Below, piece after piece: positions 1 through 64,000 of a stretch of 64,000 nucleotides of DNA. The notes under the pieces were generated by a model, which was given only the letters and a program-made list of their open reading frames with translations, ran no database searches and was not told where the DNA came from. Location: NCBI GenBank assembly GCA_012729715.1, contig JAAYCQ010000147.1, positions 1,624 to 65,623 of the forward strand. Direction: 5' to 3'. The DNA is from Syntrophomonadaceae bacterium. GTDB lineage: Bacteria > Bacillota > Syntrophomonadia > Syntrophomonadales > Syntrophomonadaceae. The first letter of the stretch is position 1; every line of letters begins with the position of its first letter. The position numbers and the translations under genes were made by a program.

Positions 1-1146
1 CTATTTGCGGTACCTAAAATGTGGGTAGATGATGATAGCAATATCGTGGGAAGTAATGATGTAAATTGTGTGGGCATAGAGCATAAGATGGGTATCAAGG
101 GCTCAGCCACCTGTGTTTTAGCATTTGGTGAGGAAAACCAGTGTCGCGGTTATATACTGGGTAATCCTCCTGACGCTGAGGGTAGAGGTGAGGGTATGGC
201 CCAGATGTTCCAGATGATGAATGGGGCCCGTATGGAAACTGGCCATGCCGCCCTGGCTGAGACTGCTCTGGCCTATAATAACGCAGTTGCCTATGCCACT
301 GAGCGCATTCAGGGTCGTCCCATGACTAATCCCAAATCCGAAAGGATTCCCATTATCAAGCATGAAGATGTACGCAGAATGCTCTTGGACCTGAAAGCGT
401 ATACCGAAGCTATGCGGGCATTGATATTTAAAACTTATTACTATTTTGACATTGTCCAGTATTCCACGGATCCGGAGGAAGTAAGAAGGGTGAAGGCCCG
501 GCTGGAAGTAAATACTCCCATAGTAAAGGCCTATTGCTCCGACCGGGCCTGGGAACTGACGGCTGAAGCCATGCAAGTGTTTGGCGGCAACGGCTATTCG
601 GAAGAATATCCTATCGCCGAGCTCTGCAGAGATGTAAAGATATACTCGATATGGGAAGGTACTAACTATATACAATCAATGGACCTGATAGGTCGTAAAT
701 GGATGATGGGTAAGGGGAAAGTTTTTGCTGACTGGCTGGCGGACATAGAAGAATTTGCTACGGCTAATGCCAGTGTAGCTGGTTTTGAAAAAGAAATGGA
801 AATACTCCTGCGGGCAGTTAATGCCTATAAAGAGATTCAGAGCACTATAGCTTCGTATTTTATGAATCAAAAGATTTCCATGATGCCGCTTTATGCCACC
901 AGGATACTGCAGGCCACCGGCGAACTAATTTGCGGGCAGCTTATACTAGAACAGGCATTGGTAGCTCAGAAAAAGATTGATGAACTGGGTAGTGACCATT
1001 ATGACTATCCCTTCTATAATGGCAAGGTAAATGCAGCTAAATATTTTGTAAGAAATATAGTACCCAATATCTTCAGAACCCTGGAAGTGGTAAAAGAAGG
1101 TGACACCTCGGTACTCGAGATTGTGGAAGAGGCATTCCTGGTATAG
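1..1146 (+). CDS. acyl-CoA dehydrogenase, long (about 600 aa) type; C-terminal part only, 5' end lies outside the window
   Basis: The frame is open from base 1. It is about 60% identical by eye to the C-terminal two thirds of the complete paralogue at 2596-4437. Shared blocks are GEGMAQMFQMMNGARMETGHAAL, ERIQGRPxTNPK and RDVKIYSIWEGTNYIQSMDLIGRKW. Confidence 0.88.
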   Translation, partial: LFAVPKMWVDDDSNIVGSNDVNCVGIEHKMGIKGSATCVLAFGEENQCRGYILGNPPDAEGRGEGMAQMFQMMNGARMETGHAALAETALAYNNAVAYATERIQGRPMTNPKSERIPIIKHEDVRRMLLDLKAYTEAMRALIFKTYYYFDIVQYSTDPEEVRRVKARLEVNTPIVKAYCSDRAWELTAEAMQVFGGNGYSEEYPIAELCRDVKIYSIWEGTNYIQSMDLIGRKWMMGKGKVFADWLADIEEFATANASVAGFEKEMEILLRAVNAYKEIQSTIASYFMNQKISMMPLYATRILQATGELICGQLILEQALVAQKKIDELGSDHYDYPFYNGKVNAAKYFVRNIVPNIFRTLEVVKEGDTSVLEIVEEAFLV

Positions 1147-1202
1147 GGGGATAGGTGAACAAATTAGTCTGGAGAGGGTTTAAATCCTTTCCAGACAGTT
1201 AT

Positions 1203-1234
1203 AAAAAAAGCAGGTATTACACCTGCCTTTTTTT
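1203..1234. terminator. bidirectional intrinsic terminator between convergent acd and the acetate channel gene
   Basis: A-run, then stem gcaggt/acctgc (1210-1215 and 1221-1226), then a T-run at 1228-1234. Confidence 0.7.
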
Positions 1235-1256
1235 ATTTAAAAGAATCTATTTTGAA

Positions 1257-1913
1257 CTATTTAGACTGTGCCGCCTTAGTCCAGGGACCGAAGGGTGCAC
1301 CGATAGGAAGTACGGTATATCCGTAGTGAGTATTAAGTACGGTGGCAGCTGATCCATAGAAAGAGAAGATCGCGATACCCAGTTCAGCATAAGCAGCCAG
1401 CACATGCCAGGCTTCTCCACCCCAGCCCAGGGTGCTCATGAATAAACCCAGGAAGAGCAGGTCAATCAAGAAGAAAATAATAAATAGTACCTTATTAGCC
1501 CCCATGGCTCCAATGGTCATGTACATAGTAAAAATAAAATAACCCAGGAAGGCAAAACCCAGCTGGTGAATATCAATTACCGCATCCGGGCGCATACCAA
1601 ACATACCATTGCCTATCATCCAGGTCATGCCTACGCCAAACCAGAAGAAACCATATCCGCAAAACGCGGTGGCACCGAAAGTATTGTTATGCTTAAAATC
1701 AAATATACCGGCTACAAACTGGGCTGTAGCTCCTAGAAATATTGCCCAGGGAATAATGTAAGCGGTTCCCTCAGTAATCCCCAGTTTTTGTGTACAGGCC
1801 ACCAGGGTTACCATAGCTAATCCTAATAATCCGAGTGGTGATGGATTGGCAACCACCGTTTGAATATGACCAGTAACCAGAGTTTCATTTCCATTTGCAT
1901 TTACCTTTGCCAT
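1257..1913 (-). CDS. GPR1/FUN34/YaaH family acetate (succinate-acetate) channel
   Basis: 218 aa with six hydrophobic segments. The N-terminal signature NPSPLGLLGLA matches the NPAPLGL motif of the SatP/YaaH family. Confidence 0.85.
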   Translation of the reverse strand: MAKVNANGNETLVTGHIQTVVANPSPLGLLGLAMVTLVACTQKLGITEGTAYIIPWAIFLGATAQFVAGIFDFKHNNTFGATAFCGYGFFWFGVGMTWMIGNGMFGMRPDAVIDIHQLGFAFLGYFIFTMYMTIGAMGANKVLFIIFFLIDLLFLGLFMSTLGWGGEAWHVLAAYAELGIAIFSFYGSAATVLNTHYGYTVLPIGAPFGPWTKAAQSK

Positions 1914-2595
1914 AATTCCCTCCCTAATATGCTAAAAATATTTTTTATATCAAAAAAGAACTCCCCCTTACCCCCCTTTCTCCAGGATAGAAATAAATAT
2001 TTATTATTCCCCCTTGTATATTCAACATCATTTCCCAAAATCCTGTTGACTTTGTGACTTTTTTCATTTTTTAACCTTCATTACTGCCCAACCTGTCCAA
2101 ATCGCAGATATTATCCCGATTTAAGGCTAATTAACATTTTAGATTTTACGGGTTCGGAAATTCCTTTTCTCTTTACTCATGCATGGGCTAAGGCTATAAT
2201 AAATATATATAAAGATAAAATGGTATTATGTGAATGGTATGGTAATAAAGACATTTTAAGGATTCTTTGTGCCATTCTAATTAAGTTCAGGCAGTTGGTT
2301 ATATTTATGTTTGTAAAGGAAACTCTACAGCGGAATACCATTAGGGTGGAAGTGGTCAGAGCCATTGTAGGGTAGCAAAGACCACAATGATATTCTCCTG
2401 TAGGGATTATTCCTGGATTAAAAGGGAGGTGATCAAAGGGGGATTTACTAGTTTCCTGCACTGCAGGCATACCTGGGGGAAGTTTAAGTATATTTAGAAA
2501 AAGGGGGAGCTTCCTTAACAAGTGATACAGCCTATATATAACATTGGATTGCATATTGGGGGGGGCCTCCTTAAAAATGGAGGGAGTATAGAAAT

Positions 2596-4437
2596 ATGGC
2601 TGCTAATTTTGCATATCAAAATATAAGAGATTTTGAGTTTATTATTCAAGAATGGCTACCCACGGAGAAGATTTTTAATTATCCGCAATTTGCCGACTAT
2701 TATTCCAAAGACGATATCAAATCAGTTCTGGGACCAATTCTTAAAATGGCCAAAGAGGTCGTAGAACCCACTAATGAGGATGGCGACCTAAATCCGGTTA
2801 AATTAGAGAACGGTAAAGTTACCCTGCCACCAACCTTTGGACCGCTTTTCAAACAGTTGCAAGAGGAAGGCTGGGGAACCAGTAATATTGATGAATCCGA
2901 AGACGCCATGGTATTACCGCATATCCTGCATTCAATGGTATGGGAAATGCTGGCTGCGGCCAATCCCACTTTTGGCCCTTATATTATATTAACCAGTGGT
3001 GCTGCCGGACTGATTCAGAGTTTCGGTGACGACCACCTGAAAGAAATGTTCTTACCCAAGATGATGGACGGAACCTGGTCCGGAACCATGTGCTTGACTG
3101 AACCTACTGCCGGTTCCGACGTAGGCGACATTTTATCCCGGGCTTATCCTACCGATGATCCTCGTCTTTTCAAAATTAAGGGAAGCAAAATATTTATAAC
3201 CGGTGGAGACAATGACTTCACCGAAAATATTATTCACCTCTACCTGGCCCGTATTGAGGGTTCCAAGCCGGGTACCAAGGGCATTTCCCTTTTCGTAGTA
3301 CCGAAATACTGGGTTAACGAAGATGGCAGCCTGGGTGAACTAAACGATGTCGAAACTACTGCTGCCGAGCATAAGCTGGGACAGCATGGATCCTGCACTG
3401 CGGCTCTGTCCTTTGGCGAAAACAACACCTGCCGCGGCTGGCTTTTGGGTGTAGACCCACGGGAAAACGATGGCAAAGGCGAAGGTATGGCTCAGATGTT
3501 CCAGATGATGAACGGTGCTCGTATGGAGACCGGACATGCTGCTCTGTCCTGCATTGCCAACGCTTACTATAACGCTCGTGACTACGCTAAAGAGAGAATT
3601 CAGGGACGCCCGCTGACCAATCCCAAGGGCGACCGGGTTACTATTATAAACCATGAAGACATCAAACGGGCTCTGCTCTGCGGCAAAGCTCATGTTGAAG
3701 CCATGAGAGCCATGATGTACAAGACCTACTTCGCTTTTGACGTACGTGCCCATGATCCGAATGAGGAAGAAAGAGCCAAAGCCAATGAACTGATAGAAGT
3801 AAGTACTCCGCTTTGTAAAGCTTATCCTTCCGATGAAGCCTGGTGGCTGATCGGTGAAGCCATTCAGTGTTATGGTGGCTATGGATACTGTGAAGAATAT
3901 CCGGTAGCCCAGATTGCCCGTGATGTAAAAATCTACTCCATCTGGGAAGGAACCAACTATATCCAGTCCATGGACCTGATTGGACGCAAATGGCTGATGA
4001 AGAAGGGTGCAGCTTTTGGAGGATTTGTCCAGGAAATGAGAGATTTCTTCGAAGCTAACAAGGGTGCCGAAGGCTTCGAAAAAGAATTTGAAAACCTGGG
4101 TCGGGCACTGGATGCCTACACCCAGATTCAGATGGCTATCGGCGGCTATTTTGGCAATAAGCAATATGGCATGATGCCGACCTTTGCCCGCCGCATCCTG
4201 ACTGCTACCTCTCAGCTCTACTGTGGCCGTCTAATCCTTGACCAGGCCTTGCTGGCAGCCAAGAAGGCTCAAGAAGTTGGTCCTGACCACTTCGACTATG
4301 AATTCTATACCGGTAAGGTACTTGCTGCCCGTTACTATCTCAGGAATGTAGTTCCCAATGTATGGGCAGTAGCTGAAATCGTTAAAGACGGAGACACCTC
4401 GGTTCTCGATATTCCCATTGGAGCATTTGAATACTAA
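2596..4437 (+). CDS. acyl-CoA dehydrogenase, long type
   Basis: 613 aa with RBS ggaggga 8 nt upstream. It carries the ACAD middle-domain motif GTMCLTEPTAGSDVG and C-terminal blocks YPVAQIARDVKIYSIWEGTNYIQ. Confidence 0.92.
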   Translation: MAANFAYQNIRDFEFIIQEWLPTEKIFNYPQFADYYSKDDIKSVLGPILKMAKEVVEPTNEDGDLNPVKLENGKVTLPPTFGPLFKQLQEEGWGTSNIDESEDAMVLPHILHSMVWEMLAAANPTFGPYIILTSGAAGLIQSFGDDHLKEMFLPKMMDGTWSGTMCLTEPTAGSDVGDILSRAYPTDDPRLFKIKGSKIFITGGDNDFTENIIHLYLARIEGSKPGTKGISLFVVPKYWVNEDGSLGELNDVETTAAEHKLGQHGSCTAALSFGENNTCRGWLLGVDPRENDGKGEGMAQMFQMMNGARMETGHAALSCIANAYYNARDYAKERIQGRPLTNPKGDRVTIINHEDIKRALLCGKAHVEAMRAMMYKTYFAFDVRAHDPNEEERAKANELIEVSTPLCKAYPSDEAWWLIGEAIQCYGGYGYCEEYPVAQIARDVKIYSIWEGTNYIQSMDLIGRKWLMKKGAAFGGFVQEMRDFFEANKGAEGFEKEFENLGRALDAYTQIQMAIGGYFGNKQYGMMPTFARRILTATSQLYCGRLILDQALLAAKKAQEVGPDHFDYEFYTGKVLAARYYLRNVVPNVWAVAEIVKDGDTSVLDIPIGAFEY

Positions 4438-4451
4438 AAATATACTACCAG

Positions 4452-4477
4452 GCCCCCGCTTAGCGGGGGCTTTTTTT
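4452..4477 (+). terminator. intrinsic terminator of acd
   Basis: Stem gcccccgc/gcgggggc with a 3-nt loop, followed by TTTTTTT. Confidence 0.85.
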
Positions 4478-4483
4478 ATTGGC

Positions 4484-4512
4484 AAAAAAAAACCGTCCTA
4501 ATAAGGACGGTT
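4484..4512 (-). terminator. intrinsic terminator oriented for a minus-strand transcript
   Basis: Stem aaccgtcct/aggacggtt is preceded on the plus strand by A9, which reads as a U-run on the minus strand. No annotated minus-strand gene lies upstream of it. Confidence 0.55.
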
Positions 4513-4746
4513 ATGCTCATATATATTAACAAGTAATTGTTATATGAGCATTTTAAAAAGAGGGAAGGGAAAGTAAGGCTTACAATAAAGTTAATTGTTA
4601 ACTTGATAGTCAAGCTGAGAGTTTGAGCTGCTATGAGGGGTACTTCATAATTTGTTATCAGCTTAAGATTAGCGATTTTGCAGGGTTTACACTTTATTGC
4701 TCCACCTGATAACAATTTATGAAGAGAAGGGAGGAAAGGTGCTACT

Positions 4747-5238
4747 TTGGAAGAAAGATTTTTTAAAATTGGTGAAGTGGCAGAAATATTAGAAATAGAA
4801 CAGCATACCCTGCGCTATTTGGAAAACTCCCTCAAGTTAAAAATTAAAAGGAATGAGCGGGGTGATCGCCTCTATACTGATTCTGACCTTGACACCCTGA
4901 GACTGGTTCTGCAATTAAAAGACAAGGGGCTTAATACCACAGCTATAAAACTGGCTCTGGAAAATACCGAGGAAAGTGAAGAAACTAGTCTGGCTCCCAA
5001 AAGCGGGGCAGCTACTCAAGACCTGGTGGAAATGGTATCCCTGACCCGGCAGATTGTAGAGCAAAATACGGAATTAATGCAACAAAACCGGCGTTTAGAA
5101 CAAAGGATGGAGAAGTTAGAACAGAAAATTGAGCAGAGAAATCTGGATAAGGAAAAAAAGATAGATGAGTTTTTAACTCTCTGGAAAGCCGACCAGGAAG
5201 CAAAAAAATCCTGGCTCTCGCGCCTAAGGGGTAAGTAA
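4747..5238 (+). CDS. MerR-family HTH protein with a C-terminal coiled coil
   Basis: The N-terminus FKIGEVAEILEIEQHTLRYLE ... LYTDSDLDTLRLVLQLKDKGL is a MerR-type wHTH. The C-terminal half is Q/E/K-rich heptad-like. It has a TTG start with RBS gggagga upstream. Confidence 0.8.
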   Translation: MEERFFKIGEVAEILEIEQHTLRYLENSLKLKIKRNERGDRLYTDSDLDTLRLVLQLKDKGLNTTAIKLALENTEESEETSLAPKSGAATQDLVEMVSLTRQIVEQNTELMQQNRRLEQRMEKLEQKIEQRNLDKEKKIDEFLTLWKADQEAKKSWLSRLRGK

Positions 5239-5466
5239 GTTTAATGCACGCGGATCACGCGGATGAGGCCGGATTTACGCTGATTTTTTTGACACTGAAT
5301 ACAGTGCTACCTAAATAGTACCGATAGGTACATCCGTGTCGTAATCTGTTTTCATAGGTGGTTACATGTGCCTAGCAAACATGGAGGTTAACGACTAGTT
5401 CCTTATTAATATTCAGTGTTAATCATAAAAAATCAGTGTTATTCAGTGTCTAATAAAGTCTATTTT
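5239..5466. repeat. mosaic intergenic repeat, family A (AGAAAATAGAC terminus plus arrays of 8-10 nt words)
   Basis: The reverse complement of 5400-5468 aligns with 12905-12966 (agaaaatagaNc..ttagacaYtgaataYactga..aacactgaat). Word arrays are cacgcggatcacgcggat at 5247-5264 and attcagtgtt..attcagtgtc at 5411-5450. Confidence 0.75.
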
Positions 5467-7164
5467 CTATCCCATTAATTGCAGAAAGGCCAGTAGTTTA
5501 TACATTAATAGAACGGAATAATCAGAGGAAGGCTGGCTGGAGAATTGGTCCAGGTATTCCTCAAAGTCCTGTAGCAGGCGGGGATTAGTGTCCGGGTAGA
5601 GCCGGATTAAATCCAGGGCGGTTTCCTGATGAGAGAGTAGATTGGGAAAAAGCTGCTTCTCATTCACTGCGCTGTTAAGTTTGTTATTATCTTTGCCCAC
5701 TTCCATAGTAGAGGCGCCCAGATTCAGGTAGAGGTCTACCAAATCCTGCTCTATTTCCTCATCATCAACTTGTAAAACCAAGTCCTGTCCCATGAATTGT
5801 TCCACTTGAGCTTGCAGGTCAGCCGAATCCAGCTCATGAACCCTTAATTTAAGGCTATTAGTATTAGTTGCCAGGTTATAAGGCGAAGCGACTGGAACCG
5901 TAAAAATTTTGTGCCTGCCGTTAATATCAAGCTCCAGATTCTCAGTATCAAAGGGTAGCTTTTCCAGAATAGTTCCGGTTCCAACCGGATTCCATTTCTC
6001 AATAAAAAAATTAAAGGGATAAATGGTTTTTACCCTTAAAAAAGAGGATGATCCTGCTTGCTTCCACTGGGATAACCCTCTGACTACGTTAAAACTAAGA
6101 TCCTGGGGATGAATAATTTCAGGTCCAGGACATATATCAGCTATCAACTGGTTTACTCCCCGGGTTTGCGAAGCTCCCCCTAGCAGCAAGAGATAATCCA
6201 GAATGAAACGACCTTCCCGGGAAAAACCAAGTAATTCCCCTTTTTCCCGGACGCGTTCATTAATATATTTTTTTAAACGGGTAAAAACAGGCTCCAGCTG
6301 TGCCATGAACAGTTCTGCCGGCAAATCAAAAACTAAAGAATCCTGCTGGTAGAATCCTGGTATGTTAAAATATGCACTACTTTGCCTGCCAATTGCTACC
6401 TTGACCTGTTCCGCTGTTACCATAAGGCGGTTGAACCAGTATCTTTCTTCTCCCTGTAAATTCTTTTCGCTGGTGATAGGGGCAGGTATATCATAACCGT
6501 GTTGCATCTTAAATAGAGGGTTTAAGATAAAACGTAAAACTCCCCGATCCAGCTCGCTGCCAGAAAAGGCATCATGCCCAATCTGAAACTGACTCTCCAT
6601 GACAATTTCATTGTGTTTATGAGTCATACTAAGAAAACTGAAGTCAGTAGTCCCGCCACCTATATCCACACAGAGTATGTCTCCTTCTAATTGCTCCTGA
6701 GCATGAATAGCATTATAGCCCAGTAAAGCAGCAACTGGCTCTGGCAGAAGGTAGACTTCGCTAAGGCCGAAACTTTGACGAACCGCTTCCAGTAACATTT
6801 TTCTAGGTTTAAGCCCAAAATAATTAGGGACTGAAACCGTAATGGATTCCAGCTCCCCTCGCCACACCTCTACATATTCATCCCGCAGATAATTAAAATA
6901 TTCCCTGAGTATATCATTCAGGGTAAATGGTCCTAGCCTAAAGTCCGGGTTGCGCTTCATTTCCAGCTTAAAAAAACGGACTTCCTCAGCTCCCGGCTGG
7001 TTAAGCCGCATCGCCATTTTGCCGAAAAATAGCTTTTCGCGTGAGGGTAGGTAAACTACCAGGGTAGGTATCTGGTTTTCCTCACCAACCAGATTAATAA
7101 AATTGCCCTGGTCCATATACCCCAATTTAGTATATGAAGTTCCAAAGTCTATTCCCAGGTGCAT
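5467..7164 (-). CDS. Hsp70/actin-fold ATPase with a non-DnaK C-terminal region
   Basis: Phosphate-1 GIDFGTSYTK lies at residues 4-13 when the ATG at 7164 is used. Phosphate-2 is VDIGGGTTDFS and the adenosine motif is LLLGGASQTRGV. The start at 7164 sits 4 nt after the stop of the upstream gene. The 7224 start in the ORF track would overlap that gene by 56 nt. Confidence 0.85.
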   Translation of the reverse strand: MHLGIDFGTSYTKLGYMDQGNFINLVGEENQIPTLVVYLPSREKLFFGKMAMRLNQPGAEEVRFFKLEMKRNPDFRLGPFTLNDILREYFNYLRDEYVEVWRGELESITVSVPNYFGLKPRKMLLEAVRQSFGLSEVYLLPEPVAALLGYNAIHAQEQLEGDILCVDIGGGTTDFSFLSMTHKHNEIVMESQFQIGHDAFSGSELDRGVLRFILNPLFKMQHGYDIPAPITSEKNLQGEERYWFNRLMVTAEQVKVAIGRQSSAYFNIPGFYQQDSLVFDLPAELFMAQLEPVFTRLKKYINERVREKGELLGFSREGRFILDYLLLLGGASQTRGVNQLIADICPGPEIIHPQDLSFNVVRGLSQWKQAGSSSFLRVKTIYPFNFFIEKWNPVGTGTILEKLPFDTENLELDINGRHKIFTVPVASPYNLATNTNSLKLRVHELDSADLQAQVEQFMGQDLVLQVDDEEIEQDLVDLYLNLGASTMEVGKDNNKLNSAVNEKQLFPNLLSHQETALDLIRLYPDTNPRLLQDFEEYLDQFSSQPSSDYSVLLMYKLLAFLQLMG

Positions 7165-7168
7165 AGCC

Positions 7169-8749
7169 TTAACCCTTCTGGGCGATGACCAGGTAAGGAA
7201 TTTCCTCCTCCAGCAGTTCATCAACCCGAATAATAAAAAGATCCCCTTCTTCGTGCAATATCAGGTTATCTTCCTGGTCATCCTGGCAGAGGTGGGTTTC
7301 AACCAGATGCTTGTCTAAGAGATAAATATATTCCGAGGGCAATACTTGTCCCTTCTGCAGGGGAATCCGGTCAACTTTGATGTTTACTTCTTTCCAAGCT
7401 CGCGATATATTACGGGGAGCCAGTATTCTCTCCAGGTCACCCCGGATATTGGCCAGTATATTCAGGTAGTTATCCAACATATTAACAATAGTTAATAAGT
7501 GTTTGAGAACTTCATTATGATGTTCCTGCTTCTGGTTTAGTAAATCTATCCTGGTTGTAAGTAAAGAAAGTTGTAGTTCTACCCGGTTTAGCCCGTTAAG
7601 CAGCTCGGGGAAACAAATTAACTCTTTGGTAGCTAACGAACCTCTAAGCAGGAATGACGCCGGCTCTAAAATCTCTTGAATTTTAGTACTGAAATAGGTG
7701 AAATCAGGCTCTCCGGAGCCGGATAATTCACTGGTTATGCCGGTAATTGTTTTCACTATATTAAGACTGTCATCATTTAATTTATTTACAGTGTCGATAA
7801 GCATTTTATTCGGACTGATAGCTGTGGATAAAATCGGGGTATACGGGGAGGCCTTTTCTAAAAGCATAGTTAAACCAGCTAAAAAGTTTTCTAAATTTGT
7901 TACACTACGATTAAGAACTTCGGACTGTTCACTGACCAGACCAAGTTGAATGGCATCAAGATAGAGGCTAATTGTAGATTTAACGTGAACCTCATAAAAG
8001 TTTATTAAGGTCTCAGTATCAGCCGTCCGTGAAAATACCGGTGTTCTCTTTTTTATTTCCTCAATTATCCCGCTAATTTGCTTACTATCCTGCCGAGGTT
8101 GAACCCGGGATAAGGCCTTTACCGGGTAGGTTAGATAAACCAGCAAGCGGTTAATGGCATCAGCCTGAAGGTGGTTGTTGCGATCCAGTGAAGAAATCAT
8201 CTGCAGTGCGGGAATAGCTGCCGGGTGGGTTTGAACTAAAAACATTAATTCCCCGTCTTTTAACCAAGTATTAATCCTGGAGATTAAGGCATTAAGATTA
8301 ACAAATTCATTTTCCAACTGCTTTAAGGTATATAATAACTCCACTGCACGGTGGTCTTGCTCCCGGCTAAGAGACAATAGACTCTGGCCTGCATTTTCCC
8401 TGGACTTGTTACATATGGATAAAATACTTTTAACCTGATTATACAGTTTAGCATAACGTTTAATATTAGCCATGATATCCATTTTAACCATGGTTTCCTG
8501 TCTGCTTAATTTCAGCAACTGGGAAACCTCTTCCTGAACTGAGCTACGGTAACGAGGAAAAAGCCGTTCGGTAAAGCTGCGATAATAAAAAGAGTTAAGC
8601 TCAAAAATATAATTATCCAGCTCTTCACCCATTTCTGCAAAAGAGGGAGAGGGAAGGGACTGTTCTATTTCCTGTCGCAGCGAGGATAAAACTTGCTCCA
8701 GTTTGGCGGCAAAAAAATCCGGGTTAAATTTTTCATTGCAATCCATCAT
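7169..8749 (-). CDS. hypothetical protein, 526 aa, predicted helical/coiled coil
   Basis: Long ORF with no family motif I recognise. Its start codon overlaps the stop of the upstream gene (ATGA at 8746-8749), and the Hsp70-like gene follows 4 nt downstream. Confidence 0.7.
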   Translation of the reverse strand: MMDCNEKFNPDFFAAKLEQVLSSLRQEIEQSLPSPSFAEMGEELDNYIFELNSFYYRSFTERLFPRYRSSVQEEVSQLLKLSRQETMVKMDIMANIKRYAKLYNQVKSILSICNKSRENAGQSLLSLSREQDHRAVELLYTLKQLENEFVNLNALISRINTWLKDGELMFLVQTHPAAIPALQMISSLDRNNHLQADAINRLLVYLTYPVKALSRVQPRQDSKQISGIIEEIKKRTPVFSRTADTETLINFYEVHVKSTISLYLDAIQLGLVSEQSEVLNRSVTNLENFLAGLTMLLEKASPYTPILSTAISPNKMLIDTVNKLNDDSLNIVKTITGITSELSGSGEPDFTYFSTKIQEILEPASFLLRGSLATKELICFPELLNGLNRVELQLSLLTTRIDLLNQKQEHHNEVLKHLLTIVNMLDNYLNILANIRGDLERILAPRNISRAWKEVNIKVDRIPLQKGQVLPSEYIYLLDKHLVETHLCQDDQEDNLILHEEGDLFIIRVDELLEEEIPYLVIAQKG

Positions 8750-10206
8750 AATACCCCCATAAATTGACCGGCTAAAAGATCGCGACGGATATTCTCGCCC
8801 TTCTTTCTAAACAGGTGCGGGCGCGATGATAGTTCGCTTCTAAGCTCAGCGCTGTTCATATTGTATCTAAGCTCTATTATCCGTTGGGCTTGATAACGAC
8901 TATTATCATCTACCAACGGTGCTATTTGGTTTAGCAGCTCATCATGCATAAATATACTACTGGGAAGCCATTTCCACAGTGATATATAATTACCCAGCAA
9001 CTGTGAGGCCATTTTTCCCTCCAGTTTCAAGCGACCCTTAAACTCCAGCAACCGGATTAATTCCATAGTGATAAACGATTCATGGGGAAGAGTAGATAGC
9101 TTTTCTTCCAGGACTTTAAATAGTTGTTGCAGGTGTTCCTGGCTTACGCCAATTTCAATTTCCTCATCCATTAACAGAGGAAACTCTGCTGGTCGCAATT
9201 GTTCAATTTTTTTGCTTATATATAATACTTCCAGCAAGCTATCTTTTTTAAAGCTTCCAGGAAGCGTTTCCCATAACTTGAGGTACTCAAGGGGGGCAGC
9301 TTCGGGGCTAATTAAAGGGAAATAGTTCATATACAGATTATTAGCATAATTATAAGCCTGCAGTGGTTCATAGATCAGGGTGTAAATTGGTATAACGGCA
9401 CGAAGTAACTGTTGCAGCTCTTTGTAAATCTTCTGGTCGTTGATTATATTTACCAGGCGATTTTTTTGCTGGTAATCACAATAAATCTCCAGTAGAAATG
9501 CCAGGCTATCCTCAAGTAAACCACACTTAAAGACTAGTTTAGCAGCCTCTATTTGTAGGATAAAACGTTCTGTTGTGTACGGATCCTGGAAACGGTCGGC
9601 ACTGCTATCCTGTAAGATGGCTATGGCTTCCCGGATAAGTTCTACCTTATCTCCATACGGAGTGGGGTAATCGCTCTTTTTACCAAACTCCGTCAGACCA
9701 TAATAGGAGTCCAGACGAAGCTCTCTAAGCTTGGCCTGCCGGTCTTTTAGCAGTTGCCGTAATCCCGGACTAGCCGTTTTAGAGAGGAGATGAACACAGC
9801 TGTCCTCATCCAGGATATTGATTACGGTCATAATAGCAGGCGCATATTCTTCCTTATATATACGGGCGATAAATTCCAGTTCCGCTGGTCTTACCTGATG
9901 ATTAAGGATATACCAGGGTAGGAATTGCCAAAAATCATCTATTACACGGGTAGGGGCACTAACTAACCATTCCATCACCGGTAAAAAACGCAGGTTAGCA
10001 AACAGAATTTTGAAGAAATCAAATTTGCGTTCCGCGAAATAGAGGGAGCGGTAAAGCAGATTTACCCCTTCTTTACTGTCCACCATTACCGGGACAGTTA
10101 AAGGAGTCTGGCGCAGAACACTGCGCAGCAATAATTCCTGTTCCCAGAAACTAAAGAGATCTTCATCATCTGTTATATTCCTATACTGTTCCAGAATGTC
10201 CTGCAT
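8746..10206 (-). CDS. hypothetical protein, 486 aa, predicted helical
   Basis: Long ORF with no P-loop or other motif that I recognise. It is the first gene of the coupled trio. Confidence 0.7.
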   Translation of the reverse strand: MQDILEQYRNITDDEDLFSFWEQELLLRSVLRQTPLTVPVMVDSKEGVNLLYRSLYFAERKFDFFKILFANLRFLPVMEWLVSAPTRVIDDFWQFLPWYILNHQVRPAELEFIARIYKEEYAPAIMTVINILDEDSCVHLLSKTASPGLRQLLKDRQAKLRELRLDSYYGLTEFGKKSDYPTPYGDKVELIREAIAILQDSSADRFQDPYTTERFILQIEAAKLVFKCGLLEDSLAFLLEIYCDYQQKNRLVNIINDQKIYKELQQLLRAVIPIYTLIYEPLQAYNYANNLYMNYFPLISPEAAPLEYLKLWETLPGSFKKDSLLEVLYISKKIEQLRPAEFPLLMDEEIEIGVSQEHLQQLFKVLEEKLSTLPHESFITMELIRLLEFKGRLKLEGKMASQLLGNYISLWKWLPSSIFMHDELLNQIAPLVDDNSRYQAQRIIELRYNMNSAELRSELSSRPHLFRKKGENIRRDLLAGQFMGVL

Positions 10207-10211
10207 ATTAT

Positions 10212-10384
10212 GGTGAGGAGTGAGGCGTCAGGAGTGAGGGGACAGTTAAGTAAGAACTCCTCATTTTTCAAGCGTCTCTTCCTCTTCTCTTCCTTTCATT
10301 GGTTTATTTATTTGTAAGGAGTGAGGCGTGAGGCACAAAGGTGTGGGGGCGGACCCATGTGTCCGCCCGGCTAGCCCCCCACTC
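10212..10384. repeat. mosaic intergenic repeat, family B (GTGAGG-like hexamer arrays plus a GC hairpin)
   Basis: Arrays are ggtgaggagtgaggcgtcaggagtgagggg at 10212-10241 and gtaaggagtgaggcgtgaggc at 10314-10336. The hairpin gggcggac/gtccgccc is at 10347-10368. Related hairpins occur at 41662, 55506, 56516 and 58910. Confidence 0.8.
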
Positions 10385-11074
10385 CTAACTATAAAAAGCA
10401 ATATTCAAAACCCGGCAGGCGTTTTGGGCTTTCATCGGGTCATTTTCGCTTAGATAAACAAAATAATAAATGGATTTATCCTTATTGGTAAAAATACCTC
10501 CCAAACGGTCATCATCTATACATTCAAACTTGTCCATAGCAGCCTTATTACGGTTCAGATAGCGATAAGTTTGCAGCCGGGTAACAAAGGAATAACGTGC
10601 CAGCCTTTCAAAGTGAGATTTTAAGCCAATCTCTTTACCACTATTATCGTCTTCATATTTATATACTATTTCACCCTGGCGGGGTTGGGGTAAAACATTC
10701 ATATTAGCAACGGCCTGGTTTAAGGACCGTAATAACTTTCGTAAAACCTGGCTATCAACCTGCTGCTTAAAGGTATATTGCAGGTAAGGATGCAGGGTTT
10801 GGGGAAATTCCTCCAGGGGCAGCGGATCTATTGCAAATAAATGCAAGGCCTGGGGGTGCTCCAGCAAATAATTTATAAGGTCATCCCAACCGTGTTGAAA
10901 ACGGGGGATAAACGTATAATAATCTTGGTATAGCCGAAAAGCATACTGCTCATAAAAAACAGCATAGGATTCCGGGGAATTATGCATAAGATGGTTGGCA
11001 TAATCCATAAGCTGCTGGTATTCATCAGCACCCAGTTCTACCCCTTGATTAAGTTTTCTTAAAATACTTCGCAT
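10385..11074 (-). CDS. hypothetical protein, 229 aa
   Basis: ORF with coding-like composition and no recognisable motif. Confidence 0.6.
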   Translation of the reverse strand: MRSILRKLNQGVELGADEYQQLMDYANHLMHNSPESYAVFYEQYAFRLYQDYYTFIPRFQHGWDDLINYLLEHPQALHLFAIDPLPLEEFPQTLHPYLQYTFKQQVDSQVLRKLLRSLNQAVANMNVLPQPRQGEIVYKYEDDNSGKEIGLKSHFERLARYSFVTRLQTYRYLNRNKAAMDKFECIDDDRLGGIFTNKDKSIYYFVYLSENDPMKAQNACRVLNIAFYS

Positions 11075-11109
11075 TAACTTATACCACTCCGGGTTTTATA
11101 CTATTTTAA

Positions 11110-11141
11110 CCCAGAAAGAAGTCCGGAAACAGTCCGGACTT
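11110..11141 (-). terminator. hairpin, possible terminator after the 73-aa gene
   Basis: Stem aagtccgg/ccggactt (11119-11126 and 11134-11141), followed on the minus strand by cttct. The U-tract is weak. Confidence 0.4.
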
Positions 11142-11153
11142 ATGTAGAGTATG

Positions 11154-11375
11154 TTAATTGCTGCTAGAATTTACGGGTAAGCGGATATCAAAAAGTATTT
11201 CATCTTCCAAATTAGAGAAATCAATAATAATGCCATCTTCCATTAGCATGGTAATATTGGTCTCAGTACAGTTTAAAATCTTCTTAATGGCTTTGCCTTC
11301 CATATAGCGGGTAAGCATTTGATAATCTTCAACTAAAAACTTTGAAATCTGACCATGACCCATTATAAAATTCAC
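11154..11375 (-). CDS. hypothetical small protein, 73 aa
   Basis: ORF with an ATG start. No motif recognised. Confidence 0.5.
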   Translation of the reverse strand: MNFIMGHGQISKFLVEDYQMLTRYMEGKAIKKILNCTETNITMLMEDGIIIDFSNLEDEILFDIRLPVNSSSN

Positions 11376-11473
11376 CTCTTATTATTAAGTATATAGATTT
11401 AAACCCCGATAGTTACACCTGAAATGCAATAAACTTTAGGGAAAAATGGGTTTATGATGTAATTAAGGTTAAA

Positions 11474-11515
11474 ATATAATGAGGCGTGAGGAGTGAGGAA
11501 TCAGGAGTGAGGAGT
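11474..11515. repeat. family B hexamer array abutting a start codon
   Basis: Sequence atataatgaggcgtgaggagtgaggaatcaggagtgaggagt. The first 21 nt are identical to 43513-43533. Confidence 0.8.
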
Positions 11516-12124
11516 ATGAAATGGAAACAATTTAATTTGATAATATTCCCGCTGCTGGCCTTAATTTTTTTCCTGCTGGTTGCGTCTGCTAACCGCCATG
11601 TTTTTAGCAATGAAAATGCGGTTATGTATACCTACGTGCAAAATGCCCGCCAGGGCCATATAGGTTATGGTTTCAATAGTTATTACGCTAATAATATTTC
11701 ATTTGCCGGGTTGGAACCAGGAGACTTAATTCTAGGGGGATATCCAGGTTGTTCTTACGGGCGTTTTTCTCATGCCGGAATTTATATAGGTAATGGACAG
11801 GTTATGGAAAGTTTCGGCGATCTCGGGGTTAATATACAACCTATTTACCATTACTGGGAATATAGTGATGTTTGTTTATTAAGGGTTAAAGCTGACCCGG
11901 TGGTGAAAAAAAAGGCAGTTGATTATGTACTTAGACACCAGGGCGCCATGTTTTATCCTCTGGCCTTTAAAAATGGTGAAAGATATTGGAATTGTACCAA
12001 GATAATGTGGAAAGCTTACCGGGGACAGGGACTTGATTTTGACCCGGGGAATGATTTCTGGGTTGCTCCCGACCTTTTTTACCAAAGCGACCTGGTTGAA
12101 ATAATAAGGGAGAGGAATGTATAA
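11516..12124 (+). CDS. YiiX/YaeF-like permuted papain-fold (NlpC/P60 superfamily) hydrolase with an N-terminal TM or signal anchor
   Basis: His motif FSHAGIYIG precedes Cys motif WNCTKIMW, which is the permuted order. The N-terminal hydrophobic segment is LIIFPLLALIFFLLV. The start was moved to ATG 11516 because the ORF-track extension is encoded by the repeat array. Confidence 0.65.
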   Translation: MKWKQFNLIIFPLLALIFFLLVASANRHVFSNENAVMYTYVQNARQGHIGYGFNSYYANNISFAGLEPGDLILGGYPGCSYGRFSHAGIYIGNGQVMESFGDLGVNIQPIYHYWEYSDVCLLRVKADPVVKKKAVDYVLRHQGAMFYPLAFKNGERYWNCTKIMWKAYRGQGLDFDPGNDFWVAPDLFYQSDLVEIIRERNV

Positions 12125-12558
12125 TGCGAAGCCTCAAAGCTATTACTCGTTTATACTCTATTCATATTTTTGCTTTTTTAGCTGTAGGAATTAGCACTTA
12201 CTACCCGCCCTGGGATATTATACTCTCTCTATTATACTTGTTGGTTATCGGGAGCGAAGCCCGTTCATTACGAGATTTTCCTCCCCATTCCAAATGGATG
12301 GTAACTTTTGCCTGGCAAGCTCCGGGGATAGTGCTTTTTCTACTGGTTATCAGCCATACTACCATCTGGGACCTGAGTAATTATGCCTACTTTATTATGC
12401 TCTTCTGGTATACTGCTTTAGTTCCTATACTCTCTTTACTGCCAGGCGTATTTTGGCGTGGATGGCCCCTGTACTACTATTTTCTTCTTGCTTTGCCCTT
12501 TATTATGATTACCTACCATTTTATTTTAAGCTGCAATATTCGGCTAACAAATAAATAA
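12124..12558 (+). CDS. hypothetical integral membrane protein, 144 aa
   Basis: Four hydrophobic segments. The start overlaps the upstream stop (taATG). Confidence 0.6.
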   Translation: MRSLKAITRLYSIHIFAFLAVGISTYYPPWDIILSLLYLLVIGSEARSLRDFPPHSKWMVTFAWQAPGIVLFLLVISHTTIWDLSNYAYFIMLFWYTALVPILSLLPGVFWRGWPLYYYFLLALPFIMITYHFILSCNIRLTNK

Positions 12559-12779
12559 TCCGCTGGTTCTTTCTCAAAGCATCGAAAATCGGATCACCCG
12601 ACAACCATGTGAGAAATACTAACCAGCGGATTTTACATGAAGATGGATGAGTTAGATAAAGAATCTCCGAAAAGGTAGTTTCCGTAGTTAACTTTGCTCC
12701 ATCTTCCAAAATATATTCTGCCCAGCAAAATAAAATATATACTTTGATTAGTTAAAAAATAGCGTGCTGGTAGCATAAG

Positions 12780-12975
12780 CTTCACCCTAGACGGGTACAC
12801 GGCAGCCTCCAGTGGGAAGTGTAGGGAACGGCCCCTGTGCCGTTCCGGTTTTCGTAATACCGGTGCAACTATTGTGTGTGCCTGGCACCCATAACGGGTT
12901 AGTTAGAAAATAGAACGGAATTAGACATTGAATACACTGACAAATTATGAATAACACTGAATTTTTAAAATATCA
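12780..12975. repeat. composite repeat: GTGTAGGG plus hairpin ggaacggc/gccgttcc, then a family A unit
   Basis: The hairpin at 12825-12846 is near-identical to those at 32698-32719 and 32817-32838. agaaaatagaac is at 12905-12916 and the word array gacattgaatacactga...aacactgaat is at 12924-12966. Confidence 0.8.
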
Positions 12976-13234
12976 AAATGAGCCAGCGATATCTTCCGTG
13001 TTGGAAGGTTTTGTTAGAGAAGAGCTAAGATTTATCCTCGGATGAGGGACTTAGTTCTTTTAACAAAATCGTATCGCTGACTCTAAATATATTATGTACC
13101 TTTTTTTTAGGGCTATACTGGAAAATTAATGTAATGATTTAATGAAAACCTTTTTCAAATGTTACTGGCGAATGCATGCTTAAAAGAGAGGACATCTTAA
13201 TTCTAAATTCTTGCCAATAAAAATATAAATTAAG

Positions 13235-13984
13235 ATGTATAGAATGAGAGGAGAGTTCCTGGTGAAGTCCGGTAAAAAGAGCATTTTCCCTAAAATAATA
13301 TTATTGTTTATGCTGCTCCCGCTGGGTATACCTTTTTTAATACCGGAGATAGGATTGGCTTATAGTGGCGTTACTTATCAGCTAATTGCTAAAGAAAAAA
13401 TTGTAGCTCTTACTTTTGATGATGGACCTCATCCTATTTATACACCGCAGATTCTTGATATCCTGGATCAGTATCAGGCTAAAGCCACCTTTTTTATGAT
13501 AGGCAGCAGGATGGAGGAATATCCGGATATTGCAAAGGAGGTTTCAGCCCGGGGACATCTTATTGGTAACCATACTTATACTCATCCTGATAACCTCAGG
13601 ACACTATCTCCAAAAGAGCTGAAGTGGGAAATAGACCAGTGCCAGCTTAGTATGCAACGTATCGCTGGTCAAAACACTTACCTATTTCGTCCTCCCCGGG
13701 GTATTCTGAATCAGGAAATTATTAAAATCGTACAAGATAAAGGTTACACTATTGTGCTATGGGGAATTTGTACTTTCAATCGTAGCGCCCCAACTCCAGA
13801 AATGATGGCAACCCGGGTGATTAACTATGCTCACCCGGGTCTTATAGTATTATTACACGATGGCAGAACTGATTTTCGTTGGAAAGATGTAGTGGCTACC
13901 CGCTTAATCGTTGAAAACCTTTCCCGCCAGGGTTATCGTTTTGTCACCCTGGAAGAACTTAAACCGGGGAACAAACCTCATTAA
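13235..13984 (+). CDS. polysaccharide deacetylase (NodB-homology, PdaA/PgdA-like), secreted or membrane-anchored
   Basis: Contains TFDDGP and GNHTYTHP metal/catalytic motifs plus LLHD. An N-terminal hydrophobic segment is present. The exact start is uncertain; an in-frame GTG lies 9 codons downstream. Confidence 0.85.
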   Translation: MYRMRGEFLVKSGKKSIFPKIILLFMLLPLGIPFLIPEIGLAYSGVTYQLIAKEKIVALTFDDGPHPIYTPQILDILDQYQAKATFFMIGSRMEEYPDIAKEVSARGHLIGNHTYTHPDNLRTLSPKELKWEIDQCQLSMQRIAGQNTYLFRPPRGILNQEIIKIVQDKGYTIVLWGICTFNRSAPTPEMMATRVINYAHPGLIVLLHDGRTDFRWKDVVATRLIVENLSRQGYRFVTLEELKPGNKPH

Positions 13985-14007
13985 CTCCCTCCATGCCCCG
14001 GGAACAT

Positions 14008-14040
14008 GTTACGCCTTACGCCTCACCCCTCACACCTTAC
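14008..14040. repeat. family B hexamer array (CCTCAC orientation)
   Basis: Sequence acgccttacgcctcacccctcacaccttac. Confidence 0.7.
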
Positions 14041-15383
14041 TATATTCTATTGCTATGGCGCCAGATTCCCTGTTCTTGTGCAGCAACAATAAGTTCATCC
14101 CGGAATTGAGGGTGAGCCAGGTTAATTAGGCCTTCGGCTCTTTGCCATACCGTTTTTCCCTTTAAATTAAACTTGCCATATTCAGTGACAATGTAATGCG
14201 CTACCGTACGAGAATCGGTTACTATGGCTCCCAATGGCAATGTAGGTACGATACGCGATTTAATTATCCCGTTTTTATCCTGGTAACATGACGGTAGGCA
14301 TACAAAAGCTTTTCCTCCCCGCGATTCGTAAGCGGCCAAAACAAAGTCAAGCTGGCCCCCGGTCCCGCTTATATGGCGAGTTCCCCATGATTCTGAACAC
14401 ACTTGACCATAAAGGTCTACTTCAATGGCGCTGTTTACTGTTATCAAATTATCGTTCAGGGCAGCAATAGAAGGTCGGTTGGTGTAATCAACCGGGTAAC
14501 TGGCACACAGGGGATTATCATCGATAAAATCATATAGTTCCTGGCTGCCCAAAGCAAAGGAATAGGTTATTTTACCCTGGTCTATAGCTTTTCGTTGTCC
14601 AGTAAGGTTTCCGGCCTGGTACATTTTTAGATAAGGATCACCCAGCATTTCCGTGTGACAGCCCAGGTCTTTAAGATCAGATGCTGCTATTATATCGCCC
14701 ACCGCGCTGGGCATACCACCGATTCCCAGCTGGATACAGGCACCGTCATAAATTTCTTCTGTAATATATTCAGCTACCTGTAAATCAATCGGGGAAGGGG
14801 TAGGGTTCTTTAACTGGTTTAAGGGGGGATTTTCGCCTTCAACAATAAAATCTATTTCCGAAATATGGATAGCCTCATGATAACCTCCCAGGCAACGTGG
14901 TTGATTTTGATTTACTTCAACGATAACTATCTTTGCCCGGTCACATACAGCCTTACTATGAGAATTCTGCGGTCCAAAATTGAAGTAACCGTGTTTATCC
15001 ATAGGGGCTACCTGGTGCATGGATACATTAATAGGCTCAATTTCTTCACGGACATAGCGAGGTAATTCCGAATAACGCATGGGAGAATAGTAAACTGGGG
15101 TTCCGTTACTTAATAGTCTTCGATCCAAACTGGAATAATGCCAGGAATTCCAAACAAAGATTTTTCCGCCAGGGTCAGCCTCTATTATTTTGGGTGGTGA
15201 AAGGGTTAGCATACTCCATATCTTAACGTCTTTTAGCTCATCTTTACGTTTGGCTAAAGCTTCATCCAGGATTCTCACCTGACCGCAAAGCAAACCATAA
15301 TCTACCCAGTCGCCTGATTTTATGCATTTAACTGCTTGTTCAGGCAAAACCAGCTTACGTCGGTATTCTTTCATCCAGTTCAC
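14040..15383 (-). CDS. acetyl-CoA hydrolase/transferase family enzyme (4-hydroxybutyrate or butyryl-CoA:acetate CoA-transferase-like)
   Basis: 447 aa. Family-typical blocks are LGIGGMPSAV, GCHTEML and SGTGGQLDF, with C-terminal AHPQFRDEL. Confidence 0.85.
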   Translation of the reverse strand: MNWMKEYRRKLVLPEQAVKCIKSGDWVDYGLLCGQVRILDEALAKRKDELKDVKIWSMLTLSPPKIIEADPGGKIFVWNSWHYSSLDRRLLSNGTPVYYSPMRYSELPRYVREEIEPINVSMHQVAPMDKHGYFNFGPQNSHSKAVCDRAKIVIVEVNQNQPRCLGGYHEAIHISEIDFIVEGENPPLNQLKNPTPSPIDLQVAEYITEEIYDGACIQLGIGGMPSAVGDIIAASDLKDLGCHTEMLGDPYLKMYQAGNLTGQRKAIDQGKITYSFALGSQELYDFIDDNPLCASYPVDYTNRPSIAALNDNLITVNSAIEVDLYGQVCSESWGTRHISGTGGQLDFVLAAYESRGGKAFVCLPSCYQDKNGIIKSRIVPTLPLGAIVTDSRTVAHYIVTEYGKFNLKGKTVWQRAEGLINLAHPQFRDELIVAAQEQGIWRHSNRI

Positions 15384-15434
15384 TAAAATAGCCCCCCTTA
15401 GAAAGTTTTTGCCTGTTTATACTGTTACCTTATT

Positions 15435-15890
15435 TTACCTTATCCATAATTGTTTTCTAGCCATAAAATTTAGTTCATCGCGGAAATCAGGATGGGCTAT
15501 GCTAATCAGGCTTTTCACCCGTTGCGATACTGGTTTATTAGTCAAACGGACCGCACCGTACTCCGTAACTACCCATTCCACATCATTGCGCGAGGTTGTA
15601 ACTACGGTACCGGTTGGAAACATAGGTACGATACGGGAACCAACCTTATCCTCCTTATCTTTGTAAGTGGAGGGAAGAGCTATAAGGCTTTTGCCGTTTT
15701 TCGCCGTACCGGTCCCGCGGATAGAAACCTTCTCCAACCCGATTCCTGCGCGTTGACCCAGGGCATAGTCGAAATCGATTGGTTTCGTAGCGAACATACC
15801 GTATTCCACGGTATTTCCCGATTTAACCAGTTGGGCTGCTTTTTCCACACTTATAAGCTTGCGCTTATACTCCTCCAAATAAGTACTCAT
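15435..15890 (-). pseudogene. internally deleted remnant of a second CoA-transferase paralogue
   Basis: The 151-aa ORF joins two regions in frame. Its N-terminal 60 aa or so align to residues 1-60 of the neighbouring enzyme (EYKRKL..VKSG..V.YG). Its last 90 aa or so align to that enzyme's C-terminus (SRIVP..P.G..VT.SR......VTEYG....K....R...LI..AHP.FRDEL). About 300 central codons, including the catalytic core, are missing. Confidence 0.75.
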
Positions 15891-15922
15891 TTTATCTCCT
15901 CCTTTAATACAGACATATGGTG

Positions 15923-16150
15923 TTAGGGAGTTTGATATGCAACAGATTCACTTACTCCCTCCAAAAACGGTTGGCCTGATACGTCAGTGGTGGTACCGTT
16001 TTCGTGATTGTAATTATTAATAAAATGCTGACAGAGCAAAGGTAAGTCACTGAGGTGCTCATTTAAAGGGGGAATTCTAATAGCAAAGGTATTAAGACGG
16101 AAAAACAGGTCTTTCCGGAATTTGTTAATAAAATAATGCCGGATAGCCAT
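15923..16150 (-). pseudogene. fragment of a sigma-54-dependent (NtrC/bEBP-type) activator
   Basis: The 75-aa ORF contains FRKDLFFRLNTFAIRIPPLNEHLSDLPLLCQHF. This is the end of the bEBP AAA+ domain (FR.DLYYRLNV..I.IPPLRER.EDI..L..HF). Walker motifs, GAFTGA and the C-terminal HTH are all absent. Confidence 0.7.
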
Positions 16151-16248
16151 GTTGAAACTCTAATAATAACTCCTATTATCAAACGTGATGAAAAATGCCA
16201 TAAAGTTAGGTTGATTCACGTACAATTTTGCAGGCGTTTTGCATATAG

Positions 16249-16400
16249 AAAATAAGATTAATTGGTTCTAACATTTTCTGACGCAGATTCACGCAGATTA
16301 TTATGATTTACACAGATTCCTTTTTCTTAATTATTTATCAGCGTTAATCTGTGCCCGAAGGGTCTGCGTCCTTCAGCGTCAAAAAATCTATTTTCCAATT
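16249..16400. repeat. family A repeat variant (word = ACGCAGATT / ACGCTGA)
   Basis: Arrays are gacgcagattcacgcagatt at 16280-16299, acacagatt at 16310-16318 and atcagcgttaatctgtg...tctgcgtccttcagcgtc at 16337-16380. The terminal aatctattttcc is at 16385-16396. Confidence 0.7.
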
Positions 16401-16498
16401 AACCCCAAACCCAAAATGGGTTTTTCCTGTTTGCAAATAAAGTTGACTCCTGGTGCAAAGAATATTAATGGAGTCATTATTACAGGCAGGGATTTATA

Positions 16499-17680
16499 AT
16501 GGGAAATAATATTCGTTCCATCATTATTTTATTTTTTATTTTGTTTCTGGTTATGGTTGGCTTTGGTATCATCATCCCTATAATGCCGTTTTTTCTTACC
16601 TCATTAGGTGGGAATGCAAGCATTTTGGGTCTCTTTATGGCCACCTATTCCCTGATGCACTTATTGTTTGCTCCTTTCTGGGGTCGCTTATCTGATAACA
16701 TAGGCAGGCGTCCGGTAATACTTATTGGACTCTCCGGCTATGGTATTACCTTTGTCTTGTTTGGCTTTACCGACCAACTTTGGCTGATGTTTGTGGTACG
16801 AATTTTGTCTGGAGCCATTTCTTCAGCTACTCTGCCCACTGCTTTAGCTTATGTGGCTGATATCACCAGGGAAAACGAGAGGTCACAGGGTATAGGTTTA
16901 ATGACTGCGGCTATGGGATTGGGCATGATTGTGGGTCCTGCTCTGGGTGGTTGGTTAGGGCAGCAGGGATTTTCCTTGCCTTTTTTTGTAGCCGGCGGAT
17001 TAGCGCTGCTGATCTGGCCTTTTGCCCTGCTTTACCTGCCTGAAACCTTGACCCCGGCAGAATCTATACCCGAAATCATTAACCCGCCTGTTGCTGAAAT
17101 GGAGATTAATAACCCCTTATTCCTGCTATTTATATTAATTCTAATACTAAATTTTAGTACTACTATGTTTGAGGCTACCTTTGTCTTCTTTGCTGCCCAC
17201 CGGGCTGCTTTTGGGCCTAAAGAAATTGGTTTTTTATTTACCATATTGGGGGTAATCGCGGTGGTAATTCAGGGGGGGCTTATAGGCAGGTTGGCAAAAC
17301 GTTTCGGAGATATGAATCTCATGAAAGGAGGCCTGTTAATATCAGCTGCCGGTCTGATATTAATTCTATTTGCTTCTGATATGCTATCATTGCTGATTAC
17401 TTCTGCAGTTTACTATATAGGGACTTCACTAATTGGGCCCAGTTCATCATCCCTGGTAACACAATACTCCAACCAGAATCAAGGTACGTCTTTGGGGGTA
17501 ATGCAATCTTTTGGCAGCCTGGGCAGAATAGCTGGGCCTGTAGCCGGGGGGATTCTTTATGAATTTAACATTTTGATTCCTTATTTTATAGGGACACTTA
17601 TTCTAGTAATTGTTTACCTGATTATAAATTCTAACCAGCAGGTGCTGGCTTTACCCCAAACAAGTGACGGTGTAGAGTAA
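16499..17680 (+). CDS. MFS transporter (DHA1-type drug/H+ antiporter-like)
   Basis: 393 aa with about 12 TM segments and the MFS loop motif GRLSDNIGRRPV between TM2 and TM3. Confidence 0.88.
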   Translation: MGNNIRSIIILFFILFLVMVGFGIIIPIMPFFLTSLGGNASILGLFMATYSLMHLLFAPFWGRLSDNIGRRPVILIGLSGYGITFVLFGFTDQLWLMFVVRILSGAISSATLPTALAYVADITRENERSQGIGLMTAAMGLGMIVGPALGGWLGQQGFSLPFFVAGGLALLIWPFALLYLPETLTPAESIPEIINPPVAEMEINNPLFLLFILILILNFSTTMFEATFVFFAAHRAAFGPKEIGFLFTILGVIAVVIQGGLIGRLAKRFGDMNLMKGGLLISAAGLILILFASDMLSLLITSAVYYIGTSLIGPSSSSLVTQYSNQNQGTSLGVMQSFGSLGRIAGPVAGGILYEFNILIPYFIGTLILVIVYLIINSNQQVLALPQTSDGVE

Positions 17681-17791
17681 GGTTTAAGCTTCTTTAACCA
17701 AAATTTCACAATCCCCTGACCAAAGAAGTATCTAGTTTTCCTTCGTCAGCTTCCGCTATTAAAACTTGGCGTTAAATTTTTTGGGAAAACC

Positions 17792-17853
17792 TTGACAATA
17801 TATATTAAACAAGATAATTATTATTTAACACAGTCGGCCGACCGGACGACAAA
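17792..17853 (+). promoter_or_regulatory. putative promoter (TTGACA ... gataat/taatta) followed by a conserved 20-nt motif, the candidate TetR operator
   Basis: TTGACA is at 17792-17797 and an AT-rich -10 candidate lies 15-17 nt downstream. The motif tcggccgaccggacgacaaa at 17834-17853 contains the 10-bp palindrome gtcggccgac. Confidence 0.45.
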
Positions 17854-17894
17854 TACTATGGGCTAGTTTAAATTATCGATTAGGAGAGAAGAGT

Positions 17895-18470
17895 TTGAAT
17901 AAAAAAAATGAAACAACCGCGGTTAACAATCGCCAGCTCATACTGCAAATTGCCAGTCGCTTGATGATGGAGCAAGGAATAAATGATACTAGCCTGGCTG
18001 ATATCGCACGTGAGTGTGGTATTAGCAAGGGTACTTTACATTATTATTATCCCTCAAAAAGTGATTTGATATATGACATTAGTCAGGAGCATTTCACCCT
18101 TGTTAAGGGAAACCTTTTAAAATGGATTGAAAATATCAGAGGACAGACCAGTTTTTCCGAGATTCTAAAAGTTGTTTTCTGGTCCTTCCTGGAAGCCGAA
18201 ACCCGGACCAAGCTACATTTATATCTTCTACAAGAAGCAGTACTGAATAATGAGCAAATACGCCTGCGTTTTCAGGAAAGTTACAGGGAATGGCGTGCAC
18301 TTATAAAGGAAGAATTGGATATACAATTTGATTTACTAAGATTTAACGAAGATGAAGCTCGAGCCTTATCTTTTATTATAGTAGCCCTTATTGATGGTTT
18401 GATTATTCAGCGTATTATAGGGGGGGATGCCATTCCTATGGATGACATTGCAGACTACCTGGACCGCTAG
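17895..18470 (+). CDS. TetR/AcrR family transcriptional regulator
   Basis: The N-terminal HTH is TSLADIARECGISKGTLHYYYPSKSDL. It has a TTG start with RBS aggagag. Confidence 0.9.
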   Translation: MNKKNETTAVNNRQLILQIASRLMMEQGINDTSLADIARECGISKGTLHYYYPSKSDLIYDISQEHFTLVKGNLLKWIENIRGQTSFSEILKVVFWSFLEAETRTKLHLYLLQEAVLNNEQIRLRFQESYREWRALIKEELDIQFDLLRFNEDEARALSFIIVALIDGLIIQRIIGGDAIPMDDIADYLDR

Positions 18471-18495
18471 ACGGGGGCCTTTTTTTTACATTAAA

Positions 18496-18519
18496 TCGGC
18501 CGACTGACCGGACGACAAA
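18496..18519 (+). promoter_or_regulatory. second copy of the conserved motif, upstream of the aldehyde dehydrogenase gene
   Basis: Sequence tcggccgacTGACcggacgacaaa. It equals the 17834-17853 motif plus a 4-nt insertion and lies 67 nt upstream of the aldh ATG. Confidence 0.45.
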
Positions 18520-18585
18520 AGGAGGAGTAGTGAATAACCGCACCGGTTGAACAAGGCTTAAATTCAAGTAAGGGAGGAATAATTA

Positions 18586-20106
18586 ATGGCGGATATCATG
18601 GAATACCAGATGTTTATTGATGGGAACTGGACTCCTGGTTCCTCAGGTGAGATGATGGAAGTCATCAATCCAGCAAATCGGGAGGTAGTAGCAAGAGTAC
18701 CTCGTGGTAACAAGGATGATGTGGATAAAGCTTTAGCCAGTGCACGTACTACCTTTGAATCAGGTATTTGGGCCAACAAATCTGTAGATGAAAGAGCTCA
18801 GGTACTTATGGATGCTGCCATGCTGGCCGTGGCCAACAAAGACCGTTTGGCCTACCTGGAGTCTTTGACTTCTGGAGCAACTATACGGCGTACTAGCACA
18901 GTTGACGCGGCTGAAGTCAGTGCTACCCTTTTACTCTCGGCTATGATAGCCAAAGAGCTTCCCCGGGTGGAACATGCCTTCTTTTCACCGCCCTGGGTGG
19001 CTCCCATGCACAGCTACTGGAAACGTGAACCTATTGGTGTTTGTGCTGGTATAACCCCGTGGAATTTTCCTTTGATTCTTTCGATATTTAAAATTGCCCC
19101 TGCTTTGGTCATGGGCAACAGCCTGGTCATTAAACCGGCCAGCATTACCCCTGTTACCACCTTGGAGTTAGCCAAGCTACTCAGTGATGCAGGTCTTCCT
19201 CCGGGAGTTTTTAATGTTTTAACTGGTCCCGGTTCATCTGTAGGGAATTATATGGCCCAGCATCCCGAGGTTGATAAAATAGCTTTTACCGGTTCTACCG
19301 AGGTAGGGCGCCAGGTAGCACATATGGCAGCAGACAGTATTAAGCGGGTGACTCTGGAACTGGGTGGCAAATCCCCCATCATTGTGCTGGATGATGCGGA
19401 TATGGAAGTGGCGGCAAACATGTGCTTGCTGGCTTTCCTCTTTCATTCCGGACAGGTATGTGAATCCGGAACCAGACTATTTGTACCACGAAAAATGCAA
19501 GATGAGCTGGTGGAGCGAATGATAGCCAAGATTAAAAAGATGATCATCGGTGATCAGATGAATATGGAAACTGATCTGGGTCCCATAGCCAGTGATGACC
19601 AGCTTCGTACCATTATGAATTATGTCCAGATTGGTGAGAACGAAGGAGCACAACTGGCTTATGGTGGTAATCGTTTAACTACAGGATTCTATGAAAAAGG
19701 TTTTTTCTTCGAACCAACTATTTTTATAAACTGCAACAATCAAATGACCCAGGTAAGAGAAGAAATATTCGGACCAGTTCAATGCGTAATTCCCTATGAT
19801 GATGAAGAAGAAGCCATCGCCATGGCTAATGATAGTATATACGGCCTGGGTGGAGGCGTATGCAGCACCAATGCTAACCGGGCACAAAAAATCGCTTCTA
19901 GATTGCGTACCGGAACCGTTTGGATTAATACCTGGCATGTACTGCGACCGGATGCTCCTTTTGGGGGATATAAACAAAGTGGTTATGGAAGGGAATGTTG
20001 TTATCATTCGCTCTTAGCTTATAGTGAAGTAAAACATGTGTGTCAGGACTTAACCCCTGATGGTTCGGAAAAGCTGCTCAACCTTTTGATTGGTTCTAAT
20101 AAATAG
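18586..20106 (+). CDS. NAD(P)+-dependent aldehyde dehydrogenase
   Basis: 506 aa. It has an ELGGKSP glutamate motif, FxxxGQVCxxGTR catalytic Cys context (FHSGQVCESGTR) and EEIFGPV. Confidence 0.92.
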   Translation: MADIMEYQMFIDGNWTPGSSGEMMEVINPANREVVARVPRGNKDDVDKALASARTTFESGIWANKSVDERAQVLMDAAMLAVANKDRLAYLESLTSGATIRRTSTVDAAEVSATLLLSAMIAKELPRVEHAFFSPPWVAPMHSYWKREPIGVCAGITPWNFPLILSIFKIAPALVMGNSLVIKPASITPVTTLELAKLLSDAGLPPGVFNVLTGPGSSVGNYMAQHPEVDKIAFTGSTEVGRQVAHMAADSIKRVTLELGGKSPIIVLDDADMEVAANMCLLAFLFHSGQVCESGTRLFVPRKMQDELVERMIAKIKKMIIGDQMNMETDLGPIASDDQLRTIMNYVQIGENEGAQLAYGGNRLTTGFYEKGFFFEPTIFINCNNQMTQVREEIFGPVQCVIPYDDEEEAIAMANDSIYGLGGGVCSTNANRAQKIASRLRTGTVWINTWHVLRPDAPFGGYKQSGYGRECCYHSLLAYSEVKHVCQDLTPDGSEKLLNLLIGSNK

Positions 20107-20130
20107 ATGATAGATAGGAGGGTTTTGAAG

Positions 20131-21321
20131 ATGACTATACCAAAGTATTTTGTTTGGAATTACCGTGGTACGGTCGAGGTAGGTGCAGGTTGCCGCACTT
20201 TTATACCCCAGCGTTTTGAAGAAATGGGCTGTAAACGTATTGGCCTGATTACAGATGAAGGGCTGGTTAGGGCTGGTATAGTTGATCAGGTTATGGAAAT
20301 ATTTGAGGTACAGGGTCAACCTCCAATCGTTGGCATCTATGACCGGATTGAACCTGATGCGGTAATGAGAATAATTAACGAATGTGCTCGTTGGTGCCGT
20401 GAAAATGCTGTTGATGGTCTGCTTGCAGTAGGCGGCGGCAGTGTTTTGGATTCGGTCAAAGGAGTTAAAGCCATGTTGGGTATGAAGGTTACTGATATTA
20501 GGGAAATTATGCCGGGTAATATAGGCCCTTATTTGGCTCCAATGGGAAAACCGCTAAATGTGCCGCATATAGCTATACCGACTACTGCGGGAACGGGCTC
20601 GGAGTCCTCCCCTCTGGCAGTAATTTACAACGAAGAACAAAAGGTCAAGGGGGATCTCTTACATCCTTATTTGCCTGCCGACTATGCTTTCCTGGACCCT
20701 GATTTTACAGTTGGATTACCGCCAAAGATGACAGCCGATACCGGATTTGATGCTTTATCCCATGCAGTTGAAGCAATTAGTTCTCCAGGTAGCAACTGTA
20801 TGATTGATGCTTTATCGGTGCAGGCAATTAAGTTAATCCGGAAATATCTGCCTTTGGCAGTGGAAAATGGCACTAATCTAGAAGCTCGTACCAAGATGTT
20901 GGTTGCCAGTAATATGGCTATTATGGCATTTGCCATGTCCGGATTATTCTATCCTATTCATAATGTAGCTCACGCAGTTGGTGGACAGCTTCGTATCCCC
21001 CATGGTGAAGCAAACGCAGTGCTGATACCAATACTGATGGAACAATACCCTAAGCATTATCTGCCTAATGCCGAAGTATTAGCTGATGCCTTTGGTATCG
21101 ACCTGGTAAGCAAAACAAACGAAGAACTGGTAGAGGCTTGTGCTAAAGCGGTACGGGTGCTCCAAAAGAGTTGTGGAGTAGCCCGGGTATTTTCGCAGAA
21201 ACTTGATGCCCAGACTGCTGAATTGATGTTCTGGGCGATCAAAATGGATCCAGCGGGTATATTCTATCCCCTACCGGATTCAACCATAAAAGAGTGCATC
21301 CAATGTAGTTTTAATCAATAA
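20131..21321 (+). CDS. iron-containing (group III) alcohol dehydrogenase
   Basis: Contains GGGSVLDSVK and IPTTAGTGSE motifs and a His-rich metal site (HAVEA, HNVAHAVGG). The start was moved to ATG 20131, which has RBS aggaggg upstream. Confidence 0.9.
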   Translation: MTIPKYFVWNYRGTVEVGAGCRTFIPQRFEEMGCKRIGLITDEGLVRAGIVDQVMEIFEVQGQPPIVGIYDRIEPDAVMRIINECARWCRENAVDGLLAVGGGSVLDSVKGVKAMLGMKVTDIREIMPGNIGPYLAPMGKPLNVPHIAIPTTAGTGSESSPLAVIYNEEQKVKGDLLHPYLPADYAFLDPDFTVGLPPKMTADTGFDALSHAVEAISSPGSNCMIDALSVQAIKLIRKYLPLAVENGTNLEARTKMLVASNMAIMAFAMSGLFYPIHNVAHAVGGQLRIPHGEANAVLIPILMEQYPKHYLPNAEVLADAFGIDLVSKTNEELVEACAKAVRVLQKSCGVARVFSQKLDAQTAELMFWAIKMDPAGIFYPLPDSTIKECIQCSFNQ

Positions 21322-21725
21322 ATATTATAACCATCGCCTGCTCGTGGATTATTTCCCGGGCAGGCAATGGATGAATTCTGTTCTTTATTTATTGCTTATG
21401 CTTAAGCCCCTCTAAGTTACACCTCGAATACTTCTATTTCTGCATAATTTCCTGAACAGTATATGCTTTTTTTACCCTATACCGTGAAATAATCGAATAT
21501 TAACAAAGAATTAACACAAATGTGCGACATATTTGTATTATAATAAAATATCAATATCAAAACTTGGTATTTTAATTCTTAATTCTCAATTAAAACTAAT
21601 CCCTGATATACGATGGTATATATTTTAAACATATAATACCTAAATATCCTGCTATATACGGTTGTAACCATACAGCTAGTAAGCTTATAGTAAAGGGGTA
21701 AGGGGCAAGGAAAGGAGCGAAGTTT

Positions 21726-22298
21726 GTGGAAAGCACTATTAAATTGACACCTCTAACCGAGCATGACCAGGTTTTGTTGGATAAAATCGAAAAAGAAGCC
21801 GGAACCAGCATCAACCTTTGCTACCAGTGCGGAAAATGTTCGGCCGGTTGTCCGGTAGGGTTTGCCATGGATTATACCCCCAGACAGGTTATCCGGCTGC
21901 TGCAGTTGGGTCTGGTTAATGAGGCGTTAAGTGCAGAGAGCATATGGATTTGTGCCAGTTGTGAAACCTGTTCCGCACGTTGTCCCCGGGGAGTAGATAT
22001 TGCTTCTCTAATGGATACCTTAAGACGGGAAGCACTGGACCGGGGTATAATCAACGATAAAAAAGTAGCCGTGTTTAACCAGGCCTTCCTGGCTGGGGTC
22101 AGAAATTTTGGTCGAACCTATGAAGCTGGATTATTACTTACCCATAACTTAAAGACTATGCAGCCTTTTAAAGATGCTGAACTGGGACTGCCCATGATGA
22201 GCCGGGGTAAGGTTCACCTGTTCCCCGCTAAAATCAAGGGCCGGGAACAGGTAAAGAAAATATTTGAACGTGCCGAAAAAATGAGGGGTGAACAGTAA
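21726..22298 (+). CDS. hdrC: heterodisulfide reductase subunit C-like protein
   Basis: Two CxxCxxCxxxCP ferredoxin motifs (CYQCGKCSAGCP and CASCETCSARCP). GTG start with RBS aaggagc. Confidence 0.88.
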   Translation: MESTIKLTPLTEHDQVLLDKIEKEAGTSINLCYQCGKCSAGCPVGFAMDYTPRQVIRLLQLGLVNEALSAESIWICASCETCSARCPRGVDIASLMDTLRREALDRGIINDKKVAVFNQAFLAGVRNFGRTYEAGLLLTHNLKTMQPFKDAELGLPMMSRGKVHLFPAKIKGREQVKKIFERAEKMRGEQ

Positions 22299-23513
22299 AT
22301 GAAACTGGCCTATTATCCTGGTTGTTCTTCGGAAGGCAGTGCTATTGAATATGACCTTTCCACTAAAAAAACTGCCCGCATGTTGGAGATTGACCTTCAG
22401 GAACTGGAAGACTGGAATTGCTGTGGGGCCACCTCGGCCCATAATACCAACAAACTATTAGCCGGGTCTTTGCCTGCTCGTAATCTGGCCATTGCCGAGC
22501 AGAATGGAATGGACACCATTCTGGCTCCCTGTGCCGCCTGTTACAACCGCCTGCATAGTACCGAACTGGCCGCACGTAAAGATAATGCTTTGCGGGAGAA
22601 GATTCAGGAAGTTATCGATATGGATTTTAAAGCCCTTACCACCACTATCTCAGTCCTGGAATGGCTGGATAATAAGGTAGGTATAGATAAAATAAAAGCC
22701 AAAGTGAGCAATCCTTTAAAAGGAATGAAAGCCGCCTGTTACTACGGCTGCTTATTGGTGAGGCCGGCTGAACATACCGGTTTTGACGATACTGAAGACC
22801 CGCAGAGTATGGATCGGATAGTCAGGGCTCTGGGAGCACAAACCGTAGACTGGCCTTATAAAGTAGAATGTTGTGGAGCTGCCCTGGCTACTTCCCGGCC
22901 GGAAATAGGGGCTAAAATGATTTATGAGGTAATTGCCAATGCCAAAGCTGCGGGAGCCGAGTGTCTGGTTACCGCCTGCCCGCTGTGCATGCTTAACCTG
23001 GACATGCGCCAGGCCGGGACTGAGAAGATGTTTAAGGAAAAATTAAACCTGCCGGTTTACTATGTAACCGAACTGGTAGCTATAGCCGGCGGTGCCAGTC
23101 CAGCAGAGGTAGGCGTAGGGAAACACTTTGTGGAAGCTATAAGCTATCTGCAATCCCTGCCCGCCCGGGCAGCAGAGATGGAAGCAGCAGAGCCCCGGCC
23201 GGTTAAAAAAGCCGCTAAAGCCGAGCCGGATGACAGTGATGGAGAAGCGGTTGCCAGTGAAGATGCCGAAGCCCTGCAGAAAAAGATAGATGCTATGATT
23301 AAAGGATTTAACAAAAACCCGGACAAAATGGCAGCTCGACTAATCGAAGACGAGGAAAGGGCAAAAGTACTGGTCGAAGTAATAAGCGGAGACGAGAAAA
23401 AAACCGCCCGCCTGGCTGAGCTAATGGTGACCGATAAAGAAAAAGCTACCAAAGCCGCAGAAGCCTTCGTCACCGGGGAGCTGAAGAAGAGAGAAAAAGA
23501 GAGTAAGGGTTAA
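22299..23513 (+). CDS. hdrB: heterodisulfide reductase subunit B-like protein with a C-terminal extension of about 115 aa
   Basis: Two CCG domains (WNCCGA..C..CY and VECCGA..CPLC). The last 115 aa or so are A/E/K-rich low complexity. Confidence 0.88.
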   Translation: MKLAYYPGCSSEGSAIEYDLSTKKTARMLEIDLQELEDWNCCGATSAHNTNKLLAGSLPARNLAIAEQNGMDTILAPCAACYNRLHSTELAARKDNALREKIQEVIDMDFKALTTTISVLEWLDNKVGIDKIKAKVSNPLKGMKAACYYGCLLVRPAEHTGFDDTEDPQSMDRIVRALGAQTVDWPYKVECCGAALATSRPEIGAKMIYEVIANAKAAGAECLVTACPLCMLNLDMRQAGTEKMFKEKLNLPVYYVTELVAIAGGASPAEVGVGKHFVEAISYLQSLPARAAEMEAAEPRPVKKAAKAEPDDSDGEAVASEDAEALQKKIDAMIKGFNKNPDKMAARLIEDEERAKVLVEVISGDEKKTARLAELMVTDKEKATKAAEAFVTGELKKREKESKG

Positions 23514-23528
23514 GGAGGGAGAAGGAAA

Positions 23529-25514
23529 ATGAGCAAACGGGTGGGGGTATTCGTATGTGAATGCGGAACCAACATAGCTTCCGTAGTAGATACGGCCCGG
23601 GTTGCCGAGGAAGCCGGTAAATTCCCCGGAGTTGCATTTGCCACTACTTATAAATATATGTGCTCCGATCCCGGACAGGAGTTAATCCGGAAATCCATCG
23701 AAGAACAAAAGCTGGAACAGGTAGTAGTAGCTTCCTGTTCGCCCCGCATGCACGAAAACACTTTCCGCAAAGCCGTCGCAGCGGGAGGTATTAACCCCTA
23801 TTTATTTGAGATGGTCAACATCCGGGAACAGGATTCCTGGGTTCATAGCGACCGGGAAGAGGCTACTCGCAAGGCTATAGACCTGGTTAAAATGGGAGTT
23901 AGCAAAGTCTTGCGCAACCAGCCCCTGCAGATTTCTACCATCCCTGTTACCAAGAGAGCCCTGGTAATAGGAGGCGGCATAGCAGGAATGCAGGCTGCTC
24001 TGGACATTGCTGAAGGGGGGCACCAGGTCATACTGGTAGAAAGAGAGGCCAGCATTGGCGGGAAAATGACCCAGCTGGATAAGACCTTTCCCACCATGGA
24101 CTGCGCCGCCTGAATAGGCACTCCCAAGATGGTTGCTGTGGCGCAGCACCCTAACATTGAACTGATAACTTATGCTGAGGTAACTGGTGTTACCGGTTAT
24201 ATTGGCAATTTTAACGTAACTATTAAGAAAAAGCCTAAATATGTAGACTGGGATCTCTGTACCGGTTGTGGTACCTGTATAGAAAAATGCCCAACCAAAA
24301 AGATTAAAGATGAGTTTGAACTGGGGCTGGGCCTGAGGACTTCCATTCATATGGTTTATCCCCAGGCGGTACCGGGTAAACCCTTTATAGATGCTGACAA
24401 CTGTACCAAACTGACTAAAAATAAGTGCGGTGTTTGTGAGAAGGTATGCCCAACCAAAGCCATTAAGTTTGACGATAAGGAAGAATTTATAAACAAAGAA
24501 GTGGGAGCCATAGTGATGGCTACCGGTTATGACCTGTTTAACTGGGAAGAAGCTTACGGGGAATACGGATATGGCAAATACCCGGACGTAATCAGCGGCT
24601 TACATTTTGAACGGCTGGTAAGCGCTGGAGGACCTACCGGAGGTAAAATTAAGCGGCCATCAGATGGCAAGGAACCAAAAAGCGTGGCCTTTATTAAATG
24701 TGTAGGTTCCCGGGATGATACCAAGGGTAAAAGCTACTGTTCCCGTGCCTGCTGTATGTATACCGCCAAACATGCTTATCAGGTGAAGGATAAAATACCG
24801 GACAGTGAAGCTTATGTATTTTATATGGACGTACGTACCGCGGGAAAGAACTATGAAGAATTTTATCAGCGCGCCCTGAATGCTGGGGCTCGATATATAA
24901 GGGGACGGGTAAGTAAAATCTACCCCCGCGGAGACCGCCTGGTGTTAAAGTCTGAAGACAGCCTGCTCGGTCGACCGGTAGAAGTAGAAGCCGATATGGT
25001 GGTACTGGCTACGGCCATGGTTCCTGCTGCCGGGTCTGATGAACTGGCGCGGACTGTAGGTTTTTCCATGGACAAGGACGGTTTCTACCAGGAAGCTCAC
25101 CCCAAATTACAACCGGTAGAGACTTTTGCTGCCGGGGTATTCCTGGCTGGAACCTGCCAGGGACCTAAGGATATACCAGATACAGTGGCTCAGGCCAGTG
25201 GAGCGGCAGCTAAAGTTCTGGGATTACTGAGCAAGACCAGGCTGGCTACCGAGCCTATGGTATCTGAAGTTGATATTAATAAATGTTCCGGTTGTGGCTT
25301 ATGTGTTCCGATTTGTCCTTACAATGCCATTACTCTGGAGGAAATTCAGGAGCGGGGTCATCATGGGCCTATTACTCGTAATGTAGCCGTGGTCAACAGC
25401 AGTCTTTGCCAGGGATGTGGGGCCTGTGTCCCCGCCTGCCGGACTGCCGCCCTGAATACCAAGGGCTTTACCGACGATCAACTGGTAGCGGAGGTGGATG
25501 CAATATGTCTATAG
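23529..25514 (+). CDS. hdrA: heterodisulfide reductase subunit A-like flavoprotein, with in-frame UGA at 24111-24113 read as selenocysteine
   Basis: ORFs 23529-24113 and 24129-25514 are in the same frame with only TGA between them. The joined sequence reads FPTMDCAA-U-IGTPKMV. This matches my recollection of the HdrA motif FPTxDCxxC(I/L)xxPK, with Cys at that position. FAD motif VIGGGIAGMQAA and four ferredoxin-type Cys clusters are present. Confidence 0.85.
24131..24150 (+). promoter_or_regulatory. candidate bacterial SECIS hairpin for hdrA
   Basis: Structure ggt(t)gctg-tggcg-cagcacc: a 7-bp stem with one bulge and a G-rich 5-nt loop. It starts 17 nt after the UGA. Confidence 0.55.
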
Positions 25515-25939
25515 ATAGTAAAACCAGCTGGCAGCCCCGGATAATTGTTTTTGCCTGTAATTGGTGTACCTATGCGGCAGCTGACCTGGCCGGTTTAAAC
25601 CATTTACAGTACCCGGCTGATGTCAGGATTATCCGCACCCCTTGCTCGGGGCGCATGGACCCTATGCTGGTAATGCGGGCCTTTAACCGGGGAGCCGATG
25701 GGGTTTTATTATCCGGGTGACACCCGGGCGAATGCCACTATGGTAGTGGCAATTACTATAACCGCCGCCGCCACACGATTATGAAAAGCCTCCTGGAATA
25801 TGTCGGAGTGGAGCCGGCGAGGTACCAGACTGCCTGGATATCAGGTGCAGAAGGGTTAAAATTTCAACAGACCATGCAGAAACTGGTTGATGATGTTAAG
25901 ACCCTGGGACCGAACAGAAAGCTGAGGGATGCCAGATGA
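25505..25939 (+). CDS. flxD: MvhD/FlxD-like [2Fe-2S] protein, with in-frame UGA at 25718-25720 read as selenocysteine
   Basis: The frame continues after the TGA as HPGECHYGSGNYYNRRR...WISGAEG. This gives LLSG-U-HPGECHY, which matches the MvhD motif SGCHxGDCHY. The start ATG 25505 overlaps the hdrA stop. The true stop TGA at 25937-25939 overlaps the next start (ATGA). Confidence 0.85.
25734..25750 (+). promoter_or_regulatory. candidate bacterial SECIS hairpin for flxD
   Basis: Structure gccacta-tgg-tagtggc: a perfect 7-bp stem starting 13 nt after the UGA. Confidence 0.6.
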
Positions 25940-26841
25940 ATGATATAACCTTAAAAATCAGAGAAATTGCTACCCGGCTTCTGCAAAACGGTCAGGTGGA
26001 TATATTTATGGGCTGGGAAAAAGGCCAGGAAGAATATACGACCCGTCCCTTTTTTGCCCGCCGGGTAGAAGATGTAGAAAAGCTCATTTTTAATGAATAT
26101 TCCATCCATAACTTGTCCAATGATTTGCTTAAATACCGGGACGGACAGGAGAAGATAGGTATTGTCGTTAAGGGCTGTGATTCCCGCGGAATAGTTAGAC
26201 TGTTGCAGGATGGGCAGATTAAGCGGCAGCGCTTATACATTGTCGGGGTAGCCTGCCCGGGCATGAAAGATCCGCTGCAGGCAGTTAAGGATAATTCTGG
26301 GTTTTTCCCCGCTACTACCAGCGGCGAACTGGCTAGAAAATGCAACGATTGCATAGAGCCTAATCCGGTTATTTATGACGAGTTAATCGGTGATAAACAA
26401 ACCCCGCGGGTAGGGCAGGAGCGTTTCAAGTTGGTTAAGGATATTGAAAACATGAGCGCGGACCAGCGTTATGAATTTTTTGAGGATGTATTTTCCCGCT
26501 GCATTCGCTGTTATGCCTGCCGCCAGGTATGTGTAGCCTGTAACTGCCGCACCTGCATATTTGACGAAATGAAACCCCAGTGGGTAGGGCGGGAAACGAG
26601 TATAAGCGATAACTTCATGTACCACCTGGTGCGGGCTTCGCATATGGCCGGGCGCTGCATCGAGTGCGGCGAGTGTGAACGGGTATGCCCGGTAAATATT
26701 CCCCTGATGCTTATAAATCAAAAACTGATTAAGGATGTAAATAAATTCTTTGGGCCTTATGAAGCAGGTATGGTTTACATTGAAGGGGCTAAACCCCCCT
26801 TAAGTTCCTACCAGGAAAACGACCCGGATAATTTCTTATAG
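25936..26841 (+). CDS. flxC: FlxC-like iron-sulfur protein
   Basis: Cys clusters CIRCYACRQVCVACNC and CIECGECERVCP. Positioned between flxD and flxB. Confidence 0.75.
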   Translation: MNDITLKIREIATRLLQNGQVDIFMGWEKGQEEYTTRPFFARRVEDVEKLIFNEYSIHNLSNDLLKYRDGQEKIGIVVKGCDSRGIVRLLQDGQIKRQRLYIVGVACPGMKDPLQAVKDNSGFFPATTSGELARKCNDCIEPNPVIYDELIGDKQTPRVGQERFKLVKDIENMSADQRYEFFEDVFSRCIRCYACRQVCVACNCRTCIFDEMKPQWVGRETSISDNFMYHLVRASHMAGRCIECGECERVCPVNIPLMLINQKLIKDVNKFFGPYEAGMVYIEGAKPPLSSYQENDPDNFL

Positions 26842-26854
26842 GGGGTGAAGATAA

Positions 26855-27877
26855 ATGCCGATATTGAGCAAGTCTAAAATAAAAGACGTCTTAAACCAGT
26901 TAAGTCAAAACGCGGAACTCTTTGTACCCCTGGCCCGGGGAGATGAAAGCGGCTTTTACTCCTGGAACAGCTATCAGGAGGGCAGTGACCGCTTGATGCT
27001 GGATGCATTAAATGTTTTATTGCCGCCCAAGAGTATAGTATTCCCGCAGACTGAGAGGATGTACAGTTTTACTGGCAATGGTACGACAGTAGAGATAAAG
27101 GAAACCTTTGAAAGCCCCCAGCCCAGGATAATATTTGGTTTGCGCGCTTGTGATGCGGCTGCTATTGCCTGCTTTGATGATGTCTTTCTAACCATGGGGT
27201 TTGTAGACAGTTTCTATCAGGCTAGAAGAGATAATACTACCATAGTGGCTCATGCCTGTTACCAGCCAGGTGCCAATTGTTTCTGTGAAGCTATGGGGGT
27301 TGACCCTACGGAGCCGGTAAATGCCGATGTTATTATTCGCGATACCGGAGATTCCTATATTTGGGAGAGTAAGACTGATAAAGGCGAAAAACTGAGTGCT
27401 GCCCTGGGAGCCCTGTTGGAAAACAAAGAGGCGAAATCACCCCAATTGCAGCCATTTAAACAGCAGGCTAATTATGAGGGAGTGGCAGAAAAACTTAAAG
27501 GTATGTTTGAAGACCCGATGTGGGAAGAACTGGCCTCAACCTGTCAGACCTGTGGTATTTGCACTTATGTTTGCCCTTCCTGTTACTGCTTTGATATCCA
27601 GGTAAAATCCTGGGGAGATGAAGGTTATCGTTTCCGCTGTTATGATTCCTGCATGTATTCTGAGTATACATTAATGGCGGGAGGTCACAACCCGCGCAGT
27701 AATGAACAGGAACGCTTCCGCAACCGTTTCCTGCACAAGCTGCAATTCTTCTCGGAGCGATATGGTAAACCCCTTTGTACCGGCTGTGGTAGATGCATAG
27801 TAGCCTGCCCGGTAGGAATTAACATTGTTCAGATTATAAATCAGGTTAAGGAGGCGGATACCAGTGTCAGAGCATAA
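26855..27877 (+). CDS. flxB: FlxB-like iron-sulfur protein (AsrA / sulfhydrogenase beta-like)
   Basis: Cys clusters CQTCGICTYVCPSCYCFD and CTGCGRCIVACP. Confidence 0.75.
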   Translation: MPILSKSKIKDVLNQLSQNAELFVPLARGDESGFYSWNSYQEGSDRLMLDALNVLLPPKSIVFPQTERMYSFTGNGTTVEIKETFESPQPRIIFGLRACDAAAIACFDDVFLTMGFVDSFYQARRDNTTIVAHACYQPGANCFCEAMGVDPTEPVNADVIIRDTGDSYIWESKTDKGEKLSAALGALLENKEAKSPQLQPFKQQANYEGVAEKLKGMFEDPMWEELASTCQTCGICTYVCPSCYCFDIQVKSWGDEGYRFRCYDSCMYSEYTLMAGGHNPRSNEQERFRNRFLHKLQFFSERYGKPLCTGCGRCIVACPVGINIVQIINQVKEADTSVRA

Positions 27878-28706
27878 ATGTAACTGTGAAAACCCACTGG
27901 TTCCAGGAGTAGTAGAAGTTATTGATATCAAAGACGAAACCCCGGATGTTAAAAGCTTTTTTGTCCGCAGTATCGGCGGGGGAGTACCCTTTGATGTTAT
28001 GCCCGGACAGCTGGGTATGGTATCCCTACTACCAGTAGGTGAAGGGATGTATTCCGTTTCCTGGCAGGAAGAACAAGAATACCTGCATTTTGCTATTAAA
28101 AGAGTGGGACTGATGACTAACGAGCTGCACCGCATCGAAGTAGGTCATCAGCTGGGAGTTAGGGGTCCATATGGAAATGGCTTCCCGGTAGAGGAGTGCA
28201 AAGGTAAGGATATGCTCTTTATTGCCGGCGGTATTGGCTTGGCACCCTTGCGTTCCTTTATCAAATACTGCTTTAAACATCGCCAGGACTATGGCAAGAT
28301 TCAGATAATATACGGCAGTCGCAGCTATGCTGACCTCTGTTTCAAAGATGAACTCTTTGAAAAATGGCCCCAGGAAAAAGATACTGAGGTTTACATTACG
28401 ATTGATAACCCGGAGGAAGGCTGGGATGGGCATGTAGGTTTTGTCCCCGCTTACCTGGAGGAAATAAACCCAGCCGCCGCAGGTAAGATAGCAGTTGTCT
28501 GCGGACCGCCGGTAATGATAAAATTTGTCCTGCAATCCCTGGAAAAGATGGGCTATACTGATGAACAGGTAATCAGCACTCTGGAAATGCGCATGAAATG
28601 CGGCATAGGTAAATGTGGTCGCTGCAATGTCGGCAGTCAGTATATTTGCCTGGATGGCCCGGTTTTTAACCTGGCCCAGCTAAAACAGCTGCCGCCGGAG
28701 TGGTAA
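27864..28706 (+). CDS. flxA: FlxA-like FAD/NAD(P)H-binding oxidoreductase with a C-terminal [2Fe-2S] site (PyrK/AsrB-like)
   Basis: Ferredoxin-reductase-type fold motifs are present (MLFIAGGIGLAPL, VCGPPVM). The terminal Cys cluster is CGIGKCGRCNVG. The GTG start overlaps flxB by 14 nt. Confidence 0.8.
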   Translation: MSEHKCNCENPLVPGVVEVIDIKDETPDVKSFFVRSIGGGVPFDVMPGQLGMVSLLPVGEGMYSVSWQEEQEYLHFAIKRVGLMTNELHRIEVGHQLGVRGPYGNGFPVEECKGKDMLFIAGGIGLAPLRSFIKYCFKHRQDYGKIQIIYGSRSYADLCFKDELFEKWPQEKDTEVYITIDNPEEGWDGHVGFVPAYLEEINPAAAGKIAVVCGPPVMIKFVLQSLEKMGYTDEQVISTLEMRMKCGIGKCGRCNVGSQYICLDGPVFNLAQLKQLPPEW

Positions 28707-28714
28707 TTGTATAC

Positions 28715-28743
28715 AAAGGGATGGTTCGAAGAACCATCCCTTT
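28715..28743. terminator. bidirectional terminator hairpin
   Basis: Perfect 13-bp stem aaagggatggttc/gaaccatcccttt with a 3-nt loop. A-run and T-run are built into the stem ends. It lies between convergent genes. Confidence 0.75.
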
Positions 28744-28752
28744 GAATCTGTA

Positions 28753-29322
28753 TTATCTGCTAATCCAACTTACCAGGATAGTACCCAGAGCCGCGGCCAG
28801 CCATTCATTTTCCTGTAACAATTGAACGTATTCAGCCAGGCTTCCTTTTGTGATTTCATCGGCAGACAAAAGTTTTTCCACTTGCAATAAAAAAGCAGCA
28901 AAATTTTCTCCTGAACCGGGAGCTTTTATTTTTATCAGGCTGTTAAGATAATCCAAGTAATCAGTAATCAGGTTGGGTTGGTCAGGTTCGACAGGTAGTT
29001 CAGATGGTGAACATGGTACCGGAGAGTCAGTGCAGCCCTCCTTGCTTCCAAAATAGGCTCTATCCTGAAACCACTGACCTTCAACATATTCATGTTCAGT
29101 AGCTAAAACCAAAAATTCTTCCTGAGATTGTACCGCTACCAGCAAATCACCGGCAATAACATCTACGCCTGGAAACAAAGCTATATAATTACGGCCGCTG
29201 TATGGGTCACAATTCTTTAGGCCATCAACTTCTCCAACTACTTCTGAACCACGGTTAACCGTAAACTTAATCCCTGACATTTCCATTATAGTTTTTAATA
29301 CCGGATTGACACTTGTACTCAT
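28753..29322 (-). CDS. hypothetical protein, 189 aa
   Basis: ORF with RBS-like ggggg upstream. No recognisable motif. Confidence 0.6.
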   Translation of the reverse strand: MSTSVNPVLKTIMEMSGIKFTVNRGSEVVGEVDGLKNCDPYSGRNYIALFPGVDVIAGDLLVAVQSQEEFLVLATEHEYVEGQWFQDRAYFGSKEGCTDSPVPCSPSELPVEPDQPNLITDYLDYLNSLIKIKAPGSGENFAAFLLQVEKLLSADEITKGSLAEYVQLLQENEWLAAALGTILVSWISR

Positions 29323-29460
29323 ATTTTGTTTACCCCCCTAATTTTCTATCTGTCTTAGATGATTATCCATGTAACTGAAAAATACCTGCCGTAAACAAGA
29401 AAATAGTAACTAATAACAAAGCTGTCCTTTGAATAACTTTAAATTTGAGACTTGATTAAT

Positions 29461-29497
29461 TGCGAGGGGTTAAGGGTGAGGCATGAGGAGTAAGGGG
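29461..29497. repeat. family B hexamer array
   Basis: Sequence tgcgaggggttaagggtgaggcatgaggagtaagggg. Confidence 0.7.
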
Positions 29498-29503
29498 TTC
29501 CAA

Positions 29504-29537
29504 TAAAAAAACCAGTGGCTTTTACAGCCACTGGTTT
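29504..29537 (-). terminator. intrinsic terminator of the 47-aa ORF
   Basis: Stem aaccagtggct/agccactggtt with a 5-nt loop. On the minus strand it is followed by a U-run (plus-strand A6 at 29505-29510). Confidence 0.75.
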
Positions 29538-29551
29538 AGGTAACAGCTATT

Positions 29552-29695
29552 TTAAAAAACTGAACCGCCATACAAATAACCCAGGTAGAAAACTCCTACA
29601 ATAGCGACAATATGAAGTATCCACCATCCAGCCTTAAGAAAATTAAATGTCCCTAAATCATAACCTTCCTCAGTTCTAATCTCGCGATCTTCCAT
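29552..29695 (-). CDS. small membrane protein, 47 aa (below the ORF-track cutoff)
   Basis: Hand translation gives MEDREIRTEEGYDLGTFNFLKAGWWILHIVAIVGVFYLGYLYGGSVF. A strong RBS AAGGAGG lies 9 nt upstream. It has one TM helix, and its own terminator follows 15 nt after the TAA stop. Confidence 0.6.
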   Translation of the reverse strand: MEDREIRTEEGYDLGTFNFLKAGWWILHIVAIVGVFYLGYLYGGSVF

Positions 29696-29825
29696 ATTAA
29701 ATTGCCTCCTTAAATTTAATTGCACTCGTTTTTCCGCGACTTAAGCGGCTATTTTCCAATTTACTCATAATATTTCCAATTTAGCAAAGCATATACATAA
29801 ACTTATGAAAAGTAAGGCGCGAGGG

Positions 29826-29896
29826 GTGACACAGGGGGACGTTTTTGGTGTGTCATTTCTTTGAAATGACACACCAAAAACGTCCCCCTGTGTCAC
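29826..29896. repeat. perfect 34-bp inverted repeat with a 3-nt spacer
   Basis: Arm gtgacacagggggacgtttttggtgtgtcatttc (29826-29859), spacer ttt, then the exact reverse complement (29863-29896). It is preceded by the hexamer array aagtaaggcgcgagggg and lies 116 nt upstream of the ATG at 30013. Confidence 0.95.
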
Positions 29897-30012
29897 ATAA
29901 AGGGCGAAGATACTCGTTAAAAAAATTTGACAGGCTAATTTTAATCGATAAAATATAGGCATATTAAAAATAAATTTGCACAAACCTGTGCACAAGGAGG
30001 GAGACATATCCA

Positions 30013-32694
30013 ATGTCAGACCTGCGTAATGATTTGCTTAACCCTACCTTAAAAGAAACACTGAGCATGTTTCAGCTGGATAAAAATTATATATCAGGAA
30101 AGGGGAGCTATTTGTTTGACGAGAAGGGCCGGCGCTATCTAGATTTTATTGCCCAATACGGAGCTGTTCCCTTCGGTTATAACCCCGAATTTATCTGGGA
30201 GCGCTTGCAGGAGGTACGTGAGAAATCCCTCCCTAGTTTAGTTCAGCCCTCCCTTCCTCAGGAAGCATTGAAGCTAGCTAATATGCTGGCAGATTGCAGC
30301 CCCGGGAACCTTTGTTATTGTACTTTCTGCCAGAGCGGGGCGGAAGCAGTGGAAACTTCTATTAAGCTGGCTCGATCCAGCACTGGCAGGAAAATTATTG
30401 TTTCTACTACTAATAGTTTTCACGGTAAAACTATGGGCGCTTTATCGGCTACTGGAAAGGAATCTTATCAAAAACCATTCTATGCACCTATTCCCGGTTT
30501 TCAAACTGTACCCTTCAATGATGTAGAGGCTCTGGAGCAGATATTTGCCCGGCAAGGTAACGATATTGCGGCCTTCATAGTTGAACCTATTCAAGGTGAA
30601 GGTGGTATAATCGAAGCCCGACCAGGTTACCTGACCGCTGCCCGGGAAATCTGCAGCGCTTATGGGGCTGCCTTGATACTGGACGAGATTCAAACCGGAT
30701 TAGGCAGAACCGGCAGGCTCTTTGCCTGCGAACATGAGGGTGTTGAGCCTGATATTATGTTACTGGCCAAAGCTCTGGGTGGTGGTTTATTGCCGCTGGC
30801 GGTATGTATCAGTTCTCCTCGGATATGGAACGATGATTTTGGTATGTTGCATAGTTCAACTTTTGCCAATAATAATCTAACCTGCTCTGTAGGCCAGGCG
30901 GTACTGGAAAAGCTGAACGCTGATGAGCAGCAGTTGGTACAGGAGGTAGCCAAAAAGGGTGATTACCTCCTGGATAAACTACGTCAACTAGCCGATCGTT
31001 ATCCCGATGCGGTTAAAGAAGTGCGGGGAAGAGGCCTGATGCTGGGACTGGAATTCCATGATCTTAAAGATTGTGGGTCCTATGATACGGCTTTTATAAT
31101 TAACGCTGGCGGGTTTACCGCATTGGTAACAGGCTTTTTATTAAATGTGTACAATATTCGCCTGGCTCCCTTTCTAAATGATTCCATGACTTTAAGATTA
31201 GAGCCGGCTCTAAATATTTCCTATGAGGAAATGGATTACGTTTTAAAAGCCCTGGATATAGTATGTAAAATTGTTAGTTACCGTGATTTTGCCCGCTTTT
31301 ATCACTACTTACTTGGAGATTATAGTAAACCTGAACAGATTATCGACTACCGTCCCCAAAGCCGCAAAACCAAATCTTCGCGGCTTAAACCAGGAGAGGA
31401 AGCCAGTGAAAAGTTTGCTTTTATCATTCATTATCCTGCCCCCGAAGACGTGGTAGCCAATAATCCATCGTTTGTTAAATTTAACCGGGAGGAACTGTAC
31501 CGCTTTCTGGACTGGCAGAAGGACAGCCCCGGGGTACAGATAGTATGCCATATGCCAGCCATCAAGTCACTGGATGGTAAAATTGCCGAAGGCTGGTTAA
31601 TCGGAGTGCCTTTTGGTGCCCGGGAAATGATGAATTTGCCCCGACAGGAAACCATAACCATGGTTACCGAAGCAGTAGACTTAGGCAAAGAGCTGGGAGC
31701 CAGGATAGTAGGGCTGGGGGCTTTGACTTCAGTAGTTACCCGTGGAGGCAGGTCGGTTCAGGATCGGGGGGTGGCTATAACCAGCGGCAATAGTTTTACC
31801 ACTTTAATGGCCATGGAGGCCCTATTTGCCGGTGCCGAAAAAATGCATATTAATCCTGACCATAGCAGGGCGGCTGTAGTTGGAGCTACTGGGTCTATTG
31901 GTCGTACCTGCACTTTAATGTTATCTGAACAATCCAGCCAGATTACTTTGCTGGGTAACCCACAGAGGCCAAATAACGGCAACCAGAGACTGGAGTCCCT
32001 CTTTTCTGAATTATTGGCCTACGCTTATAGGAGATTACAAAGCGGCCAAATGACAGGATTAAGCGGGTGGTTAAAACAAAGCCTGGATATGCTTATTAAA
32101 CATGATAGTTCCAGGGCCCGGGAATTTGCTCAGGTTTTGACTGATGGCAGTGACATATCTTCCCAATTACTATCCGATATATGTGACTACCTGGGAATTG
32201 AAATGCCGCTACAAGTCAGTTTGGATATCGATGCCACCTTACCCCTATGTGATATGATTGTTGCCGCCAGTAATTCTCCCGAATATATCATTTATCCCCG
32301 ACATCTTAAACCGGGAGCAGTTGTTTGCGATGTTGCCCGTCCGGCCGATGTTTCCCCCCAGGTTTTTAAAGAACGGGATGATGTTCTTATCCTGGAGGGT
32401 GGATTGGTACAGTATCCGGACAAGATATCTTTCGGCCCTAATCTGGGTTACCGGGACGGCGTAAATCTGGCCTGTCTATCGGAAACCGTACTGCTAGCCC
32501 TGGAAGGGGACTACAATGATTACAGCATAGGTTCCCACATACCCCTGGAGACGGTTAATTACCTGCGCAGCCTGGGTAAAAAACATGGCCTGGGCCTGGC
32601 CGGACTTAAAATGGATAACCAGGAAATAAGCGACCGGGAAATCGAAGCCATCTACCAACGTTCTTTACAGCTTAAGAAGGTTAATAATATATAG
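30013..32694 (+). CDS. fusion protein: class-III (omega) aminotransferase domain plus acyl-ACP/acyl-CoA reductase (cyanobacterial AAR-like) domain
   Basis: The N-terminal 430 aa or so carry SGAEAVETSIKLAR, FHGKTMGALS, IVEPIQGEGG, LDEIQTGLGRTG, LLAKALGGG (PLP Lys) and HSSTFANN. From about residue 476 the motifs match my memory of AAR: GLGALTSVVT (AAR ALGGFTSI), ITSGNSFT (TTGNTHT), AVVGATGSIGRT (VVGATGDIGSA), and NLACLSETVLLALEG (FACFAEAMLLEFEG, which holds the catalytic Cys). Confidence 0.8.
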   Translation: MSDLRNDLLNPTLKETLSMFQLDKNYISGKGSYLFDEKGRRYLDFIAQYGAVPFGYNPEFIWERLQEVREKSLPSLVQPSLPQEALKLANMLADCSPGNLCYCTFCQSGAEAVETSIKLARSSTGRKIIVSTTNSFHGKTMGALSATGKESYQKPFYAPIPGFQTVPFNDVEALEQIFARQGNDIAAFIVEPIQGEGGIIEARPGYLTAAREICSAYGAALILDEIQTGLGRTGRLFACEHEGVEPDIMLLAKALGGGLLPLAVCISSPRIWNDDFGMLHSSTFANNNLTCSVGQAVLEKLNADEQQLVQEVAKKGDYLLDKLRQLADRYPDAVKEVRGRGLMLGLEFHDLKDCGSYDTAFIINAGGFTALVTGFLLNVYNIRLAPFLNDSMTLRLEPALNISYEEMDYVLKALDIVCKIVSYRDFARFYHYLLGDYSKPEQIIDYRPQSRKTKSSRLKPGEEASEKFAFIIHYPAPEDVVANNPSFVKFNREELYRFLDWQKDSPGVQIVCHMPAIKSLDGKIAEGWLIGVPFGAREMMNLPRQETITMVTEAVDLGKELGARIVGLGALTSVVTRGGRSVQDRGVAITSGNSFTTLMAMEALFAGAEKMHINPDHSRAAVVGATGSIGRTCTLMLSEQSSQITLLGNPQRPNNGNQRLESLFSELLAYAYRRLQSGQMTGLSGWLKQSLDMLIKHDSSRAREFAQVLTDGSDISSQLLSDICDYLGIEMPLQVSLDIDATLPLCDMIVAASNSPEYIIYPRHLKPGAVVCDVARPADVSPQVFKERDDVLILEGGLVQYPDKISFGPNLGYRDGVNLACLSETVLLALEGDYNDYSIGSHIPLETVNYLRSLGKKHGLGLAGLKMDNQEISDREIEAIYQRSLQLKKVNNI

Positions 32695-32885
32695 TGGGGA
32701 ACGGCCCCCGTGCCGTTCCGTCATAGGTTAATTAATAAGAAAATAGAACAGGAATTAGAAGCGACAACCTGAATTGTGATACCCATAAGACGAAATCGCA
32801 GAACAATCATGTGTAGGGAACGGCCCCTGTGCCGTTCCGTCATGGGTTAGTAAATTCAGTGTATTCAGTGTCTATTATTTTGCTT
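32695..32885. repeat. two tandem composite repeat units (hairpin ggaacggc/gccgttcc plus family A unit)
   Basis: Hairpins are at 32698-32719 and 32817-32838. agaaaatagaac is at 32738-32749. An inverted word array aaattcagtgtattcagtgtctatt is at 32851-32875. Confidence 0.8.
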
Positions 32886-32938
32886 TCCCATGAATAAGGC
32901 AGTAAAATATATGGCAAGAATGTATGAGGAGGGTAATT

Positions 32939-33361
32939 ATGGATCTAGCAGATATAACCATAAAAAAAGATGGCAAATGGTATTATGGTAAAGCGGAAAT
33001 GTTCAGGCGTAATATACTAAATATCCTGGCCCGTAATATCGAACGCCTTGAAGATGGCAGCTATTGTATAAAACTGGGCCAAGAGGAAAGTCAGATAACC
33101 GTTGAAGATGTGCCATTTCTGGCTACCGGATACCTGGAAGAGGATGATGGCAGGATTAAACTGGTCTTTCATGATCTACAAGAGATGTCCCTGGATCACG
33201 AAATCAAACTATATTTAAAAGGGGACGTTCCCTACATCAGCTTCAGGTGGGAAGCTGATACCCGTTTAAGCCGGGGCGTCTATTGGAAGCTCAGCGAATT
33301 CTTTGATTTCCGGGATGAAGAGATATATATCGTATTACCTCAACCGGTCAGCAATCACTAA
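32939..33361 (+). CDS. DUF1285-like protein
   Basis: Pattern I.KDGKWYY.G.E..R..IL..LARN.ERLEDGSY.I.....E..ITVEDVPF matches my recollection of the DUF1285 N-terminal domain. The start was moved to ATG 32939, which has RBS gaggaggg upstream. Confidence 0.6.
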   Translation: MDLADITIKKDGKWYYGKAEMFRRNILNILARNIERLEDGSYCIKLGQEESQITVEDVPFLATGYLEEDDGRIKLVFHDLQEMSLDHEIKLYLKGDVPYISFRWEADTRLSRGVYWKLSEFFDFRDEEIYIVLPQPVSNH

Positions 33362-33392
33362 GACCTTGCCATACAATTAAGGGGGTACAGAA

Positions 33393-34238
33393 ATGGCATT
33401 AAGGATTATTACTGATACATCCTGTGATTTGCCAGATAAAGAACTACAAAAGTATAATATTGAGATGATTCCGTTAAAGGTTACTTTTGCTAACGGGGAG
33501 ACTTTCCTGGATCGCTTCGAGCTGACTCCGGCTAATTTTGTTAAGAAGATGAAACTATCGCGTATATTACCCAAGACTTCGGCCCCTGACCCTCATACCT
33601 TTATGAAGTATTTTGAAAAAGGGTTAAGGGATGCTGGAGAAGTTCTATTTGTCAGTCTATCTTCAGGTCTTAGCAGCACATATCAAACTGCACAACTGGC
33701 CTGCAATATGTTGGGCAGTGAAAAAGTGAAAGTATTTGATACCCTTACTGCCTCCCTGGGAACTGGTATAGTAGCCATAAAAGCTGCGAATATGGCAGCC
33801 CAGGGCTTATCAGTGGATGCTGTTATAGAACGACTAACCCGGATTCGTGCCAGCCGGGAAGTTATTTTTACCCTGGATACCCTGGAAAATGTGGTCAAAG
33901 GGGGGCGTCTTAGCAGGATTGAAGGTTTAGCCGGAACATTGCTACATATTAAACCCATATTGAACGCAAATGATCGGGGCGTTCCTGAAGTTATCGAAAA
34001 GGTTAAGGGAAGAAAAAAGGCTATTCACCGCCTGGTAAGTTTACTGGGTGAGGTAACGGGTGGTTCGTTAAAGGACAGGTTAATAGGCATAAGCCATGTA
34101 AACTGTGAGGAAGATGCCATTCACCTGGGTAACGAAATTAAAAAGGATTATAACCTGACTAACCAAATCATAATTTCTGAAATGAGTGCCACTATTGGTA
34201 CTTATGCCGGGGAAGGTGGGCTCATGATAAATGTTTAA
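33393..34238 (+). CDS. DegV family fatty-acid-binding protein
   Basis: Contains IITDTSCDLP at the N-terminus, TSAPDP, LSSGLSSTYQTA and GTYAGEGG, which are typical DegV blocks. Confidence 0.9.
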   Translation: MALRIITDTSCDLPDKELQKYNIEMIPLKVTFANGETFLDRFELTPANFVKKMKLSRILPKTSAPDPHTFMKYFEKGLRDAGEVLFVSLSSGLSSTYQTAQLACNMLGSEKVKVFDTLTASLGTGIVAIKAANMAAQGLSVDAVIERLTRIRASREVIFTLDTLENVVKGGRLSRIEGLAGTLLHIKPILNANDRGVPEVIEKVKGRKKAIHRLVSLLGEVTGGSLKDRLIGISHVNCEEDAIHLGNEIKKDYNLTNQIIISEMSATIGTYAGEGGLMINV

Positions 34239-34241
34239 GGG

Positions 34242-34283
34242 CAAAAAAAAGGGGCTTTATAAGCCGATCAAGCCCCAAAAAAA
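34242..34283. terminator. terminator-like hairpin between convergent degV and the radical SAM gene
   Basis: A8, then stem ggggct...agcccc, then A7. It gives a U-run when read on the minus strand. Confidence 0.55.
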
Positions 34284-34482
34284 TTGGTTTACCCGTATAT
34301 TCTAATCCCCCCATATCATTCGTATATGCAAATTATGTGCCTAAAATGTTTGTATACGTACTATCCCCCGCTATCACGGGGATTCTGGCCAAAAACCCTG
34401 TAAGAATATTCCGTAAATTTGTATGTGAAACAGGACGATAGTTGCATCGTATAATGAGACATTGTCTCATTTAAGGGACGAA

Positions 34483-35358
34483 TTATAGTCTACTCAAATG
34501 AGGCGGTCGGAAGTTGGAAGCATCCAAAGTAAGGGCATGATCAAGAGAAGCCAGCATTTCAGACTTATCCTCCGGTAACCTTCCTTGTACATTCCAGTAA
34601 TTAGCAACATGATCACTTAAGACCATGCTATTTTCGCATTCCAGATTCTCCACCAGCGTACGTAGTTCCTGTAAAGCCTGGTGAGCATTTAGTAACGTAA
34701 AGTTGCCGTTACAGTAATCTTCATATAAGGGAGAACCGGGATAGGGCACCAGGGTTCTTATCCGGATAAAATCAGGGCTAAAAGCGCTCAAGGTCCGGGC
34801 ACTGTTTAGAGCATGTTCGTAACTTCTTTCTAGCCCGCCGATGCCGGTAAGGTAGTACTCACTTACTTCGATCCCTGCCTTTTTTAGCTTTAAACCAGCT
34901 GATATTATTTGTTCTGAAGTAGTGCCTTTATTAATTTTCTCCAGGGTAATATCATCGCCACTTTCCATTCCGGTGTGTATCCGGCTTAAGCCTGCCTCTT
35001 TAAGCAACTTAAGCTCTTCATTGCTCTTACGATCAACGAAGCGGGCGGAACCATATACGGTTATGCGCTGTAAATAAGGAAACAACTGATGGGCATAATT
35101 TAATATTTCCACTAATCGTTCCGTTTTCATTACTATAGTATTTCCATCTGGGAAAAAGAGAGAATTGATATGCTCCCCATAATAATCCCGGGCAGCATCC
35201 AGGTCCTCCTTAATTTCCTCTACTGTCCGCAGCCTGAACTTTGTACCTTTATACATGCTACAAAAAGTACACTTATTATGGGGACAACCTATACTGGCCT
35301 GAATAAGAAGGCTATAGGCTTCACTGGGGGGGCGATACACGGTTCCTTCATAACGCAT
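34483..35358 (-). CDS. radical SAM protein
   Basis: CPHNKCTFCSMY is a CxxxCxxC cluster 30 aa or so from the N-terminus, with the upstream PPSEAYSLLIQ motif. The start was moved to ATG 35358, which has RBS gaggagg upstream. Confidence 0.85.
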   Translation of the reverse strand: MRYEGTVYRPPSEAYSLLIQASIGCPHNKCTFCSMYKGTKFRLRTVEEIKEDLDAARDYYGEHINSLFFPDGNTIVMKTERLVEILNYAHQLFPYLQRITVYGSARFVDRKSNEELKLLKEAGLSRIHTGMESGDDITLEKINKGTTSEQIISAGLKLKKAGIEVSEYYLTGIGGLERSYEHALNSARTLSAFSPDFIRIRTLVPYPGSPLYEDYCNGNFTLLNAHQALQELRTLVENLECENSMVLSDHVANYWNVQGRLPEDKSEMLASLDHALTLDASNFRPPHLSRL

Positions 35359-35488
35359 ATGCTTAATACCTCCTCTGTCCCTATAGATTAGCAAAAATAC
35401 CCACGGTTTAAAAGAGCTGCGCATATAATTCTATTGTTAAATCCAATAAAAAGCTATATATTAAAACAAAGTACCCATTTATAAGGGG

Positions 35489-36283
35489 TTGGTGGTCATA
35501 TCTGTTAAACTACTAATCGTAGACGATGATGAAAGAGAAAGAATAGTACTCCGCTATGTACTCGAGCAGATTAAAGATGTCGAAATTGTAGGGGAAGCGG
35601 TGCATGGCCTGGAGGCTCTCATGCTGTGCCAGGAAAAAAAAGTTGATTTAGTTTTCCTGGATATTACCATGCCCGAAATGGGTGGATTGGAAACTGCGCA
35701 TAAATTAAAACAGCTAAAAGATGCACCTCTGTTTGCCTTTATTACGGTTAAAAAAGATATGGCGGTCGAAGCTTTCGAACTGGGAGCTCTGGACTATATC
35801 GTCAAACCAATTGAACAAAACCGGGTTGAACGGACTATCGAACGGGCCCGGCAGCACATAGGCGACCGGGAAACCATCGAAGAGATGGTAAAAAACAAGC
35901 TAAAAGAGCGGATTGACCTCATCCTGGAAAGATACCGCAATTATGAACTATATTCTGATAAACTGCCGGTCCGGGAGAAAGGGAAAATATCCCTGTTAAA
36001 CCAGGACGACATTATTTTCTGTGAGAGCCAGGGTAAAAAAGTCTATATATGTACATGTAATGAGGGCTTTCTCAGCAATTATACCTTGAATGAACTAGAA
36101 AAACGGCTTAATAGTATAAACTTCTTCCGTGCTCATCAAGCATATATAGTAAACCTTAACCATATTAAAGAGATAATAAACTTTGGCGAAGGTTCTTATG
36201 TTTTGCATCTGGAAAATTGCGATAAGAACATAATTTTAAGCCGCTCCAAAGCCAAGTTATTGAGGCAAAAGTTAGGTATTTAG
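35489..36283 (+). CDS. LytR/AlgR-family response regulator (REC plus LytTR DNA-binding domain)
   Basis: The REC domain has LLIVDDDE...DLVFLDITMP...KP. The C-terminal LytTR domain has FFRAHQAYIVNLNHIKEI...LSRSKAKLLRQKLG. No histidine kinase gene is adjacent. Confidence 0.88.
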   Translation: MVVISVKLLIVDDDERERIVLRYVLEQIKDVEIVGEAVHGLEALMLCQEKKVDLVFLDITMPEMGGLETAHKLKQLKDAPLFAFITVKKDMAVEAFELGALDYIVKPIEQNRVERTIERARQHIGDRETIEEMVKNKLKERIDLILERYRNYELYSDKLPVREKGKISLLNQDDIIFCESQGKKVYICTCNEGFLSNYTLNELEKRLNSINFFRAHQAYIVNLNHIKEIINFGEGSYVLHLENCDKNIILSRSKAKLLRQKLGI

Positions 36284-36762
36284 AAAAATATAAGTTATAC
36301 TAATAAAAGGGCAGATTATACCTAAAAAAATACTAAATGCACTTAGCTATTGCATATTCCATTAACATTTACATAAGAAATTGGGTACGGTAATAACGGT
36401 AGTGTAGAACGTTTAAAGCTTATTTCCCCTTTTTATTGTTATTTTTTAATAAATCCCTAAATATGCGAAACCAATGGCAGGCTAGTGCAAAGTATCCTTC
36501 TATTACAACCAACTGCAGCTTATATAGAGAAAAAAATCACAAAATAGTTTATAGTATAAGTGTAGGAAAGTTCGTTATTTTAGATGAAAGGGAGGTTAGG
36601 AGGAGGAGTTAGAAACCTGAATGGTAAGTACGGAGCAGAACTATTCAGGAAATAGAGAATTAATTGAATACGTAGAATTGAAGCATTCCATTTTAGTAGG
36701 CAACAGATGCAAGCGTTTTATTTTTGCAAAACCGCATCCGGCAAGAGATTGGAGTGATGCTC

Positions 36763-37974
36763 ATGATACCTTTTTATAAGCTTGAACGCTATGAGGGTAA
36801 CGAGGCCCTATTTGAACTGGTAATGATGTCCATTGTTTCTAGTTATGTAGGGGAACCCTTGCATGTACACGCGGAAGGACTAAGGGGTACAGGGAAGACC
36901 ACCATAATGCGAGCGGCCCGCGATATACTCCCTACAATTGAGCGGATTAAGGGATGTATATATAATTGTGATCCGGCTGCTCCTCACTGTCCTCATCATA
37001 AAAATCTGAGCGCAGAGGAAATTAAGGCTATTGGGGTAGAAGTAATTCCTATGCCTTTCCTGGAAATTTCCCATTCTGCTAAAGTAGGTACAGTTGCAGG
37101 CAGTATAGACTTGGCTCGACTGACTGACCCTGCCCATCCCGAAGCTCAGTTACTTCCTGGAATCATACCGCAGGCCCACCGGGGCATAATATTTATTGAC
37201 GAAATCAACCGACTTGCTGACACCTCACCAGAGATCACCGACATATTACTGGACGTTATGGGTAACAAACCCGGTCACCTGCAGATTGAAGAAGCAGGAC
37301 TGCCGGTTGTTGAAATACCTGTTAGTGTTTCCGTATGGGCAGCTTCAAATCCTGATGAAGAGCCCGGACCCCTGGAAGAAATTCGCAGGCAATTATCTGA
37401 CCGTTTTGACATGGTATGTTACATGGGAAGACCTGATTCTCTGGACATACTGGCCAATATGCTGGAAGAAAATTCCCATTTTCACAAAGCAAAACAGGCT
37501 AATGAGGCGGAGACGGCTGCGGCTGATGAGAGCAAGAACGAGCAGTATCGCAATGACATTATTAAGTGGGCAGCAATGTATGAAAAAACTGATCTTCCCG
37601 ACTTTTTACGTAATTTTATCGCCCGTCTGTATATTAAGCATAATTTGGAAAGTATCCGGGCCATACAAGCTATGCAACAGGGAGCAGTGCTACACAGTGT
37701 CTTAAAGAACCGGGACAAAGTAATGATAACCGATGTAACCTATATGATACCTCTGGTTTTGAAACACCGGGTTGATGGCGATACCCTGGTACGAATGATT
37801 AATGATGTTGATTCCCGAGGTTCAAAAGATGGCATCCTAAATTTTAAAGGCAGAAAAAACAAAAAAGATGAAAGTGATCCCGAGTATTTTCAGCAGGTAG
37901 CACGTCCACTCAAGGATATGCACCGGGGTGAATTAGTACACACGGAAAAAACATTAACCCCTAGTGATTTTTAA
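36763..37974 (+). CDS. ChlI/BchI-type AAA+ ATPase (magnesium-chelatase I-subunit-like)
   Basis: Walker A is GLRGTGKTT and Walker B is IIFIDEINRL. Other family blocks are VSVWAASNPDE, LSDRFD and a C-terminal VLKHRV. A Cys/His insertion GCIYNCDPAAPHCPHH is present. The start is uncertain among TTG 36724, ATG 36757 and ATG 36763. ATG 36763 has GGAG 8 nt upstream. Confidence 0.8.
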   Translation: MIPFYKLERYEGNEALFELVMMSIVSSYVGEPLHVHAEGLRGTGKTTIMRAARDILPTIERIKGCIYNCDPAAPHCPHHKNLSAEEIKAIGVEVIPMPFLEISHSAKVGTVAGSIDLARLTDPAHPEAQLLPGIIPQAHRGIIFIDEINRLADTSPEITDILLDVMGNKPGHLQIEEAGLPVVEIPVSVSVWAASNPDEEPGPLEEIRRQLSDRFDMVCYMGRPDSLDILANMLEENSHFHKAKQANEAETAAADESKNEQYRNDIIKWAAMYEKTDLPDFLRNFIARLYIKHNLESIRAIQAMQQGAVLHSVLKNRDKVMITDVTYMIPLVLKHRVDGDTLVRMINDVDSRGSKDGILNFKGRKNKKDESDPEYFQQVARPLKDMHRGELVHTEKTLTPSDF

Positions 37975-37989
37975 AGGGGGTGGAGTCTT

Positions 37990-39768
37990 ATGCTAGGTGA
38001 AGAGACTAATGTAGACAAGGCGGCTTCCGTAGGTAATTACCTTAGCCTTTATTTTGGTCAAAATCAGGGCGTAAGACTGGGTGAAAGCACAGTAATTAGC
38101 CGCCGGGCTCATGCTCGGATGCCGGAAAAACGGGTTAAGGGCCAAATCAAAATATTAATTAATCGTGATGCCGGCAAAACCTATTTAGACTATGTAGACG
38201 TTGACCAGGTTGTTCATATTGATGTGTATCATAAAGCCGGGGAGATTGATCCCCGTGATGTGGCCAGAGCGATATTCTGGGCATTGGATGAGCATTTCCT
38301 GGAAAAAGATCCTCAGCTGCAATATGCCGAGGAAGAACGTTTTAAAATGGTAAGCGGCTACGCCAATAAGATTTTTATCACCACCAATCAGGGTAAGGGA
38401 TTGCTCTATGACCTGTTTCAAGATGTTTTAAAACCCTATATTGAAGGGGAAGAAGGCCATGACCACGTTCATATCCTGGCTCGTTTAAACCGGGAAGAAT
38501 ATTACCTGGCTTATGTTATTGCGGAGACGGTCGAAGAAGTAATACTGGCATCCGGGCTAAAACTATCCAAAGTGCGAAATATTGTCCATGGAAACCAAAA
38601 AGAGGAACGGGATAGCTATGCCGGCTATATCAAACTACCCTGGAAAAATTTCAAAGGGCAAAATGCTCACCAGCTCCCGGATAAGGAAAACGTAAATCAA
38701 TTAATCCTTAAGCTGGCTGAAAAATTTGGCGGTGTAGATGAAATTGAAGAGTTCATGGAAAGCTATTCTACTAATATATTTAAACGCAAGGGTATAGAAC
38801 AGCAGAAGAAAAAATGGGGCGATGTGGAGCACGATGTCGAGCAGCTTGAGGAACTGGGACTTATAAAGGATTCTATTCTGGGCAAGGTTCTTACTAAAAA
38901 AGGCCTTATGCTGCAGGATTTTGTAGTCAAACACAAGTGTGAACTGGAAACTGAAATCCGTCGCAATGTTCGTAAAGCGCCATCCGGAGGTAGTGGGCGC
39001 TTTAAGAAGTTGGGCAAGGTAGACAGCAAAACTGCTCAAGTAGAGTATACCAATCGTAACCGAACTGTAAATGATCCAGATAAAAACTGGTCTGGTGACC
39101 TGGCCGTACCGGAAACCATCATCCAGGCCAAGAAAAATAGTTTTTTAAGAGGAGATACCCATTTTACTATTAAAAAACAAGATTTACATTTTTATGATAA
39201 AAAAACCTATGTCCCTATAGATATTTGCCTCTTAATTGATGCCAGTGGTAGTATGGCCGGGGATAAACGCCAGGCTGCCTGTTTCCTGGCCGAACACCTG
39301 CTTATTAGTGGTAAAGAAAAAGTAGCGGTAGTTACTTTTCAGGAACGCAGCAGCGAAGTGGTAGTACCTTTTACCCGTAACCAGCGGGTGCTAAGTAAAG
39401 GGCTATCTACTATCAGCCCGGCCGGTTTGACTCCAATGGCTAATGGTATTATGACTGCAGTGGATCTTATTAAAAATAATCGGGTAAAAAATCCTCTGCT
39501 AGTACTAATAACAGATGGAATACCCAACACTCCCCTCTGGACGCTGGATGCCAAGGCTGACGCTCTGGAAGCAGCTACTCATATTAAGGAGAATAAGATT
39601 CGTCTAATATGTATAGGGGTAGAGTCTAACCGCATTTTCCTGGAAAAACTATCAGAACGGGCTGATGGAGCACTGTATCTGGTGGATGACCTGAATAAAG
39701 ATAATCTGATTAATATTGTTCGTCATGAAAAGAAGACCATGATGGAAACCCATAAAAATATGGCCTAG
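37990..39768 (+). CDS. vWA-domain protein with a large uncharacterised N-terminal region
   Basis: The C-terminal vWA domain has MIDAS residues DASGSM, TPMANG and LITDGIPN. I recognise no motif in the N-terminal 400 aa or so, including no AAA+ module as in ChlD. It starts 13 nt after the ATPase gene. Confidence 0.8.
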   Translation: MLGEETNVDKAASVGNYLSLYFGQNQGVRLGESTVISRRAHARMPEKRVKGQIKILINRDAGKTYLDYVDVDQVVHIDVYHKAGEIDPRDVARAIFWALDEHFLEKDPQLQYAEEERFKMVSGYANKIFITTNQGKGLLYDLFQDVLKPYIEGEEGHDHVHILARLNREEYYLAYVIAETVEEVILASGLKLSKVRNIVHGNQKEERDSYAGYIKLPWKNFKGQNAHQLPDKENVNQLILKLAEKFGGVDEIEEFMESYSTNIFKRKGIEQQKKKWGDVEHDVEQLEELGLIKDSILGKVLTKKGLMLQDFVVKHKCELETEIRRNVRKAPSGGSGRFKKLGKVDSKTAQVEYTNRNRTVNDPDKNWSGDLAVPETIIQAKKNSFLRGDTHFTIKKQDLHFYDKKTYVPIDICLLIDASGSMAGDKRQAACFLAEHLLISGKEKVAVVTFQERSSEVVVPFTRNQRVLSKGLSTISPAGLTPMANGIMTAVDLIKNNRVKNPLLVLITDGIPNTPLWTLDAKADALEAATHIKENKIRLICIGVESNRIFLEKLSERADGALYLVDDLNKDNLINIVRHEKKTMMETHKNMA

Positions 39769-39910
39769 AATTTAATTGAGGGTAATAACTCCTCCTTCAT
39801 AAATGAGCACCATTTTGGTGCTCTCTTTTTTTGTAAATGGATTTTCATGGTATATTTTTGGGACCAGCCTCGTAATCATTGTAAAAGGAAAAAAGAGGGA
39901 GGCTGGCATT

Positions 39911-40519
39911 ATGAGTAAAAAGGCTATAAGCATTCTGGCGGTGATTATACTGGCCATCTGCCTGATAAGTGGAGGTTGCTCAGCGCCTTCGGACCAGAGG
40001 GTGGATATAAAGAACTGGAAAGATTTACTCAGCCTGGCACCGGAGAAATCCAAAACTACACTTCCTAACAGGTCTGAAGGAAAAGTTAAGCCAGAAGAAA
40101 ATCCTGAAGCAGGCCAGGAACTAATAGAAGTTAAACTCTATTTTGTCGGGCCAGATGGTAAAAGTCTGGTTATGGAAGAAAGAAGTATAGCCAGGACCGA
40201 AAGCATGGCCCGTAATACCCTCCAGGAACTGATAAAGGGTCCGGCTGAAAACGAGAATCTACCGGTCATTCCCGAAGGCACTCGTTTACGGGATATTAAT
40301 CTCAAGCCCGATGGTTTATGCATTGTGGATCTAAGCTCCCAGGCCCGACAGGCTGGCAATGCAGATCAAGAAAGGCTAATGGTCTATGCTATTGCCAATA
40401 CCCTGGGACAATTTCCCACGGTAAAGGATGTAAGCTTTATGATTGACGGCCAGAAGGTTAAGACTATTGCCGGATTTCTGGAGTTATCCAGCTCAATTAA
40501 GCCTGATTATAGTATTTAA
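39911..40519 (+). CDS. GerMN-domain lipoprotein (GerM-like)
   Basis: Signal peptide plus lipobox LISGGC. The GerMN block is VKLYFVGPDGKSLV...TLQELIKGP...IPEGTRL..INL....C.VDLS...ANTL.QFPTVK.V.F.IDG. ATG 39911 has RBS gaggga. Confidence 0.8.
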   Translation: MSKKAISILAVIILAICLISGGCSAPSDQRVDIKNWKDLLSLAPEKSKTTLPNRSEGKVKPEENPEAGQELIEVKLYFVGPDGKSLVMEERSIARTESMARNTLQELIKGPAENENLPVIPEGTRLRDINLKPDGLCIVDLSSQARQAGNADQERLMVYAIANTLGQFPTVKDVSFMIDGQKVKTIAGFLELSSSIKPDYSI

Positions 40520-40537
40520 CCAGGGTTCTGTGCTAAT

Positions 40538-40574
40538 GGGTGAGCCAATCGGGATACTCCCTTTTGGCTCACCC
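40538..40574 (+). terminator. hairpin after gerM (terminator-like, no clear U-tract)
   Basis: 11-bp stem gggtgagccaa/ttggctcaccc with a 15-nt loop. Confidence 0.4.
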
Positions 40575-40836
40575 TGCTATGTAAATTATTGTTCGCAAGC
40601 TGCTATAGGCAAATTTAAAACCTGCACTTACACCATTTAAAATCTTTCCCATAAACTATTACACCTTCTGATTAGAACCCCTCTACAGAGTTAGATCATA
40701 CTTTTTAGGGGGTAATCATAGAATATCTACGCTAAAAGTGATAAATTATTTAAGAAGTAACTCTTAAAATGAGACCTGGTTGACGGTGCCGGTTTAAAAA
40801 GAAAGTTCCGGGTCTTTAAAAGAAGGAGTGTTATAG

Positions 40837-41646
40837 GTGGGGGATAATAGACCCATTGGCATATTTGATTCCGGAGTAGGGGGACTGACCGTGGTCAGAT
40901 CCCTGTTGGAAAAGCTTCCCCAGGAAAGCTTTATATATTTTGGTGATACTGCTCATGTACCATACGGTAACAAAAGCGAGCAGGAACTAATGCGTTATGC
41001 TCGAGAGATAATAGCTTTTTTACTGAACCAGGATGTTAAAGCCATAATAGTTGCCTGTGGAACTCATTCCTCCATTACCCTGCCCCGAATTTTGGAGCAT
41101 TATACTGTTCCTTTACTGGGGGTAGTAAAAGCTGCCGCCAGTTGTGCGGTTAAAACGACCCGTAATGGGAAAATAGGTATCGCTGCTACTCAGGCAACCG
41201 TAAACAGCCGGGCCTATACCAGTGAAATTCAGAGACTGGATGCAGGCCTTAAGGTTTATGAAACGGCTTGTCCTGCATTTGTCCCCCTGGTAGAGGCAGG
41301 GAAACTGGAGGAAGAAGAGACCAGAAAGGCGGTCAGCGAATACCTGCAACCACTCCTGGATGAGGGAATTGACAGCCTGGTTTTGGGCTGTACCCATTAT
41401 CCGTTTCTAGGTAAAGTTATAAACGAATTTACCGGGGAGGGTATTGAGGTAATAGACCCTTCATGTAAAACGATTGAACAGGTAATTGATATATTTTCAC
41501 GACAGGATTTATTTAACCAACAGGACCAGGCCCATTTCAGAAAATTTTATGTTAGCGGCAATGATGAGTCTTTCTATAATGTGGGTCGGTTACTAATAGG
41601 AGATACTATAAAAGAAGTGCATAGAGTTAGGATTAGTGAGGCATAA
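40837..41646 (+). CDS. murI: glutamate racemase
   Basis: Contains IGIFDSGVGGLTV, IVACGT (first catalytic Cys) and VLGCTHYP (second catalytic Cys). GTG start with RBS aaggag. Confidence 0.93.
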   Translation: MGDNRPIGIFDSGVGGLTVVRSLLEKLPQESFIYFGDTAHVPYGNKSEQELMRYAREIIAFLLNQDVKAIIVACGTHSSITLPRILEHYTVPLLGVVKAAASCAVKTTRNGKIGIAATQATVNSRAYTSEIQRLDAGLKVYETACPAFVPLVEAGKLEEEETRKAVSEYLQPLLDEGIDSLVLGCTHYPFLGKVINEFTGEGIEVIDPSCKTIEQVIDIFSRQDLFNQQDQAHFRKFYVSGNDESFYNVGRLLIGDTIKEVHRVRISEA

Positions 41647-41715
41647 GGTACAAAGGTGTAGGGGCGGACCCATGTGTCCGCCCGCTTATTACCTCACCCC
41701 TCACCCCTTACTCTT
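41630..41715. repeat. family B repeat (array, hairpin, inverted array) overlapping the murI 3' end
   Basis: gttaggattagtgaggcataagg, acaaaggtgtagggg, hairpin gggcggac/gtccgccc (41662-41683), then cctcacccctcaccccttactc. Confidence 0.8.
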
Positions 41716-41784
41716 AACAAATAACAACAAAACAGTTACCATGTTAGAATCTGTATTAAAAATTTTTCCTAAAGGATAATTCAT

Positions 41785-42759
41785 ATGAGCAAAATAGGAT
41801 TTACCACCAGCATACCGGTAGAGATTATCATTGCTGCCGGGAAAACCCCGCTGGACCTTAACAACATTTTTATATCAGCCCCCAAACCTCAAGCTCTGGC
41901 CGAAATTGCTGAAGAAGCAGGATATCCCCGCACTACTTGTGGCTGGATAAAAGGTCTGTATGCTGTAGCCTTAAACGAAGATTTGGAAGCGCTAATAGCA
42001 GTAATGCAGGGGGATTGCAGTAACACCCAGGCTCTAATGGAGACCTTGCAGCTTAAAGGCATAAACATTATCCCCTTTGCCTACCCCTTTGACCGTGACC
42101 CCGGGAGCCTGAAAATGCAGATAGAAAAGTTAATGAAATATTTTCGGGTTGATTGGGGACAGGTGGAAGAAACCAGGGAGTCACTAAAACCCGTACGTGC
42201 TCTATGTTCTAAATTGGATACTATGACCTGGAGGGACAACCTGGTCAGCAGCGAGGAAAACCATTACTACCTGGTTTCATCCAGCGACTTTAACCGCAAT
42301 CCCACTCAATACCAGGATGAACTGCAATTATTCATAGAGAAGGCCTATACCCGGAATCCTTACCGGGACAAGGTGCGCCTGGCCTATATTGGGGTACCAC
42401 CTATATTTACCGACCTCTACCAGGTGCTGGAGTCTTTGGGTGCTAGAGTAGTATATAACGAAGTACAGAGGCAGTTTTCCATGCCTGTGCCCAGTAATAA
42501 TATAGTGGAACAATATATTAAATATACTTATCCTTATGGGGCCTTTGCCCGCCTGGACGATATTCAGGCAGAAGTAGCTCGCAGAAATATTGACGGAATC
42601 ATACACTACACCCAATCCTTTTGTTACCGACAGATTGAGGACTTAATATTTCGGGAAAAACTGGACCTGCCCTTTTTAACCCTGGAAGGAGACCGGGCTG
42701 GTCGGGTTGATGCCCGCACCCGCATGCGGCTGGAAGCCTTTGTTAATATGCTAAGATAA
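41785..42759 (+). CDS. 2-hydroxyacyl-CoA dehydratase / benzoyl-CoA reductase BcrC-BadD-HgdB family protein (single subunit)
   Basis: 324 aa. The pattern IGFTTSIPVEII.AAG..P.DLNN plus C-terminal DGIIHYTQSFCYRQ...LDLPFLTLEGD is typical of this family. Confidence 0.75.
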   Translation: MSKIGFTTSIPVEIIIAAGKTPLDLNNIFISAPKPQALAEIAEEAGYPRTTCGWIKGLYAVALNEDLEALIAVMQGDCSNTQALMETLQLKGINIIPFAYPFDRDPGSLKMQIEKLMKYFRVDWGQVEETRESLKPVRALCSKLDTMTWRDNLVSSEENHYYLVSSSDFNRNPTQYQDELQLFIEKAYTRNPYRDKVRLAYIGVPPIFTDLYQVLESLGARVVYNEVQRQFSMPVPSNNIVEQYIKYTYPYGAFARLDDIQAEVARRNIDGIIHYTQSFCYRQIEDLIFREKLDLPFLTLEGDRAGRVDARTRMRLEAFVNMLR

Positions 42760-42778
42760 ACTATGAAAGGACAGGCTA

Positions 42779-43528
42779 ATGATTGGTATAGATCTGGGAT
42801 CCAGAAATGTTAAAATCGTAAGATTTGCAGCTGGAAAAATTATCGAAAAGAAGATTTATGATACTATTAAGTTTTATCGCCATTATGGGAAGAATGTAAA
42901 TAACCGGTTACAATTGGACTGGGAACGGCTGGAGCTGCCCCGGGAAGATATTGTTGCTACCGGCTACGGTAAAATGACTATAGAATTAGAAGGTGCAGTA
43001 CAAATACCAGAAATTCAAGCCCATAGCATAGGGGCAGTATATCAGAGCAAACTTGCTGATTTTACCTTACTGGATATTGGGGGACAGGATACCAAGGTAA
43101 TAAAAATTCGCAAATCCCGTGCCGTTGATTTTCTGACTAATGACCGCTGTGCTGCCAGTTCCGGGCGCTATATGGAAAACATGGCTGCCGTACTGGGAAT
43201 TAGCCTGCAGGAGTTAGCCTCTTATAATCAGGACCCGGTTGAATTAAGTTCCACCTGCGCTATTTTTGGGGAAACAGAAATTATTGCTCGTATAGTAGAA
43301 GGATATTCCTTGGAGCGGCTAGCAGCCGGGGTCAACTATGCTCTCTATAAACGTTTTTCTACTATGTTGAACAAACTATATAGTGATATTATTATCATGT
43401 CCGGCGGAGGTTCGCTAAACCAGGCATTAAGGGATATAATTGCAAGAGAAACCGGTTGCCAGGTGATAGAACTGGACGAACCCCTTTTCAATGGCGCCCT
43501 GGGCTGTTGCGTATATAATGAGGCGTGA
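42779..43528 (+). CDS. BcrAD/BadFG/HgdC-type activase ATPase
   Basis: Contains IGIDLGSRNVKIV, DIGGQDTKVI, CAASSGRYMENMA (cluster Cys region) and SGGGS. Confidence 0.85.
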   Translation: MIGIDLGSRNVKIVRFAAGKIIEKKIYDTIKFYRHYGKNVNNRLQLDWERLELPREDIVATGYGKMTIELEGAVQIPEIQAHSIGAVYQSKLADFTLLDIGGQDTKVIKIRKSRAVDFLTNDRCAASSGRYMENMAAVLGISLQELASYNQDPVELSSTCAIFGETEIIARIVEGYSLERLAAGVNYALYKRFSTMLNKLYSDIIIMSGGGSLNQALRDIIARETGCQVIELDEPLFNGALGCCVYNEA

Positions 43529-43590
43529 GGAGTAAGATGTTAGGCGTAAGGTGCGAGGTGTGTGAGCTGAACCCTCACCCTTAAATTTAA
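43513..43590. repeat. family B hexamer array overlapping the activase stop codon
   Basis: Sequence atataatgaggcgtgaggagtaagatgttaggcgtaaggtgcgaggtgtgtgagc...ccctcaccc. Its first 21 nt are identical to 11474-11494. Confidence 0.8.
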
Positions 43591-43672
43591 ACAAGTTATA
43601 ACCACAGTTACAACTTTTGAGTGTATATTAAACCTAATAACCAAGGACCACGATAACGAGGAGTGAATTTTA

Positions 43673-44398
43673 ATGAGTAGACCTTTAGACAGGTTAAATG
43701 ACCAGATGCGACCGGTTAGAATTATACCCGGATTTCTAAAACACCCTGATGGTTCGGTTTTGATTGAAACTGGTGATACCAGGGTACTTTGTTCGGCTAT
43801 GGTTGAGGAGCGGGTCCCCCCCTTCCTGAAAGGCAGTAACAGTGGCTGGGTAACTGCGGAATATTCATTGCTGCCGGCATCAACTGAAACCAGAAGTCCT
43901 CGTGAAGCTGCCCGGGGTAAAATTAGCGGCAGAACTTCAGAGATCCAACGGCTTATCGGCAGATCCCTGAGGGCCGTAGTTGACATGGAAAAGCTCGGTG
44001 AGAGAACTATATGGATTGACTGTGATGTCATTCAGGCTGATGGAGGTACCAGGACAGCATCAGTTACCGGTAGTTTCGTTGCTCTTTACCTGGCCTTAAA
44101 AAAACTTAAGGATAACGGAACCATAGATAACATTCCTATAAAAGACTACGTTGCAGCCATAAGTGTGGGCATAGTAGAAGGCATCCCGGTACTTGATTTG
44201 GAGTATGTTGAGGACTCCGGTGCTGATGTGGATATGAACGTAGTAATGACCGGCAGAGGTGATTTTGTAGAAATACAAGGTACTGGTGAAAAAAGTGTAT
44301 TTAGCCGCCAGGACCTGGAGGTTCTGCTGGGATTGGCCCAAAAGGGGATACAGGAACTCATTACCCTGCAAAAGAATATCCTGGAGGAGCAAATCTAA
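43673..44398 (+). CDS. rph: ribonuclease PH
   Basis: Contains [35 protein letters not shown] and [12 protein letters not shown]. Confidence 0.95.
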
Positions 44399-45016
44399 AT
44401 GGCGAAGTTACTGCTAGCAAGCCGCAACCAGCATAAAATAGAAGAGCTGCAGCAGATGCTGGCCGGTTTAAACATTGAAGTAATCAGCCTGGATGATGTG
44501 CCTGATATACCGGTGATTGAGGAAGATGGGAACACATTCAGCGAAAATGCCTGCAAAAAAGCCTGTCTTACTGCTATGTACACTGGCTTTACTTGCCTGG
44601 CTGATGATTCCGGTCTGGTGGTAGACGCTCTGGGAGGACAACCTGGTGTGTATTCTGCTCGTTTTGCCGGGGAAGATGCTGATGACCGGAAAAATAACCA
44701 TAAACTGCTGCAGATGTTGCAAGGGTTTGACGAAGAAAAACGGCGGGCTCGTTTTGTATGCGTTATTGCTATAAGCGATCCCCAGGGTAATGTAAACACT
44801 GTGCAAGGTACATGTGAAGGGCGAATTGATTATGAAGAGCGGGGAACGGAAGGGTTTGGTTACGATCCTCTTTTTATTCCCGAGGGCTATACCCAAACTT
44901 TTGCCCAGCTTTCTCGTGAGGAGAAAAACCGGATTAGCCACCGCGGGCAGGCTCTACTGAAAGCCCGGACTTTACTGGCTGACAGGGGATACCCTGAACG
45001 GGGGCAGGACTTTTGA
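44399..45016 (+). CDS. rdgB: non-canonical purine NTP pyrophosphatase (RdgB/HAM1)
   Basis: Contains LASRNQHKIEE, DDSGL.VDALGG.PGVYSAR, GFGYDP.F and SHRG.A. Confidence 0.93.
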   Translation: MAKLLLASRNQHKIEELQQMLAGLNIEVISLDDVPDIPVIEEDGNTFSENACKKACLTAMYTGFTCLADDSGLVVDALGGQPGVYSARFAGEDADDRKNNHKLLQMLQGFDEEKRRARFVCVIAISDPQGNVNTVQGTCEGRIDYEERGTEGFGYDPLFIPEGYTQTFAQLSREEKNRISHRGQALLKARTLLADRGYPERGQDF

Positions 45017-45483
45017 GGATTGCGGTAGCCGGAGATAGCCATGGTAGAATTGAGACGGTAGCCAGATCCATACAAAAAGTCGAGCCGGATTACCTATTTT
45101 TTACCGGAGATCATTATAGTGACGGAAAAAAACTGGCACGCTGGCTGGATATTGAGTGGTGCGGGGTTATGGGGAATTGCGATTTTGGCCGTAAAGGCAA
45201 GCAGGAACAACAGGTAACCCTGGCTGGACGTACCTTTTATTTGGTCCACGGCCACCAATATGGAGTAAAAAGAAGCCTGAATTCACTGTTTTACCGAGGC
45301 CAGGAACTGGGGGTGGATGTGGTCCTGTTTGGGCATACCCATGTTCCCCTGTGTGAAAAAGTTGCAGGAATATGGTTTATTAATCCGGGAAGCGCTTCCC
45401 TCCCGCGCCTGGGAGGTACCGGTAGTTACGCCCTGATTGACCTTGACGAAAATAATATAACTCCAAGAATCATAGAGCTTTAA
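45013..45483 (+). CDS. YfcE/MJ0936-type metallophosphoesterase
   Basis: Contains IAVAGDSHG, FTGDH, LVHGH and FGHTH. The TTG start overlaps the rdgB stop. Confidence 0.85.
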   Translation: MRIAVAGDSHGRIETVARSIQKVEPDYLFFTGDHYSDGKKLARWLDIEWCGVMGNCDFGRKGKQEQQVTLAGRTFYLVHGHQYGVKRSLNSLFYRGQELGVDVVLFGHTHVPLCEKVAGIWFINPGSASLPRLGGTGSYALIDLDENNITPRIIEL

Positions 45484-45494
45484 AAATTATGGAA

Positions 45495-45546
45495 GTGACA
45501 GCTCCTCCCGGTTTAATCCGGGGAGAGCTGTCACTTTTATTTTTTG
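45495..45546 (+). terminator. intrinsic terminator
   Basis: Long stem gtgacagctcctcccgg / ccggggagagctgtcac, followed by ttttatttttt. Confidence 0.85.
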
Positions 45547-45639
45547 TATAGGTCAATATATTTAGGGAAAAATAGATGAAATTCGTATTTTCTTGCTATA
45601 TTAGAGCAAATTATTTTAATATACTAAGGGAGGATAGAA

Positions 45640-46524
45640 ATGGAAAGCATGTCAGCAGGAGATCCCCGAATTATATTTGGAAAAGACTTGGCTGATGCAA
45701 TAATCGATGAAGTGACTGATGAAGTTGAGAAATTAAGGGCAGCAGGGCACCAACCTCTTCTTATGACCCTGGAAGCAGGAGGTGACCCCGCCTCCAAAGT
45801 TTATCAGGAGTCCCAGCGCCGGGTAGCCCGGCGAGCAGGAATCAACTACGAAACCATCGAGCTTTCTGAAGCTACCTCACAGCAGCGCCTGTTAAAATAT
45901 GTTGACCGTATTAATCGCGACCCCTATATAAACGGCTTGATAGTCAATCTGCCTCTTCCTGAAAGTATTAACACCACTCAGGTTCAGTGGGCAATTGACC
46001 GCAAAAAGGATGTTGAAGGGGTAACTCCCTGCAACTTGGGTGGACTTTTTCTGGGAGCCGAGGGGCTGCGTCCCTGTACTGCTCAGGCTATTTTAGCTCT
46101 TATAAAATCGACTGGTATTGAGCTAAGAGGTAAAGAGGTGGTTGTTGTTGGGCATAGTGAAATAGTAGGTAAACCTACAGCTTTGTTGCTGCTTCATGAA
46201 GATGCTACGGTTAGTGTATGTCATTATGCTACTTCTCAGCGGGGTATGTTGGAAGAGCATGTTAGAAATGCTGAGATACTGGTGGTAGCAGTAGGCAAAC
46301 CCGGGCTAATTAAGGGCGAATGGATAAAAGAAGGTGCCCTGGTTATTGATGCCGGAATAAACAATGTTGACGATAAAATTGTGGGAGATGTGGAATTTGA
46401 ATCTGCTCTGGAGAGAGCTGCTTATATTACCCCGGTTCCAGGGGGTGTTGGGGCGGTAACGGTAGCTTACTTAATGAAAAATACCCTGGAAGCCCTGTGC
46501 TGGCAGATGAAAGCAAATAGCTGA
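45640..46524 (+). CDS. folD: bifunctional 5,10-methylene-THF dehydrogenase / methenyl-THF cyclohydrolase
   Basis: Contains DP.S.VY, NGL.V.LPLP, DV.G..P.N.G and GHS.IVGKP...LL, with C-terminal TPVPGGVG..T. Confidence 0.92.
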   Translation: MESMSAGDPRIIFGKDLADAIIDEVTDEVEKLRAAGHQPLLMTLEAGGDPASKVYQESQRRVARRAGINYETIELSEATSQQRLLKYVDRINRDPYINGLIVNLPLPESINTTQVQWAIDRKKDVEGVTPCNLGGLFLGAEGLRPCTAQAILALIKSTGIELRGKEVVVVGHSEIVGKPTALLLLHEDATVSVCHYATSQRGMLEEHVRNAEILVVAVGKPGLIKGEWIKEGALVIDAGINNVDDKIVGDVEFESALERAAYITPVPGGVGAVTVAYLMKNTLEALCWQMKANS

Positions 46525-46598
46525 TTATTTTTAGAAATCAGTGCATTAATTACTATTTTGGCGTAAAATCGATATTGAATTGTACGAGGAGGGACAAA

Positions 46599-47699
46599 AT
46601 GTCATTAAAACAGACACCGTTATATGAAATGCACCAAAAATACGGTGGTAAAATTATTGATTTCGGGGGCTGGGCACTTCCGGTTCAATTTGCTGGAATT
46701 ATTAAAGAGCACCATATGGTGCGGCAAAAAGCTGGTCTTTTTGATGTTTCCCATATGGGGGAAATAAGCATTAAAGGACCCCGGGCACTGGAATTTACCC
46801 GTTATCTGGTTACCAATGATGTAAAGCAACTTAAGGATAAGCAGATTATTTATGCCCTCATGTGTTACCCTGACGGCGGAGTAGTGGACGACCTGCTGGT
46901 CTATAAATTTTCTGATGATAACATTTTCCTGGTAGTTAATGCTGCCAATCTGGATAAAGATTTTGCCTGGATTAAAGAACATGCTTTTCCCGACGTGGAA
47001 GTGGAAAACTTGTCTGATCAATATGCCCAACTGGCGGTGCAGGGACCTGAGGCGGAAAGGATATTGCAAAAGATATCTGATACCGACCTGGGCAGTATAA
47101 AGTTTTTCTGGTTTAATCCGGAGGTTAAAATTGCCGGGATTGAGTGTATAGTTTCCAGGACTGGATATACCGGTGAAGATGGTTTCGAAATTTATGTTAG
47201 CGCGGATAAAGCTGCCTACCTCTGGGAAAAGATTTTGGAAGCGGGAGGAGAAAACATTGCCCCCATAGGTCTAGGAGCCCGGGATACACTGCGCTTTGAG
47301 GCCAAGTTACCGCTTTACGGCCAGGAACTGGATAAGGATATTACTCCCCTGGAGGCAGGATTAGGGTTTTTTGTAAAGCTGCAGGATGATGACTTTATCG
47401 GCAAAGAAGCCCTGGTAAAACAAAAACAAGATAACCCGGGACGCGTGCTGGTAGAGTTTGAAATGGTGGGTAAAGGCATACCCCGGTCGCATTATGAGGT
47501 GGAAAAAGACGGGGTCAATATTGGCTGGGTAACCACTGGTGCCCACGCACCTACAATGAACCGGGCTATTGGACTGGCTCTGATTAAACGTGAATTTAAC
47601 TTGCCTGGCGAAGAAATTGATATAATAATCCGCGGTAAAGCTGTCAAAGCTAGAATAGCCAAAGGAATATTCTACAGTAAAAATACCAAAAGCAAGTAA
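46599..47699 (+). CDS. gcvT: glycine cleavage system T protein (aminomethyltransferase)
   Basis: Contains LKQTPLYE.H...GGK...FGGW..PVQF and DVSHMGE. ATG 46599 has RBS gaggaggg. Confidence 0.93.
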   Translation: MSLKQTPLYEMHQKYGGKIIDFGGWALPVQFAGIIKEHHMVRQKAGLFDVSHMGEISIKGPRALEFTRYLVTNDVKQLKDKQIIYALMCYPDGGVVDDLLVYKFSDDNIFLVVNAANLDKDFAWIKEHAFPDVEVENLSDQYAQLAVQGPEAERILQKISDTDLGSIKFFWFNPEVKIAGIECIVSRTGYTGEDGFEIYVSADKAAYLWEKILEAGGENIAPIGLGARDTLRFEAKLPLYGQELDKDITPLEAGLGFFVKLQDDDFIGKEALVKQKQDNPGRVLVEFEMVGKGIPRSHYEVEKDGVNIGWVTTGAHAPTMNRAIGLALIKREFNLPGEEIDIIIRGKAVKARIAKGIFYSKNTKSK

Positions 47700-47722
47700 A
47701 TATAAAATGGAGGGATACTTAA

Positions 47723-48106
47723 ATGAACATACCAAAAAACCTGCTGTACACTAGTGAACATGAATGGATTAGAGTTGATGGCGACCAGGTGTACCTGGGC
47801 ATTACCGACTTTGCTCAGCATCACCTGGGTGACATAGTTTTCGTCGAATTACCCGAGCTTGATACCGAGGTTGTTTCAGGAGATTCGATTGCCGTAGTTG
47901 AGTCGGTCAAGGCAGTTTCTTCAGTTTATAGTCCGGTTAGTGGTACTGTGGTGGAGAACAACGAAGAATTAGAAGACTCCCCGGAACTGCTTAATGAGGA
48001 TCCCTATACTAACCATATTGCTGTTATAAATATCGATAACCCGGATCAACTGGAAGACCTTATGTCTCCCGCAGCTTATGAAGCTTTTTGTGCGGAACAG
48101 GAGTAG
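47723..48106 (+). CDS. gcvH: glycine cleavage system H protein
   Basis: Contains YT.EHEW...DG....GITD.AQ..LGDIVFVELP and the lipoyl-Lys motif ESVKAVS. Confidence 0.95.
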   Translation: MNIPKNLLYTSEHEWIRVDGDQVYLGITDFAQHHLGDIVFVELPELDTEVVSGDSIAVVESVKAVSSVYSPVSGTVVENNEELEDSPELLNEDPYTNHIAVINIDNPDQLEDLMSPAAYEAFCAEQE

Positions 48107-48119
48107 GGAGGAAACACTA

Positions 48120-49433
48120 ATGAAATATACTCCCAATTCACCGACTGTGGTGGAGGATATGCTTCGTAGCACAGGATTCAGCAGTTTGGATGAACTTTTT
48201 ACTGATATTCCGGAAGCAATTAAACTAAAACGGGAGCTAAATTTGGGCTCCGGCCGTGGTGAAATAGAACTGACTCGGGAACTGAAAGGACTGGCAGCCA
48301 AAAACCTCACTACCGAGGATTACGCCTGTTTTCTGGGAGCGGGGGCTTATGACCACTATATACCTGCGGCTATAGACCAACTGTTGCTGCGTTCCGAATT
48401 TTACACCGCCTACACCCCTTATCAGGCGGAAATAAGCCAGGGGATACTGCAGTCCATATTCGAATACCAGAGCATGATTTGCCTGCTGACCGGTATGGAT
48501 GTGGCCAATGCCTCCATGTACGACGGTGGCAGTGCTCTGGCCGAGGCTTGTAACCTGGCCTGTACCAATGCGAAAGGGAAAAAAGTCCTACTTCCGGATA
48601 CGGTTCACCCGGAATATGTGCAGGTCTTAAAAACTTATGCAATTTCAGGCAAAATGGACATAGTCACCGTACCTTCAGACCGGGGCGTCAGTGACTTGGA
48701 TAAAATGATTTCCCTGGTAGATAAAGATACCGCCTGTGTAGTAATCCAACAGCCCAATTTTTTTGGCCACCTGGAAGAGGTGGAAAAATTGGCTGATGCT
48801 GTACACGGGCAAAAAGGGTTCCTGGTCATGGCAGTTGACCCTATATCACTGGCTATTTTAAAACCACCGGCAGAACTGGGAGCAGACATCGTGGTAGGAG
48901 AAGGACAACCGCTGGGCAACAGCCTGAGCTTTGGAGGACCCTACCTGGGCTTTTTTGCCGCGTCTAAAAAATTCCTGCGCAAATTACCCGGCCGTATCGT
49001 AGGCCAAACTACCGATACTGAAGGTAGACGAGCCTTTGTTTTAACCCTGCAGGCTCGGGAGCAGCACATTCGCCGGGAAAAAGCCAGCTCCAATATTTGC
49101 TCCAACCAGGCCTTAAATGCCCTGGCAGCCACAATGTACTTGACTCTTATAGGCAGCACCGGCCTGCAAGCTATTGCTACGCGCTGCCACCAATTGGCGG
49201 TTTATGCTGCCCAAGAATTGGAGAAAGCCGGGTTAAAGCTAAAATATCAACACCCCTTCTTCCGTGAATTTGCCGTATTGATGGATGACCCGGCCGGGGT
49301 CAATGACCGGCTACTACAAAACGGAATAATTGGGGGCTACGAATTACCGGATGCCATGCTGCTGGCTTTTACCGAGAAAAGGACCAGAGCGGAAATCGAT
49401 CGGCTGGTTGCGGTGTTAGGAGGTAGGGCATAA
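48120..49433 (+). CDS. gcvPA: glycine dehydrogenase (decarboxylating) subunit 1
   Basis: Contains [27 protein letters not shown] and [22 protein letters not shown] 48120 has RBS gggagga. Confidence 0.93.
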
Positions 49434-50887
49434 TGAGTAAACTTATTTTTGAAAAAAACCATAAGGGAAGTAATAGCTTTACCATACCCCCAGCCGACAT
49501 ACCGGAGGTGGATATTGCAGCTACCATTCCCCCTTCTTTTTTGCGGGAAGCCGCCCCGCACCTGCCTGATATTAGCGAAGTGGAAGCGGTAAGACATTTT
49601 GTAGACCTTTCCCATAAAGCTTATGGAGTAGATAATGGGTTTTATCCTCTGGGTTCCTGTACTATGAAGTACAGTCCCAAGATTAATGAATGGGCCGCGC
49701 GCCTACCCGGATTTTCGAACATTCATCCTTACCAGCCGGCTCAAACCGTACAGGGTGCAATGGAACTGCTCTATAATATGCAAAACCTGTTGGCGGAAAT
49801 TACCGGCATGGACGCTGTTACCCTGCAACCGGCAGCTGGAGCTCATGGTGAGATGACCGGGGTTATGGTAATCAAGGCGTATCACCAGCACCGTAATGAC
49901 CACCACCGCACCAAAATGATGGTGCCGGACTCTGCCCATGGAACTAATCCGGCTACTGCCAACGTGGTAGGTTTTGATGTAATAGAGGTTAAATCCAACA
50001 GCCGCGGTTTGGTAGACCTGGAAGACCTCAAGAGCAAGATGAGCCCTGAAATAGCTGGTTTAATGCTGACTAACCCTAACACCCTGGGCTTATTCGAGGA
50101 AGAAATTCAGGATATTGCTGCCGTAATTCATGAAGCCGGGGGACTGCTTTACTATGATGGCGCCAATCTCAATGCAATAATGGGTATATCCCGCCCGGGA
50201 GACATGGGTTTTGACGTAGTGCATCTTAACCTGCACAAAACCTTCTCTACCCCTCATGGAGGCGGAGGTCCCGGTTCGGGCCCGGTAGGGGTGAAATCCC
50301 ACCTGGCGGATTATCTGCCGGTCCCCCTGGTAGTTAAAGAAAATGATAAATATGTTTTTGACTATAACCGTCCCCAATCTATAGGCAAGGTGAAAAACTT
50401 CTACGGCAACTTTGGGGTAATAGTAAAGGCGTATACCTATATTCTTGCCCTGGGGGCTGAAGGTATCAAAGATGCTGCTCAGCAGGCAGTACTTAATGCC
50501 AACTATTTGCGACAGCAATTAAAGAAAGATTATCATATACCTTTTGATCGTCTGTGCAAGCATGAATTTGTGGCTACTGCCAAAACCCAAATGGATGAAA
50601 ACGGGGTAACTACCCTGGACATTGCCAAACGTTTAACTGATTATGGTTTCCACCCGCCAACGGTTTATTTCCCCTTAATCGTAAAGGAGGCCTTGATGAT
50701 AGAGCCTACCGAAACCGAAACAAAGGAGAGGCTGGATGATTTCCTGCAGGCCATGTCTGCTATAGCCGAAGAGGCCCGCAACCATCCGGAAATCGTCACC
50801 GCTGCGCCTAATAATGCCGTGATTACAAGGGTGGACGAAGTCACCGCCGCTCGCAATCCTATTGTTAAGTGGGAGGATAATTTTTAA
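49433..50887 (+). CDS. gcvPB: glycine dehydrogenase (decarboxylating) subunit 2
   Basis: Contains [37 protein letters not shown] (PLP Lys) and PTE.E.K. The start overlaps the gcvPA stop. Confidence 0.95.
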
Positions 50888-50996
50888 TTTTGAATTTTGA
50901 ATTATGAATTATGGAAGGGAAAAGCTTTGCTTTTCCCAACCTTAATCAAAAATTAGGAATTAAGAATTCAATATTCTTACAGGAGATTGGTATGAA

Positions 50997-52379
50997 ATGA
51001 AGGATTTAGTTATTATCGGAGGGGGGCCGGGGGGCTATGTAGCAGCTATTCGCGCCCGGCAACTGGGTATGACCGTAACCCTGGTAGAGAAAGAGGCCGT
51101 TGGCGGCACCTGCCTTAATCATGGTTGCATACCCACTAAAGCCTACTACCGCAATGCCGAAATAATGAGGGATTTATCCCATGCAGAAGAGTTTGGCATT
51201 TCGATAGCAGGACTGAAATTTAGTATGCAGCAAGCCCGGGAGCGCAAGGAACGGATAGTAAAAACCCTGGTTTCCGGGGTAGAAAAACTCCTGGCTGATT
51301 ATGGTGTGGAAGTTGTCAAAGGAAATGCCACATTGCTGGACCGTAATACTGTTGCTGTGTCCGGACAGGAAATTAAATCAGGACAAATATTACTTGCTAC
51401 CGGCTCCACCTCTGCCTCCCTGCCCATCCCCGGTTTAGAACTGGATGGGGTAGTTGATAGTACCAGTTTACTGCAAATAAGCGAAGTGCCACCTCGCCTG
51501 GCCATTATTGGAGGCGGGGTAATCGGCCTGGAATTTGCCTGTATTTTTAACTCCTTCGGCAGCCAGGTAACAGTTATAGAGTATCTGCCCTCCATACTAA
51601 ACCTTTTGGATCGGGAAATTAGTAAACGTATGGGAGTTTTCTTGAAAAGACAGGGAATAACCGTGCATAGTTCTACTGCGGTTGAAAAGGTAGAACGAAA
51701 TGGAAATGAACTGTTATTAACTGCTAAAGGTAAAAAAGGCGAGCTAAGTATCCCTACTGACCTGGTTCTGGTTTCCGCCGGACGCAGACCTTTAACTGCC
51801 GGACTTAATCTTGAAATGTTGGGTATAGCAACTGATGACCACGGGTTTATAAAAGTTGATAAAAACTACGCTACCACTGTTCCGGGTATCTATGCCATCG
51901 GTGATGTAATTGGTGGTTTGATGCTAGCCCATGTGGCTTCCGAAGAAGGTATCACAGCAGTAGAGAAGATTGCAGGCTACAGTAGTCAGATTCATTATAA
52001 TGCCGTTCCCAGTTGTATTTTTACCTTCCCAGAAATTGCTACCGTAGGTATGAGTGAAGAAGAATGCGCGAGTCAGGGGATAAAATACCGGGTGGGTAAA
52101 TTTAACTTTGCTGCCAACGGCAAAGCTCTGACCCTGGGTGAGACTGATGGTCTGGTTAAAGTTATCGCCGATGAGGACGACGTTATTCGCGGTGTTCATA
52201 TCATTGGTCCTCATGCCAGTGATTTAATCCTGGAGGGAACCATGTTGGTAAAAGAAGGAGTAAAAGCCCCGGACTTCGTCGGTACCATTCACGCCCATCC
52301 TACTCTGGGAGAAGTCCTGATGGAGGCCATTCTAGATATCAACGGGCAAGCCCTTCACCTCTCCCCCCGAAAACGCTAA
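50997..52379 (+). CDS. lpdA: dihydrolipoyl dehydrogenase
   Basis: Contains GGGPGGYVAAIRA, the redox disulfide GGTCLNHGCIPTK and C-terminal HAHPTLGE. Confidence 0.93.
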   Translation: MKDLVIIGGGPGGYVAAIRARQLGMTVTLVEKEAVGGTCLNHGCIPTKAYYRNAEIMRDLSHAEEFGISIAGLKFSMQQARERKERIVKTLVSGVEKLLADYGVEVVKGNATLLDRNTVAVSGQEIKSGQILLATGSTSASLPIPGLELDGVVDSTSLLQISEVPPRLAIIGGGVIGLEFACIFNSFGSQVTVIEYLPSILNLLDREISKRMGVFLKRQGITVHSSTAVEKVERNGNELLLTAKGKKGELSIPTDLVLVSAGRRPLTAGLNLEMLGIATDDHGFIKVDKNYATTVPGIYAIGDVIGGLMLAHVASEEGITAVEKIAGYSSQIHYNAVPSCIFTFPEIATVGMSEEECASQGIKYRVGKFNFAANGKALTLGETDGLVKVIADEDDVIRGVHIIGPHASDLILEGTMLVKEGVKAPDFVGTIHAHPTLGEVLMEAILDINGQALHLSPRKR

Positions 52380-52382
52380 TTT

Positions 52383-52500
52383 AGTAAGAAAATAGACCAT
52401 AGACGCGGACTCGCTTCGCTCGCACGGATTCCATAAGGATTAACGCGGCGGATTTTTATAAACAATTTTTCCACGTATCACTCAGCGGATTCCATGTATA
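52383..52500. repeat. family A repeat variant (word = ACGCGGA / CACGGAT)
   Basis: agaaaatagacc is at 52387-52398, followed by gacgcggactcgcttcgctcgcacggatt..attaacgcggcggattttt and cagcggattcc. Confidence 0.7.
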
Positions 52501-52515
52501 GGAGTAGGAAAAAAT

Positions 52516-53496
52516 ATGCTGGAAATAATTAATCGGTCCAATGACCCGTTTTTTAACCTGGCCCTGGAGGAGTACCTTCTTGATAATCCTGAAATCAAGG
52601 AGGACATCTTTCTGTTATGGCAAAATCGCCCGGTTGTAGTGGTGGGCAGAAACCAAAATACCATTGAAGAAATAAACCAGCGCTTTATCCAGGATAAAGG
52701 GATAGAGGTGGTGCGCCGGATATCCGGAGGTGGCGCGGTTTACCACGATTTAGGCAATATTAATTTCACCTTTATTGTTAATGATGCTCCTTCCCTTACC
52801 CTGGACTTTACTCGTTTTACGGCTCCGGTGATTAGAGCCCTGCAAACCATAGGGGTAAAAGCGGAAGACCAGGGGCGCAATGATATCAGTATAGATGGCC
52901 GGAAATTCTCCGGTAATGCCCAGTGCCGTCAGCAGGGTCGGCTTATGCACCATGGTACCATCCTTTTTGATACTAACCTGGAGGATATGGAGCAGGCCTT
53001 AACGGTTGACTCTACCAAGATAAGTTCCAAAGGGGTTAAGTCGGTTAGAAGCAGGGTAACTAACATCACCGAGCATCTCTCGTCACCTGTGAGTATCGAC
53101 GAATTTCAGGATATTCTTAGCAATACCATAGATGAGAATGGGAAACGCCGGGAACTGAGTTCAACCGAGTTATCTATCGTAGAATCTCTGCGGGATAATA
53201 AATTTCGCCGCTGGGAATGGGTATACGGTTTTTCCCCTCCATTCAATGTACGAAAATCTCAACGTTTTGACTGGGGAAGTATCGACTTTCGCATTAATGT
53301 TAAAAAAGGTCTGATAACGGATTGCAAAATCTACGGTGACTTTTTTGCCACCGGGGATATTAGTTTAATTGAGCAAGAGCTTATAGGGGTACGCTATCGG
53401 GACGAAGATCTGCTCCAGGCGTTGGAGCACATTAACCTGGCCTCCTATTTCCCCCAGGCCTATGTTAAAGATATAATTAACTTAATTAGCCTGTAA
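52516..53496 (+). CDS. lplA: lipoate-protein ligase
   Basis: Contains NLALEEYLL, VVVGRNQN, RR.SGGGAVYHD.GN and GRKFSGNAQ (Lys motif). Confidence 0.9.
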   Translation: MLEIINRSNDPFFNLALEEYLLDNPEIKEDIFLLWQNRPVVVVGRNQNTIEEINQRFIQDKGIEVVRRISGGGAVYHDLGNINFTFIVNDAPSLTLDFTRFTAPVIRALQTIGVKAEDQGRNDISIDGRKFSGNAQCRQQGRLMHHGTILFDTNLEDMEQALTVDSTKISSKGVKSVRSRVTNITEHLSSPVSIDEFQDILSNTIDENGKRRELSSTELSIVESLRDNKFRRWEWVYGFSPPFNVRKSQRFDWGSIDFRINVKKGLITDCKIYGDFFATGDISLIEQELIGVRYRDEDLLQALEHINLASYFPQAYVKDIINLISL

Positions 53497-53578
53497 TATG
53501 TCCGGGGACAGTCCCCGGACTTATTCGGTCGGGGCGCGCTTGCCCCCAATAAGTTCGGGGACTGTCCCCGGACATATT
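53495..53578. repeat. 84-nt nested palindrome
   Basis: 31-nt arms aatatgtccggggacagtccccggacttatt (53495-53525) and aataagttcggggactgtccccggacatatt (53548-53578) have 1 mismatch. Each arm contains the sub-palindrome tccggggac.gtccccgga. The centre carries ggggc/gcccc. Confidence 0.9.
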
Positions 53579-53599
53579 TTATTCGGAAGGAGATGAAAT

Positions 53600-54490
53600 A
53601 TGAATACGCATGTTTTACAGGGCAATACCTGGGCGATAAATTTTCCCAGTGCAATTGGCATTTACGTCTTTCCTGATAACACTTGTCTGCTGATAGACAG
53701 CGGAGCTAGTGAGGCCTTTGGCCGCCGTACACTTAAGATTCTGGACAACTGGGGTTTTCATACCCGGGCCTTATTTAATACCCATGCCCATGCTGACCAT
53801 TGTGGTGGAAACCGTTATTTGCAGGAAACAACCGGCTGTGAAATATATGCTTCTCCAATAGAGGCAGCTTTTATAGAAAACCCAATATTAATACCTTATG
53901 GCTTATTTTCAGCCAGTCCGGTAAAAGCGCTGAAGAACAAATATTTGATGCCGGAAGCTTCGCGGGTAGATTTTCGCGTAGAAGAAGGTGAATTATTTAT
54001 TGATGGCGCTTGCTTTAAGATTTTGCCTCTCCCCGGTCACAGCCTGGGACACACTGGAATCATTACCCCGGATGAAGTTTTATTTGCTGGTGACAGCCTG
54101 ACCAGTATAGATATATTAAAGGGATTTCCTTTTCTATACCTGGCTGATGTAGAAAAACACCTGGATACTTTAAAGACCTTGAGAGGCCTCAATATGGACC
54201 GGGTATTTCTGCCTCACGGTGGTTTACAGGATAATATTCCTCAGTTGATTGACTACAACTACCAAGTCTTAATGAATTTATTAGACTACATACTTCAGGT
54301 AATTGACTCACCTCGGGGGCGGGAAGAAATACTTCCCCTGGTAGTGGAAAAATTCAACCTGCCCTTAAACCGTAATCAGTATGTTCTCATACTTTCCAGC
54401 CTATCCGCCTGCCTCTCCTACCTTTGCAATACCAAACAAGCCAAGGTTTATACGGAAAAAAACCGCCTGCTGTTTATAAAAAGGGATTAG
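53600..54490 (+). CDS. MBL-fold metallo-hydrolase
   Basis: HAHADHCGG (HxHxDH) motif plus downstream GHSLGH and a later HG. Confidence 0.85.
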   Translation: MNTHVLQGNTWAINFPSAIGIYVFPDNTCLLIDSGASEAFGRRTLKILDNWGFHTRALFNTHAHADHCGGNRYLQETTGCEIYASPIEAAFIENPILIPYGLFSASPVKALKNKYLMPEASRVDFRVEEGELFIDGACFKILPLPGHSLGHTGIITPDEVLFAGDSLTSIDILKGFPFLYLADVEKHLDTLKTLRGLNMDRVFLPHGGLQDNIPQLIDYNYQVLMNLLDYILQVIDSPRGREEILPLVVEKFNLPLNRNQYVLILSSLSACLSYLCNTKQAKVYTEKNRLLFIKRD

Positions 54491-54550
54491 GTCTAACTAA
54501 AAAACTATAATCCGAATGAATACTAATAAAAAAGTCAAAAGAAAATGGTT

Positions 54551-55465
54551 TTAAATTTTGTTCAAACCTAGCTGTGAGAAAGCTGCGTCCAGAGATTGTC
54601 GGTCGGTTAGGACCGGGGCAAAAAGTTCGCCTAGCTTTTGCAGGCGGGGGGGAATGGTCTTTATAGTAAAGTCAGACGGTTTAATACTATTTACCTCATC
54701 CCAGTACAGGGGAGCGGAAACGGTAGCGCCAGGGCGGGGGCGAACACTGTATACTGAACATAGAGTTTTACCTTTTACATTCTGCATATAGTCCACATAA
54801 ATTTTTGTGCCTCTTTTCCTTACCGTTCTTTCCACTGTAGCTATATCAGGCTGCATAGTACAGATGATTTCGGCTACGGTGCGGGCAAAATCACGAACTT
54901 TTTCATAACTATATTTATTTTTTACCGGCAGGTAAACATGCAGCCCTTGCGAACCGGAAGTCTTTATATAGCAGCGCAGGCCCAGCTCATTGAGAACCTG
55001 ACGGGTTAAGAAAGCAATGGTTTTGATCTGCTCAAAGCTGTTCCCGGGTGAGGGGTCAAGGTCAAAAACTATAAAATCGGGATAATCTACCAAAGAAGCA
55101 CAGGACAGCCAGGGGTGCATCTCAATACAGGCCTGATTGGCCAACCAGGCCAGGGCGGCACTCTCCTCCACCAGAATAAAATTGATGTCCCTCCCGGAAT
55201 CAGGGGAATAGTAGGGATACGTTTTTATCCACTGAGGAAGTGACGATGGAGCATTTTTTTGATAAAAACTTTGCTTATCTATTCCGTCAGGATAACGGGT
55301 AAAAACCATGGGTCGCCCCTGCAAGTGAGGAATAATATAGGGAGCTACTTCCACATAATAATTAATCAGTTCCCCTTTGGTATAGCCATCCTGAGGCCAC
55401 AACACCTTGTCCAGCCTGCTCAGTTCGAAACTGCGGCCTTGTATGCTAACTGTATTACTAGCCAT
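54551..55465 (-). CDS. ligD: NHEJ DNA polymerase/primase (LigD polymerase domain, stand-alone)
   Basis: Contains L.KV.WP..GYTKG.L..YY, FDLDP and KTSG..GLHV, which are archaeo-eukaryotic-primase-type LigD Pol motifs. Confidence 0.88.
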   Translation of the reverse strand: MASNTVSIQGRSFELSRLDKVLWPQDGYTKGELINYYVEVAPYIIPHLQGRPMVFTRYPDGIDKQSFYQKNAPSSLPQWIKTYPYYSPDSGRDINFILVEESAALAWLANQACIEMHPWLSCASLVDYPDFIVFDLDPSPGNSFEQIKTIAFLTRQVLNELGLRCYIKTSGSQGLHVYLPVKNKYSYEKVRDFARTVAEIICTMQPDIATVERTVRKRGTKIYVDYMQNVKGKTLCSVYSVRPRPGATVSAPLYWDEVNSIKPSDFTIKTIPPRLQKLGELFAPVLTDRQSLDAAFSQLGLNKI

Positions 55466-55489
55466 CGTATATCTCCTTTGTAGACATTT

Positions 55490-55603
55490 GGGTTTACGCT
55501 CGGCCGGGCAGACACATGGGTCTGCCCCTACAATCCTTTAACGCCTTTACGCCTGCCCCCAAGCCCAATCCCTTACGCCTACCGCTTACCCCTCACCCCT
55601 CAC
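55490..55603. repeat. family B repeat (inverted orientation) overlapping the ligase 3' end
   Basis: Hairpin gggcagac/gtctgccc at 55506-55527, then ctacaat. The array cccttacgcctaccgcttacccctcacccctcac is at 55570-55603. Confidence 0.8.
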
Positions 55604-56494
55604 TTTCTTTATAACCGGGGAGCGCAGGTGCATGGTTTCAGTCCATTCGGCAAACTCTACTTCCACTACCAGTATGGGTTTAACAAAATAGGATTCCCGG
55701 GTTATTTTAAGGGGAAGAGATATAAAAGGCATTATACTACTTTGCAAACTGCTCAATACAGAATGAAGTTCCTCCCAGGCACTTTCACTCAGGCCGCTAC
55801 TGGCCCGTCCTACATAATGCAGGCTGTCTCCCTGGTATACACCCAGCAGTAAAGAATTGGCCGTATTATTGCGAACAGTATAGCCCCCTATTACACACTC
55901 CTGCCGGCGGCGATATTTGATTTTAAACCAGTCCCTATGCTTTTTACCGGACAGATAGGGACTAGCCTTTCTTTTAGCCACAATACCTTCCAGGTTGGTT
56001 GCTTGTACCGCCGAAAAAAGACTGCTGCCGGAAGGAAAATCCTCAATTACATGAATACCATTCTGAGGTATCATCAGCTCCCGAAGACGTTGTTTTCTCT
56101 CTGTTAGCGGAAGAGTTCTAAGGTCTTTATCTCCATCCCACAAAAGGTCAAAAATAATATAACTTACCGGTACCTCCTTAAGCAGCATAGCAATGCTCCT
56201 TTCCGAGCGGGCATTATCGCGCCGCATTACCGCCGGAAAACTAACCCTGGACTCCTTAAACGCCACTATCTCTCCATCCAAAATTACCTTGCGGCCATTT
56301 AATATTGAGGTTAGAGCCTTAAGTTCCGGGTATTGCGCGGTCCGGTTATTAAGCCTTTTATTAATCAACTCTACCTGGTTTTTTCCGCTGTAGGCCAGCA
56401 TCCGCACCCCATCCCATTTAAGCTGGTAGGTAAATTCCTCGTTATCAAAAACCTGTTCCCGGATTACCGGCTCCATCGGTAAAAAGAACTCCAT
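55586..56494 (-). CDS. ATP-dependent DNA ligase (LigD ligase domain, stand-alone)
   Basis: Contains motif I YQLKWDGVR, EGIV.K and W.K.K. The start was moved to ATG 56494 (RBS gggagg) because the ORF-track extension runs into the repeat hairpin. Confidence 0.88.
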   Translation of the reverse strand: MEFFLPMEPVIREQVFDNEEFTYQLKWDGVRMLAYSGKNQVELINKRLNNRTAQYPELKALTSILNGRKVILDGEIVAFKESRVSFPAVMRRDNARSERSIAMLLKEVPVSYIIFDLLWDGDKDLRTLPLTERKQRLRELMIPQNGIHVIEDFPSGSSLFSAVQATNLEGIVAKRKASPYLSGKKHRDWFKIKYRRRQECVIGGYTVRNNTANSLLLGVYQGDSLHYVGRASSGLSESAWEELHSVLSSLQSSIMPFISLPLKITRESYFVKPILVVEVEFAEWTETMHLRSPVIKKVRGEG

Positions 56495-56509
56495 ACTTAA
56501 CCTCCCAGC

Positions 56510-56583
56510 TCGGCTGGGCAGATACACGGGTCTGCCCCTACAATTCCTTACCCCTCACACCTAACACCTAACTCCTTACTCTA
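56510..56583. repeat. family B repeat (inverted orientation)
   Basis: Hairpin gggcagat/gtctgccc at 56516-56537, ctacaat, then array ccttacccctcacacctaacacctaactccttactc. Confidence 0.8.
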
Positions 56584-56654
56584 GACACCTTATAAATACC
56601 GAATTAAAAGCTACTTACTAGAAAACTGTTATTAGCGCCTACCTCACCTCCATA

Positions 56655-57506
56655 CTAACTACCCGTTTTAGCTTTACGGGTTCGTTTCTTTTTACCCTCA
56701 TCTACGACTTCATTTTTTTTGCGGCTTTCCTCAGCCAGCTTTACGCTAGCTTGCAGTGCTTCCATCAGATCGACCACTTTCCCCTTATCACTTACCGCCG
56801 GAGCGTTTACTACTTCCTTACCAACTATTTTGGCGTCAATTAACTCTCGCAGAGCCTGGCGGTACTCATCCTGATATTTTCCCGGCTCAAAATCCACCGA
56901 CAAATTTTCAATCAGGTTAACGGCCATTTTGATTTCATTTTCATGTAGTTTGGCAGCTTCCAGACCCGGGCTCAAACCTGCAGGCGAGCGAATTTCATCG
57001 GGATAGAAAATAGTTTCCATTAACAGCACCTTATCCTTTACCCGCAGTGCCGCCAGCGACTGCTTGGTGCGGATAATCACCCGTGCAATAGCCACCCTTT
57101 CAGTTTTATTCATAGCCTCGATTAACAGGGAATAGGCCTTCTCCCCACCGGGAGCAGCCTCCAGGTAATAACTTTTTTCAAAATATATAGGGTCAACCTG
57201 CTGCAAATTAACAAAATCAAGGATATCAATAGTTTTGGTGTTTTCCAGGGGAATACGCTCTAAATCCTCTTCGTTGATAACTACGTAATTACCCTTCTGG
57301 TATTCATACCCACGCACTATTTCTTCACTGTTTATCTCCCGTTCACAGCGTGGACAATACTTGCGGTATTGTATGGGGGACATACACTCCTGGTGTAAAT
57401 AGTTAAATTTAATATCCTTGTTTTCCGTAGCTACATACATCTTCACTGGTATATTTACCAGCCCAAAGCTAACTGCACCTTTCCAAAGTGTTCGTATTTT
57501 TACCAC
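56655..57506 (-). CDS. ku: Ku protein (NHEJ end-binding)
   Basis: Contains R..WKGA.SFGLVNIPVK.Y.AT and YYL.P. The basic C-terminal tail is KKKRTRKAKTGS. Confidence 0.92.
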   Translation of the reverse strand: MVKIRTLWKGAVSFGLVNIPVKMYVATENKDIKFNYLHQECMSPIQYRKYCPRCEREINSEEIVRGYEYQKGNYVVINEEDLERIPLENTKTIDILDFVNLQQVDPIYFEKSYYLEAAPGGEKAYSLLIEAMNKTERVAIARVIIRTKQSLAALRVKDKVLLMETIFYPDEIRSPAGLSPGLEAAKLHENEIKMAVNLIENLSVDFEPGKYQDEYRQALRELIDAKIVGKEVVNAPAVSDKGKVVDLMEALQASVKLAEESRKKNEVVDEGKKKRTRKAKTGS

Positions 57507-57651
57507 CTGCTTTTTACTTTTACTTTCTGCTTATTTTTAAGCTTTTATTCCCATAATCTCCGGCTGTATACTTTTTGAAAGCCTTGATAAAAAGAGTATT
57601 TTGAGGTATATTTTAGCGGGGACGTTTTGTCCCAAATACACATCATGAAGG

Positions 57652-58839
57652 ATGTTGCAAATGGGCAAATTACCTGATTATTTTGGAGTATCTGCTTTTG
57701 GTATCAAAATGGGGGTAATAGTACCGGGGAGTGATGTGGTGGAGTTGGCCTATGAATCCCTGGTTCTATGCAATGAAGATGGTTTTCTGGACGACGGGGA
57801 TACAATTTGCATCACCGAGTCGGTGGTAGCCAGAGCTCAGAATAATTATGTAACAGTTAATGAAATAGCAGAACAGGTGCGCAAAAAACTTAATTTAAAA
57901 GCAGATAGTAAAGTCGGGGTAGTCTTTCCTATCCTTAGCCGTAATCGTTTTTCTCTCATCATGAAAGGCATAGCTGCAGCCGTTCCCGAGGGACATGTAG
58001 TAGTACAGCTTTCCCATCCTGCTGACGAGGTGGGTAATCAGATACTGCCTGAAGACTTTGCCGAAACCACAGGTAAAAGGAATGGTGAAGTTATCAGCCT
58101 GGAGGATATCGGGGAAAATAGGTTCCGTCACCCCATAACCGGAGTTGATTATATTGAACTGTACCAGAATATTATTCGGGAGCAATCCCGGGGCAGTACC
58201 ATATTCTTAAGCAATGACCCCTTGCAGATTATAAAATATGATCTGGATGGAATAATAGTGGCAAACGTTCATAAACGTGAGGGTACCCGGGATAAATTGC
58301 TTGACCGGGGGCAAAATGTAATTACCCTGCAGGATTTGTGTAACGAAGGTTGTTCCTGGTCGGAGTGGGGATTGCTGGGAAGCAACATATCATCAGGCGA
58401 TAAATTAAAACTGGCTCCCCGCGAGGCTGATCTGGTTGCACAACAGCTACAAGCCCGGGTAAAACAGGAACTGGGTAAGAATATTGAAGTTATTGTCTAC
58501 GGTGATGGTGCTTATCGCGACCCTTCTACCGGTATATATGAATTAGCCGATCCCCAACCAGCCTTTGGATTAACCGAAGGTTTACGGGGCAAATACCGGG
58601 AAGGGCTCAAGTACAAATACCTGGTTGATAAGATGCTGGATGAAGGTGTTAAACTGGAGGCCATAGAAGGTAAATTAGAAGAAAAGAAAAAAGAGAACTT
58701 CCAGCGTAACTCGGTTGAAACTGAAGGCACTACTCCCCGTAAAGCAGAGGACCTTATCGCCAGTCTGGCCGACCTGGTCAGTGGTTCAGCCGATGCCGGA
58801 ACTCCTCTGATTCTGGTTAAGGGTTTCCTTAACAACTAA
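57652..58839 (+). CDS. CofE-like (F420-0:gamma-glutamyl ligase family) protein
   Basis: Weak motif-level resemblance, with [15 protein letters not shown] resembling the family's D..v...K.vS.aeG block. The alternative start ATG 57661 has better RBS spacing. Confidence 0.5.
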
Positions 58840-58853
58840 AAATTAGAGATACT

Positions 58854-58884
58854 AAAAGAGCAGGGTTAAATACCCTGCTCTTTT
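58854..58884 (+). terminator. intrinsic terminator
   Basis: Stem aaaagagcagggt/accctgctctttt with a 5-nt loop. Confidence 0.8.
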
Positions 58885-58902
58885 AATGCGTATCTTGTTG
58901 TG

Positions 58903-58990
58903 TTCGGCCGGGCAGACACATGGGTCTGCCCCTACAATCTTGACCCCAGGCCTCTCACGACCGTCGCCTTATATCTCCTGACATCCGATA
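58903..58990. repeat. family B repeat (inverted orientation)
   Basis: ttcggccg, hairpin gggcagac/gtctgccc at 58910-58931, ctacaat, then a degenerate array ...cctctcac...ctcctgacatccgatacctgacgtctgacg. Confidence 0.75.
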
Positions 58991-59067
58991 CCTGACGTCT
59001 GACGAGACATTGACATATGCTCATAACCGAAATACAATTTTAGTAAGGATAGATTGGAGCGATAATA

Positions 59068-59427
59068 ATGGCAAGGCAACCCAAATGCAGGCATGTAGAG
59101 TTTATACCTCCTGTCACATCATTTAAACCGGCAGGTATTCCCCGTATATGTATAGAGGAGGTAATACTGCTGGTGGAAGAAGCAGAGGCTATCCGCCTCA
59201 AGGATTACCTGGGCATGGAGCAGGAGGAGTGTGCACAGAAAATGAAAGTTTCACGTCCCACCTTTCAACGCATATTGATGGAAGGAAGGGCTAAAATTGC
59301 CGATGCCCTCATAAACGGAAAATCTATACGTATTGAAGGCGGCGATTATTGTCTGGGTGAAAAGCGGTGCCGGCGCCGGGAACTTATGGAGCAGAGGAGA
59401 GAGGGATGTCCTTACCAGGATAAGTGA
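59068..59427 (+). CDS. DUF134 (UPF0251) putative DNA-binding protein
   Basis: Contains MARQPKCR.V...P....FKP.GIP and the HTH-like MEQEECAQKM.VSRPTFQRIL..AR.K.A.AL..G..I.IEGG. Confidence 0.8.
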   Translation: MARQPKCRHVEFIPPVTSFKPAGIPRICIEEVILLVEEAEAIRLKDYLGMEQEECAQKMKVSRPTFQRILMEGRAKIADALINGKSIRIEGGDYCLGEKRCRRRELMEQRREGCPYQDK

Positions 59428-59439
59428 TACAGAGGAGAA

Positions 59440-59470
59440 AAAAGCAGGAACCCATTGGGTTCCTGCTTTT
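59440..59470. terminator. bidirectional terminator
   Basis: Perfect 14-bp stem aaaagcaggaaccc/gggttcctgctttt with a 3-nt loop, between convergent genes. Confidence 0.8.
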
Positions 59471-59503
59471 AATATAGCAATATAATTTATCTATTTATTA
59501 AGC

Positions 59504-60790
59504 CTATTTTACCCTCTGCCAGATAGCAGCAGCGCCGTGGCCATGGCCTATGCACATGGACTCTACGATATATTCTACATCGGAGAAATCGGGATCAGCA
59601 AACAGCTGGGTGATGTCGCAAGCTATGCGAGCGCCGGTGCAGGCCAGCGGATGGCCAATGGATATTCCGGAACCCCAAACGTTTACGCGATCTTTCGGTA
59701 GTCCCAGGGTGTCTCTGCAGTATACCGACTGGGAGGCAAAAGCTTCGTTAACTTCCCACAGGCCAATCTGGTCCTTGGTCATACCAGCTCTCTTCAGAAC
59801 CTTGGGGATAGCCAGTGCCGGGCCAACACCCATGATATCGGGTTCCAGACCGATAACGGCATAACCTACCATCTTCATTTTAGGTTTCAAGCCAAGAGCT
59901 TTAGCACCTTCAGCAGTAGCCAGAACTACGCCGGCAGCAGCATCATTAATCTGGGAAGAGTTACCGGCAGTAACACTTGCTACTTCATCCTGCATGAAAA
60001 CTGGAGCCATAGCGCCCAGGCTCTCCATGGTGGTTTCGGGGCGTACACCCTGGTCGCGGGCTACTACTACTTCGGCCATTTCATCGCCCTTTTCGGCAGC
60101 TTCCTTGGCCAGGTGTTCACTGGCGACATAGTCGACTGCGCGGCCGTGCGGGTTAGGATTATTTTTGGCAGCTTTGGCCGGTACTTTACACTGAACGGTG
60201 ACGGTTACCGGGCCTGCCTTGTCCTTCTCCTGAGCAGCAGCACATTTGGCATGGGATTCCATGGAGAACTGATCCTGAGCTTCGCGGCTGATATTGAAGC
60301 GGCGAGCCACGATTTCAGCAGTGTAGCCCATATTAATGGCAGCCAGATTCATAAAGTTACCCAGGTCGGGATGCAGAGTTGCACCGGCTCCCATGGGTAT
60401 ATGGCTCATGTGCTGAACACCACCGGCAATAACTACATCGCCAGCAAAACCAGTCATCATGGAAGAAATTGCGAACTGAATGGACTGTAAACCGGAGGCA
60501 CAGAAACGGTCAACTGTACAACCAGCTACATCATAAGAACCATCGGAAAGAATCCAGGCCAAGCGACCAATGTTGAGACCCTGTTCCATAAAGGCGTTGG
60601 CACAGGTTGCCCATACTACGTCATCGAGAATTTCTGCCTGTTTTGCTTTGTCTTCCAGACCAGCTCTCTTTCTCAGTTCTTTGAAGACATAGGCGGAGAG
60701 TTCCTCAGCCCGGACATTGGTAAACCAGGACTGTTTGCCCGCACGAGCTACTGGCGTACGTGCAGCTTCAACTACAAATACTTCCTTCAT
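59504..60790 (-). CDS. thiolase (acetyl-CoA C-acyltransferase family)
   Basis: Contains VVEAARTPV, active-site Cys VDRFCASGLQ, NEAFA, GHPLACTGAR and CIGHGHG. It has an insertion of about 30 aa relative to 392-aa thiolases. Confidence 0.9.
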   Translation of the reverse strand: MKEVFVVEAARTPVARAGKQSWFTNVRAEELSAYVFKELRKRAGLEDKAKQAEILDDVVWATCANAFMEQGLNIGRLAWILSDGSYDVAGCTVDRFCASGLQSIQFAISSMMTGFAGDVVIAGGVQHMSHIPMGAGATLHPDLGNFMNLAAINMGYTAEIVARRFNISREAQDQFSMESHAKCAAAQEKDKAGPVTVTVQCKVPAKAAKNNPNPHGRAVDYVASEHLAKEAAEKGDEMAEVVVARDQGVRPETTMESLGAMAPVFMQDEVASVTAGNSSQINDAAAGVVLATAEGAKALGLKPKMKMVGYAVIGLEPDIMGVGPALAIPKVLKRAGMTKDQIGLWEVNEAFASQSVYCRDTLGLPKDRVNVWGSGISIGHPLACTGARIACDITQLFADPDFSDVEYIVESMCIGHGHGAAAIWQRVK

Positions 60791-61157
60791 TAAAAATCCC
60801 CCTTAAATATTTTATTATTTTTTCTCTCTACACTGTTGGCTTAAAAGCCTACCACTCACACTTATATTTTACCAAATAGTGTGAACAAAGGAACAAATAA
60901 TAATGTTACAAAAAATATCAATGTTCAACAAAATTAAGTTATTTAAGTATAATCCTGTATGGCTTTTGACTACTATACCCAATAATTAGGAAACGAAAAG
61001 TGCTGCAGACATGTAAAGTGAGGGTGAGGGGACCTTAATTTTTTTGTTGCCTTCACTTTATTTTCTGATGATAACCCGCATTTTCGTTTAATTCTTGAAG
61101 GAAATAAGAATTAACTGTCGAAGGAATATATGGGTAATAGTGTTAAGGTGATGGTTT

Positions 61158-62468
61158 ATGGAAGAATATATTTTCTATGTAATCCTTATTTTTGTTCCCA
61201 TTGGAGGAGCCATGGCTTACCTTCTTCATAAGGATGGCCTTCAGGGGAAATACATAAACATTATATTAATTCTTTCTCTGCTTATTATTCTATCTTTTCC
61301 TATCAGTATGGAAAGAATGGGCGGATTAGTCTCCCTGATGATATATGTATTATTAATAGCAGTTGTATCCTGGTACATATTAAAATGCAGGGTTGGCGAT
61401 TTAGCATTGTTTACTTCCAGGTCACCGACCGGGAAGCAGTATGTTAATAATCTGATAAACGATGAGATGTCTGCTATTCCCGTTACCAGTGAAACACCGG
61501 AAAATGATGAATCAGGTATTATTGAAACAAGCGAAGAAATTTCCGAAACGGAAGAAATCTCTGAAGAAAAGGTGAGCCTTAGGACTACTCCCGAAGGGAA
61601 CAAAGCAGAAGAGCTTATACCCGAAGCGGATATTGTAACAGATGAAGGTTTTGAATCGGATAGCAACCTGGTTGATTTGTTAGAATCGGAAGGTGAAGGA
61701 AACGAATTAGAACCAGAGCAAGAAGCAGATGTAACCCCAGAAGCAATAGAAGTTGAAGAGCAAATGGAAGAAGTTCAAATTACTACAACGGTTGAACCTG
61801 CTCCCGGTATGGAATTGACTCCCGAAGCTATCCTGGAGGAGAAGCGGGAGGAAGAGTATTTGCCAGAAGCGGCTGCTAGCAGTAAAGATACGGAATTACC
61901 AACGGATATTAATAAACAGGTAGAGCCACTAATTACGGAAACGTTTGAACCGGTCCTTATAGATGCCGGGACAGATGAGGAGGATGAAATAGATGAGATA
62001 GATAAAGTAGATGAAATACCAGAATCACCAATGGAAATACAAGATTCAGTCACTATTTTGATTCCGGATAGTGAGGAGCCTCAGATGGCTTCCTCGTCGA
62101 CCATTTTAGAGTTAATTGATAATGGCTTTGCCTGCAGGGATGTAAATAAAGAGGAGGCCGCCGGATATTTCGAAGAGGCCTGGCATAATACTTCTGAGTA
62201 TGAGCTAAGGTATATGTTAACCATGGAACTGCTTCAGATATATAAGGAGTGCGGTTGCTATAGTAGAGCCGAGTCGATACTTAACAGCTTTATTGCGCTA
62301 CCAGGCCATAAATCTGATATAATAAACGAAATTAACCGTCAAATCGATTATATCAGCTTGCTGACAGCAGAGCTGGAACGCCTGGGTATAAGCGATTTGC
62401 CAATATCCAGAGTACCAAGGTGGGTTCGCCTAAAAGTGGACGGAGAAATGAACCCTCCAGGAGTTTAG
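61158..62468 (+). CDS. hypothetical membrane-anchored protein with an acidic low-complexity linker
   Basis: Three N-terminal hydrophobic segments, then about 220 aa of E/T/P/D-rich repeats (EEISETEEISEE, DEIDEIDKVDEI), then a helical C-terminal domain of about 120 aa. Confidence 0.65.
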   Translation: MEEYIFYVILIFVPIGGAMAYLLHKDGLQGKYINIILILSLLIILSFPISMERMGGLVSLMIYVLLIAVVSWYILKCRVGDLALFTSRSPTGKQYVNNLINDEMSAIPVTSETPENDESGIIETSEEISETEEISEEKVSLRTTPEGNKAEELIPEADIVTDEGFESDSNLVDLLESEGEGNELEPEQEADVTPEAIEVEEQMEEVQITTTVEPAPGMELTPEAILEEKREEEYLPEAAASSKDTELPTDINKQVEPLITETFEPVLIDAGTDEEDEIDEIDKVDEIPESPMEIQDSVTILIPDSEEPQMASSSTILELIDNGFACRDVNKEEAAGYFEEAWHNTSEYELRYMLTMELLQIYKECGCYSRAESILNSFIALPGHKSDIINEINRQIDYISLLTAELERLGISDLPISRVPRWVRLKVDGEMNPPGV

Positions 62469-62486
62469 ATGAAGGGAGATTAGGAA

Positions 62487-63209
62487 ATGAAAAAAAGCCA
62501 GGAAATTATTGGTCTACCTGTCTTTTCCATTGTGGACGGGAAAAAGATTGGACAGGTTAAAGACCTGGTGATTAATCCTGAGGAGGGCAAACTTGATTTC
62601 ATTCTAGTCAGCAACGGCAGCTGGTATGTGGGGGCCAGAGTTCTGCCCTATAAGGCGGTTATGGGTATAGGCGAACATGCCGTAACCACTGAAAGTCAAA
62701 ACCAGTTATCTAACATCGGTGACAATTCCAGTGCCAGCACCTTACTGCAACGCAATATAGAGATAAAAGGTAACCGGGTATTAACTAATAAGGGTAACCT
62801 GATTGGGGTTATCAGCGAATACGAGGTTGATGAAAACACTGGTAAGATAGTGCGTCTGGAATACAAGACGGCTCGGGACGAATCCAAAACTGATATTGTT
62901 GAAGCTGCCGATGTACTAACCTATGGAGCTGATGTAATTGTAGTGCGCGAAAATCAAACTGGTACTGATCCTGGTGGTTTAACCCAGCCTAAGGATATTA
63001 CCCCCACGGCTTCTGGTGGGGAAACTGACGGAGCGGCTTTCTTTAAGGCTCGGCAAAAACAGTTCCTGCTCGGCAAAAAGCTGGTTCAGGATGTAAAAGA
63101 TGCTTCTGGCAATATACTAATTGCTGAAGGTACCCTGGTAACGGAAGAGGTTATTGACCTGGCTGAACAGCATAATCGGTTTACTGAGCTGTCCCAGTGT
63201 GCCAAATAG
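62487..63209 (+). CDS. PRC-barrel domain protein (two PRC-like modules)
   Basis: The block GLPVFSIVDGKKIGQVKDLVINPEEGKLDFILV resembles YlmC/YmxH-type PRC barrels. A second related block is GNRVLTNKGNLIGVISEYEVDENTGKIV. Confidence 0.7.
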   Translation: MKKSQEIIGLPVFSIVDGKKIGQVKDLVINPEEGKLDFILVSNGSWYVGARVLPYKAVMGIGEHAVTTESQNQLSNIGDNSSASTLLQRNIEIKGNRVLTNKGNLIGVISEYEVDENTGKIVRLEYKTARDESKTDIVEAADVLTYGADVIVVRENQTGTDPGGLTQPKDITPTASGGETDGAAFFKARQKQFLLGKKLVQDVKDASGNILIAEGTLVTEEVIDLAEQHNRFTELSQCAK

Positions 63210-63230
63210 TTAAATAGCAGGTGTAATAAG

Positions 63231-64000
63231 ATGGCGGAATATAAAAAGTTTCTGGCCCGGATAATATTGCTGATGGCAGCTGCAGTAATATTAACCTTAT
63301 GCCTGGCTTCGCTGGCTTTGGCTAAAAGGGACGCCGCCATTTATCCTTCCAATATTTTTGTAGGTGGGGTAAGTCTGGCCGGGTTAGGCCATGATGAAGC
63401 TGCTGATTTATTAGCACAACAATTACCAGCTAATCATGGCAGGCAACTATTATTGCAATTACCTTCACGGCAACTGTCCATACCATTAAATCAGGTTGGT
63501 ATCGCTTATGATATTCCTGCCACTCTTGCTCAAATTGATGATTCTTTAAATCAAAAAGGTTTTGGGGTTTTTAAGCACTGTATTGCCCGTGGTAACACCA
63601 TTAACATAGCCCCTAAAATAAACTGGAATCGGACTTTAATGGAAGAAAAATTAGCCGAACTTAAGAAAGACTTGGACCAACCTGCTGTCAACGCCCGTAT
63701 TTTATATAGCAAGGATTATCTGGAATATATAGGGCATAAGACCGGATATGCCATCGACATATATGCCAGCCTAAAAGAGATTAACCATTCCCTGCAAAAG
63801 GGCTCGCTGGGGCCTGTTCCGCTCATTATCACCGAGATTCATCCCCGGGTAAAGCTGGAAGATATAAAAGAAGTTAAGGATATGATAGGAATAAGTATGA
63901 GCAGAATAAACCTGCCCATAGCAGATTTGGAGCCTTTAGTACACAACCTAAACGGTTTCATTATTATGCCTGCCGATAGTTTTTCTTTAACCCAAGTTGC
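63231..64000 (+). CDS. VanW/YoaR-like protein, N-terminal part (3' end outside the window)
   Basis: The frame is open from ATG 63231 to the window end by hand translation, so it is absent from the ORF track. It has an N-terminal TM anchor, then I.P.NIFVGGV.L.GL..DEA motifs typical of VanW-family N-regions. The beginning of the VanW block, LNGFIIMPADSFSL, is also present. Confidence 0.65.
   Translation, partial: MAEYKKFLARIILLMAAAVILTLCLASLALAKRDAAIYPSNIFVGGVSLAGLGHDEAADLLAQQLPANHGRQLLLQLPSRQLSIPLNQVGIAYDIPATLAQIDDSLNQKGFGVFKHCIARGNTINIAPKINWNRTLMEEKLAELKKDLDQPAVNARILYSKDYLEYIGHKTGYAIDIYASLKEINHSLQKGSLGPVPLIITEIHPRVKLEDIKEVKDMIGISMSRINLPIADLEPLVHNLNGFIIMPADSFSLTQV

Follow-up and report, generated by a model that had tools for sequence, protein, structure and literature searches.

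Specialised Hsp70 proteins that serve few clients include HscA, with IscU, and HscC, with DjlB and DjlC. In DnaK, allostery is transmitted by a hydrophobic VLLL interdomain linker. Ssz1, of the yeast Ssz1-Zuo1 pair, is an Hsp70-derived protein that appears to act as a stable subunit of a dedicated complex, with ATP hydrolysis dispensable or lost and the scaffold and clamp kept. Typical defence systems are patchily distributed and lie in variable islands. Hsp70 proteins have also been found in GTPase-centred conflict systems, built either on one or more TRAFAC GTPases, sometimes with tubulin, or on a GAP1-N2 GTPase with Hsp70, GrpE and DnaJ/TPR-FNIII (Kaur, Burroughs, Iyer and Aravind 2020, PMC7159879). 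In CRISPR type III and Menshen settings, an effector role has been proposed for DUF2103 and DUF2103-like domains (PMC12065111).

The locus analysed here lies in a 64,000-nucleotide window (the whole stretch of DNA that was analysed) from a Syntrophomonadaceae bacterium. It pairs a very divergent Hsp70 (C) with three partner proteins (A, B and D) unlike anything described.

Organisation and distribution of the D-A-B-C operon

Reading of the ORFs placed A, B and C on the minus strand at the sizes given in the earlier note (486, 526 and 565 aa), and the ATGA overlap of A and B (8746-8749) and the 4-nt gap between B and C (7165-7168) were both read directly in the sequence. A G-rich SD-like stretch precedes the overlap as well as the gap. 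The mechanical ORF of C reaches farther, to a TTG at 7224; its ATG was placed at 7164 because the homologues all start with MHLGIDFG. The unit had been described as a trio, but it comprises four genes, D-A-B-C (five with the small ORF S69), and extends beyond 10206, with a co-oriented D upstream of A in all loci reaching that far. The features of the locus are as follows (positions in the window):

4747-5238, plus strand: MerR-family regulator (Pfam MerR_1, E = 1e-18), convergent with C and carrying a coiled-coil tail
5272-5457, no strand: repeat-rich spacer between the convergent C and MerR genes, with inverted repeats of TGACACTGAATA-type boxes
5467-7164, minus strand: C, 565 aa counted from the ATG
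5467-6069, minus strand: C tail, residues 366-565, beta domain and three-helix C-terminal bundle
6070-7164, minus strand: C nucleotide-binding domain, residues 1-365, Hsp70-type
7169-8749, minus strand: B, soluble orphan protein of 526 aa
7172-7396, minus strand: C-terminal region of B, about residues 452-526, six-strand beta domain
8746-10206, minus strand: A, soluble orphan protein of 486 aa
10207-10384, no strand: insertion between D and A, with CCTCAC(N) heptamer-type repeats and a GC-rich hairpin (GGGCGGAC / GTCCGCCC)
10385-11074, minus strand: D, soluble protein of 229 aa, adjoining A on its upstream side
11112-11142, minus strand: hairpin AAGTCCGGA / TCCGGACTT with TCTTTCT after it, in the S69-D interval, read directly
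11154-11363, minus strand: S69, conserved soluble ORF of 69 aa ahead of the operon in many genomes
11388-11417, minus strand: promoter-like element upstream of S69 (TGTAAC, about 15-18 nt, CTATATACT, then SD AGAGGTGA)
11486-12558, plus strand: divergent pair of an NlpC/P60 / Peptidase_C92 amidase and a 144-aa membrane protein (Pfam, hydropathy)

The order, strand and start/stop coupling of D-A-B-C were kept in about 31 species-level genomes of the Syntrophomonadaceae, a fatty-acid-degrading family. All 44 loci from GTDB species representatives belonged to this family and had identical gene order, and the genes travelled together in every informative genome. The D-A gap was at most 36 nt at 34 of 36 junctions (mostly 1-36 nt in other genomes), A and B overlapped or abutted within 2 nt in 34 of 36 genomes, and the B-C gap was at most 8 nt in 32 of 37. 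These junctions and the conserved gene order show D, A, B and C to be co-oriented, translationally coupled and co-conserved, and support the earlier idea of a translationally coupled module around an Hsp70-fold protein, which proved to be strictly co-conserved; the refutation posed in the earlier note, a lack of co-conservation, was not borne out. By hydropathy, all four proteins lack transmembrane segments.

In the window, the 178-nt gap between D and A is an inserted dispersed repeat of the CCTCAC type, a motif that occurs 19 times in the window versus 2.9 expected. As D belongs to the unit and the gap is a repeat insertion, this upstream mosaic repeat sits within the operon and is not the locus boundary it had been taken for. 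The repeat-rich spacer between C and MerR is probably outside the system.

At a minimum of 20 loci, tblastn placed S69 ahead of the operon in the same orientation (36-93% identity), and loci L049 and L050 have called genes of 61-65 aa at its position. It matched no Pfam or PHROG family, and the unit may begin with it. Aligned upstream regions of 19 loci had in common the arrangement (G)TGTAAC(C/T) - N15 - TCTATATAAT - N10 - AGAGGTGA. The S69-D hairpin, which was not among the terminator-scan output, is a putative attenuating terminator.

The locus was flanked by the same genes across genomes, with median identities (ACAD, 75%; YaaH, 75%; MerR, 67%; C92 amidase, 54%) higher than those of the operon itself (A, 35%; B, 33%; C, 42%; D, 50%). 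The MerR gene, whose link to the operon is unproven, was downstream in most loci, with PspC/LiaF genes instead in Ca. Syntrophocurvum. The amidase is membrane-anchored, with a probable true start at an ATG near 11516, and the gene for the 144-aa membrane protein (12124-12558) overlaps it. The pair was conserved across genera, with its arrangement unchanged in most loci as well as in L049 and L050; polysaccharide deacetylase, glucosaminidase and LiaF/PspC genes were also near the locus in several genomes. The amidase and membrane protein next door give a weak hint of an envelope-related process, although the adjacency to envelope genes may be mere general family synteny.

All named homologues were from Syntrophomonadaceae, except for a few MAG labels (e.g. 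'Gelria', 'Deltaproteobacteria'), and the locus was apparently single-copy, with one per genome. No match to the operon proteins was found in the plasmid, phage or IMG/VR viral contig collections. This is a core locus, inherited vertically and syntenically fixed, with the same position and neighbours in all informative loci; this and its absence from those collections make the defence-island idea of the earlier note weak, and a mobile module was rejected on the same grounds. Against PADLOC-DB v2, only marginal single-domain matches were obtained (C to PDC-M61B, E = 6e-4; B to the DndD coiled coil, E = 8e-4), and D-A-B-C was not assigned to any of its defence systems.

The Hsp70-type protein C

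The three Hsp70 nucleotide motifs reported for C were all present and intact, namely phosphate-1 (DFGTS), phosphate-2 (DIGGGTTD) and adenosine (LGGAS), together with EPVAA (connect-1, EPxAA). The C family profile matched BiP/DnaK nucleotide-binding domains over residues 3-365 with these motifs aligned (E = 2.5e-25), and C matched Pfam HSP70 (PF00012) at E = 3e-12 and 45.9 bits (cut-off 20.6), showing that its nucleotide-binding domain is a genuine member of the Hsp70 superfamily. C fell far under all NCBIfam equivalog cut-offs, and no curated Hsp70 orthologue group could be assigned: scores were 54.3 bits versus 331 for PRK11678 (YegD-type, the top NCBIfam match by E-value), 49.2 versus 822 for DnaK and 41.3 versus 708 for HscA. 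An actin-like ATPase was rejected, as the matches to MreB (26-30 bits) and BeeR (25 bits) were far under the cut-offs and under the Hsp70 matches.

The C tail comprises seven strands (about residues 385-489), with the motifs IYPFxFYIE and PFDTxNLELD, and three helices (about 509-564). At the sequence level, profile comparison picked up no resemblance to the DnaK substrate-binding domain, in agreement with the earlier description of the tail, which did not hold at the fold level. When an AlphaFold model of residues 362-565 (pLDDT 80, built from 26 sequences) was compared with the PDB by Foldseek, nearly all of the 24 best matches were Hsp70 substrate-binding domains or full-length Hsp70s; for this one model the matches were weak (E = 4.8e-3 to 0.6 and TM 0.2-0.36 over the 24, with E = 5e-3 to 5e-2 and TM 0.25-0.36 for substrate-binding domains), the best being 7ko2_D (E = 4.8e-3, prob 0.97). 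As modelled, the tail is most likely a very divergent substrate-binding domain with a short lid, which would make C a complete Hsp70 and not the actin-like filament former previously considered. In our own reading, the order of the tail motifs (P-F-x-F-x-I-E, I-P-F-D-T, R-I-Y-E, F-x-G-Q-E-x-V-L, I-Y-L-N-L) parallels that of the DnaK motifs TPLSLGIE, TIPT, IHVLQGE, LGxFxL and IEVTFDID. The linker of about 19-20 residues between VVRGL and IYPF is variable (SQWKQAGSSSFLRVKT in the window), with a family consensus of only S-x-K-T. Since a VLLL-type hydrophobic linker is not conserved in the C family, the coupling of ATP to the clamp may not operate in C.

The ATP-binding motifs were lost in 8 of the 38 C orthologues, as well as in the deep branches L047 and L048. 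These ATPase-dead variants fall in at least three separate clades and keep the tail and an otherwise intact operon, so the premise of an ATP-driven machine is not universal; for the same reason, the sequences suggest that the clamp and scaffold, rather than the ATPase, are the constant part of C. As stated in the earlier note for its surroundings, no DnaJ or GrpE was found in the window, nor in 50 related loci (806 kb; phmmer with J-domain and GrpE query sequences): J-domain and GrpE genes were absent within 10 kb at all 50 loci, and the HPD motif from D, A and B. C could still be served by J-proteins and GrpE from other parts of the genome.

The partner proteins A, B and D

Each of A, B and D is an orphan family restricted to Syntrophomonadaceae. 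Profile searches, which had been posed as a refutation test, placed A and B in no known family, and the reported lack of a P-loop or catalytic signature in the partners was borne out, with no Walker A, HPD or HExxH motif in A, B or D. A is aromatic-rich and conserved over its full length. No family was found for any of its members in Pfam, NCBIfam or PADLOC, no relative in the PDB (profiles of 22 or 50 sequences) and no match in plasmids or phages. Among 1.84e9 (1.84 billion) representative proteins, the A profile had only 92 matches, nearly all of them family members or fragments, plus one weak repeat match.

B, which is not a paralogue of A, had no family match in Pfam, NCBIfam or the PDB. 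Its N-terminal motif region is conserved and its C-terminus highly so, whereas the coiled coil/helical bundles (residues 10-451) are poorly conserved. The earlier description of B as all-helical and coiled-coil applies to residues 10-451 of its AlphaFold model (pLDDT 85.5), including a 124-residue helix, but not to the end of the protein, where six beta strands span residues 457-524; B is thus predicted to form a long antiparallel coiled coil that ends in a small beta domain. The C-terminal region and the preceding helix end (LERILAPRNISR) are the most conserved part, with invariant L439, R441, A444, P445, N447, R450, K453, G502, D503, F505 and P518. The model folds back on itself, with no extended filament-type rod (pTM 0.59). 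Foldseek returned only generic coiled-coil arms (Rad50, MukB elbow, dynein stalk, chemoreceptors, viral SbcC/SMC), and the resemblance to SMC-type arms is generic because TM values were at most 0.25. An SMC/Rad50-type protein was rejected, since the Walker A/B ATPase head, the hinge and the zinc hook are all missing from B.

D was the best-conserved member of the operon, and in the alignment many invariant polar residues lie in its C-terminal half (about residues 132-224). It had no Pfam, NCBIfam or PDB match, and Pfam's own DUF2103 model did not match it. However, 10 of 33 D members matched the C-terminal part of PADLOC PDLC01930 (CARF7--CARF_DUF2103; best E = 2.5e-6), a region that is the non-CARF part, making this a domain-level lead and not a system match.

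Possible functions and comparison with known systems

The reading that we favour, at slightly less than an even chance, is that D-A-B-C is a Syntrophomonadaceae-specific inherited operon whose soluble cytoplasmic products most likely form one complex around the highly divergent, yet in its architecture complete, Hsp70 paralogue C. The diverged clamp of the C tail with its short lid, which alone among the parts of C is conserved across all lineages, would grip a segment of a partner or a dedicated client, an interaction that the ATP cycle would gate, through the nucleotide-binding domain, in the majority of lineages. A, B and D would be dedicated cofactors or obligate clients replacing DnaJ and GrpE, B as a long arm of coiled coil tipped by a conserved beta domain. 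In motif-decayed lineages, C may act as a constitutive holder or scaffold, like Ssz1 in the yeast ribosome-associated complex. More tentatively, the operon may encode an Hsp70 machine of its own, in which a complete but extremely diverged Hsp70 with a repeatedly decayed ATPase works with three new families in place of J-proteins and exchange factors. The three would be a small protein of DUF2103-like type, the 486-aa orphan, and a coiled-coil arm tipped by a beta domain.

Alternatively, C could be an ordinary auxiliary Hsp70 using housekeeping DnaJ and GrpE, with A, B and D as preferred clients or unrelated co-transcribed genes. The intact catalytic motifs in the window's C and most orthologues are consistent with this, as is the precedent of HscA/IscU and HscC/DjlB/DjlC, but C scores only 49-54 bits versus curated equivalog cut-offs of 331-822, its interdomain linker and lid are strongly altered, and loss of the ATP motifs without loss of the gene or operon is hard to square with a folding cycle driven by J-proteins and nucleotide exchange factors. 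Moreover, start/stop overlaps conserved across the family favour fixed stoichiometry over casual co-transcription, and this explanation appears improbable. Syntrophomonadaceae cells are curved rods, and a scaffold of B and an actin-fold C might direct wall enzymes, for example in the curved-rod shape of Syntrophomonas. The cell shape, the long coiled-coil arms and 124-residue helix of B, weak matches of C to MreB, BeeR and ParM-type models, the divergent membrane-anchored amidase and membrane protein, and the wall-related genes nearby in several genomes would fit such a cytoskeletal, shape or envelope-positioning device. Against it, the C nucleotide-binding domain is far closer to Hsp70 (E about 1e-25) than to actin-like proteins (25-30 bits), C has a tail resembling a substrate-binding domain and ATPase-dead variants, B is predicted to fold back, the wall-gene adjacency may be plain synteny and no Hsp70 is known to form cytoskeletal filaments; we consider this quite unlikely.

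A domesticated or lineage-fixed conflict module, with the Hsp70 and the coiled-coil protein sensing or thresholding an invasion signal and D as effector, is given an equally low probability. In its favour are the match of some D members to the non-CARF part of CARF7--CARF_DUF2103, DUF2103-like domains being proposed effectors (PMC12065111), the occurrence of Hsp70s in GTPase-centred conflict systems (PMC7159879), the evolution of A, B and C about twice as fast as their neighbours, and the resemblance of the B model to SMC/Rad50/DndD-type arms. Yet A, B and C have no system-level match in PADLOC, the Pfam DUF2103 model does not recognise D, and there is no GTPase, tubulin, STAND, nuclease, protease, TIR or other recognised effector. 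The locus is also apparently single-copy and present in all informative family genomes, at a constant position among housekeeping neighbours, and absent from plasmids, phages and IMG/VR contigs. The cytoskeletal and defence readings of the earlier note are weakly supported.

Among known systems, SMC, Rad50, SbcC and MukB have long antiparallel coiled-coil arms with which the B model aligns weakly. YegD, MreB, ParM and BeeR share the ASKHA fold with C, but the matches span the phosphate-2 region only (25-54 bits versus cut-offs of 293-530), and these proteins lack the Hsp70-specific motifs and the 200-residue substrate-binding-domain-like tail of C. Like the GTPase-centric conflict systems (PMC7159879), the operon contains an Hsp70 paralogue with non-chaperone partners and a possibly effector-like small protein, D (weak DUF2103-like match). 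It was not assigned to them, as no GTPase, tubulin, GrpE or DnaJ occurs in the operon or its flanks; it also has no DnaJ-FNIII or effector-associated domains, and it is core, syntenic and vertically inherited where those systems are patchy.

DnaK, HscA and HscC resemble C in the nucleotide-binding domain with all Hsp70 signature motifs and in the order of parts (this domain, a linker of about 20 residues, a beta domain and a helical C-terminus), and DnaK-type substrate-binding domains are the best, if weak, fold matches of the tail. Generic Hsp70s share 25-37% local identity with C in the nucleotide-binding domain only. C differs from DnaK, HscA and HscC in falling under every equivalog cut-off, with a substrate-binding domain that is not detectable by sequence, in lacking the conserved VLLL-type linker, in a lid cut to three short helices, and in a locus with three orphan partner genes and no J-protein or GrpE neighbours. 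Finally, like Ssz1, C appears to be a stable subunit of a dedicated complex, with ATPase-dead orthologues in intact operons. The Ssz1 partner is a J-domain protein, whereas the C locus has no J-domain, and the ATPase motifs of C are intact in most lineages. For C, no ribosome link was seen, and the two are evolutionarily unrelated events. If the operon does encode an Hsp70 machine of its own, it would be a bacterial counterpart of the eukaryotic Ssz1/RAC-type repurposing of Hsp70.

Gene organisation, conservation and genomic setting of the operon

The three minus-strand genes of the earlier note, A, B and the Hsp70-like C, were recovered by ORF reading at the same positions, and two further co-oriented ORFs were found upstream of them.

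11388-11417, minus strand: promoter-like element (TGTAAC, about 15 nt, TCTATATAAT, then AGAGGTGA) preceding S69, from the aligned upstream regions of 19 genomes
11154-11363, upstream of the operon and co-oriented with it: S69, 69-aa ORF
10385-11074, minus strand: D, 229-aa ORF upstream of A
8746-10206, minus strand: A, 486 aa
7169-8749, minus strand: B, 526 aa
5467-7164, minus strand: C, 565 aa, counted from ATG

The ATGA at 8746-8749, read directly, was common to the A stop and the B start, and the described 4-nt gap between B and C was also present (stop TAA of B at 7169-7171, C start four bases on), with a G-rich SD-like stretch ahead of both the B and C starts. The coupling of A, B and C was thus as claimed, whereas the unit extends beyond three genes, as D and the conserved S69 lie upstream. 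The mechanical ORF of C extends to a TTG at 7224; its start was placed at the ATG at 7164, since MHLGIDFG or a close variant opens all 35 of the 35 aligned homologues. Hydropathy analysis detected no membrane-spanning segment of sufficient length in S69, D, A, B or C.

Scanning one genome per GTDB species with the B profile yielded 44 loci, all belonging to the Syntrophomonadaceae and including S. palmitatica, S. wolfei subsp. methylbutyratica and many MAGs. Based on tblastn and ORF extraction, the D-A-B-C order was kept on a single strand in all loci of sufficient length, about 31 of which possessed all four genes; the A, B and Hsp70 genes thus travel together, in line with the co-conserved unit envisaged earlier. 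A and B overlapped or abutted within 2 nt in 34 of 36 genomes (4-nt overlap in 18, 1-nt in 9), while the B-C gap was at most 8 nt in 32/37 and the D-A gap at most 36 nt in 34/36. S69 was conserved upstream, in the same orientation, in at least 20 loci, and two loci (L049 and L050) had called genes of 61-65 aa at its position. Exceptions to the tight spacing were rare (A-B gap of 341 nt in L012; B-C gap of 301 nt in L020 and of about 1.2 kb in L029, where the C-like ORF is truncated at its N-terminus), and may reflect insertions like the D-A repeat of the window or, in L029, pseudogenisation of C. In many genomes (L018, L019, L021, L022, L023, L024, L026, L028, L029, L031, L034, L037, L039 and L042), the roughly 600 nt just ahead of D, after the small ORF, carried a polysaccharide-deacetylase paralogue on the same strand, with 30-34% identity to window 13235-13984. 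In these genomes, a wall-modifying enzyme may be part of the operon.

Upstream of S69, the promoter-like element was strongly conserved, recurring at the matching positions of 18 loci; its 'AAC' at -35 was kept in 15 of 19 sequences, and the element TGTAAC-N15-CTATATA (also TGTAAC-N15-CTATATAAT) is equally compatible with an ECF-sigma and a sigma-A reading. The D-A spacer of the window (178 nt) was an exception, being occupied by heptamer repeats of the CCTCAC(N) type along with a GC-rich hairpin. As this motif is dispersed throughout the window (19 copies compared to 2.9 expected), the mosaic repeat previously taken as the upstream boundary of the operon is instead an insertion inside it, between D and A. 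The heptamer repeat was intergenic (10207-10384, 11482-11512, 14021-14037, 41692-41708, 56553-56576 and others), with tandem copies directly upstream of the amidase gene as well as between D and A. Read on the opposite strand, it is the SD-like GTGAGGA(G); it may be related to translation or may represent a REP or MITE-like element. For the amidase ORF (MRSEESGVRSMKWKQF..., 11486-11520), the GTG listed as its start fell inside GTGAGGAG repeats, and translation probably begins at the ATG of MKWKQFNLIIF, after which comes a hydrophobic anchor. In the convergent spacer between C and the MerR gene (5272-5457), a TGACACTGAATA box recurred in both inverted and direct orientation, its 18-nt arms being 138 nt apart; this box was mildly over-represented in the window (11 copies compared to 4.2 expected). 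No known RNA element was found in the window by Rfam search.

The chromosomal neighbourhood of the operon is stable. Genes encoding a large acyl-CoA dehydrogenase (ACAD), a YaaH-type transporter and a MerR-family regulator lay on its downstream side, and a divergent, membrane-anchored NlpC/P60-Peptidase_C92 amidase with an overlapping small membrane protein on its upstream side. The amidase pair again lay divergent to the operon in Ca. Syntrophocurvum alkaliphilum and in a contig of S. erecta type, both of which had other genes downstream. Two copies of the large (about 613-aa) ACAD type flanked the YaaH-family gene in the window (19-1146, cut by the window edge, and 2596-4437). Median identities to the window were higher for the neighbours (ACAD 75%, YaaH 75%, MerR 67%, amidase 54%) than for the operon genes (D 50%, C 42%, A 35%, B 33%), and the two sets co-varied across loci, a pattern of vertical descent. 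No match to A was detected among 72,556 plasmids or 50,697 phage genomes, nor to the B profile in IMG/VR. With its locus syntenic, the operon is not a mobile or island-borne module, contrary to the defence-island setting raised earlier.

Protein C and its ATPase-dead orthologues

Protein C showed only a partial match to Pfam HSP70 (E 3e-12) and scored far below all NCBIfam equivalog cut-offs (e.g. 54 bits vs 331 for the YegD-type model and 49 vs 822 for DnaK). All three nucleotide motifs previously noticed were present (GIDFGTSYTK, VDIGGGTTDFS and LLLGGASQTRG). Because a 36-member family profile matched the nucleotide-binding domains of BiP and DnaK over residues 3-365 (E about 1e-25), with the EPxAA, DxGGGTxD and GG motifs aligned, C is, on sequence grounds, a true Hsp70-type ATPase; the same match ruled out kinship with actin, MreB or ParM. 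Judged from the list of homologues, the family boundary is sharp, with about 88 mostly full-length relatives down to 34% identity, followed by a jump to generic Hsp70s at E 1e-9.

Neither HMMER nor hhalign against a generic Hsp70 alignment detected any sequence similarity between the last 200 residues of C and Hsp70 substrate-binding domains, and at this level the description of a 'non-DnaK tail' holds. At the fold level it probably does not. The AlphaFold model of residues 362-565 (26 sequences, pLDDT 80) comprised seven beta strands followed by three helices, and nearly all of its best 24 Foldseek matches among 350,542 PDB chains were Hsp70 substrate-binding domains or full-length Hsp70s, at low TM values (0.2-0.36); the best were 7ko2_D (E 4.8e-3, probability 0.97), 1dkx_A and 6zhi_C. 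In addition, the family alignment revealed invariant tail motifs, in the order IYPFxFYIE, IPFDT, RIYE, FxGQExVL and IYLNL, which we take to parallel the DnaK strands TPLSLGIE, TIPT, IHVLQGE, LGxFxL and IEVTFDID. With moderate confidence, the modelled tail can be read as a substrate-binding domain that has diverged greatly and has a shortened lid. Allosteric Hsp70s have a hydrophobic interdomain linker, which was not conserved in the family.

Among the 38 species-level C orthologues aligned, eight lacked the phosphate-2, adenosine and EP motifs together with about 100-220 residues (groups L018, L019, L022 and L037; L023 and L038; L028; L029). On a neighbour-joining tree of D+A+B, built without support values, the dead forms were spread over no fewer than three distinct clades that also contain intact sisters, plus two deep branches. 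Since the operon and the tail motifs persisted in these orthologues (343-465 aa long), it is the clamp-like tail and scaffold of C, rather than catalysis, that appear invariant. In each of two further divergent operons, recovered through the exhaustive search with A, a C-like gene came after D-like, A-like and B-like genes. In L047, the most divergent operon, the C-like gene encoded 393 aa with no recognisable ATP-binding motif and kept IYPFSF...LPFDRHKLEL, and the operon again adjoined a large ACAD. An extra 269-aa gene with no Pfam family (L047, 4669-5478) lay between the two.

Partner proteins A, B and D

A, B and D belonged to no Pfam or NCBIfam family, whether searched as single proteins or by scanning every alignment member, and neither Walker A, HPD nor HExxH was found in any of them; profile searches thus left A and B as unassigned as they had seemed to the earlier note. 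PADLOC and PHROGs scans returned no consistent family, except for a weak DUF2103-type lead for D. PDB profile searches returned nothing for A (22 or 50 sequences) or D, and coiled-coil noise only for B, while hhalign of A against B ruled out that they are paralogues. An exhaustive HMMER search of 1.84 billion representative proteins with the A profile found 92 proteins, nearly all family members or fragments, in addition to one weak match to a 907-aa protein of repetitive sequence.

The AlphaFold model of B (36 sequences, pLDDT 85.5) agreed with the all-helical appearance reported before for residues 10-451, including helices of 124 and 63 residues, but not for the C-terminal end, where residues 457-524 formed a six-strand beta domain. 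Most of the invariant residues of the B alignment lay within this C-terminal region. Foldseek searches against PDB and BFVD recovered generic long coiled-coil arms only (Rad50, MukB elbow, dynein stalks, chemoreceptors and viral SbcC/SMC proteins; TM at most 0.25). The layout of the last 145 residues of B, a long helix and a small beta domain, is reminiscent of GrpE, an idea to set beside the lack of GrpE signal in B by Pfam GrpE, PDB profile search or phmmer with GrpE. More broadly, as previously remarked, no J-domain or GrpE was encoded in the window, and none was found in 50 related loci, based on phmmer with the E. coli J-domain and GrpE as queries and on precomputed Pfam annotation of the neighbours.

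D was the best conserved protein of the operon. In ten of the 33 D-family members, the PADLOC model CARF7--CARF_DUF2103 was matched in its C-terminal, non-CARF portion (best E 2.5e-6). Domains of the DUF2103 type, which are uncharacterised, are putative effectors in CRISPR type III and Menshen contexts (PMC12065111). As the Pfam DUF2103 model did not match D, this kinship is a lead only.

Proposed role and comparison with known systems

The coupling, co-conservation, Hsp70 nucleotide-binding domain, orphan partners and ATPase decay observed here point, tentatively and as the best-supported reading, to a stoichiometric complex in the cytoplasm, specific to this lineage and centred on an Hsp70 that has diverged yet is complete. 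In such a complex, the clamp-like tail of C would grip either a segment of a partner or a dedicated client, and the ATP cycle would gate this interaction in most lineages, C acting as a constitutive scaffold in the ATPase-dead ones. A, B and D may stand in for the J-protein and exchange factor, or may be obligate clients. As for a physiological role, the divergent pair of amidase and membrane protein hints faintly at an envelope-related process.

An ordinary auxiliary Hsp70 that uses the housekeeping DnaJ and GrpE is rather unlikely, as the repeated loss of the ATP site in an otherwise intact, tightly coupled operon is hard to reconcile with it. A cytoskeletal or shape device would suit the coiled-coil protein B and the wall-enzyme neighbours, but we consider it improbable given that C is of the Hsp70 type, with a tail resembling a substrate-binding domain, and exists as dead-ATPase variants. 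A domesticated conflict system is suggested by the DUF2103-type match of D, by the speed at which A, B and C evolve, and by the occurrence of Hsp70s in GTPase-centric conflict systems (PMC7159879). However, every defining partner of those systems is missing from the D-A-B-C locus, which is core, syntenic and absent from mobile elements, making such an origin a poor prospect.

The cluster earlier proposed as an undescribed system was indeed not found described in the searchable literature, and literature searches on Syntrophomonas and Hsp70, and for proteome data on the operon genes, turned up nothing relevant. Public annotations name C 'Hsp70 family protein' or 'DnaK-like' and the other operon proteins 'hypothetical'. 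The operon is a genuinely undescribed Hsp70-based module with new partner families and an unusual evolutionary pattern. Its narrow taxonomic range (one family) and the lack of a phenotype limit its immediate importance; it is nonetheless a signature locus shared across the family of the syntrophic fatty-acid oxidisers, organisms with a key part in methanogenic digesters. By the prevailing view, Hsp70s require J-domain proteins and exchange factors, and a natural derivative with private partners of neither kind would, if the proposed Hsp70-based complex is real, represent a different use of the Hsp70 clamp. The sister lineages that lost the ATPase and kept all else offer a ready-made comparative series on which parts of the cycle are needed. 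The closest functional analogue of C is presumably the atypical Hsp70 Ssz1 of the yeast ribosome-associated complex, from which the operon differs in having no J-domain.

Follow-up and report, generated by a model that had tools for sequence, protein, structure and literature searches.

In the window analyzed here, the whole 64,000-nucleotide stretch of DNA from a Syntrophomonadaceae bacterium, a list of open reading frames divides an hdrA-like gene into two pieces (23529-24113 and 24129-25514; these and all features of the window given below lie on the forward strand), which raises the question of whether the gene is broken or whether the TGA between the pieces is read as selenocysteine (Sec). 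Both pieces are in a common frame (24129-23529 = 600), and the TGA at 24111-24113 is the sole stop between them, giving the junction FPTMDCAA-[TGA]-IGTPKMV. A first-pass annotation made from the letters of the sequence had described this arrangement as it stands and had proposed the UGA as a probable Sec codon, a proposal that is supported by the codon alignment, the relatives, a downstream hairpin, and the decoding machinery discussed below. When read through the TGA, hdrA is a gene of 661 codons (23529..25514) with a strong Shine-Dalgarno sequence, AAGGAGGGAG, ahead of its ATG. Its product matches the NF040770 profile (E 6.5e-249, residues 4-659 on profile positions 1-640), which is tabulated elsewhere as the HdrA selenoprotein family with a CxxU motif (PMC13188914), and aligns over essentially its full length with solved HdrA chains (E 2e-217 to 5e-196). 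The score of 828 bits does not reach the NCBI curated cut-off of 1100 for methanogen HdrA/HdrA2, and two other HdrA models return 602 and 599 bits, under their cut-offs of 1300 and 1400; because of these scores, the assignment stops at HdrA homologue, short of the CoB-CoM enzyme. The HdrA2 profile contains a fused MvhD part (positions 642-774), which in this operon is a separate gene.

The alignment with solved HdrA chains does not break off at the TGA but stays at high identity through to the C-terminus (residues 4-658), and it sets C192-A-A-U195 against their D-C-S-x-C. U195, the residue corresponding to the UGA at 24111..24113, is the second position of a Cys-x-x-Cys/Sec pair adjoining the FAD and aligns with Cys197 of 5odc_A and X197 of 9sfi_A; the column holds Cys in four of the five solved sequences and the non-standard residue X in the fifth, 9sfi. 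The same codon recurs in relatives. Close HdrA homologues were found in 37 of 41 genomes of the order, and exactly one TGA is present in 35 of the 36 match rows spanning residue 195, the remaining row having none. At the 30 readable loci of these relatives, the U195 column is TGA in 29 and TGC in one. The nearest loci belong to Syntrophomonas or Syntrophomonadaceae, among them that of S. wolfei subsp. methylbutyratica (L068), which is 85% identical and has the TGA at the same column together with the same hairpin. TGA-bearing relatives reach down to 73% identity with the reading frame intact past the TGA, which implies purifying selection on the segment that follows the TGA. A wider census of 81 hits in 80 loci gave 22 TGA, 38 TGC, and 21 TGT codons at this column, and none of the 81 hits has a residue other than Sec or Cys. 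The motif given in the first-pass annotation, FPTxDCxxC(I/L)xxPK with Cys at the TGA column, thus agrees with both the solved structures and the 59 Cys-coding homologues, and the alignment with Cys-containing homologues that it had suggested as a check finds Cys and nothing else at this column among homologues lacking the TGA.

A candidate bacterial SECIS hairpin (24131..24151) starts 17 nt past the TGA, with the sequence GGUUGCUGUGGCGCAGCACC(C) at 24131-24150/51. ViennaRNA draws it as a 6-bp stem (UGCUGU/GCAGCA) with the loop GGC and two outer G-C pairs (GG/CC) across a 1x1 mismatch, and the bare hairpin has an MFE of -8.8 kcal/mol; the drawing proposed initially, a 7-bp stem with a bulged U and the loop UGGCG, is equivalent and the element is present where it was placed. 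Constraints published for bacterial SECIS (bSECIS) elements include an apical loop of 3-9 nt on an upper stem of 4-16 bp, a G at loop position one or two, frequently with G or U next to it on the 3' side (N1-G-[G|U]-N-N2), a distance of 16-37 nt from the UGA to the apical loop, and an MFE of -7.5 kcal/mol or lower (PMC13188914). All four hold for the hdrA hairpin, as they do for that of mvhD/flxD described below: the loop is GGC, or UGGCG with the U-G pair opened, on a stem of 5-6 bp, the sequence U-GGC-G fits N1-G-[G|U]-N-N2, and the UGA-to-loop spacing is 26 nt (24114-24139). Together with conservation of the hairpin in TGA-bearing orthologues, this bears out its suggested compatibility with a bacterial SECIS.

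As a single-sequence fold, the hdrA hairpin is no better than chance, with a z-score of -0.07 against dinucleotide shuffles of 24105-24175 (96 of 200 shuffles equally good), 0.20 for 24111-24155, and -1.49 for the 21-mer by itself. Rfam, queried with 23900-25900 and an E limit of 10, returned no SECIS family, just a chance snoRNA-like match; bacterial SECIS hairpins, being short, are evidently uncaptured by Rfam. What raises the candidate hairpin above chance, judging from the aligned genes, is not this fold but the freezing of synonymous sites and the contrast between Sec- and Cys-coding sequences. Across 31 full-length Sec hdrA genes, the mean codon entropy at synonymous sites is 1.28 bits gene-wide, and the eight 7-codon windows of lowest entropy in the whole gene all begin at residues 197-205, the minimum (0.32, window at residue 200) coinciding with the hairpin. 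At least five of the six inner stem pairs are retained in 31 of 32 distinct Sec segments versus 3 of 60 Cys segments, and the loop GGC is found in 29 of the 32, though the Sec-bearing sequences are close kin and counts over them overstate independence. The Cys-coding loci L045 and L065 retain the peptide KMVAVAQHP with the stem broken by synonymous changes. Across 33 distinct Sec hdrA sequences, 97.7% of stem cells are paired; the closing pair is UG in 13, UA in 11, and CG in nine, never the non-pairing C-A (0/33), and the imperfect pairs are U34-A48, unpaired in four of the 33 rows, and G32-C50, unpaired in two. Five of the eight stem pairs are invariant and none changes on both sides in these 33 sequences (shuffle control only 6/500), and because of this the support for the putative hairpin is one of conservation, not covariation.

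The genes proposed for inspection in the first-pass annotation, selA, selB, selC (tRNA-Sec), and selD, are all in the genome. The same assembly contains a tRNA-Sec scoring 72.3 bits (cut-off 47), called SeC with anticodon tca (UCA) by ARAGORN, as well as selA (570 bits), an adjoining selB (394 bits), and selD (382 bits), which carries an in-frame TGA of its own in the context RAAG-U-AAK. These genes sit on other contigs of an assembly of 298 contigs with 4% estimated contamination, and selB scores above its cut-off in all 41 sampled genomes of the order, G000 included. The bacterial Sec-decoding gene set of tRNA-Sec, SelA, SelB, and SelD is therefore encoded in this genome. From what is directly observed, namely the codon, its alignment and conservation, the constraint on the hairpin, and the machinery genes, we infer Sec insertion itself, and hdrA is almost certainly one intact gene in which the UGA at 24111-24113 is decoded as Sec.

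Other explanations of the TGA have to be weighed against this reading. A real stop, making hdrA a pseudogene through a recent nonsense mutation or an assembly error, would take a single base change from TGC or TGT, and the fragmentation of the draft assembly into 298 contigs leaves room for error, but 29 of the 30 loci that could be read, from separate genomes and down to 73% protein identity, have this TGA at the corresponding column with the frame intact afterwards. The synonymous sites directly downstream are moreover the most constrained of hdrA, and no other close copy of the gene was found in the organism's own genome, which is 93% complete. On the orthologue comparison, a genuine stop is in effect already refuted, and its probability is negligible. 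Termination at the UGA could also be part of a truly split gene, with translation restarting at the ATG at 24129 and two polypeptides assembling. An in-frame ATG does lie 15 nt past the TGA, and Sec codons can be expected to cause a certain amount of termination as a side effect, above all under selenium shortage. Yet no Shine-Dalgarno sequence was found ahead of the ATG at 24129, and the restart codon is not conserved, because locus L027 has its Met replaced (PKTV). The intervening IGTPK, encoded by the five codons from the TGA to this ATG, is conserved at the protein level in relatives and aligned with solved HdrA, and a split would also cost the enzyme the second residue of its redox pair, so that two separate polypeptides are very unlikely.

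The remaining alternative accepts readthrough but dispenses with selenium, with the UGA specifying one of the standard amino acids, whether by near-cognate insertion of Cys or Trp or as a genome-wide sense codon. Homologues with Cys at this column suggest that Cys insertion would yield a working enzyme, and long open reading frames of the window end in TGA less often than in either other stop (4 of 45). Against this alternative, TGA still terminates genes in the window, mvhD among them, and hdrA has a single TGA in its 661 codons, as do 35 of the 36 match rows. The complete Sec machinery and a SECIS-type hairpin that is kept where the codon is TGA (31/32) and rarely where it is Cys (3/60) likewise speak against a selenium-free reading, which we consider highly improbable.

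Decoding of the hdrA UGA as Sec is accompanied by a comparable case in the following gene. An mvhD/flxD-like gene of 144 codons, read through one TGA (25505..25939), matches PF02662 (E 2.3e-50 over 13-135) and, below the cut-off, NF045873 VhuD (E 6e-37). Its putative Sec codon (25718..25720), 1.6 kb downstream of the TGA of hdrA, stands in the context LLSG-U-HPGECHY, at a column where the 80 distinct segments of the fetched loci divide into 36 with TGA and 44 with Cys. The candidate SECIS hairpin of this gene, GCCACUA-UGG-UAGUGGC (25734..25750), has a 7-bp stem, the loop UGG, and a UGA-to-loop distance of 20 nt (25721-25740); it folds at -8.5 kcal/mol with a z-score of -2.91 (2 of 200 shuffles equally good), and it is found again in most of the TGA-bearing relatives displayed. 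The two genes do not always share the same state: loci L033 and L034 combine Sec in HdrA with Cys in MvhD, and L045 has Cys in HdrA and Sec in MvhD. This second Sec codon went unmentioned in the first-pass annotation. With the exception of mvhD, other TGA-interrupted frames in the window are only short N-terminal extensions or overlaps with better genes on the opposite strand.

Both genes belong to a run of seven consecutive genes (21726-28706). Upstream of hdrA are an hdrC-like iron-sulfur subunit (21726..22298; Fer4 dicluster domains and TIGR03290, E 9e-25, below the curated cut-off) and an hdrB-like subunit with CCG domains (22299..23513; two stretches of PF02754 and TIGR03288, E 2e-54, below cut-off). 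Downstream of mvhD/flxD follow a flxC-like gene encoding 301 aa (25936..26841), named from its position, whose product has no Pfam family at E 1e-5 and a weak Fe-S stretch (NF045670, E 3e-7), a flxB-like iron-sulfur protein of AsrA/HydB-like type (26855..27877; PF17179, E 1.4e-30, and TIGR02910, E 6.5e-52, below cut-off), and a flxA-like NAD(P)H/FAD/[2Fe-2S] protein of AsrB/HydG-like type (27864..28706; PF00175 and PF10418, with NF006220 at E 1e-63, below cut-off). In the FlxABCD-HdrABC set, hdrA, hdrB, and hdrC are joined by an MvhD-like flxD, an NAD(P)H-binding flxA, and two genes for Fe-S proteins, flxB and flxC; the activity expected of the complex is NADH-dependent reduction of ferredoxin and a disulfide acceptor. 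These subunit definitions are reportedly those of Ramos et al. in 2015, and the domain content of the seven genes agrees with them, for flxC by position only. In the same orientation, an aldehyde dehydrogenase gene (18586..20106; PF00171, E 1.9e-163) and an iron-containing alcohol dehydrogenase gene (20107..21321; PF00465/PF25137) lie upstream of the hdr genes. By predicted content, the seven genes form the Syntrophomonadaceae operon hdrCBA-flxDCBA, with the two dehydrogenase genes as neighbours.

Sec-containing HdrA is not new to this lineage. In Tables 1 and 3 of an earlier paper, Sec-HdrA and Sec-FrhD/MvhD are both listed for Syntrophomonas wolfei, and Sec-HdrA for other Clostridia too (Zhang et al., 2006; PMC1794560). 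The hdrA product described here is of the same protein family and lineage as the S. wolfei protein, and, from what those tables give, does not differ from it in substance, being its orthologue from a different family member. The finding is correct and already known, in a family catalogued since 2006 (PMC1794560), and the first-pass verdict of plausible rather than novel was apt. The same FlxABCD-HdrABC gene content, likewise next to alcohol and aldehyde dehydrogenase genes, is described for Desulfovibrio vulgaris and Syntrophomonas MAGs (PMC6687939); the order here is hdrCBA-flxDCBA and two of the subunits would be selenoproteins, whereas neither HdrA nor FrhD is among the D. vulgaris selenoproteins in Table 3 of PMC1794560. 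Desulfococcus multivorans likewise has both hdrA and mvhD as selenoprotein genes, and its annotation shows the same splitting at the UGA, with a Sec codon connecting the two locus tags given to each gene (PMC5109826). It belongs to a different phylum (Deltaproteobacteria), and there the two genes are, judging from the locus tags given, non-adjacent. Methanogen HdrA is alignable with the hdrA product over the whole protein, FAD and Fe-S domains included, and U195 falls exactly on position 197, in the same C-x-x-U/C pair, a position that is Sec in HdrA of Methanococcus maripaludis (PMC13518236). The archaeal SECIS is described as lying in the untranslated region (PMC13188914), in contrast to the hairpin inside the coding sequence here, and the partners are [NiFe] hydrogenase or formate dehydrogenase in methanogens versus the genes of a Flx-type NAD(P)H module in this operon.

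Following the standard bacterial pathway, SelB carrying Sec-tRNA(Sec) would bind the mRNA hairpin at 24131-24151 within the coding sequence and deliver Sec as the ribosome arrives at the UGA, outcompeting release factor 2. The predicted product is a 661-residue HdrA-type flavoprotein with U195 paired with C192 (C-A-A-U) beside the FAD, and the UGA of mvhD/flxD at 25718-25720 would be decoded likewise, via the hairpin at 25734-25750. The finding matters chiefly for annotation: the standard code renders hdrA and mvhD/flxD as fragments or pseudogenes, and a metabolic reconstruction built on such calls would wrongly drop the syntroph's only close HdrA and, with it, the module for electron bifurcation by Flx-Hdr. 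Another implication is that redox metabolism tied to ethanol or fatty acids would depend on selenium supply in this organism. Biologically, the finding adds one further orthologue to a catalogued selenoprotein family.

U195 corresponds to the Cys/Sec197 position of methanogen HdrA, where electrons have been proposed to be relayed between an Fe-S cluster and the bifurcating flavin by a Cys-Sec selenylsulfide, and a redox role for U195 may be supposed by extension. Speculatively, and with a minority chance of being right, U195 of HdrA and the U of FlxD/MvhD (G-U-H-P-G-E-C-H-Y) might both belong to a single selenol/thiol electron relay that supplies the bifurcating flavin in an NADH-dependent Flx-Hdr complex of bacteria, with the Sec/Cys states of the two positions tuned independently and a Cys-type copy conceivably in reserve. 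If so, the natural Sec/Cys swaps would be ready variants for testing the part of selenium in flavin-based bifurcation. An additional Cys-type hdrA is indeed present in some relatives, for example genome G013 and the assembly holding loci L057 and L064, and by analogy with Vhc versus Vhu in Methanococcus it could serve as a backup under selenium limitation.

The ORF list divides hdrA into two pieces, 23529-24113 and 24129-25514, whose starts lie 600 bases apart and thus in one frame, with the TGA at 24111-24113 as the sole stop between them. The split, the shared frame and the junction peptide FPTMDCAA-[TGA]-IGTPKMV, on which the first-pass annotation had based a probable selenocysteine (Sec), were confirmed from the ORF list and translation. 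Read through the TGA, the gene encodes 661 residues, of which residues 4-659 match the NCBIfam HdrA models (NF040770, E 6.5e-249), and five distinct solved HdrA sequences can be aligned with the protein over its whole length (E 2e-217 to 5e-196). None of the five alignments has a gap in the 74 residues surrounding the TGA. The TGA column is a Cys in four of the solved sequences, Cys197 in chain 5odc_A among them, and in the fifth, chain 9sfi_A, position 197 is given as the non-standard residue X. A 2026 article on the Methanococcus maripaludis structure (PMC13518236) reports HdrA Sec197 bonded to a cysteine, the two forming a feature between Fe-S cluster A3 and FAD, and proposes a reversible thiol-selenol shuttle, whose role it describes as unresolved. 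The read-through protein has an equivalent pair in U195 and C192, three residues ahead of it, and homology with Sec197 suggests a redox role for the two.

A search with the hdrA protein in 41 genomes (the source genome and 40 relatives) gave a close HdrA match in 37, comprising 40 match rows; of the 36 rows spanning residue 195, 35 contain exactly one TGA and one contains none. The position of the TGA was read in 29 of the 35 TGA rows, and among the 30 loci fetched it occupies the same column in 29, the remaining locus, L045, having TGC. Sequence identity to the query lies between 73% and 98%, which indicates that selection maintains the region following the TGA. A broader scan, with a single genome for each species, yielded 80 loci, several of them contigs already in the 41-genome search, with Syntrophomonas or Syntrophomonadaceae loci nearest. 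Across its 81 matches the column is TGA in 22, TGC in 38 and TGT in 21, with no other residue; these 59 Cys codons, like the Cys of the solved sequences, bear out the expectation that homologues carry Cys at this position. In one distant locus recorded as Anaerolineae, L118 (HdrA 47% identity), a TGA stands at the same column (locus position about 2077) and is followed at about the same distance by a different and stronger hairpin, GGAUGCC-GGUC-GGCAUCC, which looks like an independent Cys-to-Sec conversion.

The hairpin downstream of the hdrA TGA (24131-24150) had been put forward as compatible with a bacterial SECIS (bSECIS), and it agrees with all four constraints of the bSECIS model as listed in PMC13188914 (loop and stem, G placement, spacing, and MFE): its shape falls within a loop of 3-9 nt and a stem of 4-16 bp, a G lies within the first two loop positions (U-GGC-G), the UGA-to-loop spacing is 26 nt, and the MFE is -8.8 kcal/mol. 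Single-sequence folding against shuffles was unremarkable (z -0.07 for 24105-24175, 0.20 for 24111-24155 and -1.49 for the 21-mer), and an Rfam scan returned no match for the hairpin. The main support is comparative and came from 50 Sec-type hdrA genes extracted from the loci, which gave 42 distinct coding sequences, 31 of them full-length (640-720 codons) and used here; of the 11 left out, ten were shortened by contig ends or start-codon choice and the eleventh was the distant L118. Mean synonymous codon entropy across the 31 genes is 1.28 bits, and the eight lowest 7-codon windows gene-wide all begin at residues 197-205, with a minimum of 0.32 at residue 200. Five or more of the six inner stem pairs are kept in 31 of 32 distinct Sec segments versus 3 of 60 Cys segments, and in the nearest controls, the Cys paralogues L045 and L065, the peptide KMVAVAQHP is unchanged while other synonymous codons destroy the stem. 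A formal count over 33 distinct rows found 97.7% of cells paired, with five pairs that never vary, no pair changed on both sides, and a closing pair that is UG in 13, UA in 11 and CG in 9, never C-A; a shuffle control gave 6 of 500. These sequences are kin, and counts across them are not independent. Selection on the RNA at this site is what the sequence patterns argue for; covariation, with no double-sided changes, is not claimed.

The machinery for Sec insertion, whose presence elsewhere in the genome had been proposed as a check, was found complete in the same assembly: a tRNA-Sec (72.3 bits, cut-off 47; called tRNA-SeC, anticodon tca, by ARAGORN), selA (570 bits) adjoining selB (394 bits) on one contig, and selD (382 bits; G000:C203:8037-8960, minus strand, outside the window). 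The contigs concerned differ from that of the window, in a draft assembly of 298 contigs that is 93% complete with 4% contamination. The selD gene encodes a selenoprotein as well: its own in-frame TGA stands in the context RAAG-U-AAK, in keeping with the UxxK motif that PMC13188914 gives for SelD. Across the order, selB scored above cut-off in all 41 sampled genomes, source genome included, which makes Sec decoding a trait of the lineage. Locus L017 (G000:C88:3709-3906, minus strand), a ferredoxin-like match to the C-terminal portion of HdrA, also has one in-frame TGA and may be another selenoprotein gene or merely a gene boundary. By analogy with the established bacterial route, SelB carrying Sec-tRNA would bind the hdrA hairpin and, at the UGA, would compete with release factor 2.

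The gene directly after hdrA, mvhD/flxD (25505-25939, plus strand), overlaps the hdrA stop, encodes 144 residues of the MvhD/FlxD type (PF02662, E 2.3e-50), and is likewise broken in the ORF track. Its in-frame TGA (25718-25720) lies in LLSG-U-HPGECHY, at the first Cys of the motif G-C-H-P-G-D/E-C-H-Y, and of 80 distinct segments taken from the fetched loci, 36 have TGA and 44 have Cys at this column. A 7-bp hairpin follows at 25734-25750 (loop UGG, 20 nt from UGA to loop, -8.5 kcal/mol, z -2.91), and is seen again in most of the TGA-bearing relatives listed. It is difficult to account for two TGAs at Cys columns, each followed by a hairpin with a G-rich loop and lying in neighbouring genes of the same operon, other than by Sec decoding. 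Loci L033 and L034 have TGA in hdrA and TGT or TGC in mvhD, and L045 has TGC in hdrA and TGA in mvhD, a pattern in which the Sec/Cys states of HdrA and MvhD switch independently; L045 is a paralogous operon, since its genome, G013, also has a partial hdrA of the Sec type on a different contig.

A pseudogene or an assembly error at the hdrA TGA is ruled out by the orthologues. Two polypeptides from a truly split gene are unlikely: a strong Shine-Dalgarno sequence precedes the ATG at 23529, whereas none was found in the region upstream of the ATG at 24129, the restart Met is not conserved (PKTV in locus L027), and IGTPK, between the TGA and that ATG, is conserved as protein. Nor can UGA have been reassigned generally: each orthologue has exactly one TGA in 661 codons, and TGA serves as terminator in 4 of the 45 long ORFs of the window, with mvhD itself among the genes that end in TGA. 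A degree of termination at the UGA, or of Cys misincorporation under selenium scarcity, is to be expected as a minor outcome.

The operon follows the order hdrCBA-flxDCBA. An aldehyde dehydrogenase, an Fe-alcohol dehydrogenase, an hdrC-like gene and an hdrB-like gene (CCG domains) lead into hdrA and mvhD/flxD, which are followed by a 301-residue protein without family, an AsrA/HydB-like Fe-S protein and an AsrB/HydG-like NAD(P)H/FAD/[2Fe-2S] protein. By its predicted gene content this is a flxABCD-hdrABC cluster, such as the one that PMC6687939 describes in a Syntrophomonas genome, citing Ramos et al. (2015) for a link to ethanol metabolism. Scores against the methanogen equivalogs all fall below the NCBI cut-offs, and the hdr genes are therefore named HdrABC homologues with an undefined disulfide substrate rather than a CoB-CoM heterodisulfide reductase. 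The 301-residue ORF at the flxC position (25936-26841, plus strand) matched no Pfam family and gave no more than a weak Fe-S stretch in NCBIfam, and the ORF just past the operon on the other strand (28753-29322) had no match in either database. Farther on, an 893-residue ORF (30013-32694, plus strand), with no Pfam family at E 1e-5 over some 540 of its residues, has a class-III aminotransferase domain confined to residues 28-354.

The Sec reading of the hdrA TGA is correct and useful for annotation, and it is already known, as HdrA and FrhD/MvhD are both listed as selenoproteins. Tables 1 and 3 of PMC1794560 place HdrA (16 selenoproteins) and FrhD (19) among 25 bacterial selenoprotein families, and the article names both as selenoproteins of Syntrophomonas wolfei, Carboxydothermus hydrogenoformans, Desulfotomaculum reducens and Moorella thermoacetica, in line with the earlier judgement that Sec-containing HdrA in anaerobic bacteria was plausible rather than novel. 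An explicit entry for the S. wolfei gene may stand in the supplements of the cited papers. HdrA (NF040770, CxxU) and MvhD/VhuD (PF02662) also stand among the selenoprotein families tabulated in the 2026 review (PMC13188914). The same pair of genes is found split in the annotation of Desulfococcus multivorans, where, according to PMC5109826, hdrA and mvhD are each annotated as two locus tags.

Follow-up and report, generated by a model that had tools for sequence, protein, structure and literature searches.

A conserved fusion protein of Syntrophomonadaceae is a probable bifunctional thioester reductase-transaminase of the TamH/TfFusion type

A gene on the forward strand (30013..32694) of the window, the 64-kb stretch of Syntrophomonadaceae DNA analysed here, encodes an 893-aa protein consisting of a class-III aminotransferase, an ordered linker, and an AAR-like thioester reductase. 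Sequence comparison suggests that this protein is probably a bifunctional thioester reductase-transaminase of the TamH/TfFusion type. Both domains and their catalytic residues are present, the single-polypeptide architecture is conserved, and the two-domain model is confident. The predicted chemistry, that is, conversion of a thioester to an aldehyde and then to a primary amine, is reasonable; the direction of the reaction, the cofactor, and channelling of the aldehyde we infer from characterised homologues.

The ORF starts with ATG and is not interrupted. All of the motifs quoted in the preliminary description of this gene were present in the translation: LLAKALGGG (residues 250–258, with K253), VGLGALTS (566–573), ITSGNS (589–594), VVGATGSIG (622–630), and LACLSETVLLALEG (819–832, with C821). 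The full-length AlphaFold2 model showed a pLDDT of 88.2 and a pTM of 0.82. The long ORF has next to no chance of being an artefact in which mis-assembly or a sequencing frameshift joined two separate genes, because the identical protein was found on 14 independent metagenomic contigs from separate samples and full-length homologues are abundant. These evidences, which rule out a mis-assembly of two ORFs, are accompanied by full-length homologues in the closed genomes of Syntrophomonas erecta, Thermincola potens, Phosphitispora, and Syntrophocurvum and by a connector between the domains that is conserved and modelled with high confidence. A survey of the phyletic distribution, suggested in the preliminary description, gave more than 120 clusters of full-length orthologues with 62–94% identity, and those with a named source were from Syntrophomonadaceae. 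Further fusion orthologues were found in Thermincola and Phosphitispora genomes. When representatives of the AAR-like domain were clustered at 50% identity and the best 150 were taken, 77 were fusions of the same order, with the transaminase followed by the reductase in one polypeptide. The fusion gene is nearly ubiquitous in one bacterial family, where its sequence is strongly conserved, and it also occurs in related Bacillota.

The N-terminal PLP aminotransferase domain (residues 1–430; 30013..31302, forward strand) was matched by Pfam Aminotran_3 (PF00202), the HMM named in the preliminary description, over residues 28–354 with an E value of 9.8e-89. This class-III (fold type I) domain harbors the Schiff-base lysine K253 (codon 30769–30771) together with D224, Q227, and R395, and none of these four residues varied among 30 orthologues with identities down to 47%. 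The closest solved structures were putrescine aminotransferase YgjG (E 1e-87) and the transaminase domain of PigE (E 2e-81), and Foldseek gave a target-normalised TM of 0.83 to both. LLAKALGGG is aligned with CLAKALGGG of YgjG. Scores of 335 and 293 bits against the putrescine aminotransferase models NF008570 and TIGR03372 were below the curated cut-offs (612 and 659, respectively), and the protein was not assigned to that family.

The inter-domain segment (residues 431–465; 31303..31407, forward strand) includes the basic linker described previously, PQSRKTKSSRLKPGEEASEK, at residues 447–466 (nt 31351–31410). It is mostly coil in the AlphaFold2 model, yet its pLDDT is 91–94, and positions D445, R447, S456, L458, and E462 are conserved. 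Because of this confidence and conservation, the segment is modelled as an ordered connector, not a floppy linker.

The C-terminal AAR-like thioester-reductase domain (residues 466–893; 31408..32691, forward strand) was recognised by phmmer, TIGR04058, and Foldseek. It carries the Rossmann motif G624-x-x-G627-x-x-G630 (nt 31882–31902) and the predicted catalytic Cys821 (codon 32473–32475), thus combining a GxxGxxG nucleotide site with a catalytic cysteine. In phmmer searches against PDB, the domain matched the PigE N-terminal domain (E 2e-28) and AAR (E 2e-12), and Cys821 was aligned with the catalytic Cys294 of AAR. C821 and the three Rossmann glycines were invariant across the 30 orthologues, down to 47% identity, and also in 27 diverse fusions, down to 33% identity. 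The best Foldseek matches of the domain model were the AAR structures 6JZZ, 6JZY, and 6JZU (E 1e-18, target-normalised TM 0.75); together with the aligned Cys, they suggest the three-domain fold of AAR. The two-domain assignment of the preliminary description therefore holds, with the PLP lysine, the Rossmann motif, and the catalytic-Cys segment all confirmed. The AAR family model NCBIfam TIGR04058 also matched the domain (E 3.7e-17), though with 62.7 bits it stayed below the cut-off of 449.7; being part of a fusion and containing an insert, it was not placed in the AAR equivalog. A general Pfam scan detected no ADO-like match among the neighbour genes.

The insert follows strand beta-2 of the Rossmann fold (about residues 649–731; 31957..32205, forward strand) and was left unaligned against AAR and PigE by phmmer. 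Four helices are modelled in it (653–676, 682–697, 700–711, and 717–727). The Rossmann-to-Cys spacing is 198 residues, compared with medians of 187 in transaminase-reductase fusions and 136 in stand-alone AAR-like proteins. An insertion of about 50–60 aa had been noticed from the sequence, and these spacings bear it out; on sequence comparison, this extra length is typical of the transaminase-reductase fusion clade.

The preliminary description had supposed that no fusion of this kind was characterised. This claim of novelty fails because TamH (2022), PigE (2021), and PP_2782 with three thermophile fusions including TfFusion (2024) were already published. The proposed route from thioester via aldehyde to amine fared better: the same chemistry was demonstrated for PtTamH and reported for PigE. 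PtTamH, of the tambjamine YP1 pathway of Pseudoalteromonas tunicata (Richardson et al., 2022), likewise consists of a class-III transaminase, a linker, and a C-terminal AAR-like reductase with GxxGxxG and the catalytic Cys. Its Rossmann-to-Cys spacing is similar (180 versus 198), therefore implying the same kind of insert. It converts C12-ACP with NADH to dodecanal and then, by transamination with L-Glu, to dodecylamine, and it depended on its dedicated carrier, TamA, and did not act on acyl-CoA (PMC9594044). In contrast to the window gene, tamH encodes 941 aa and belongs to a biosynthetic cluster that also encodes the ANL-ACP protein TamA; the enzyme is specific for NADH and selective for C12.

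Outside the Syntrophomonadaceae clade, the nearest relative is TfFusion of Thermincola ferriacetica (Tfer_2018), which is 49% identical in one alignment of 863 residues that includes the insert. The two proteins have almost the same length (895 versus 893 aa), the identical domain order, and the catalytic Cys at 824 and 821, respectively, and both genes are solitary. On the other hand, TfFusion belongs to another lineage, a thermophile, and has neither the DUF1285-like partner nor the upstream palindrome described below. TfFusion and the T. potens orthologue were described as ‘natural transaminase fusions’ (Prout, Hailes & Ward 2024, PMC10829540). Purified TfFusion was active as an aldehyde/L-Glu transaminase on aliphatic and aromatic aldehydes, the measured activity being that of the transaminase only, and Syntrophomonadaceae are among the BLAST hits in the supplement of that study (PMC10829540). 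PP_2782 (PpKTFusion) of Pseudomonas putida KT2440 shares the domain order and both domain families, whereas it is just 28% identical, has a transaminase domain about 100 residues longer, and is embedded in the conserved PP_2777–PP_2787 cluster (PMC10829540).

PigE of the Serratia prodigiosin MAP branch (PDB 4PPM) shares the two-step logic; its Cys296 is aligned with C821, and among PDB sequences its two domains rank first or nearly first as matches to the corresponding domains of the window protein. Unlike the window protein, PigE has the reductase at the N-terminus, lacks the four-helix insert, and acts on a 3-acetyloctanoyl thioester within the pig cluster. Thioester reduction and transamination of the aldehyde by PigE were shown in lysate, and NAD(P)H consumption by the purified enzyme was not measurable (Couturier et al., 2021, PMC8341465). 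The PigE model NF053554 was the best NCBIfam match (E 1e-164, 549.9 bits), with the C-terminal part of the window protein aligned to profile positions 204–356 and the N-terminal part to 385–729. This score is below the cut-off of 850, the domain order is reversed, and no pig genes are nearby, and so the protein was not placed in the PigE equivalog. Cyanobacterial AAR (PDB 6JZQ, 6JZU, and 6JZY) shares the fold, the GATGxIG NADPH motif, and the (L/F)AC(L/F)(S/A)E Cys segment with the window domain at about 20% identity, whereas it is a stand-alone protein of 340 aa without the 50–60-aa insert and passes the aldehyde on to ADO, a deformylating oxygenase.

In the proposed mechanism, an acyl thioester (acyl-ACP or acyl-CoA) would acylate Cys821 of the AAR-like domain, and NAD(P)H at the GATGSIG Rossmann site would reduce the acyl-enzyme to a free aldehyde. 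The aldehyde would move to the class-III PLP domain at the N-terminus. There, Lys253 would hold PLP, Arg395 would bind the carboxylate group of the amino donor (an amino acid such as L-Glu or L-Ala), and the aldehyde would be turned into the primary amine.

A sigma-70-like promoter (TTGACA, 16 nt, TAAAAT; 29927..29954, forward strand) precedes the fusion gene; it matches at 11 of 12 positions and is the best promoter-like match in the region. By eye, a TTGACA-like box was seen upstream of every Syntrophomonadaceae orthologue in the sequences compared. Between the −10 box and the ribosome-binding site, which reads GGAGGGAG and lies 9 nt before the ATG (29996..30003, forward strand), there is a perfect palindrome, TGCACAAACCTGTGCA (TGCACA-N4-TGTGCA; 29977..29992). 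It is the sole match with at most one mismatch in the window, where 0.14 were expected. The palindrome was found at the same position upstream of the fusion gene, and as the single exact match within each locus, in L001, L003, L004, L090, L091, and the 40%-identical L008; it is kept in six Syntrophomonadaceae genomes and one 40%-identical outgroup. We regard it as the putative operator of a repressor, and a repressor acting at this conserved site, which overlaps the promoter, probably controls expression of the fusion gene. In the 244-nt spacer following the gene, a hairpin repeat, GGGAACGGCCCCYGTGCCGTTCCGTCAT, occurs twice (32697–32724 and 32816–32843, together 32697..32843, forward strand); the copies may be REP-like elements or structures at transcript ends. 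There is also a diverged third copy at 12824.

The next gene (32939..33361, forward strand; ATG at 32939 with an AGGAGG ribosome-binding site) encodes a DUF1285-like protein of 140 aa (Pfam DUF1285_N, E 5e-7; PDB 2RE3, E 0.003), which was absent from the preliminary description. In L001, L003, L004, L090, and L091 it immediately follows the fusion, with 52–68% identity, and it is the sole neighbour kept beside the fusion in all Syntrophomonadaceae examined. Its homologues form 268 clusters; the named ones are from Syntrophomonadaceae/Syntrophomonas except for one MAG labelled Deltaproteobacteria. A DegV/FakB-like fatty-acid-binding protein (33393..34238, forward strand; Pfam DegV, E 2e-77; TIGR00762, 283 bits; FakB1 model score below its cut-off) is encoded 31 nt past the DUF1285-like gene. 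The preliminary description had placed a DegV gene about 700 nt downstream of the fusion and taken it to fit a lipid substrate. The gene is indeed there, 699 nt past the fusion stop codon, whereas the argument for a lipid substrate is weak. The DUF1285-like gene and the spacer with its two repeats intervene. DegV occupies this position in three of the six Syntrophomonadaceae arrangements (window type, Syntrophomonas erecta, and Thermosyntropha) and is absent from the position after the fusion in Syntrophocurvum, Syntrophothermus, one 3.8-Mb genome, and Phosphitispora. DegV genes lie within 8 kb of the fusion in five of nine genomic arrangements, at three different relative positions, an association that we call loose. 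Since DegV is separated by another gene and missing in several loci, the fatty-acyl nature of the substrate is what we infer rather than a finding. It should be mentioned that a DegV paralogue with 31% identity is encoded two genes upstream of the T. potens orthologue.

The fusion gene is solitary, with no biosynthetic cluster around it. Neither the window nor the orthologous loci (nine arrangements) contained ACP, acyl ligase (ANL), PKS, or NRPS genes; a dedicated carrier or activating partner, like TamA for TamH, is not universal in this enzyme type. Because no such protein is encoded nearby, the enzyme probably draws on the housekeeping acyl-ACP or acyl-CoA pool of fatty-acid-metabolising Bacillota. 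A broader picture, for Syntrophomonadaceae and related anaerobic Bacillota, would be a repressor-controlled enzyme of housekeeping and not of natural-product metabolism, with the DUF1285-like protein as its partner. It would tie the central pool of acyl groups to hitherto undescribed primary fatty amines or envelope lipids that contain amines, or run in reverse; as a whole, we grant this picture a small chance. The pool would be beta-oxidation acyl-CoA, FAS acyl-ACP, or acyl-phosphate made on the DegV/FakB-like protein, the last by analogy with the acyl-phosphate to aldehyde to amine logic of ArgC-ArgD. Alternatively, the reverse run would feed alkylamines into beta-oxidation. The lineage-specific DUF1285-like partner may bind a nucleotide or CoA-type ligand.

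A catabolic enzyme would deaminate an alkylamine or omega-amino compound to the aldehyde and, with NAD(P)+, convert it via a Cys821 thiohemiacetal to the acyl-enzyme and to acyl-CoA, which would feed the beta-oxidation on which syntrophs live. Chemically, oxidation of an aldehyde to a thioester is the AAR reaction run backwards. The hosts specialise in fatty-acid oxidation, and the window also encodes acyl-CoA dehydrogenases, thiolase, and acetyl-CoA transferase. The similarity to the catabolic YgjG, the lack of a nearby carrier protein or ligase to supply a biosynthetic substrate, and the apparent repressor control, as expected of an inducible catabolic gene, point the same way. However, all characterised AAR-like members (AAR, PigE, and TamH) act reductively, and no amine transporter or amine-sensing regulator is conserved beside the gene; we consider this direction distinctly unlikely. 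The substrate may instead be a short or functionalised acyl-CoA (dicarboxylyl-, hydroxyacyl-, or aminoacyl-thioester) giving an omega-amino acid or amino alcohol in primary metabolism. This would suit a gene that is near-universal in one family at 62–94% identity, lies outside any natural-product cluster, and has neighbours that vary between lineages, the Phosphitispora orthologue being among cofactor genes; moreover, the TamH authors place the variation within the family at the residues that line the acyl pocket (PMC9594044). We hold it to be rather unlikely, as the characterised relatives all use C8–C18 aliphatic chains, TfFusion takes aliphatic as well as aromatic aldehydes, and DegV genes are often within 8 kb.

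The C-terminal domain could also be no reductase in vivo, being a degenerate or regulatory NAD(P)-binding module or a relative of TAD (‘terminal amidation domain’), which has the AAR fold, an essential Cys, and a proposed role in amide formation (bioRxiv 10.1101/2024.10.28.620694); the protein would then be a transaminase or perform other chemistry. CarI TAD structures were the second-best Foldseek matches (E 3e-18, target-normalised TM 0.61–0.70), the activity shown for TfFusion is limited to the transaminase, and transaminase-only truncations of the published fusions are active alone (PMC10829540). However, sequence similarity to TADs is insignificant (phmmer E 0.11–0.13 for 9E4X/9E4S; 14% identity in the structural alignment), whereas that to AAR and PigE is significant, the catalytic Cys and Rossmann glycines are invariant in all fusions, and TamH, which is built in the same way, does act as a reductase. 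TADs terminate NRPS modules, and there is no NRPS/PKS module end here; CarI-type membership was rejected, and we regard a non-reductase as quite improbable. An orthologue of PigE/TamH in a prodiginine- or tambjamine-type pyrrole-alkaloid pathway is very improbable indeed. NF053554 is the best NCBIfam match, and prodiginine-like antiSMASH hits were reported somewhere in the thermophile genomes (PMC10829540). Against this stand the score of 550 bits versus 850, the reversed domain order, and the absence of PigD, PigB, PKS, NRPS, carrier-protein, and ligase genes from the window and the orthologous loci. The hosts are strict anaerobes and, to our knowledge, are not known for such pigments.

We thus return to the bifunctional thioester reductase-transaminase as the preferred reading. 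The fusion architecture and thioester-to-amine enzymes are already known, the window protein adds another member, and no long-standing question is opened or settled by it. The enzyme class is prized in biocatalysis, since one protein turns activated fatty acids into primary amines, and the window adds to it a large, well-conserved mesophilic clade of more than 120 sequence clusters. We know of no amine product or amino-lipid from Syntrophomonadaceae syntrophs. The characterised members all serve pyrrole-alkaloid pathways, whereas here a solitary, apparently repressor-controlled chromosomal gene extends across a family of obligate fatty-acid-oxidising syntrophs. Identification of its substrate would reveal the role of such fusions beyond secondary metabolism.

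The fusion gene is a single open reading frame of 893 codons on the forward strand that begins with an ATG at 30013 and ends with the stop codon at 32692-32694. A ribosome-binding site read from the sequence (GGAGGGAG) precedes the ATG by 9 nt, and the region's best match to a sigma-70-like promoter is at 29927-29954. Pfam Aminotran_3 matched residues 28-354 (E 9.8e-89). When the C-terminal 463 residues were used alone as the query, they matched cyanobacterial acyl-ACP reductase (AAR; 6JZQ, E 2e-12), and the cysteine in LACLSE of the fusion aligned with that in FACFAE of AAR and GCMAE of PigE. The NCBIfam model TIGR04058 also matched these residues with E 3.7e-17, far under its equivalog cut-off. 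Profile searches placed the domain in no other, Cys-less dehydrogenase family. The preliminary description had assigned an aminotransferase and an AAR-like domain, and this assignment was borne out; the motifs it quoted were all found in the protein, that is, the PLP-lysine motif LLAKALGGG (K253), VGLGALTS, ITSGNS, the Rossmann motif VVGATGSIG (G624/G627/G630) and the Cys segment LACLSETVLLALEG (C821, the predicted catalytic cysteine). The basic segment PQSRKTKSSRLKPGEEASEK occupies residues 447-466.

The long open reading frame is not an assembly artefact, because an identical protein is carried by 14 contigs from independent samples and the gene is present in the closed genomes of Syntrophomonas erecta, Candidatus Syntrophocurvum, Thermincola potens and Phosphitispora. 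Homologues of 887-913 aa, 62-94% identical, also argue against an artefact; they form more than 120 clusters (90% identity), whose named sources are Syntrophomonadaceae, Syntrophomonas and Thermosyntropha. A sensitive search with the C-terminal domain against representatives clustered at 50% identity gave 1,909 proteins at E <= 1e-10; the best 150 included 77 with a transaminase domain in front, some of these 77 being multidomain proteins of 1,400-2,600 aa. Scanning genome contigs with a profile of the fusion alignment picked generic aminotransferase motifs and returned mostly plain transaminases, none from Syntrophomonadaceae, leaving seven usable full-length fusions. A search of S. wolfei proteomics for the fusion protein gave no hit.

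In an alignment of 30 orthologues with identity down to 47%, D224 and Q227 (DEIQTG), K253, R395 (TLRLEP), the three Rossmann glycines and C821 were invariant. R395 corresponds to the arginine of class-III aminotransferases to which the amino-acid or keto-acid co-substrate binds through its carboxylate. The AlphaFold2 model of the whole chain, built from this alignment, had a pLDDT of 88.2 and a pTM of 0.82. The inter-domain 'linker' is mostly coil, but its pLDDT exceeds 90 and it contains conserved positions, which makes it an ordered connector. A Foldseek search with the whole model retrieved the transaminase domain of PigE and YgjG, each with a target-normalised TM of 0.83. The C-terminal domain modelled separately (pLDDT 88.8, pTM 0.89) retrieved AAR structures on top (E 1e-18, target-normalised TM 0.75).

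About 80 residues past the Rossmann motif could not be aligned with AAR or PigE and correspond to the insertion in the reductase half already noticed from the sequence. In the AlphaFold2 model they form four helices (653-676, 682-697, 700-711 and 717-727). In 57 fusions the Rossmann motif and the cysteine were a median of 187 residues apart, compared with 136 for 37 AAR-like proteins that stand alone. The distance is 198 residues for the window protein, and residue numbers in PMC9594044 give 180 for TamH. Judged from these sequences, the insert is a property of the fusion clade.

The architecture itself is not new and has already been characterised. The preliminary description knew of no characterised fusion of this kind, which is contradicted by PtTamH, PigE, and PP_2782 with three thermophile homologues. 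PtTamH of the tambjamine YP1 pathway joins an N-terminal omega-transaminase to an AAR-like thioester reductase at the C-terminus, which has a GxxGxxG motif and the catalytic Cys887. With NADH and L-Glu, PtTamH and the ANL-ACP protein TamA turn dodecanoic acid into dodecylamine via C12-ACP and dodecanal, and PtTamH is inactive on C12-CoA (PMC9594044). TamH requires a dedicated carrier, whereas none lies beside the window gene, and this is a real difference. PigE, which reduces a thioester and then performs transamination (PMC8341465), has the same two domains in reversed order. A 2024 paper described Pseudomonas putida PP_2782, along with three homologues from thermophiles, as 'natural transaminase fusions'; it recognised their C-terminal domain as AAR and measured their transaminase activity, and its supplement already had Syntrophomonadaceae among the BLAST hits (PMC10829540). 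Using sequences transcribed from that supplement, we found that TfFusion (Tfer_2018, Thermincola ferriacetica) is 49% identical to the window protein over one 863-residue alignment that includes the insert, TmFusion is 49% identical in the transaminase domain and 35% in the reductase domain, and PP_2782 is 28% identical. Since this architecture is already characterised, and since a relative with 49% identity has been purified, we place the gene among the known fusions.

The protein is most likely a bifunctional thioester reductase-transaminase, and the functional reading proposed from the sequence is reasonable. Cys821 would be acylated by an acyl thioester, the acyl-enzyme would be reduced to an aldehyde with NAD(P)H at the GATGSIG site, and the aldehyde would then become a primary amine at the PLP domain (K253), which an amino-acid donor would charge. 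Our analysis shows the domains, residues, conserved architecture and a confident two-domain model; we infer the direction, cofactor and channelling by analogy with AAR, PigE and TamH. In a less likely rival reading the enzyme works catabolically, in reverse, and delivers amines to beta-oxidation; in another, also less likely, the substrate is a non-fatty compound of primary metabolism. The window is ordinary Syntrophomonadaceae chromosome, with acyl-CoA dehydrogenases, an acetyl-CoA transferase and a thiolase. It also contains an MFS-TetR-aldehyde dehydrogenase-Fe-ADH group, an Hdr/Flx-like cluster (21726-28706) and a glycine cleavage system. An Rfam search across all 64 kb, aimed at a leader or riboswitch hinting at a ligand, gave no match.

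Another rival gives the C-terminal domain a non-reductase role, either inactive or like the terminal amidation domain (TAD) of CarI. This AAR-fold domain followed AAR in the Foldseek search with 14% identity, and generic Rossmann dehydrogenases came only after a large gap below it; C821 and the Rossmann glycines stayed unchanged across a broader collection of 27 fusions with identities as low as 33%. A part in a pigment pathway is a further rival, PigE and TamH being the precedents, and we found no PKS, NRPS, carrier protein, acyl-AMP ligase or pig/tam genes in the 64 kb or in the orthologous loci.

Directly downstream of the fusion lies a DUF1285_N-like gene (140 aa, 32939-33361) that the preliminary description overlooked. 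It is the sole neighbour always adjacent to the fusion within Syntrophomonadaceae, and the proteins (136-145 aa) are 52-68% identical across genera. The family comprises 268 clusters, and it appears essentially restricted to the Syntrophomonadaceae lineage; the named clusters are Syntrophomonadaceae or Syntrophomonas, except one MAG labelled Deltaproteobacteria. For published DUF1285 structures, a nucleotide-type ligand is only a guess. A 149-aa gene after the Thermincola orthologue was compared with the DUF1285-like gene and is not a homologue; the hydrophobic product is suggestive of a membrane protein.

The DegV gene starts 31 nt past the DUF1285-like gene; the two probably share a transcript, which need not include the fusion. 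DegV follows the fusion in the window type, S. erecta and Thermosyntropha, but not in Syntrophocurvum, Syntrophothermus or one 3.8-Mb genome; the last of these has an unrelated paralogue on the opposite strand, 4.6 kb upstream. Thermincola potens has a 31%-identical DegV two genes upstream of the fusion, and Phosphitispora has none within 8 kb. DegV had been taken as a clue to a lipid substrate. It does occur within 8 kb of the fusion in five of nine genomic arrangements examined, but at three different positions, and its absence next to the fusion in three Syntrophomonadaceae loci (L004, L090, L091) and the Phosphitispora sp. TUW77 locus (L089) led us to reject it as a firm conserved partner. 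Its proximity is suggestive of a lipid connection and is not strong evidence.

The outgroup neighbourhoods (Metabacillus with an amine oxidase, DUF3419, a Glu/Leu dehydrogenase, MFS and TetR, Limnochordia with DapB and an M28 peptidase, and Bacillota KA22 with VanZ and ProRS) had nothing in common with the window and thus gave no substrate clue. In Metabacillus rhizosphaerae (L013, 8268-16211), a fusion 43% identical to the window protein stands in an apparent operon, with a flavin amine oxidase upstream and DUF3419, a Glu/Leu/Phe/Val dehydrogenase and an MFS transporter downstream. DUF3419 corresponds to the BtaA family, and the dehydrogenase possibly recycles the amino donor. This context is different from that of the window and more informative. 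The Phosphitispora sp. TUW77 locus encodes a stand-alone 369-aa AAR-like paralogue (3182-4291, reverse strand) about 4 kb from the fusion gene, adjoining a 305-aa gene that lacks annotation. The paralogue shares 25% identity with residues 461-651 of the window protein, and its one Pfam match, to Shikimate_DH, is weak.

Elsewhere in the window, a pair encoding a 2-hydroxyacyl-CoA-dehydratase D-component-like/double-cubane-like protein (324 aa) and a BcrAD/BadFG-type activase (249 aa) at 41785-43528 is syntenic in other Syntrophomonadaceae loci. Inside the Hdr/Flx-like cluster, same-frame ORFs at 23529-24113 and 24129-25514 are split by a TGA (24111-24113) in FPTMDCAA-[TGA]-IGTPKM; the homologue from Syntrophocurvum also carries a TGA there and is annotated as a single 661-aa product, and 23529-25514 appears to encode a selenocysteine protein resembling HdrA.

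A GC-rich hairpin repeat (GGGAACGGCCCCYGTGCCGTTCC...) occurs three times in the window (32697-32724, 32816-32843 and 12824-12851), two copies lying 119 nt apart in the 244-nt spacer between the fusion and the DUF1285-like gene; these may be REP-like elements or transcript-end structures. An extended inverted repeat at 29825-29898 (GTGACACAGGGGGACGTTTTTGGTGTGTCATTTC...GAAATGACACACCAAAAACGTCCCCCTGTGTCAC), near-perfect by eye, has a small conserved reverse-strand gene of 47 aa (29552-29695) on one side and the promoter of the fusion on the other; it could be a terminator acting in both directions or a mobile hairpin element.

The fusion gene has a perfect palindrome, TGCACA-N4-TGTGCA (29977-29992), placed between its -10 box and its ribosome-binding site. 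It was found at the same position before the fusion in all five other Syntrophomonadaceae genomes examined (L001, L003, L004, L090 and L091), where the flanking intergenic DNA was not alignable, and also upstream of a 40%-identical fusion in a Bacillota MAG (L008). None of these 18-20-kb loci contains a second exact match, and the window has just this one match with up to one mismatch (0.14 expected). It was absent upstream of the Thermincola and Phosphitispora fusion genes. To our knowledge it fits no known regulator consensus (Rex, CRP/FNR, FapR, FadR), and it looks like the putative operator of a dedicated repressor. The interest of the fusion now lies in its physiological role in syntrophic fatty-acid oxidisers and in this conserved operator-like site.
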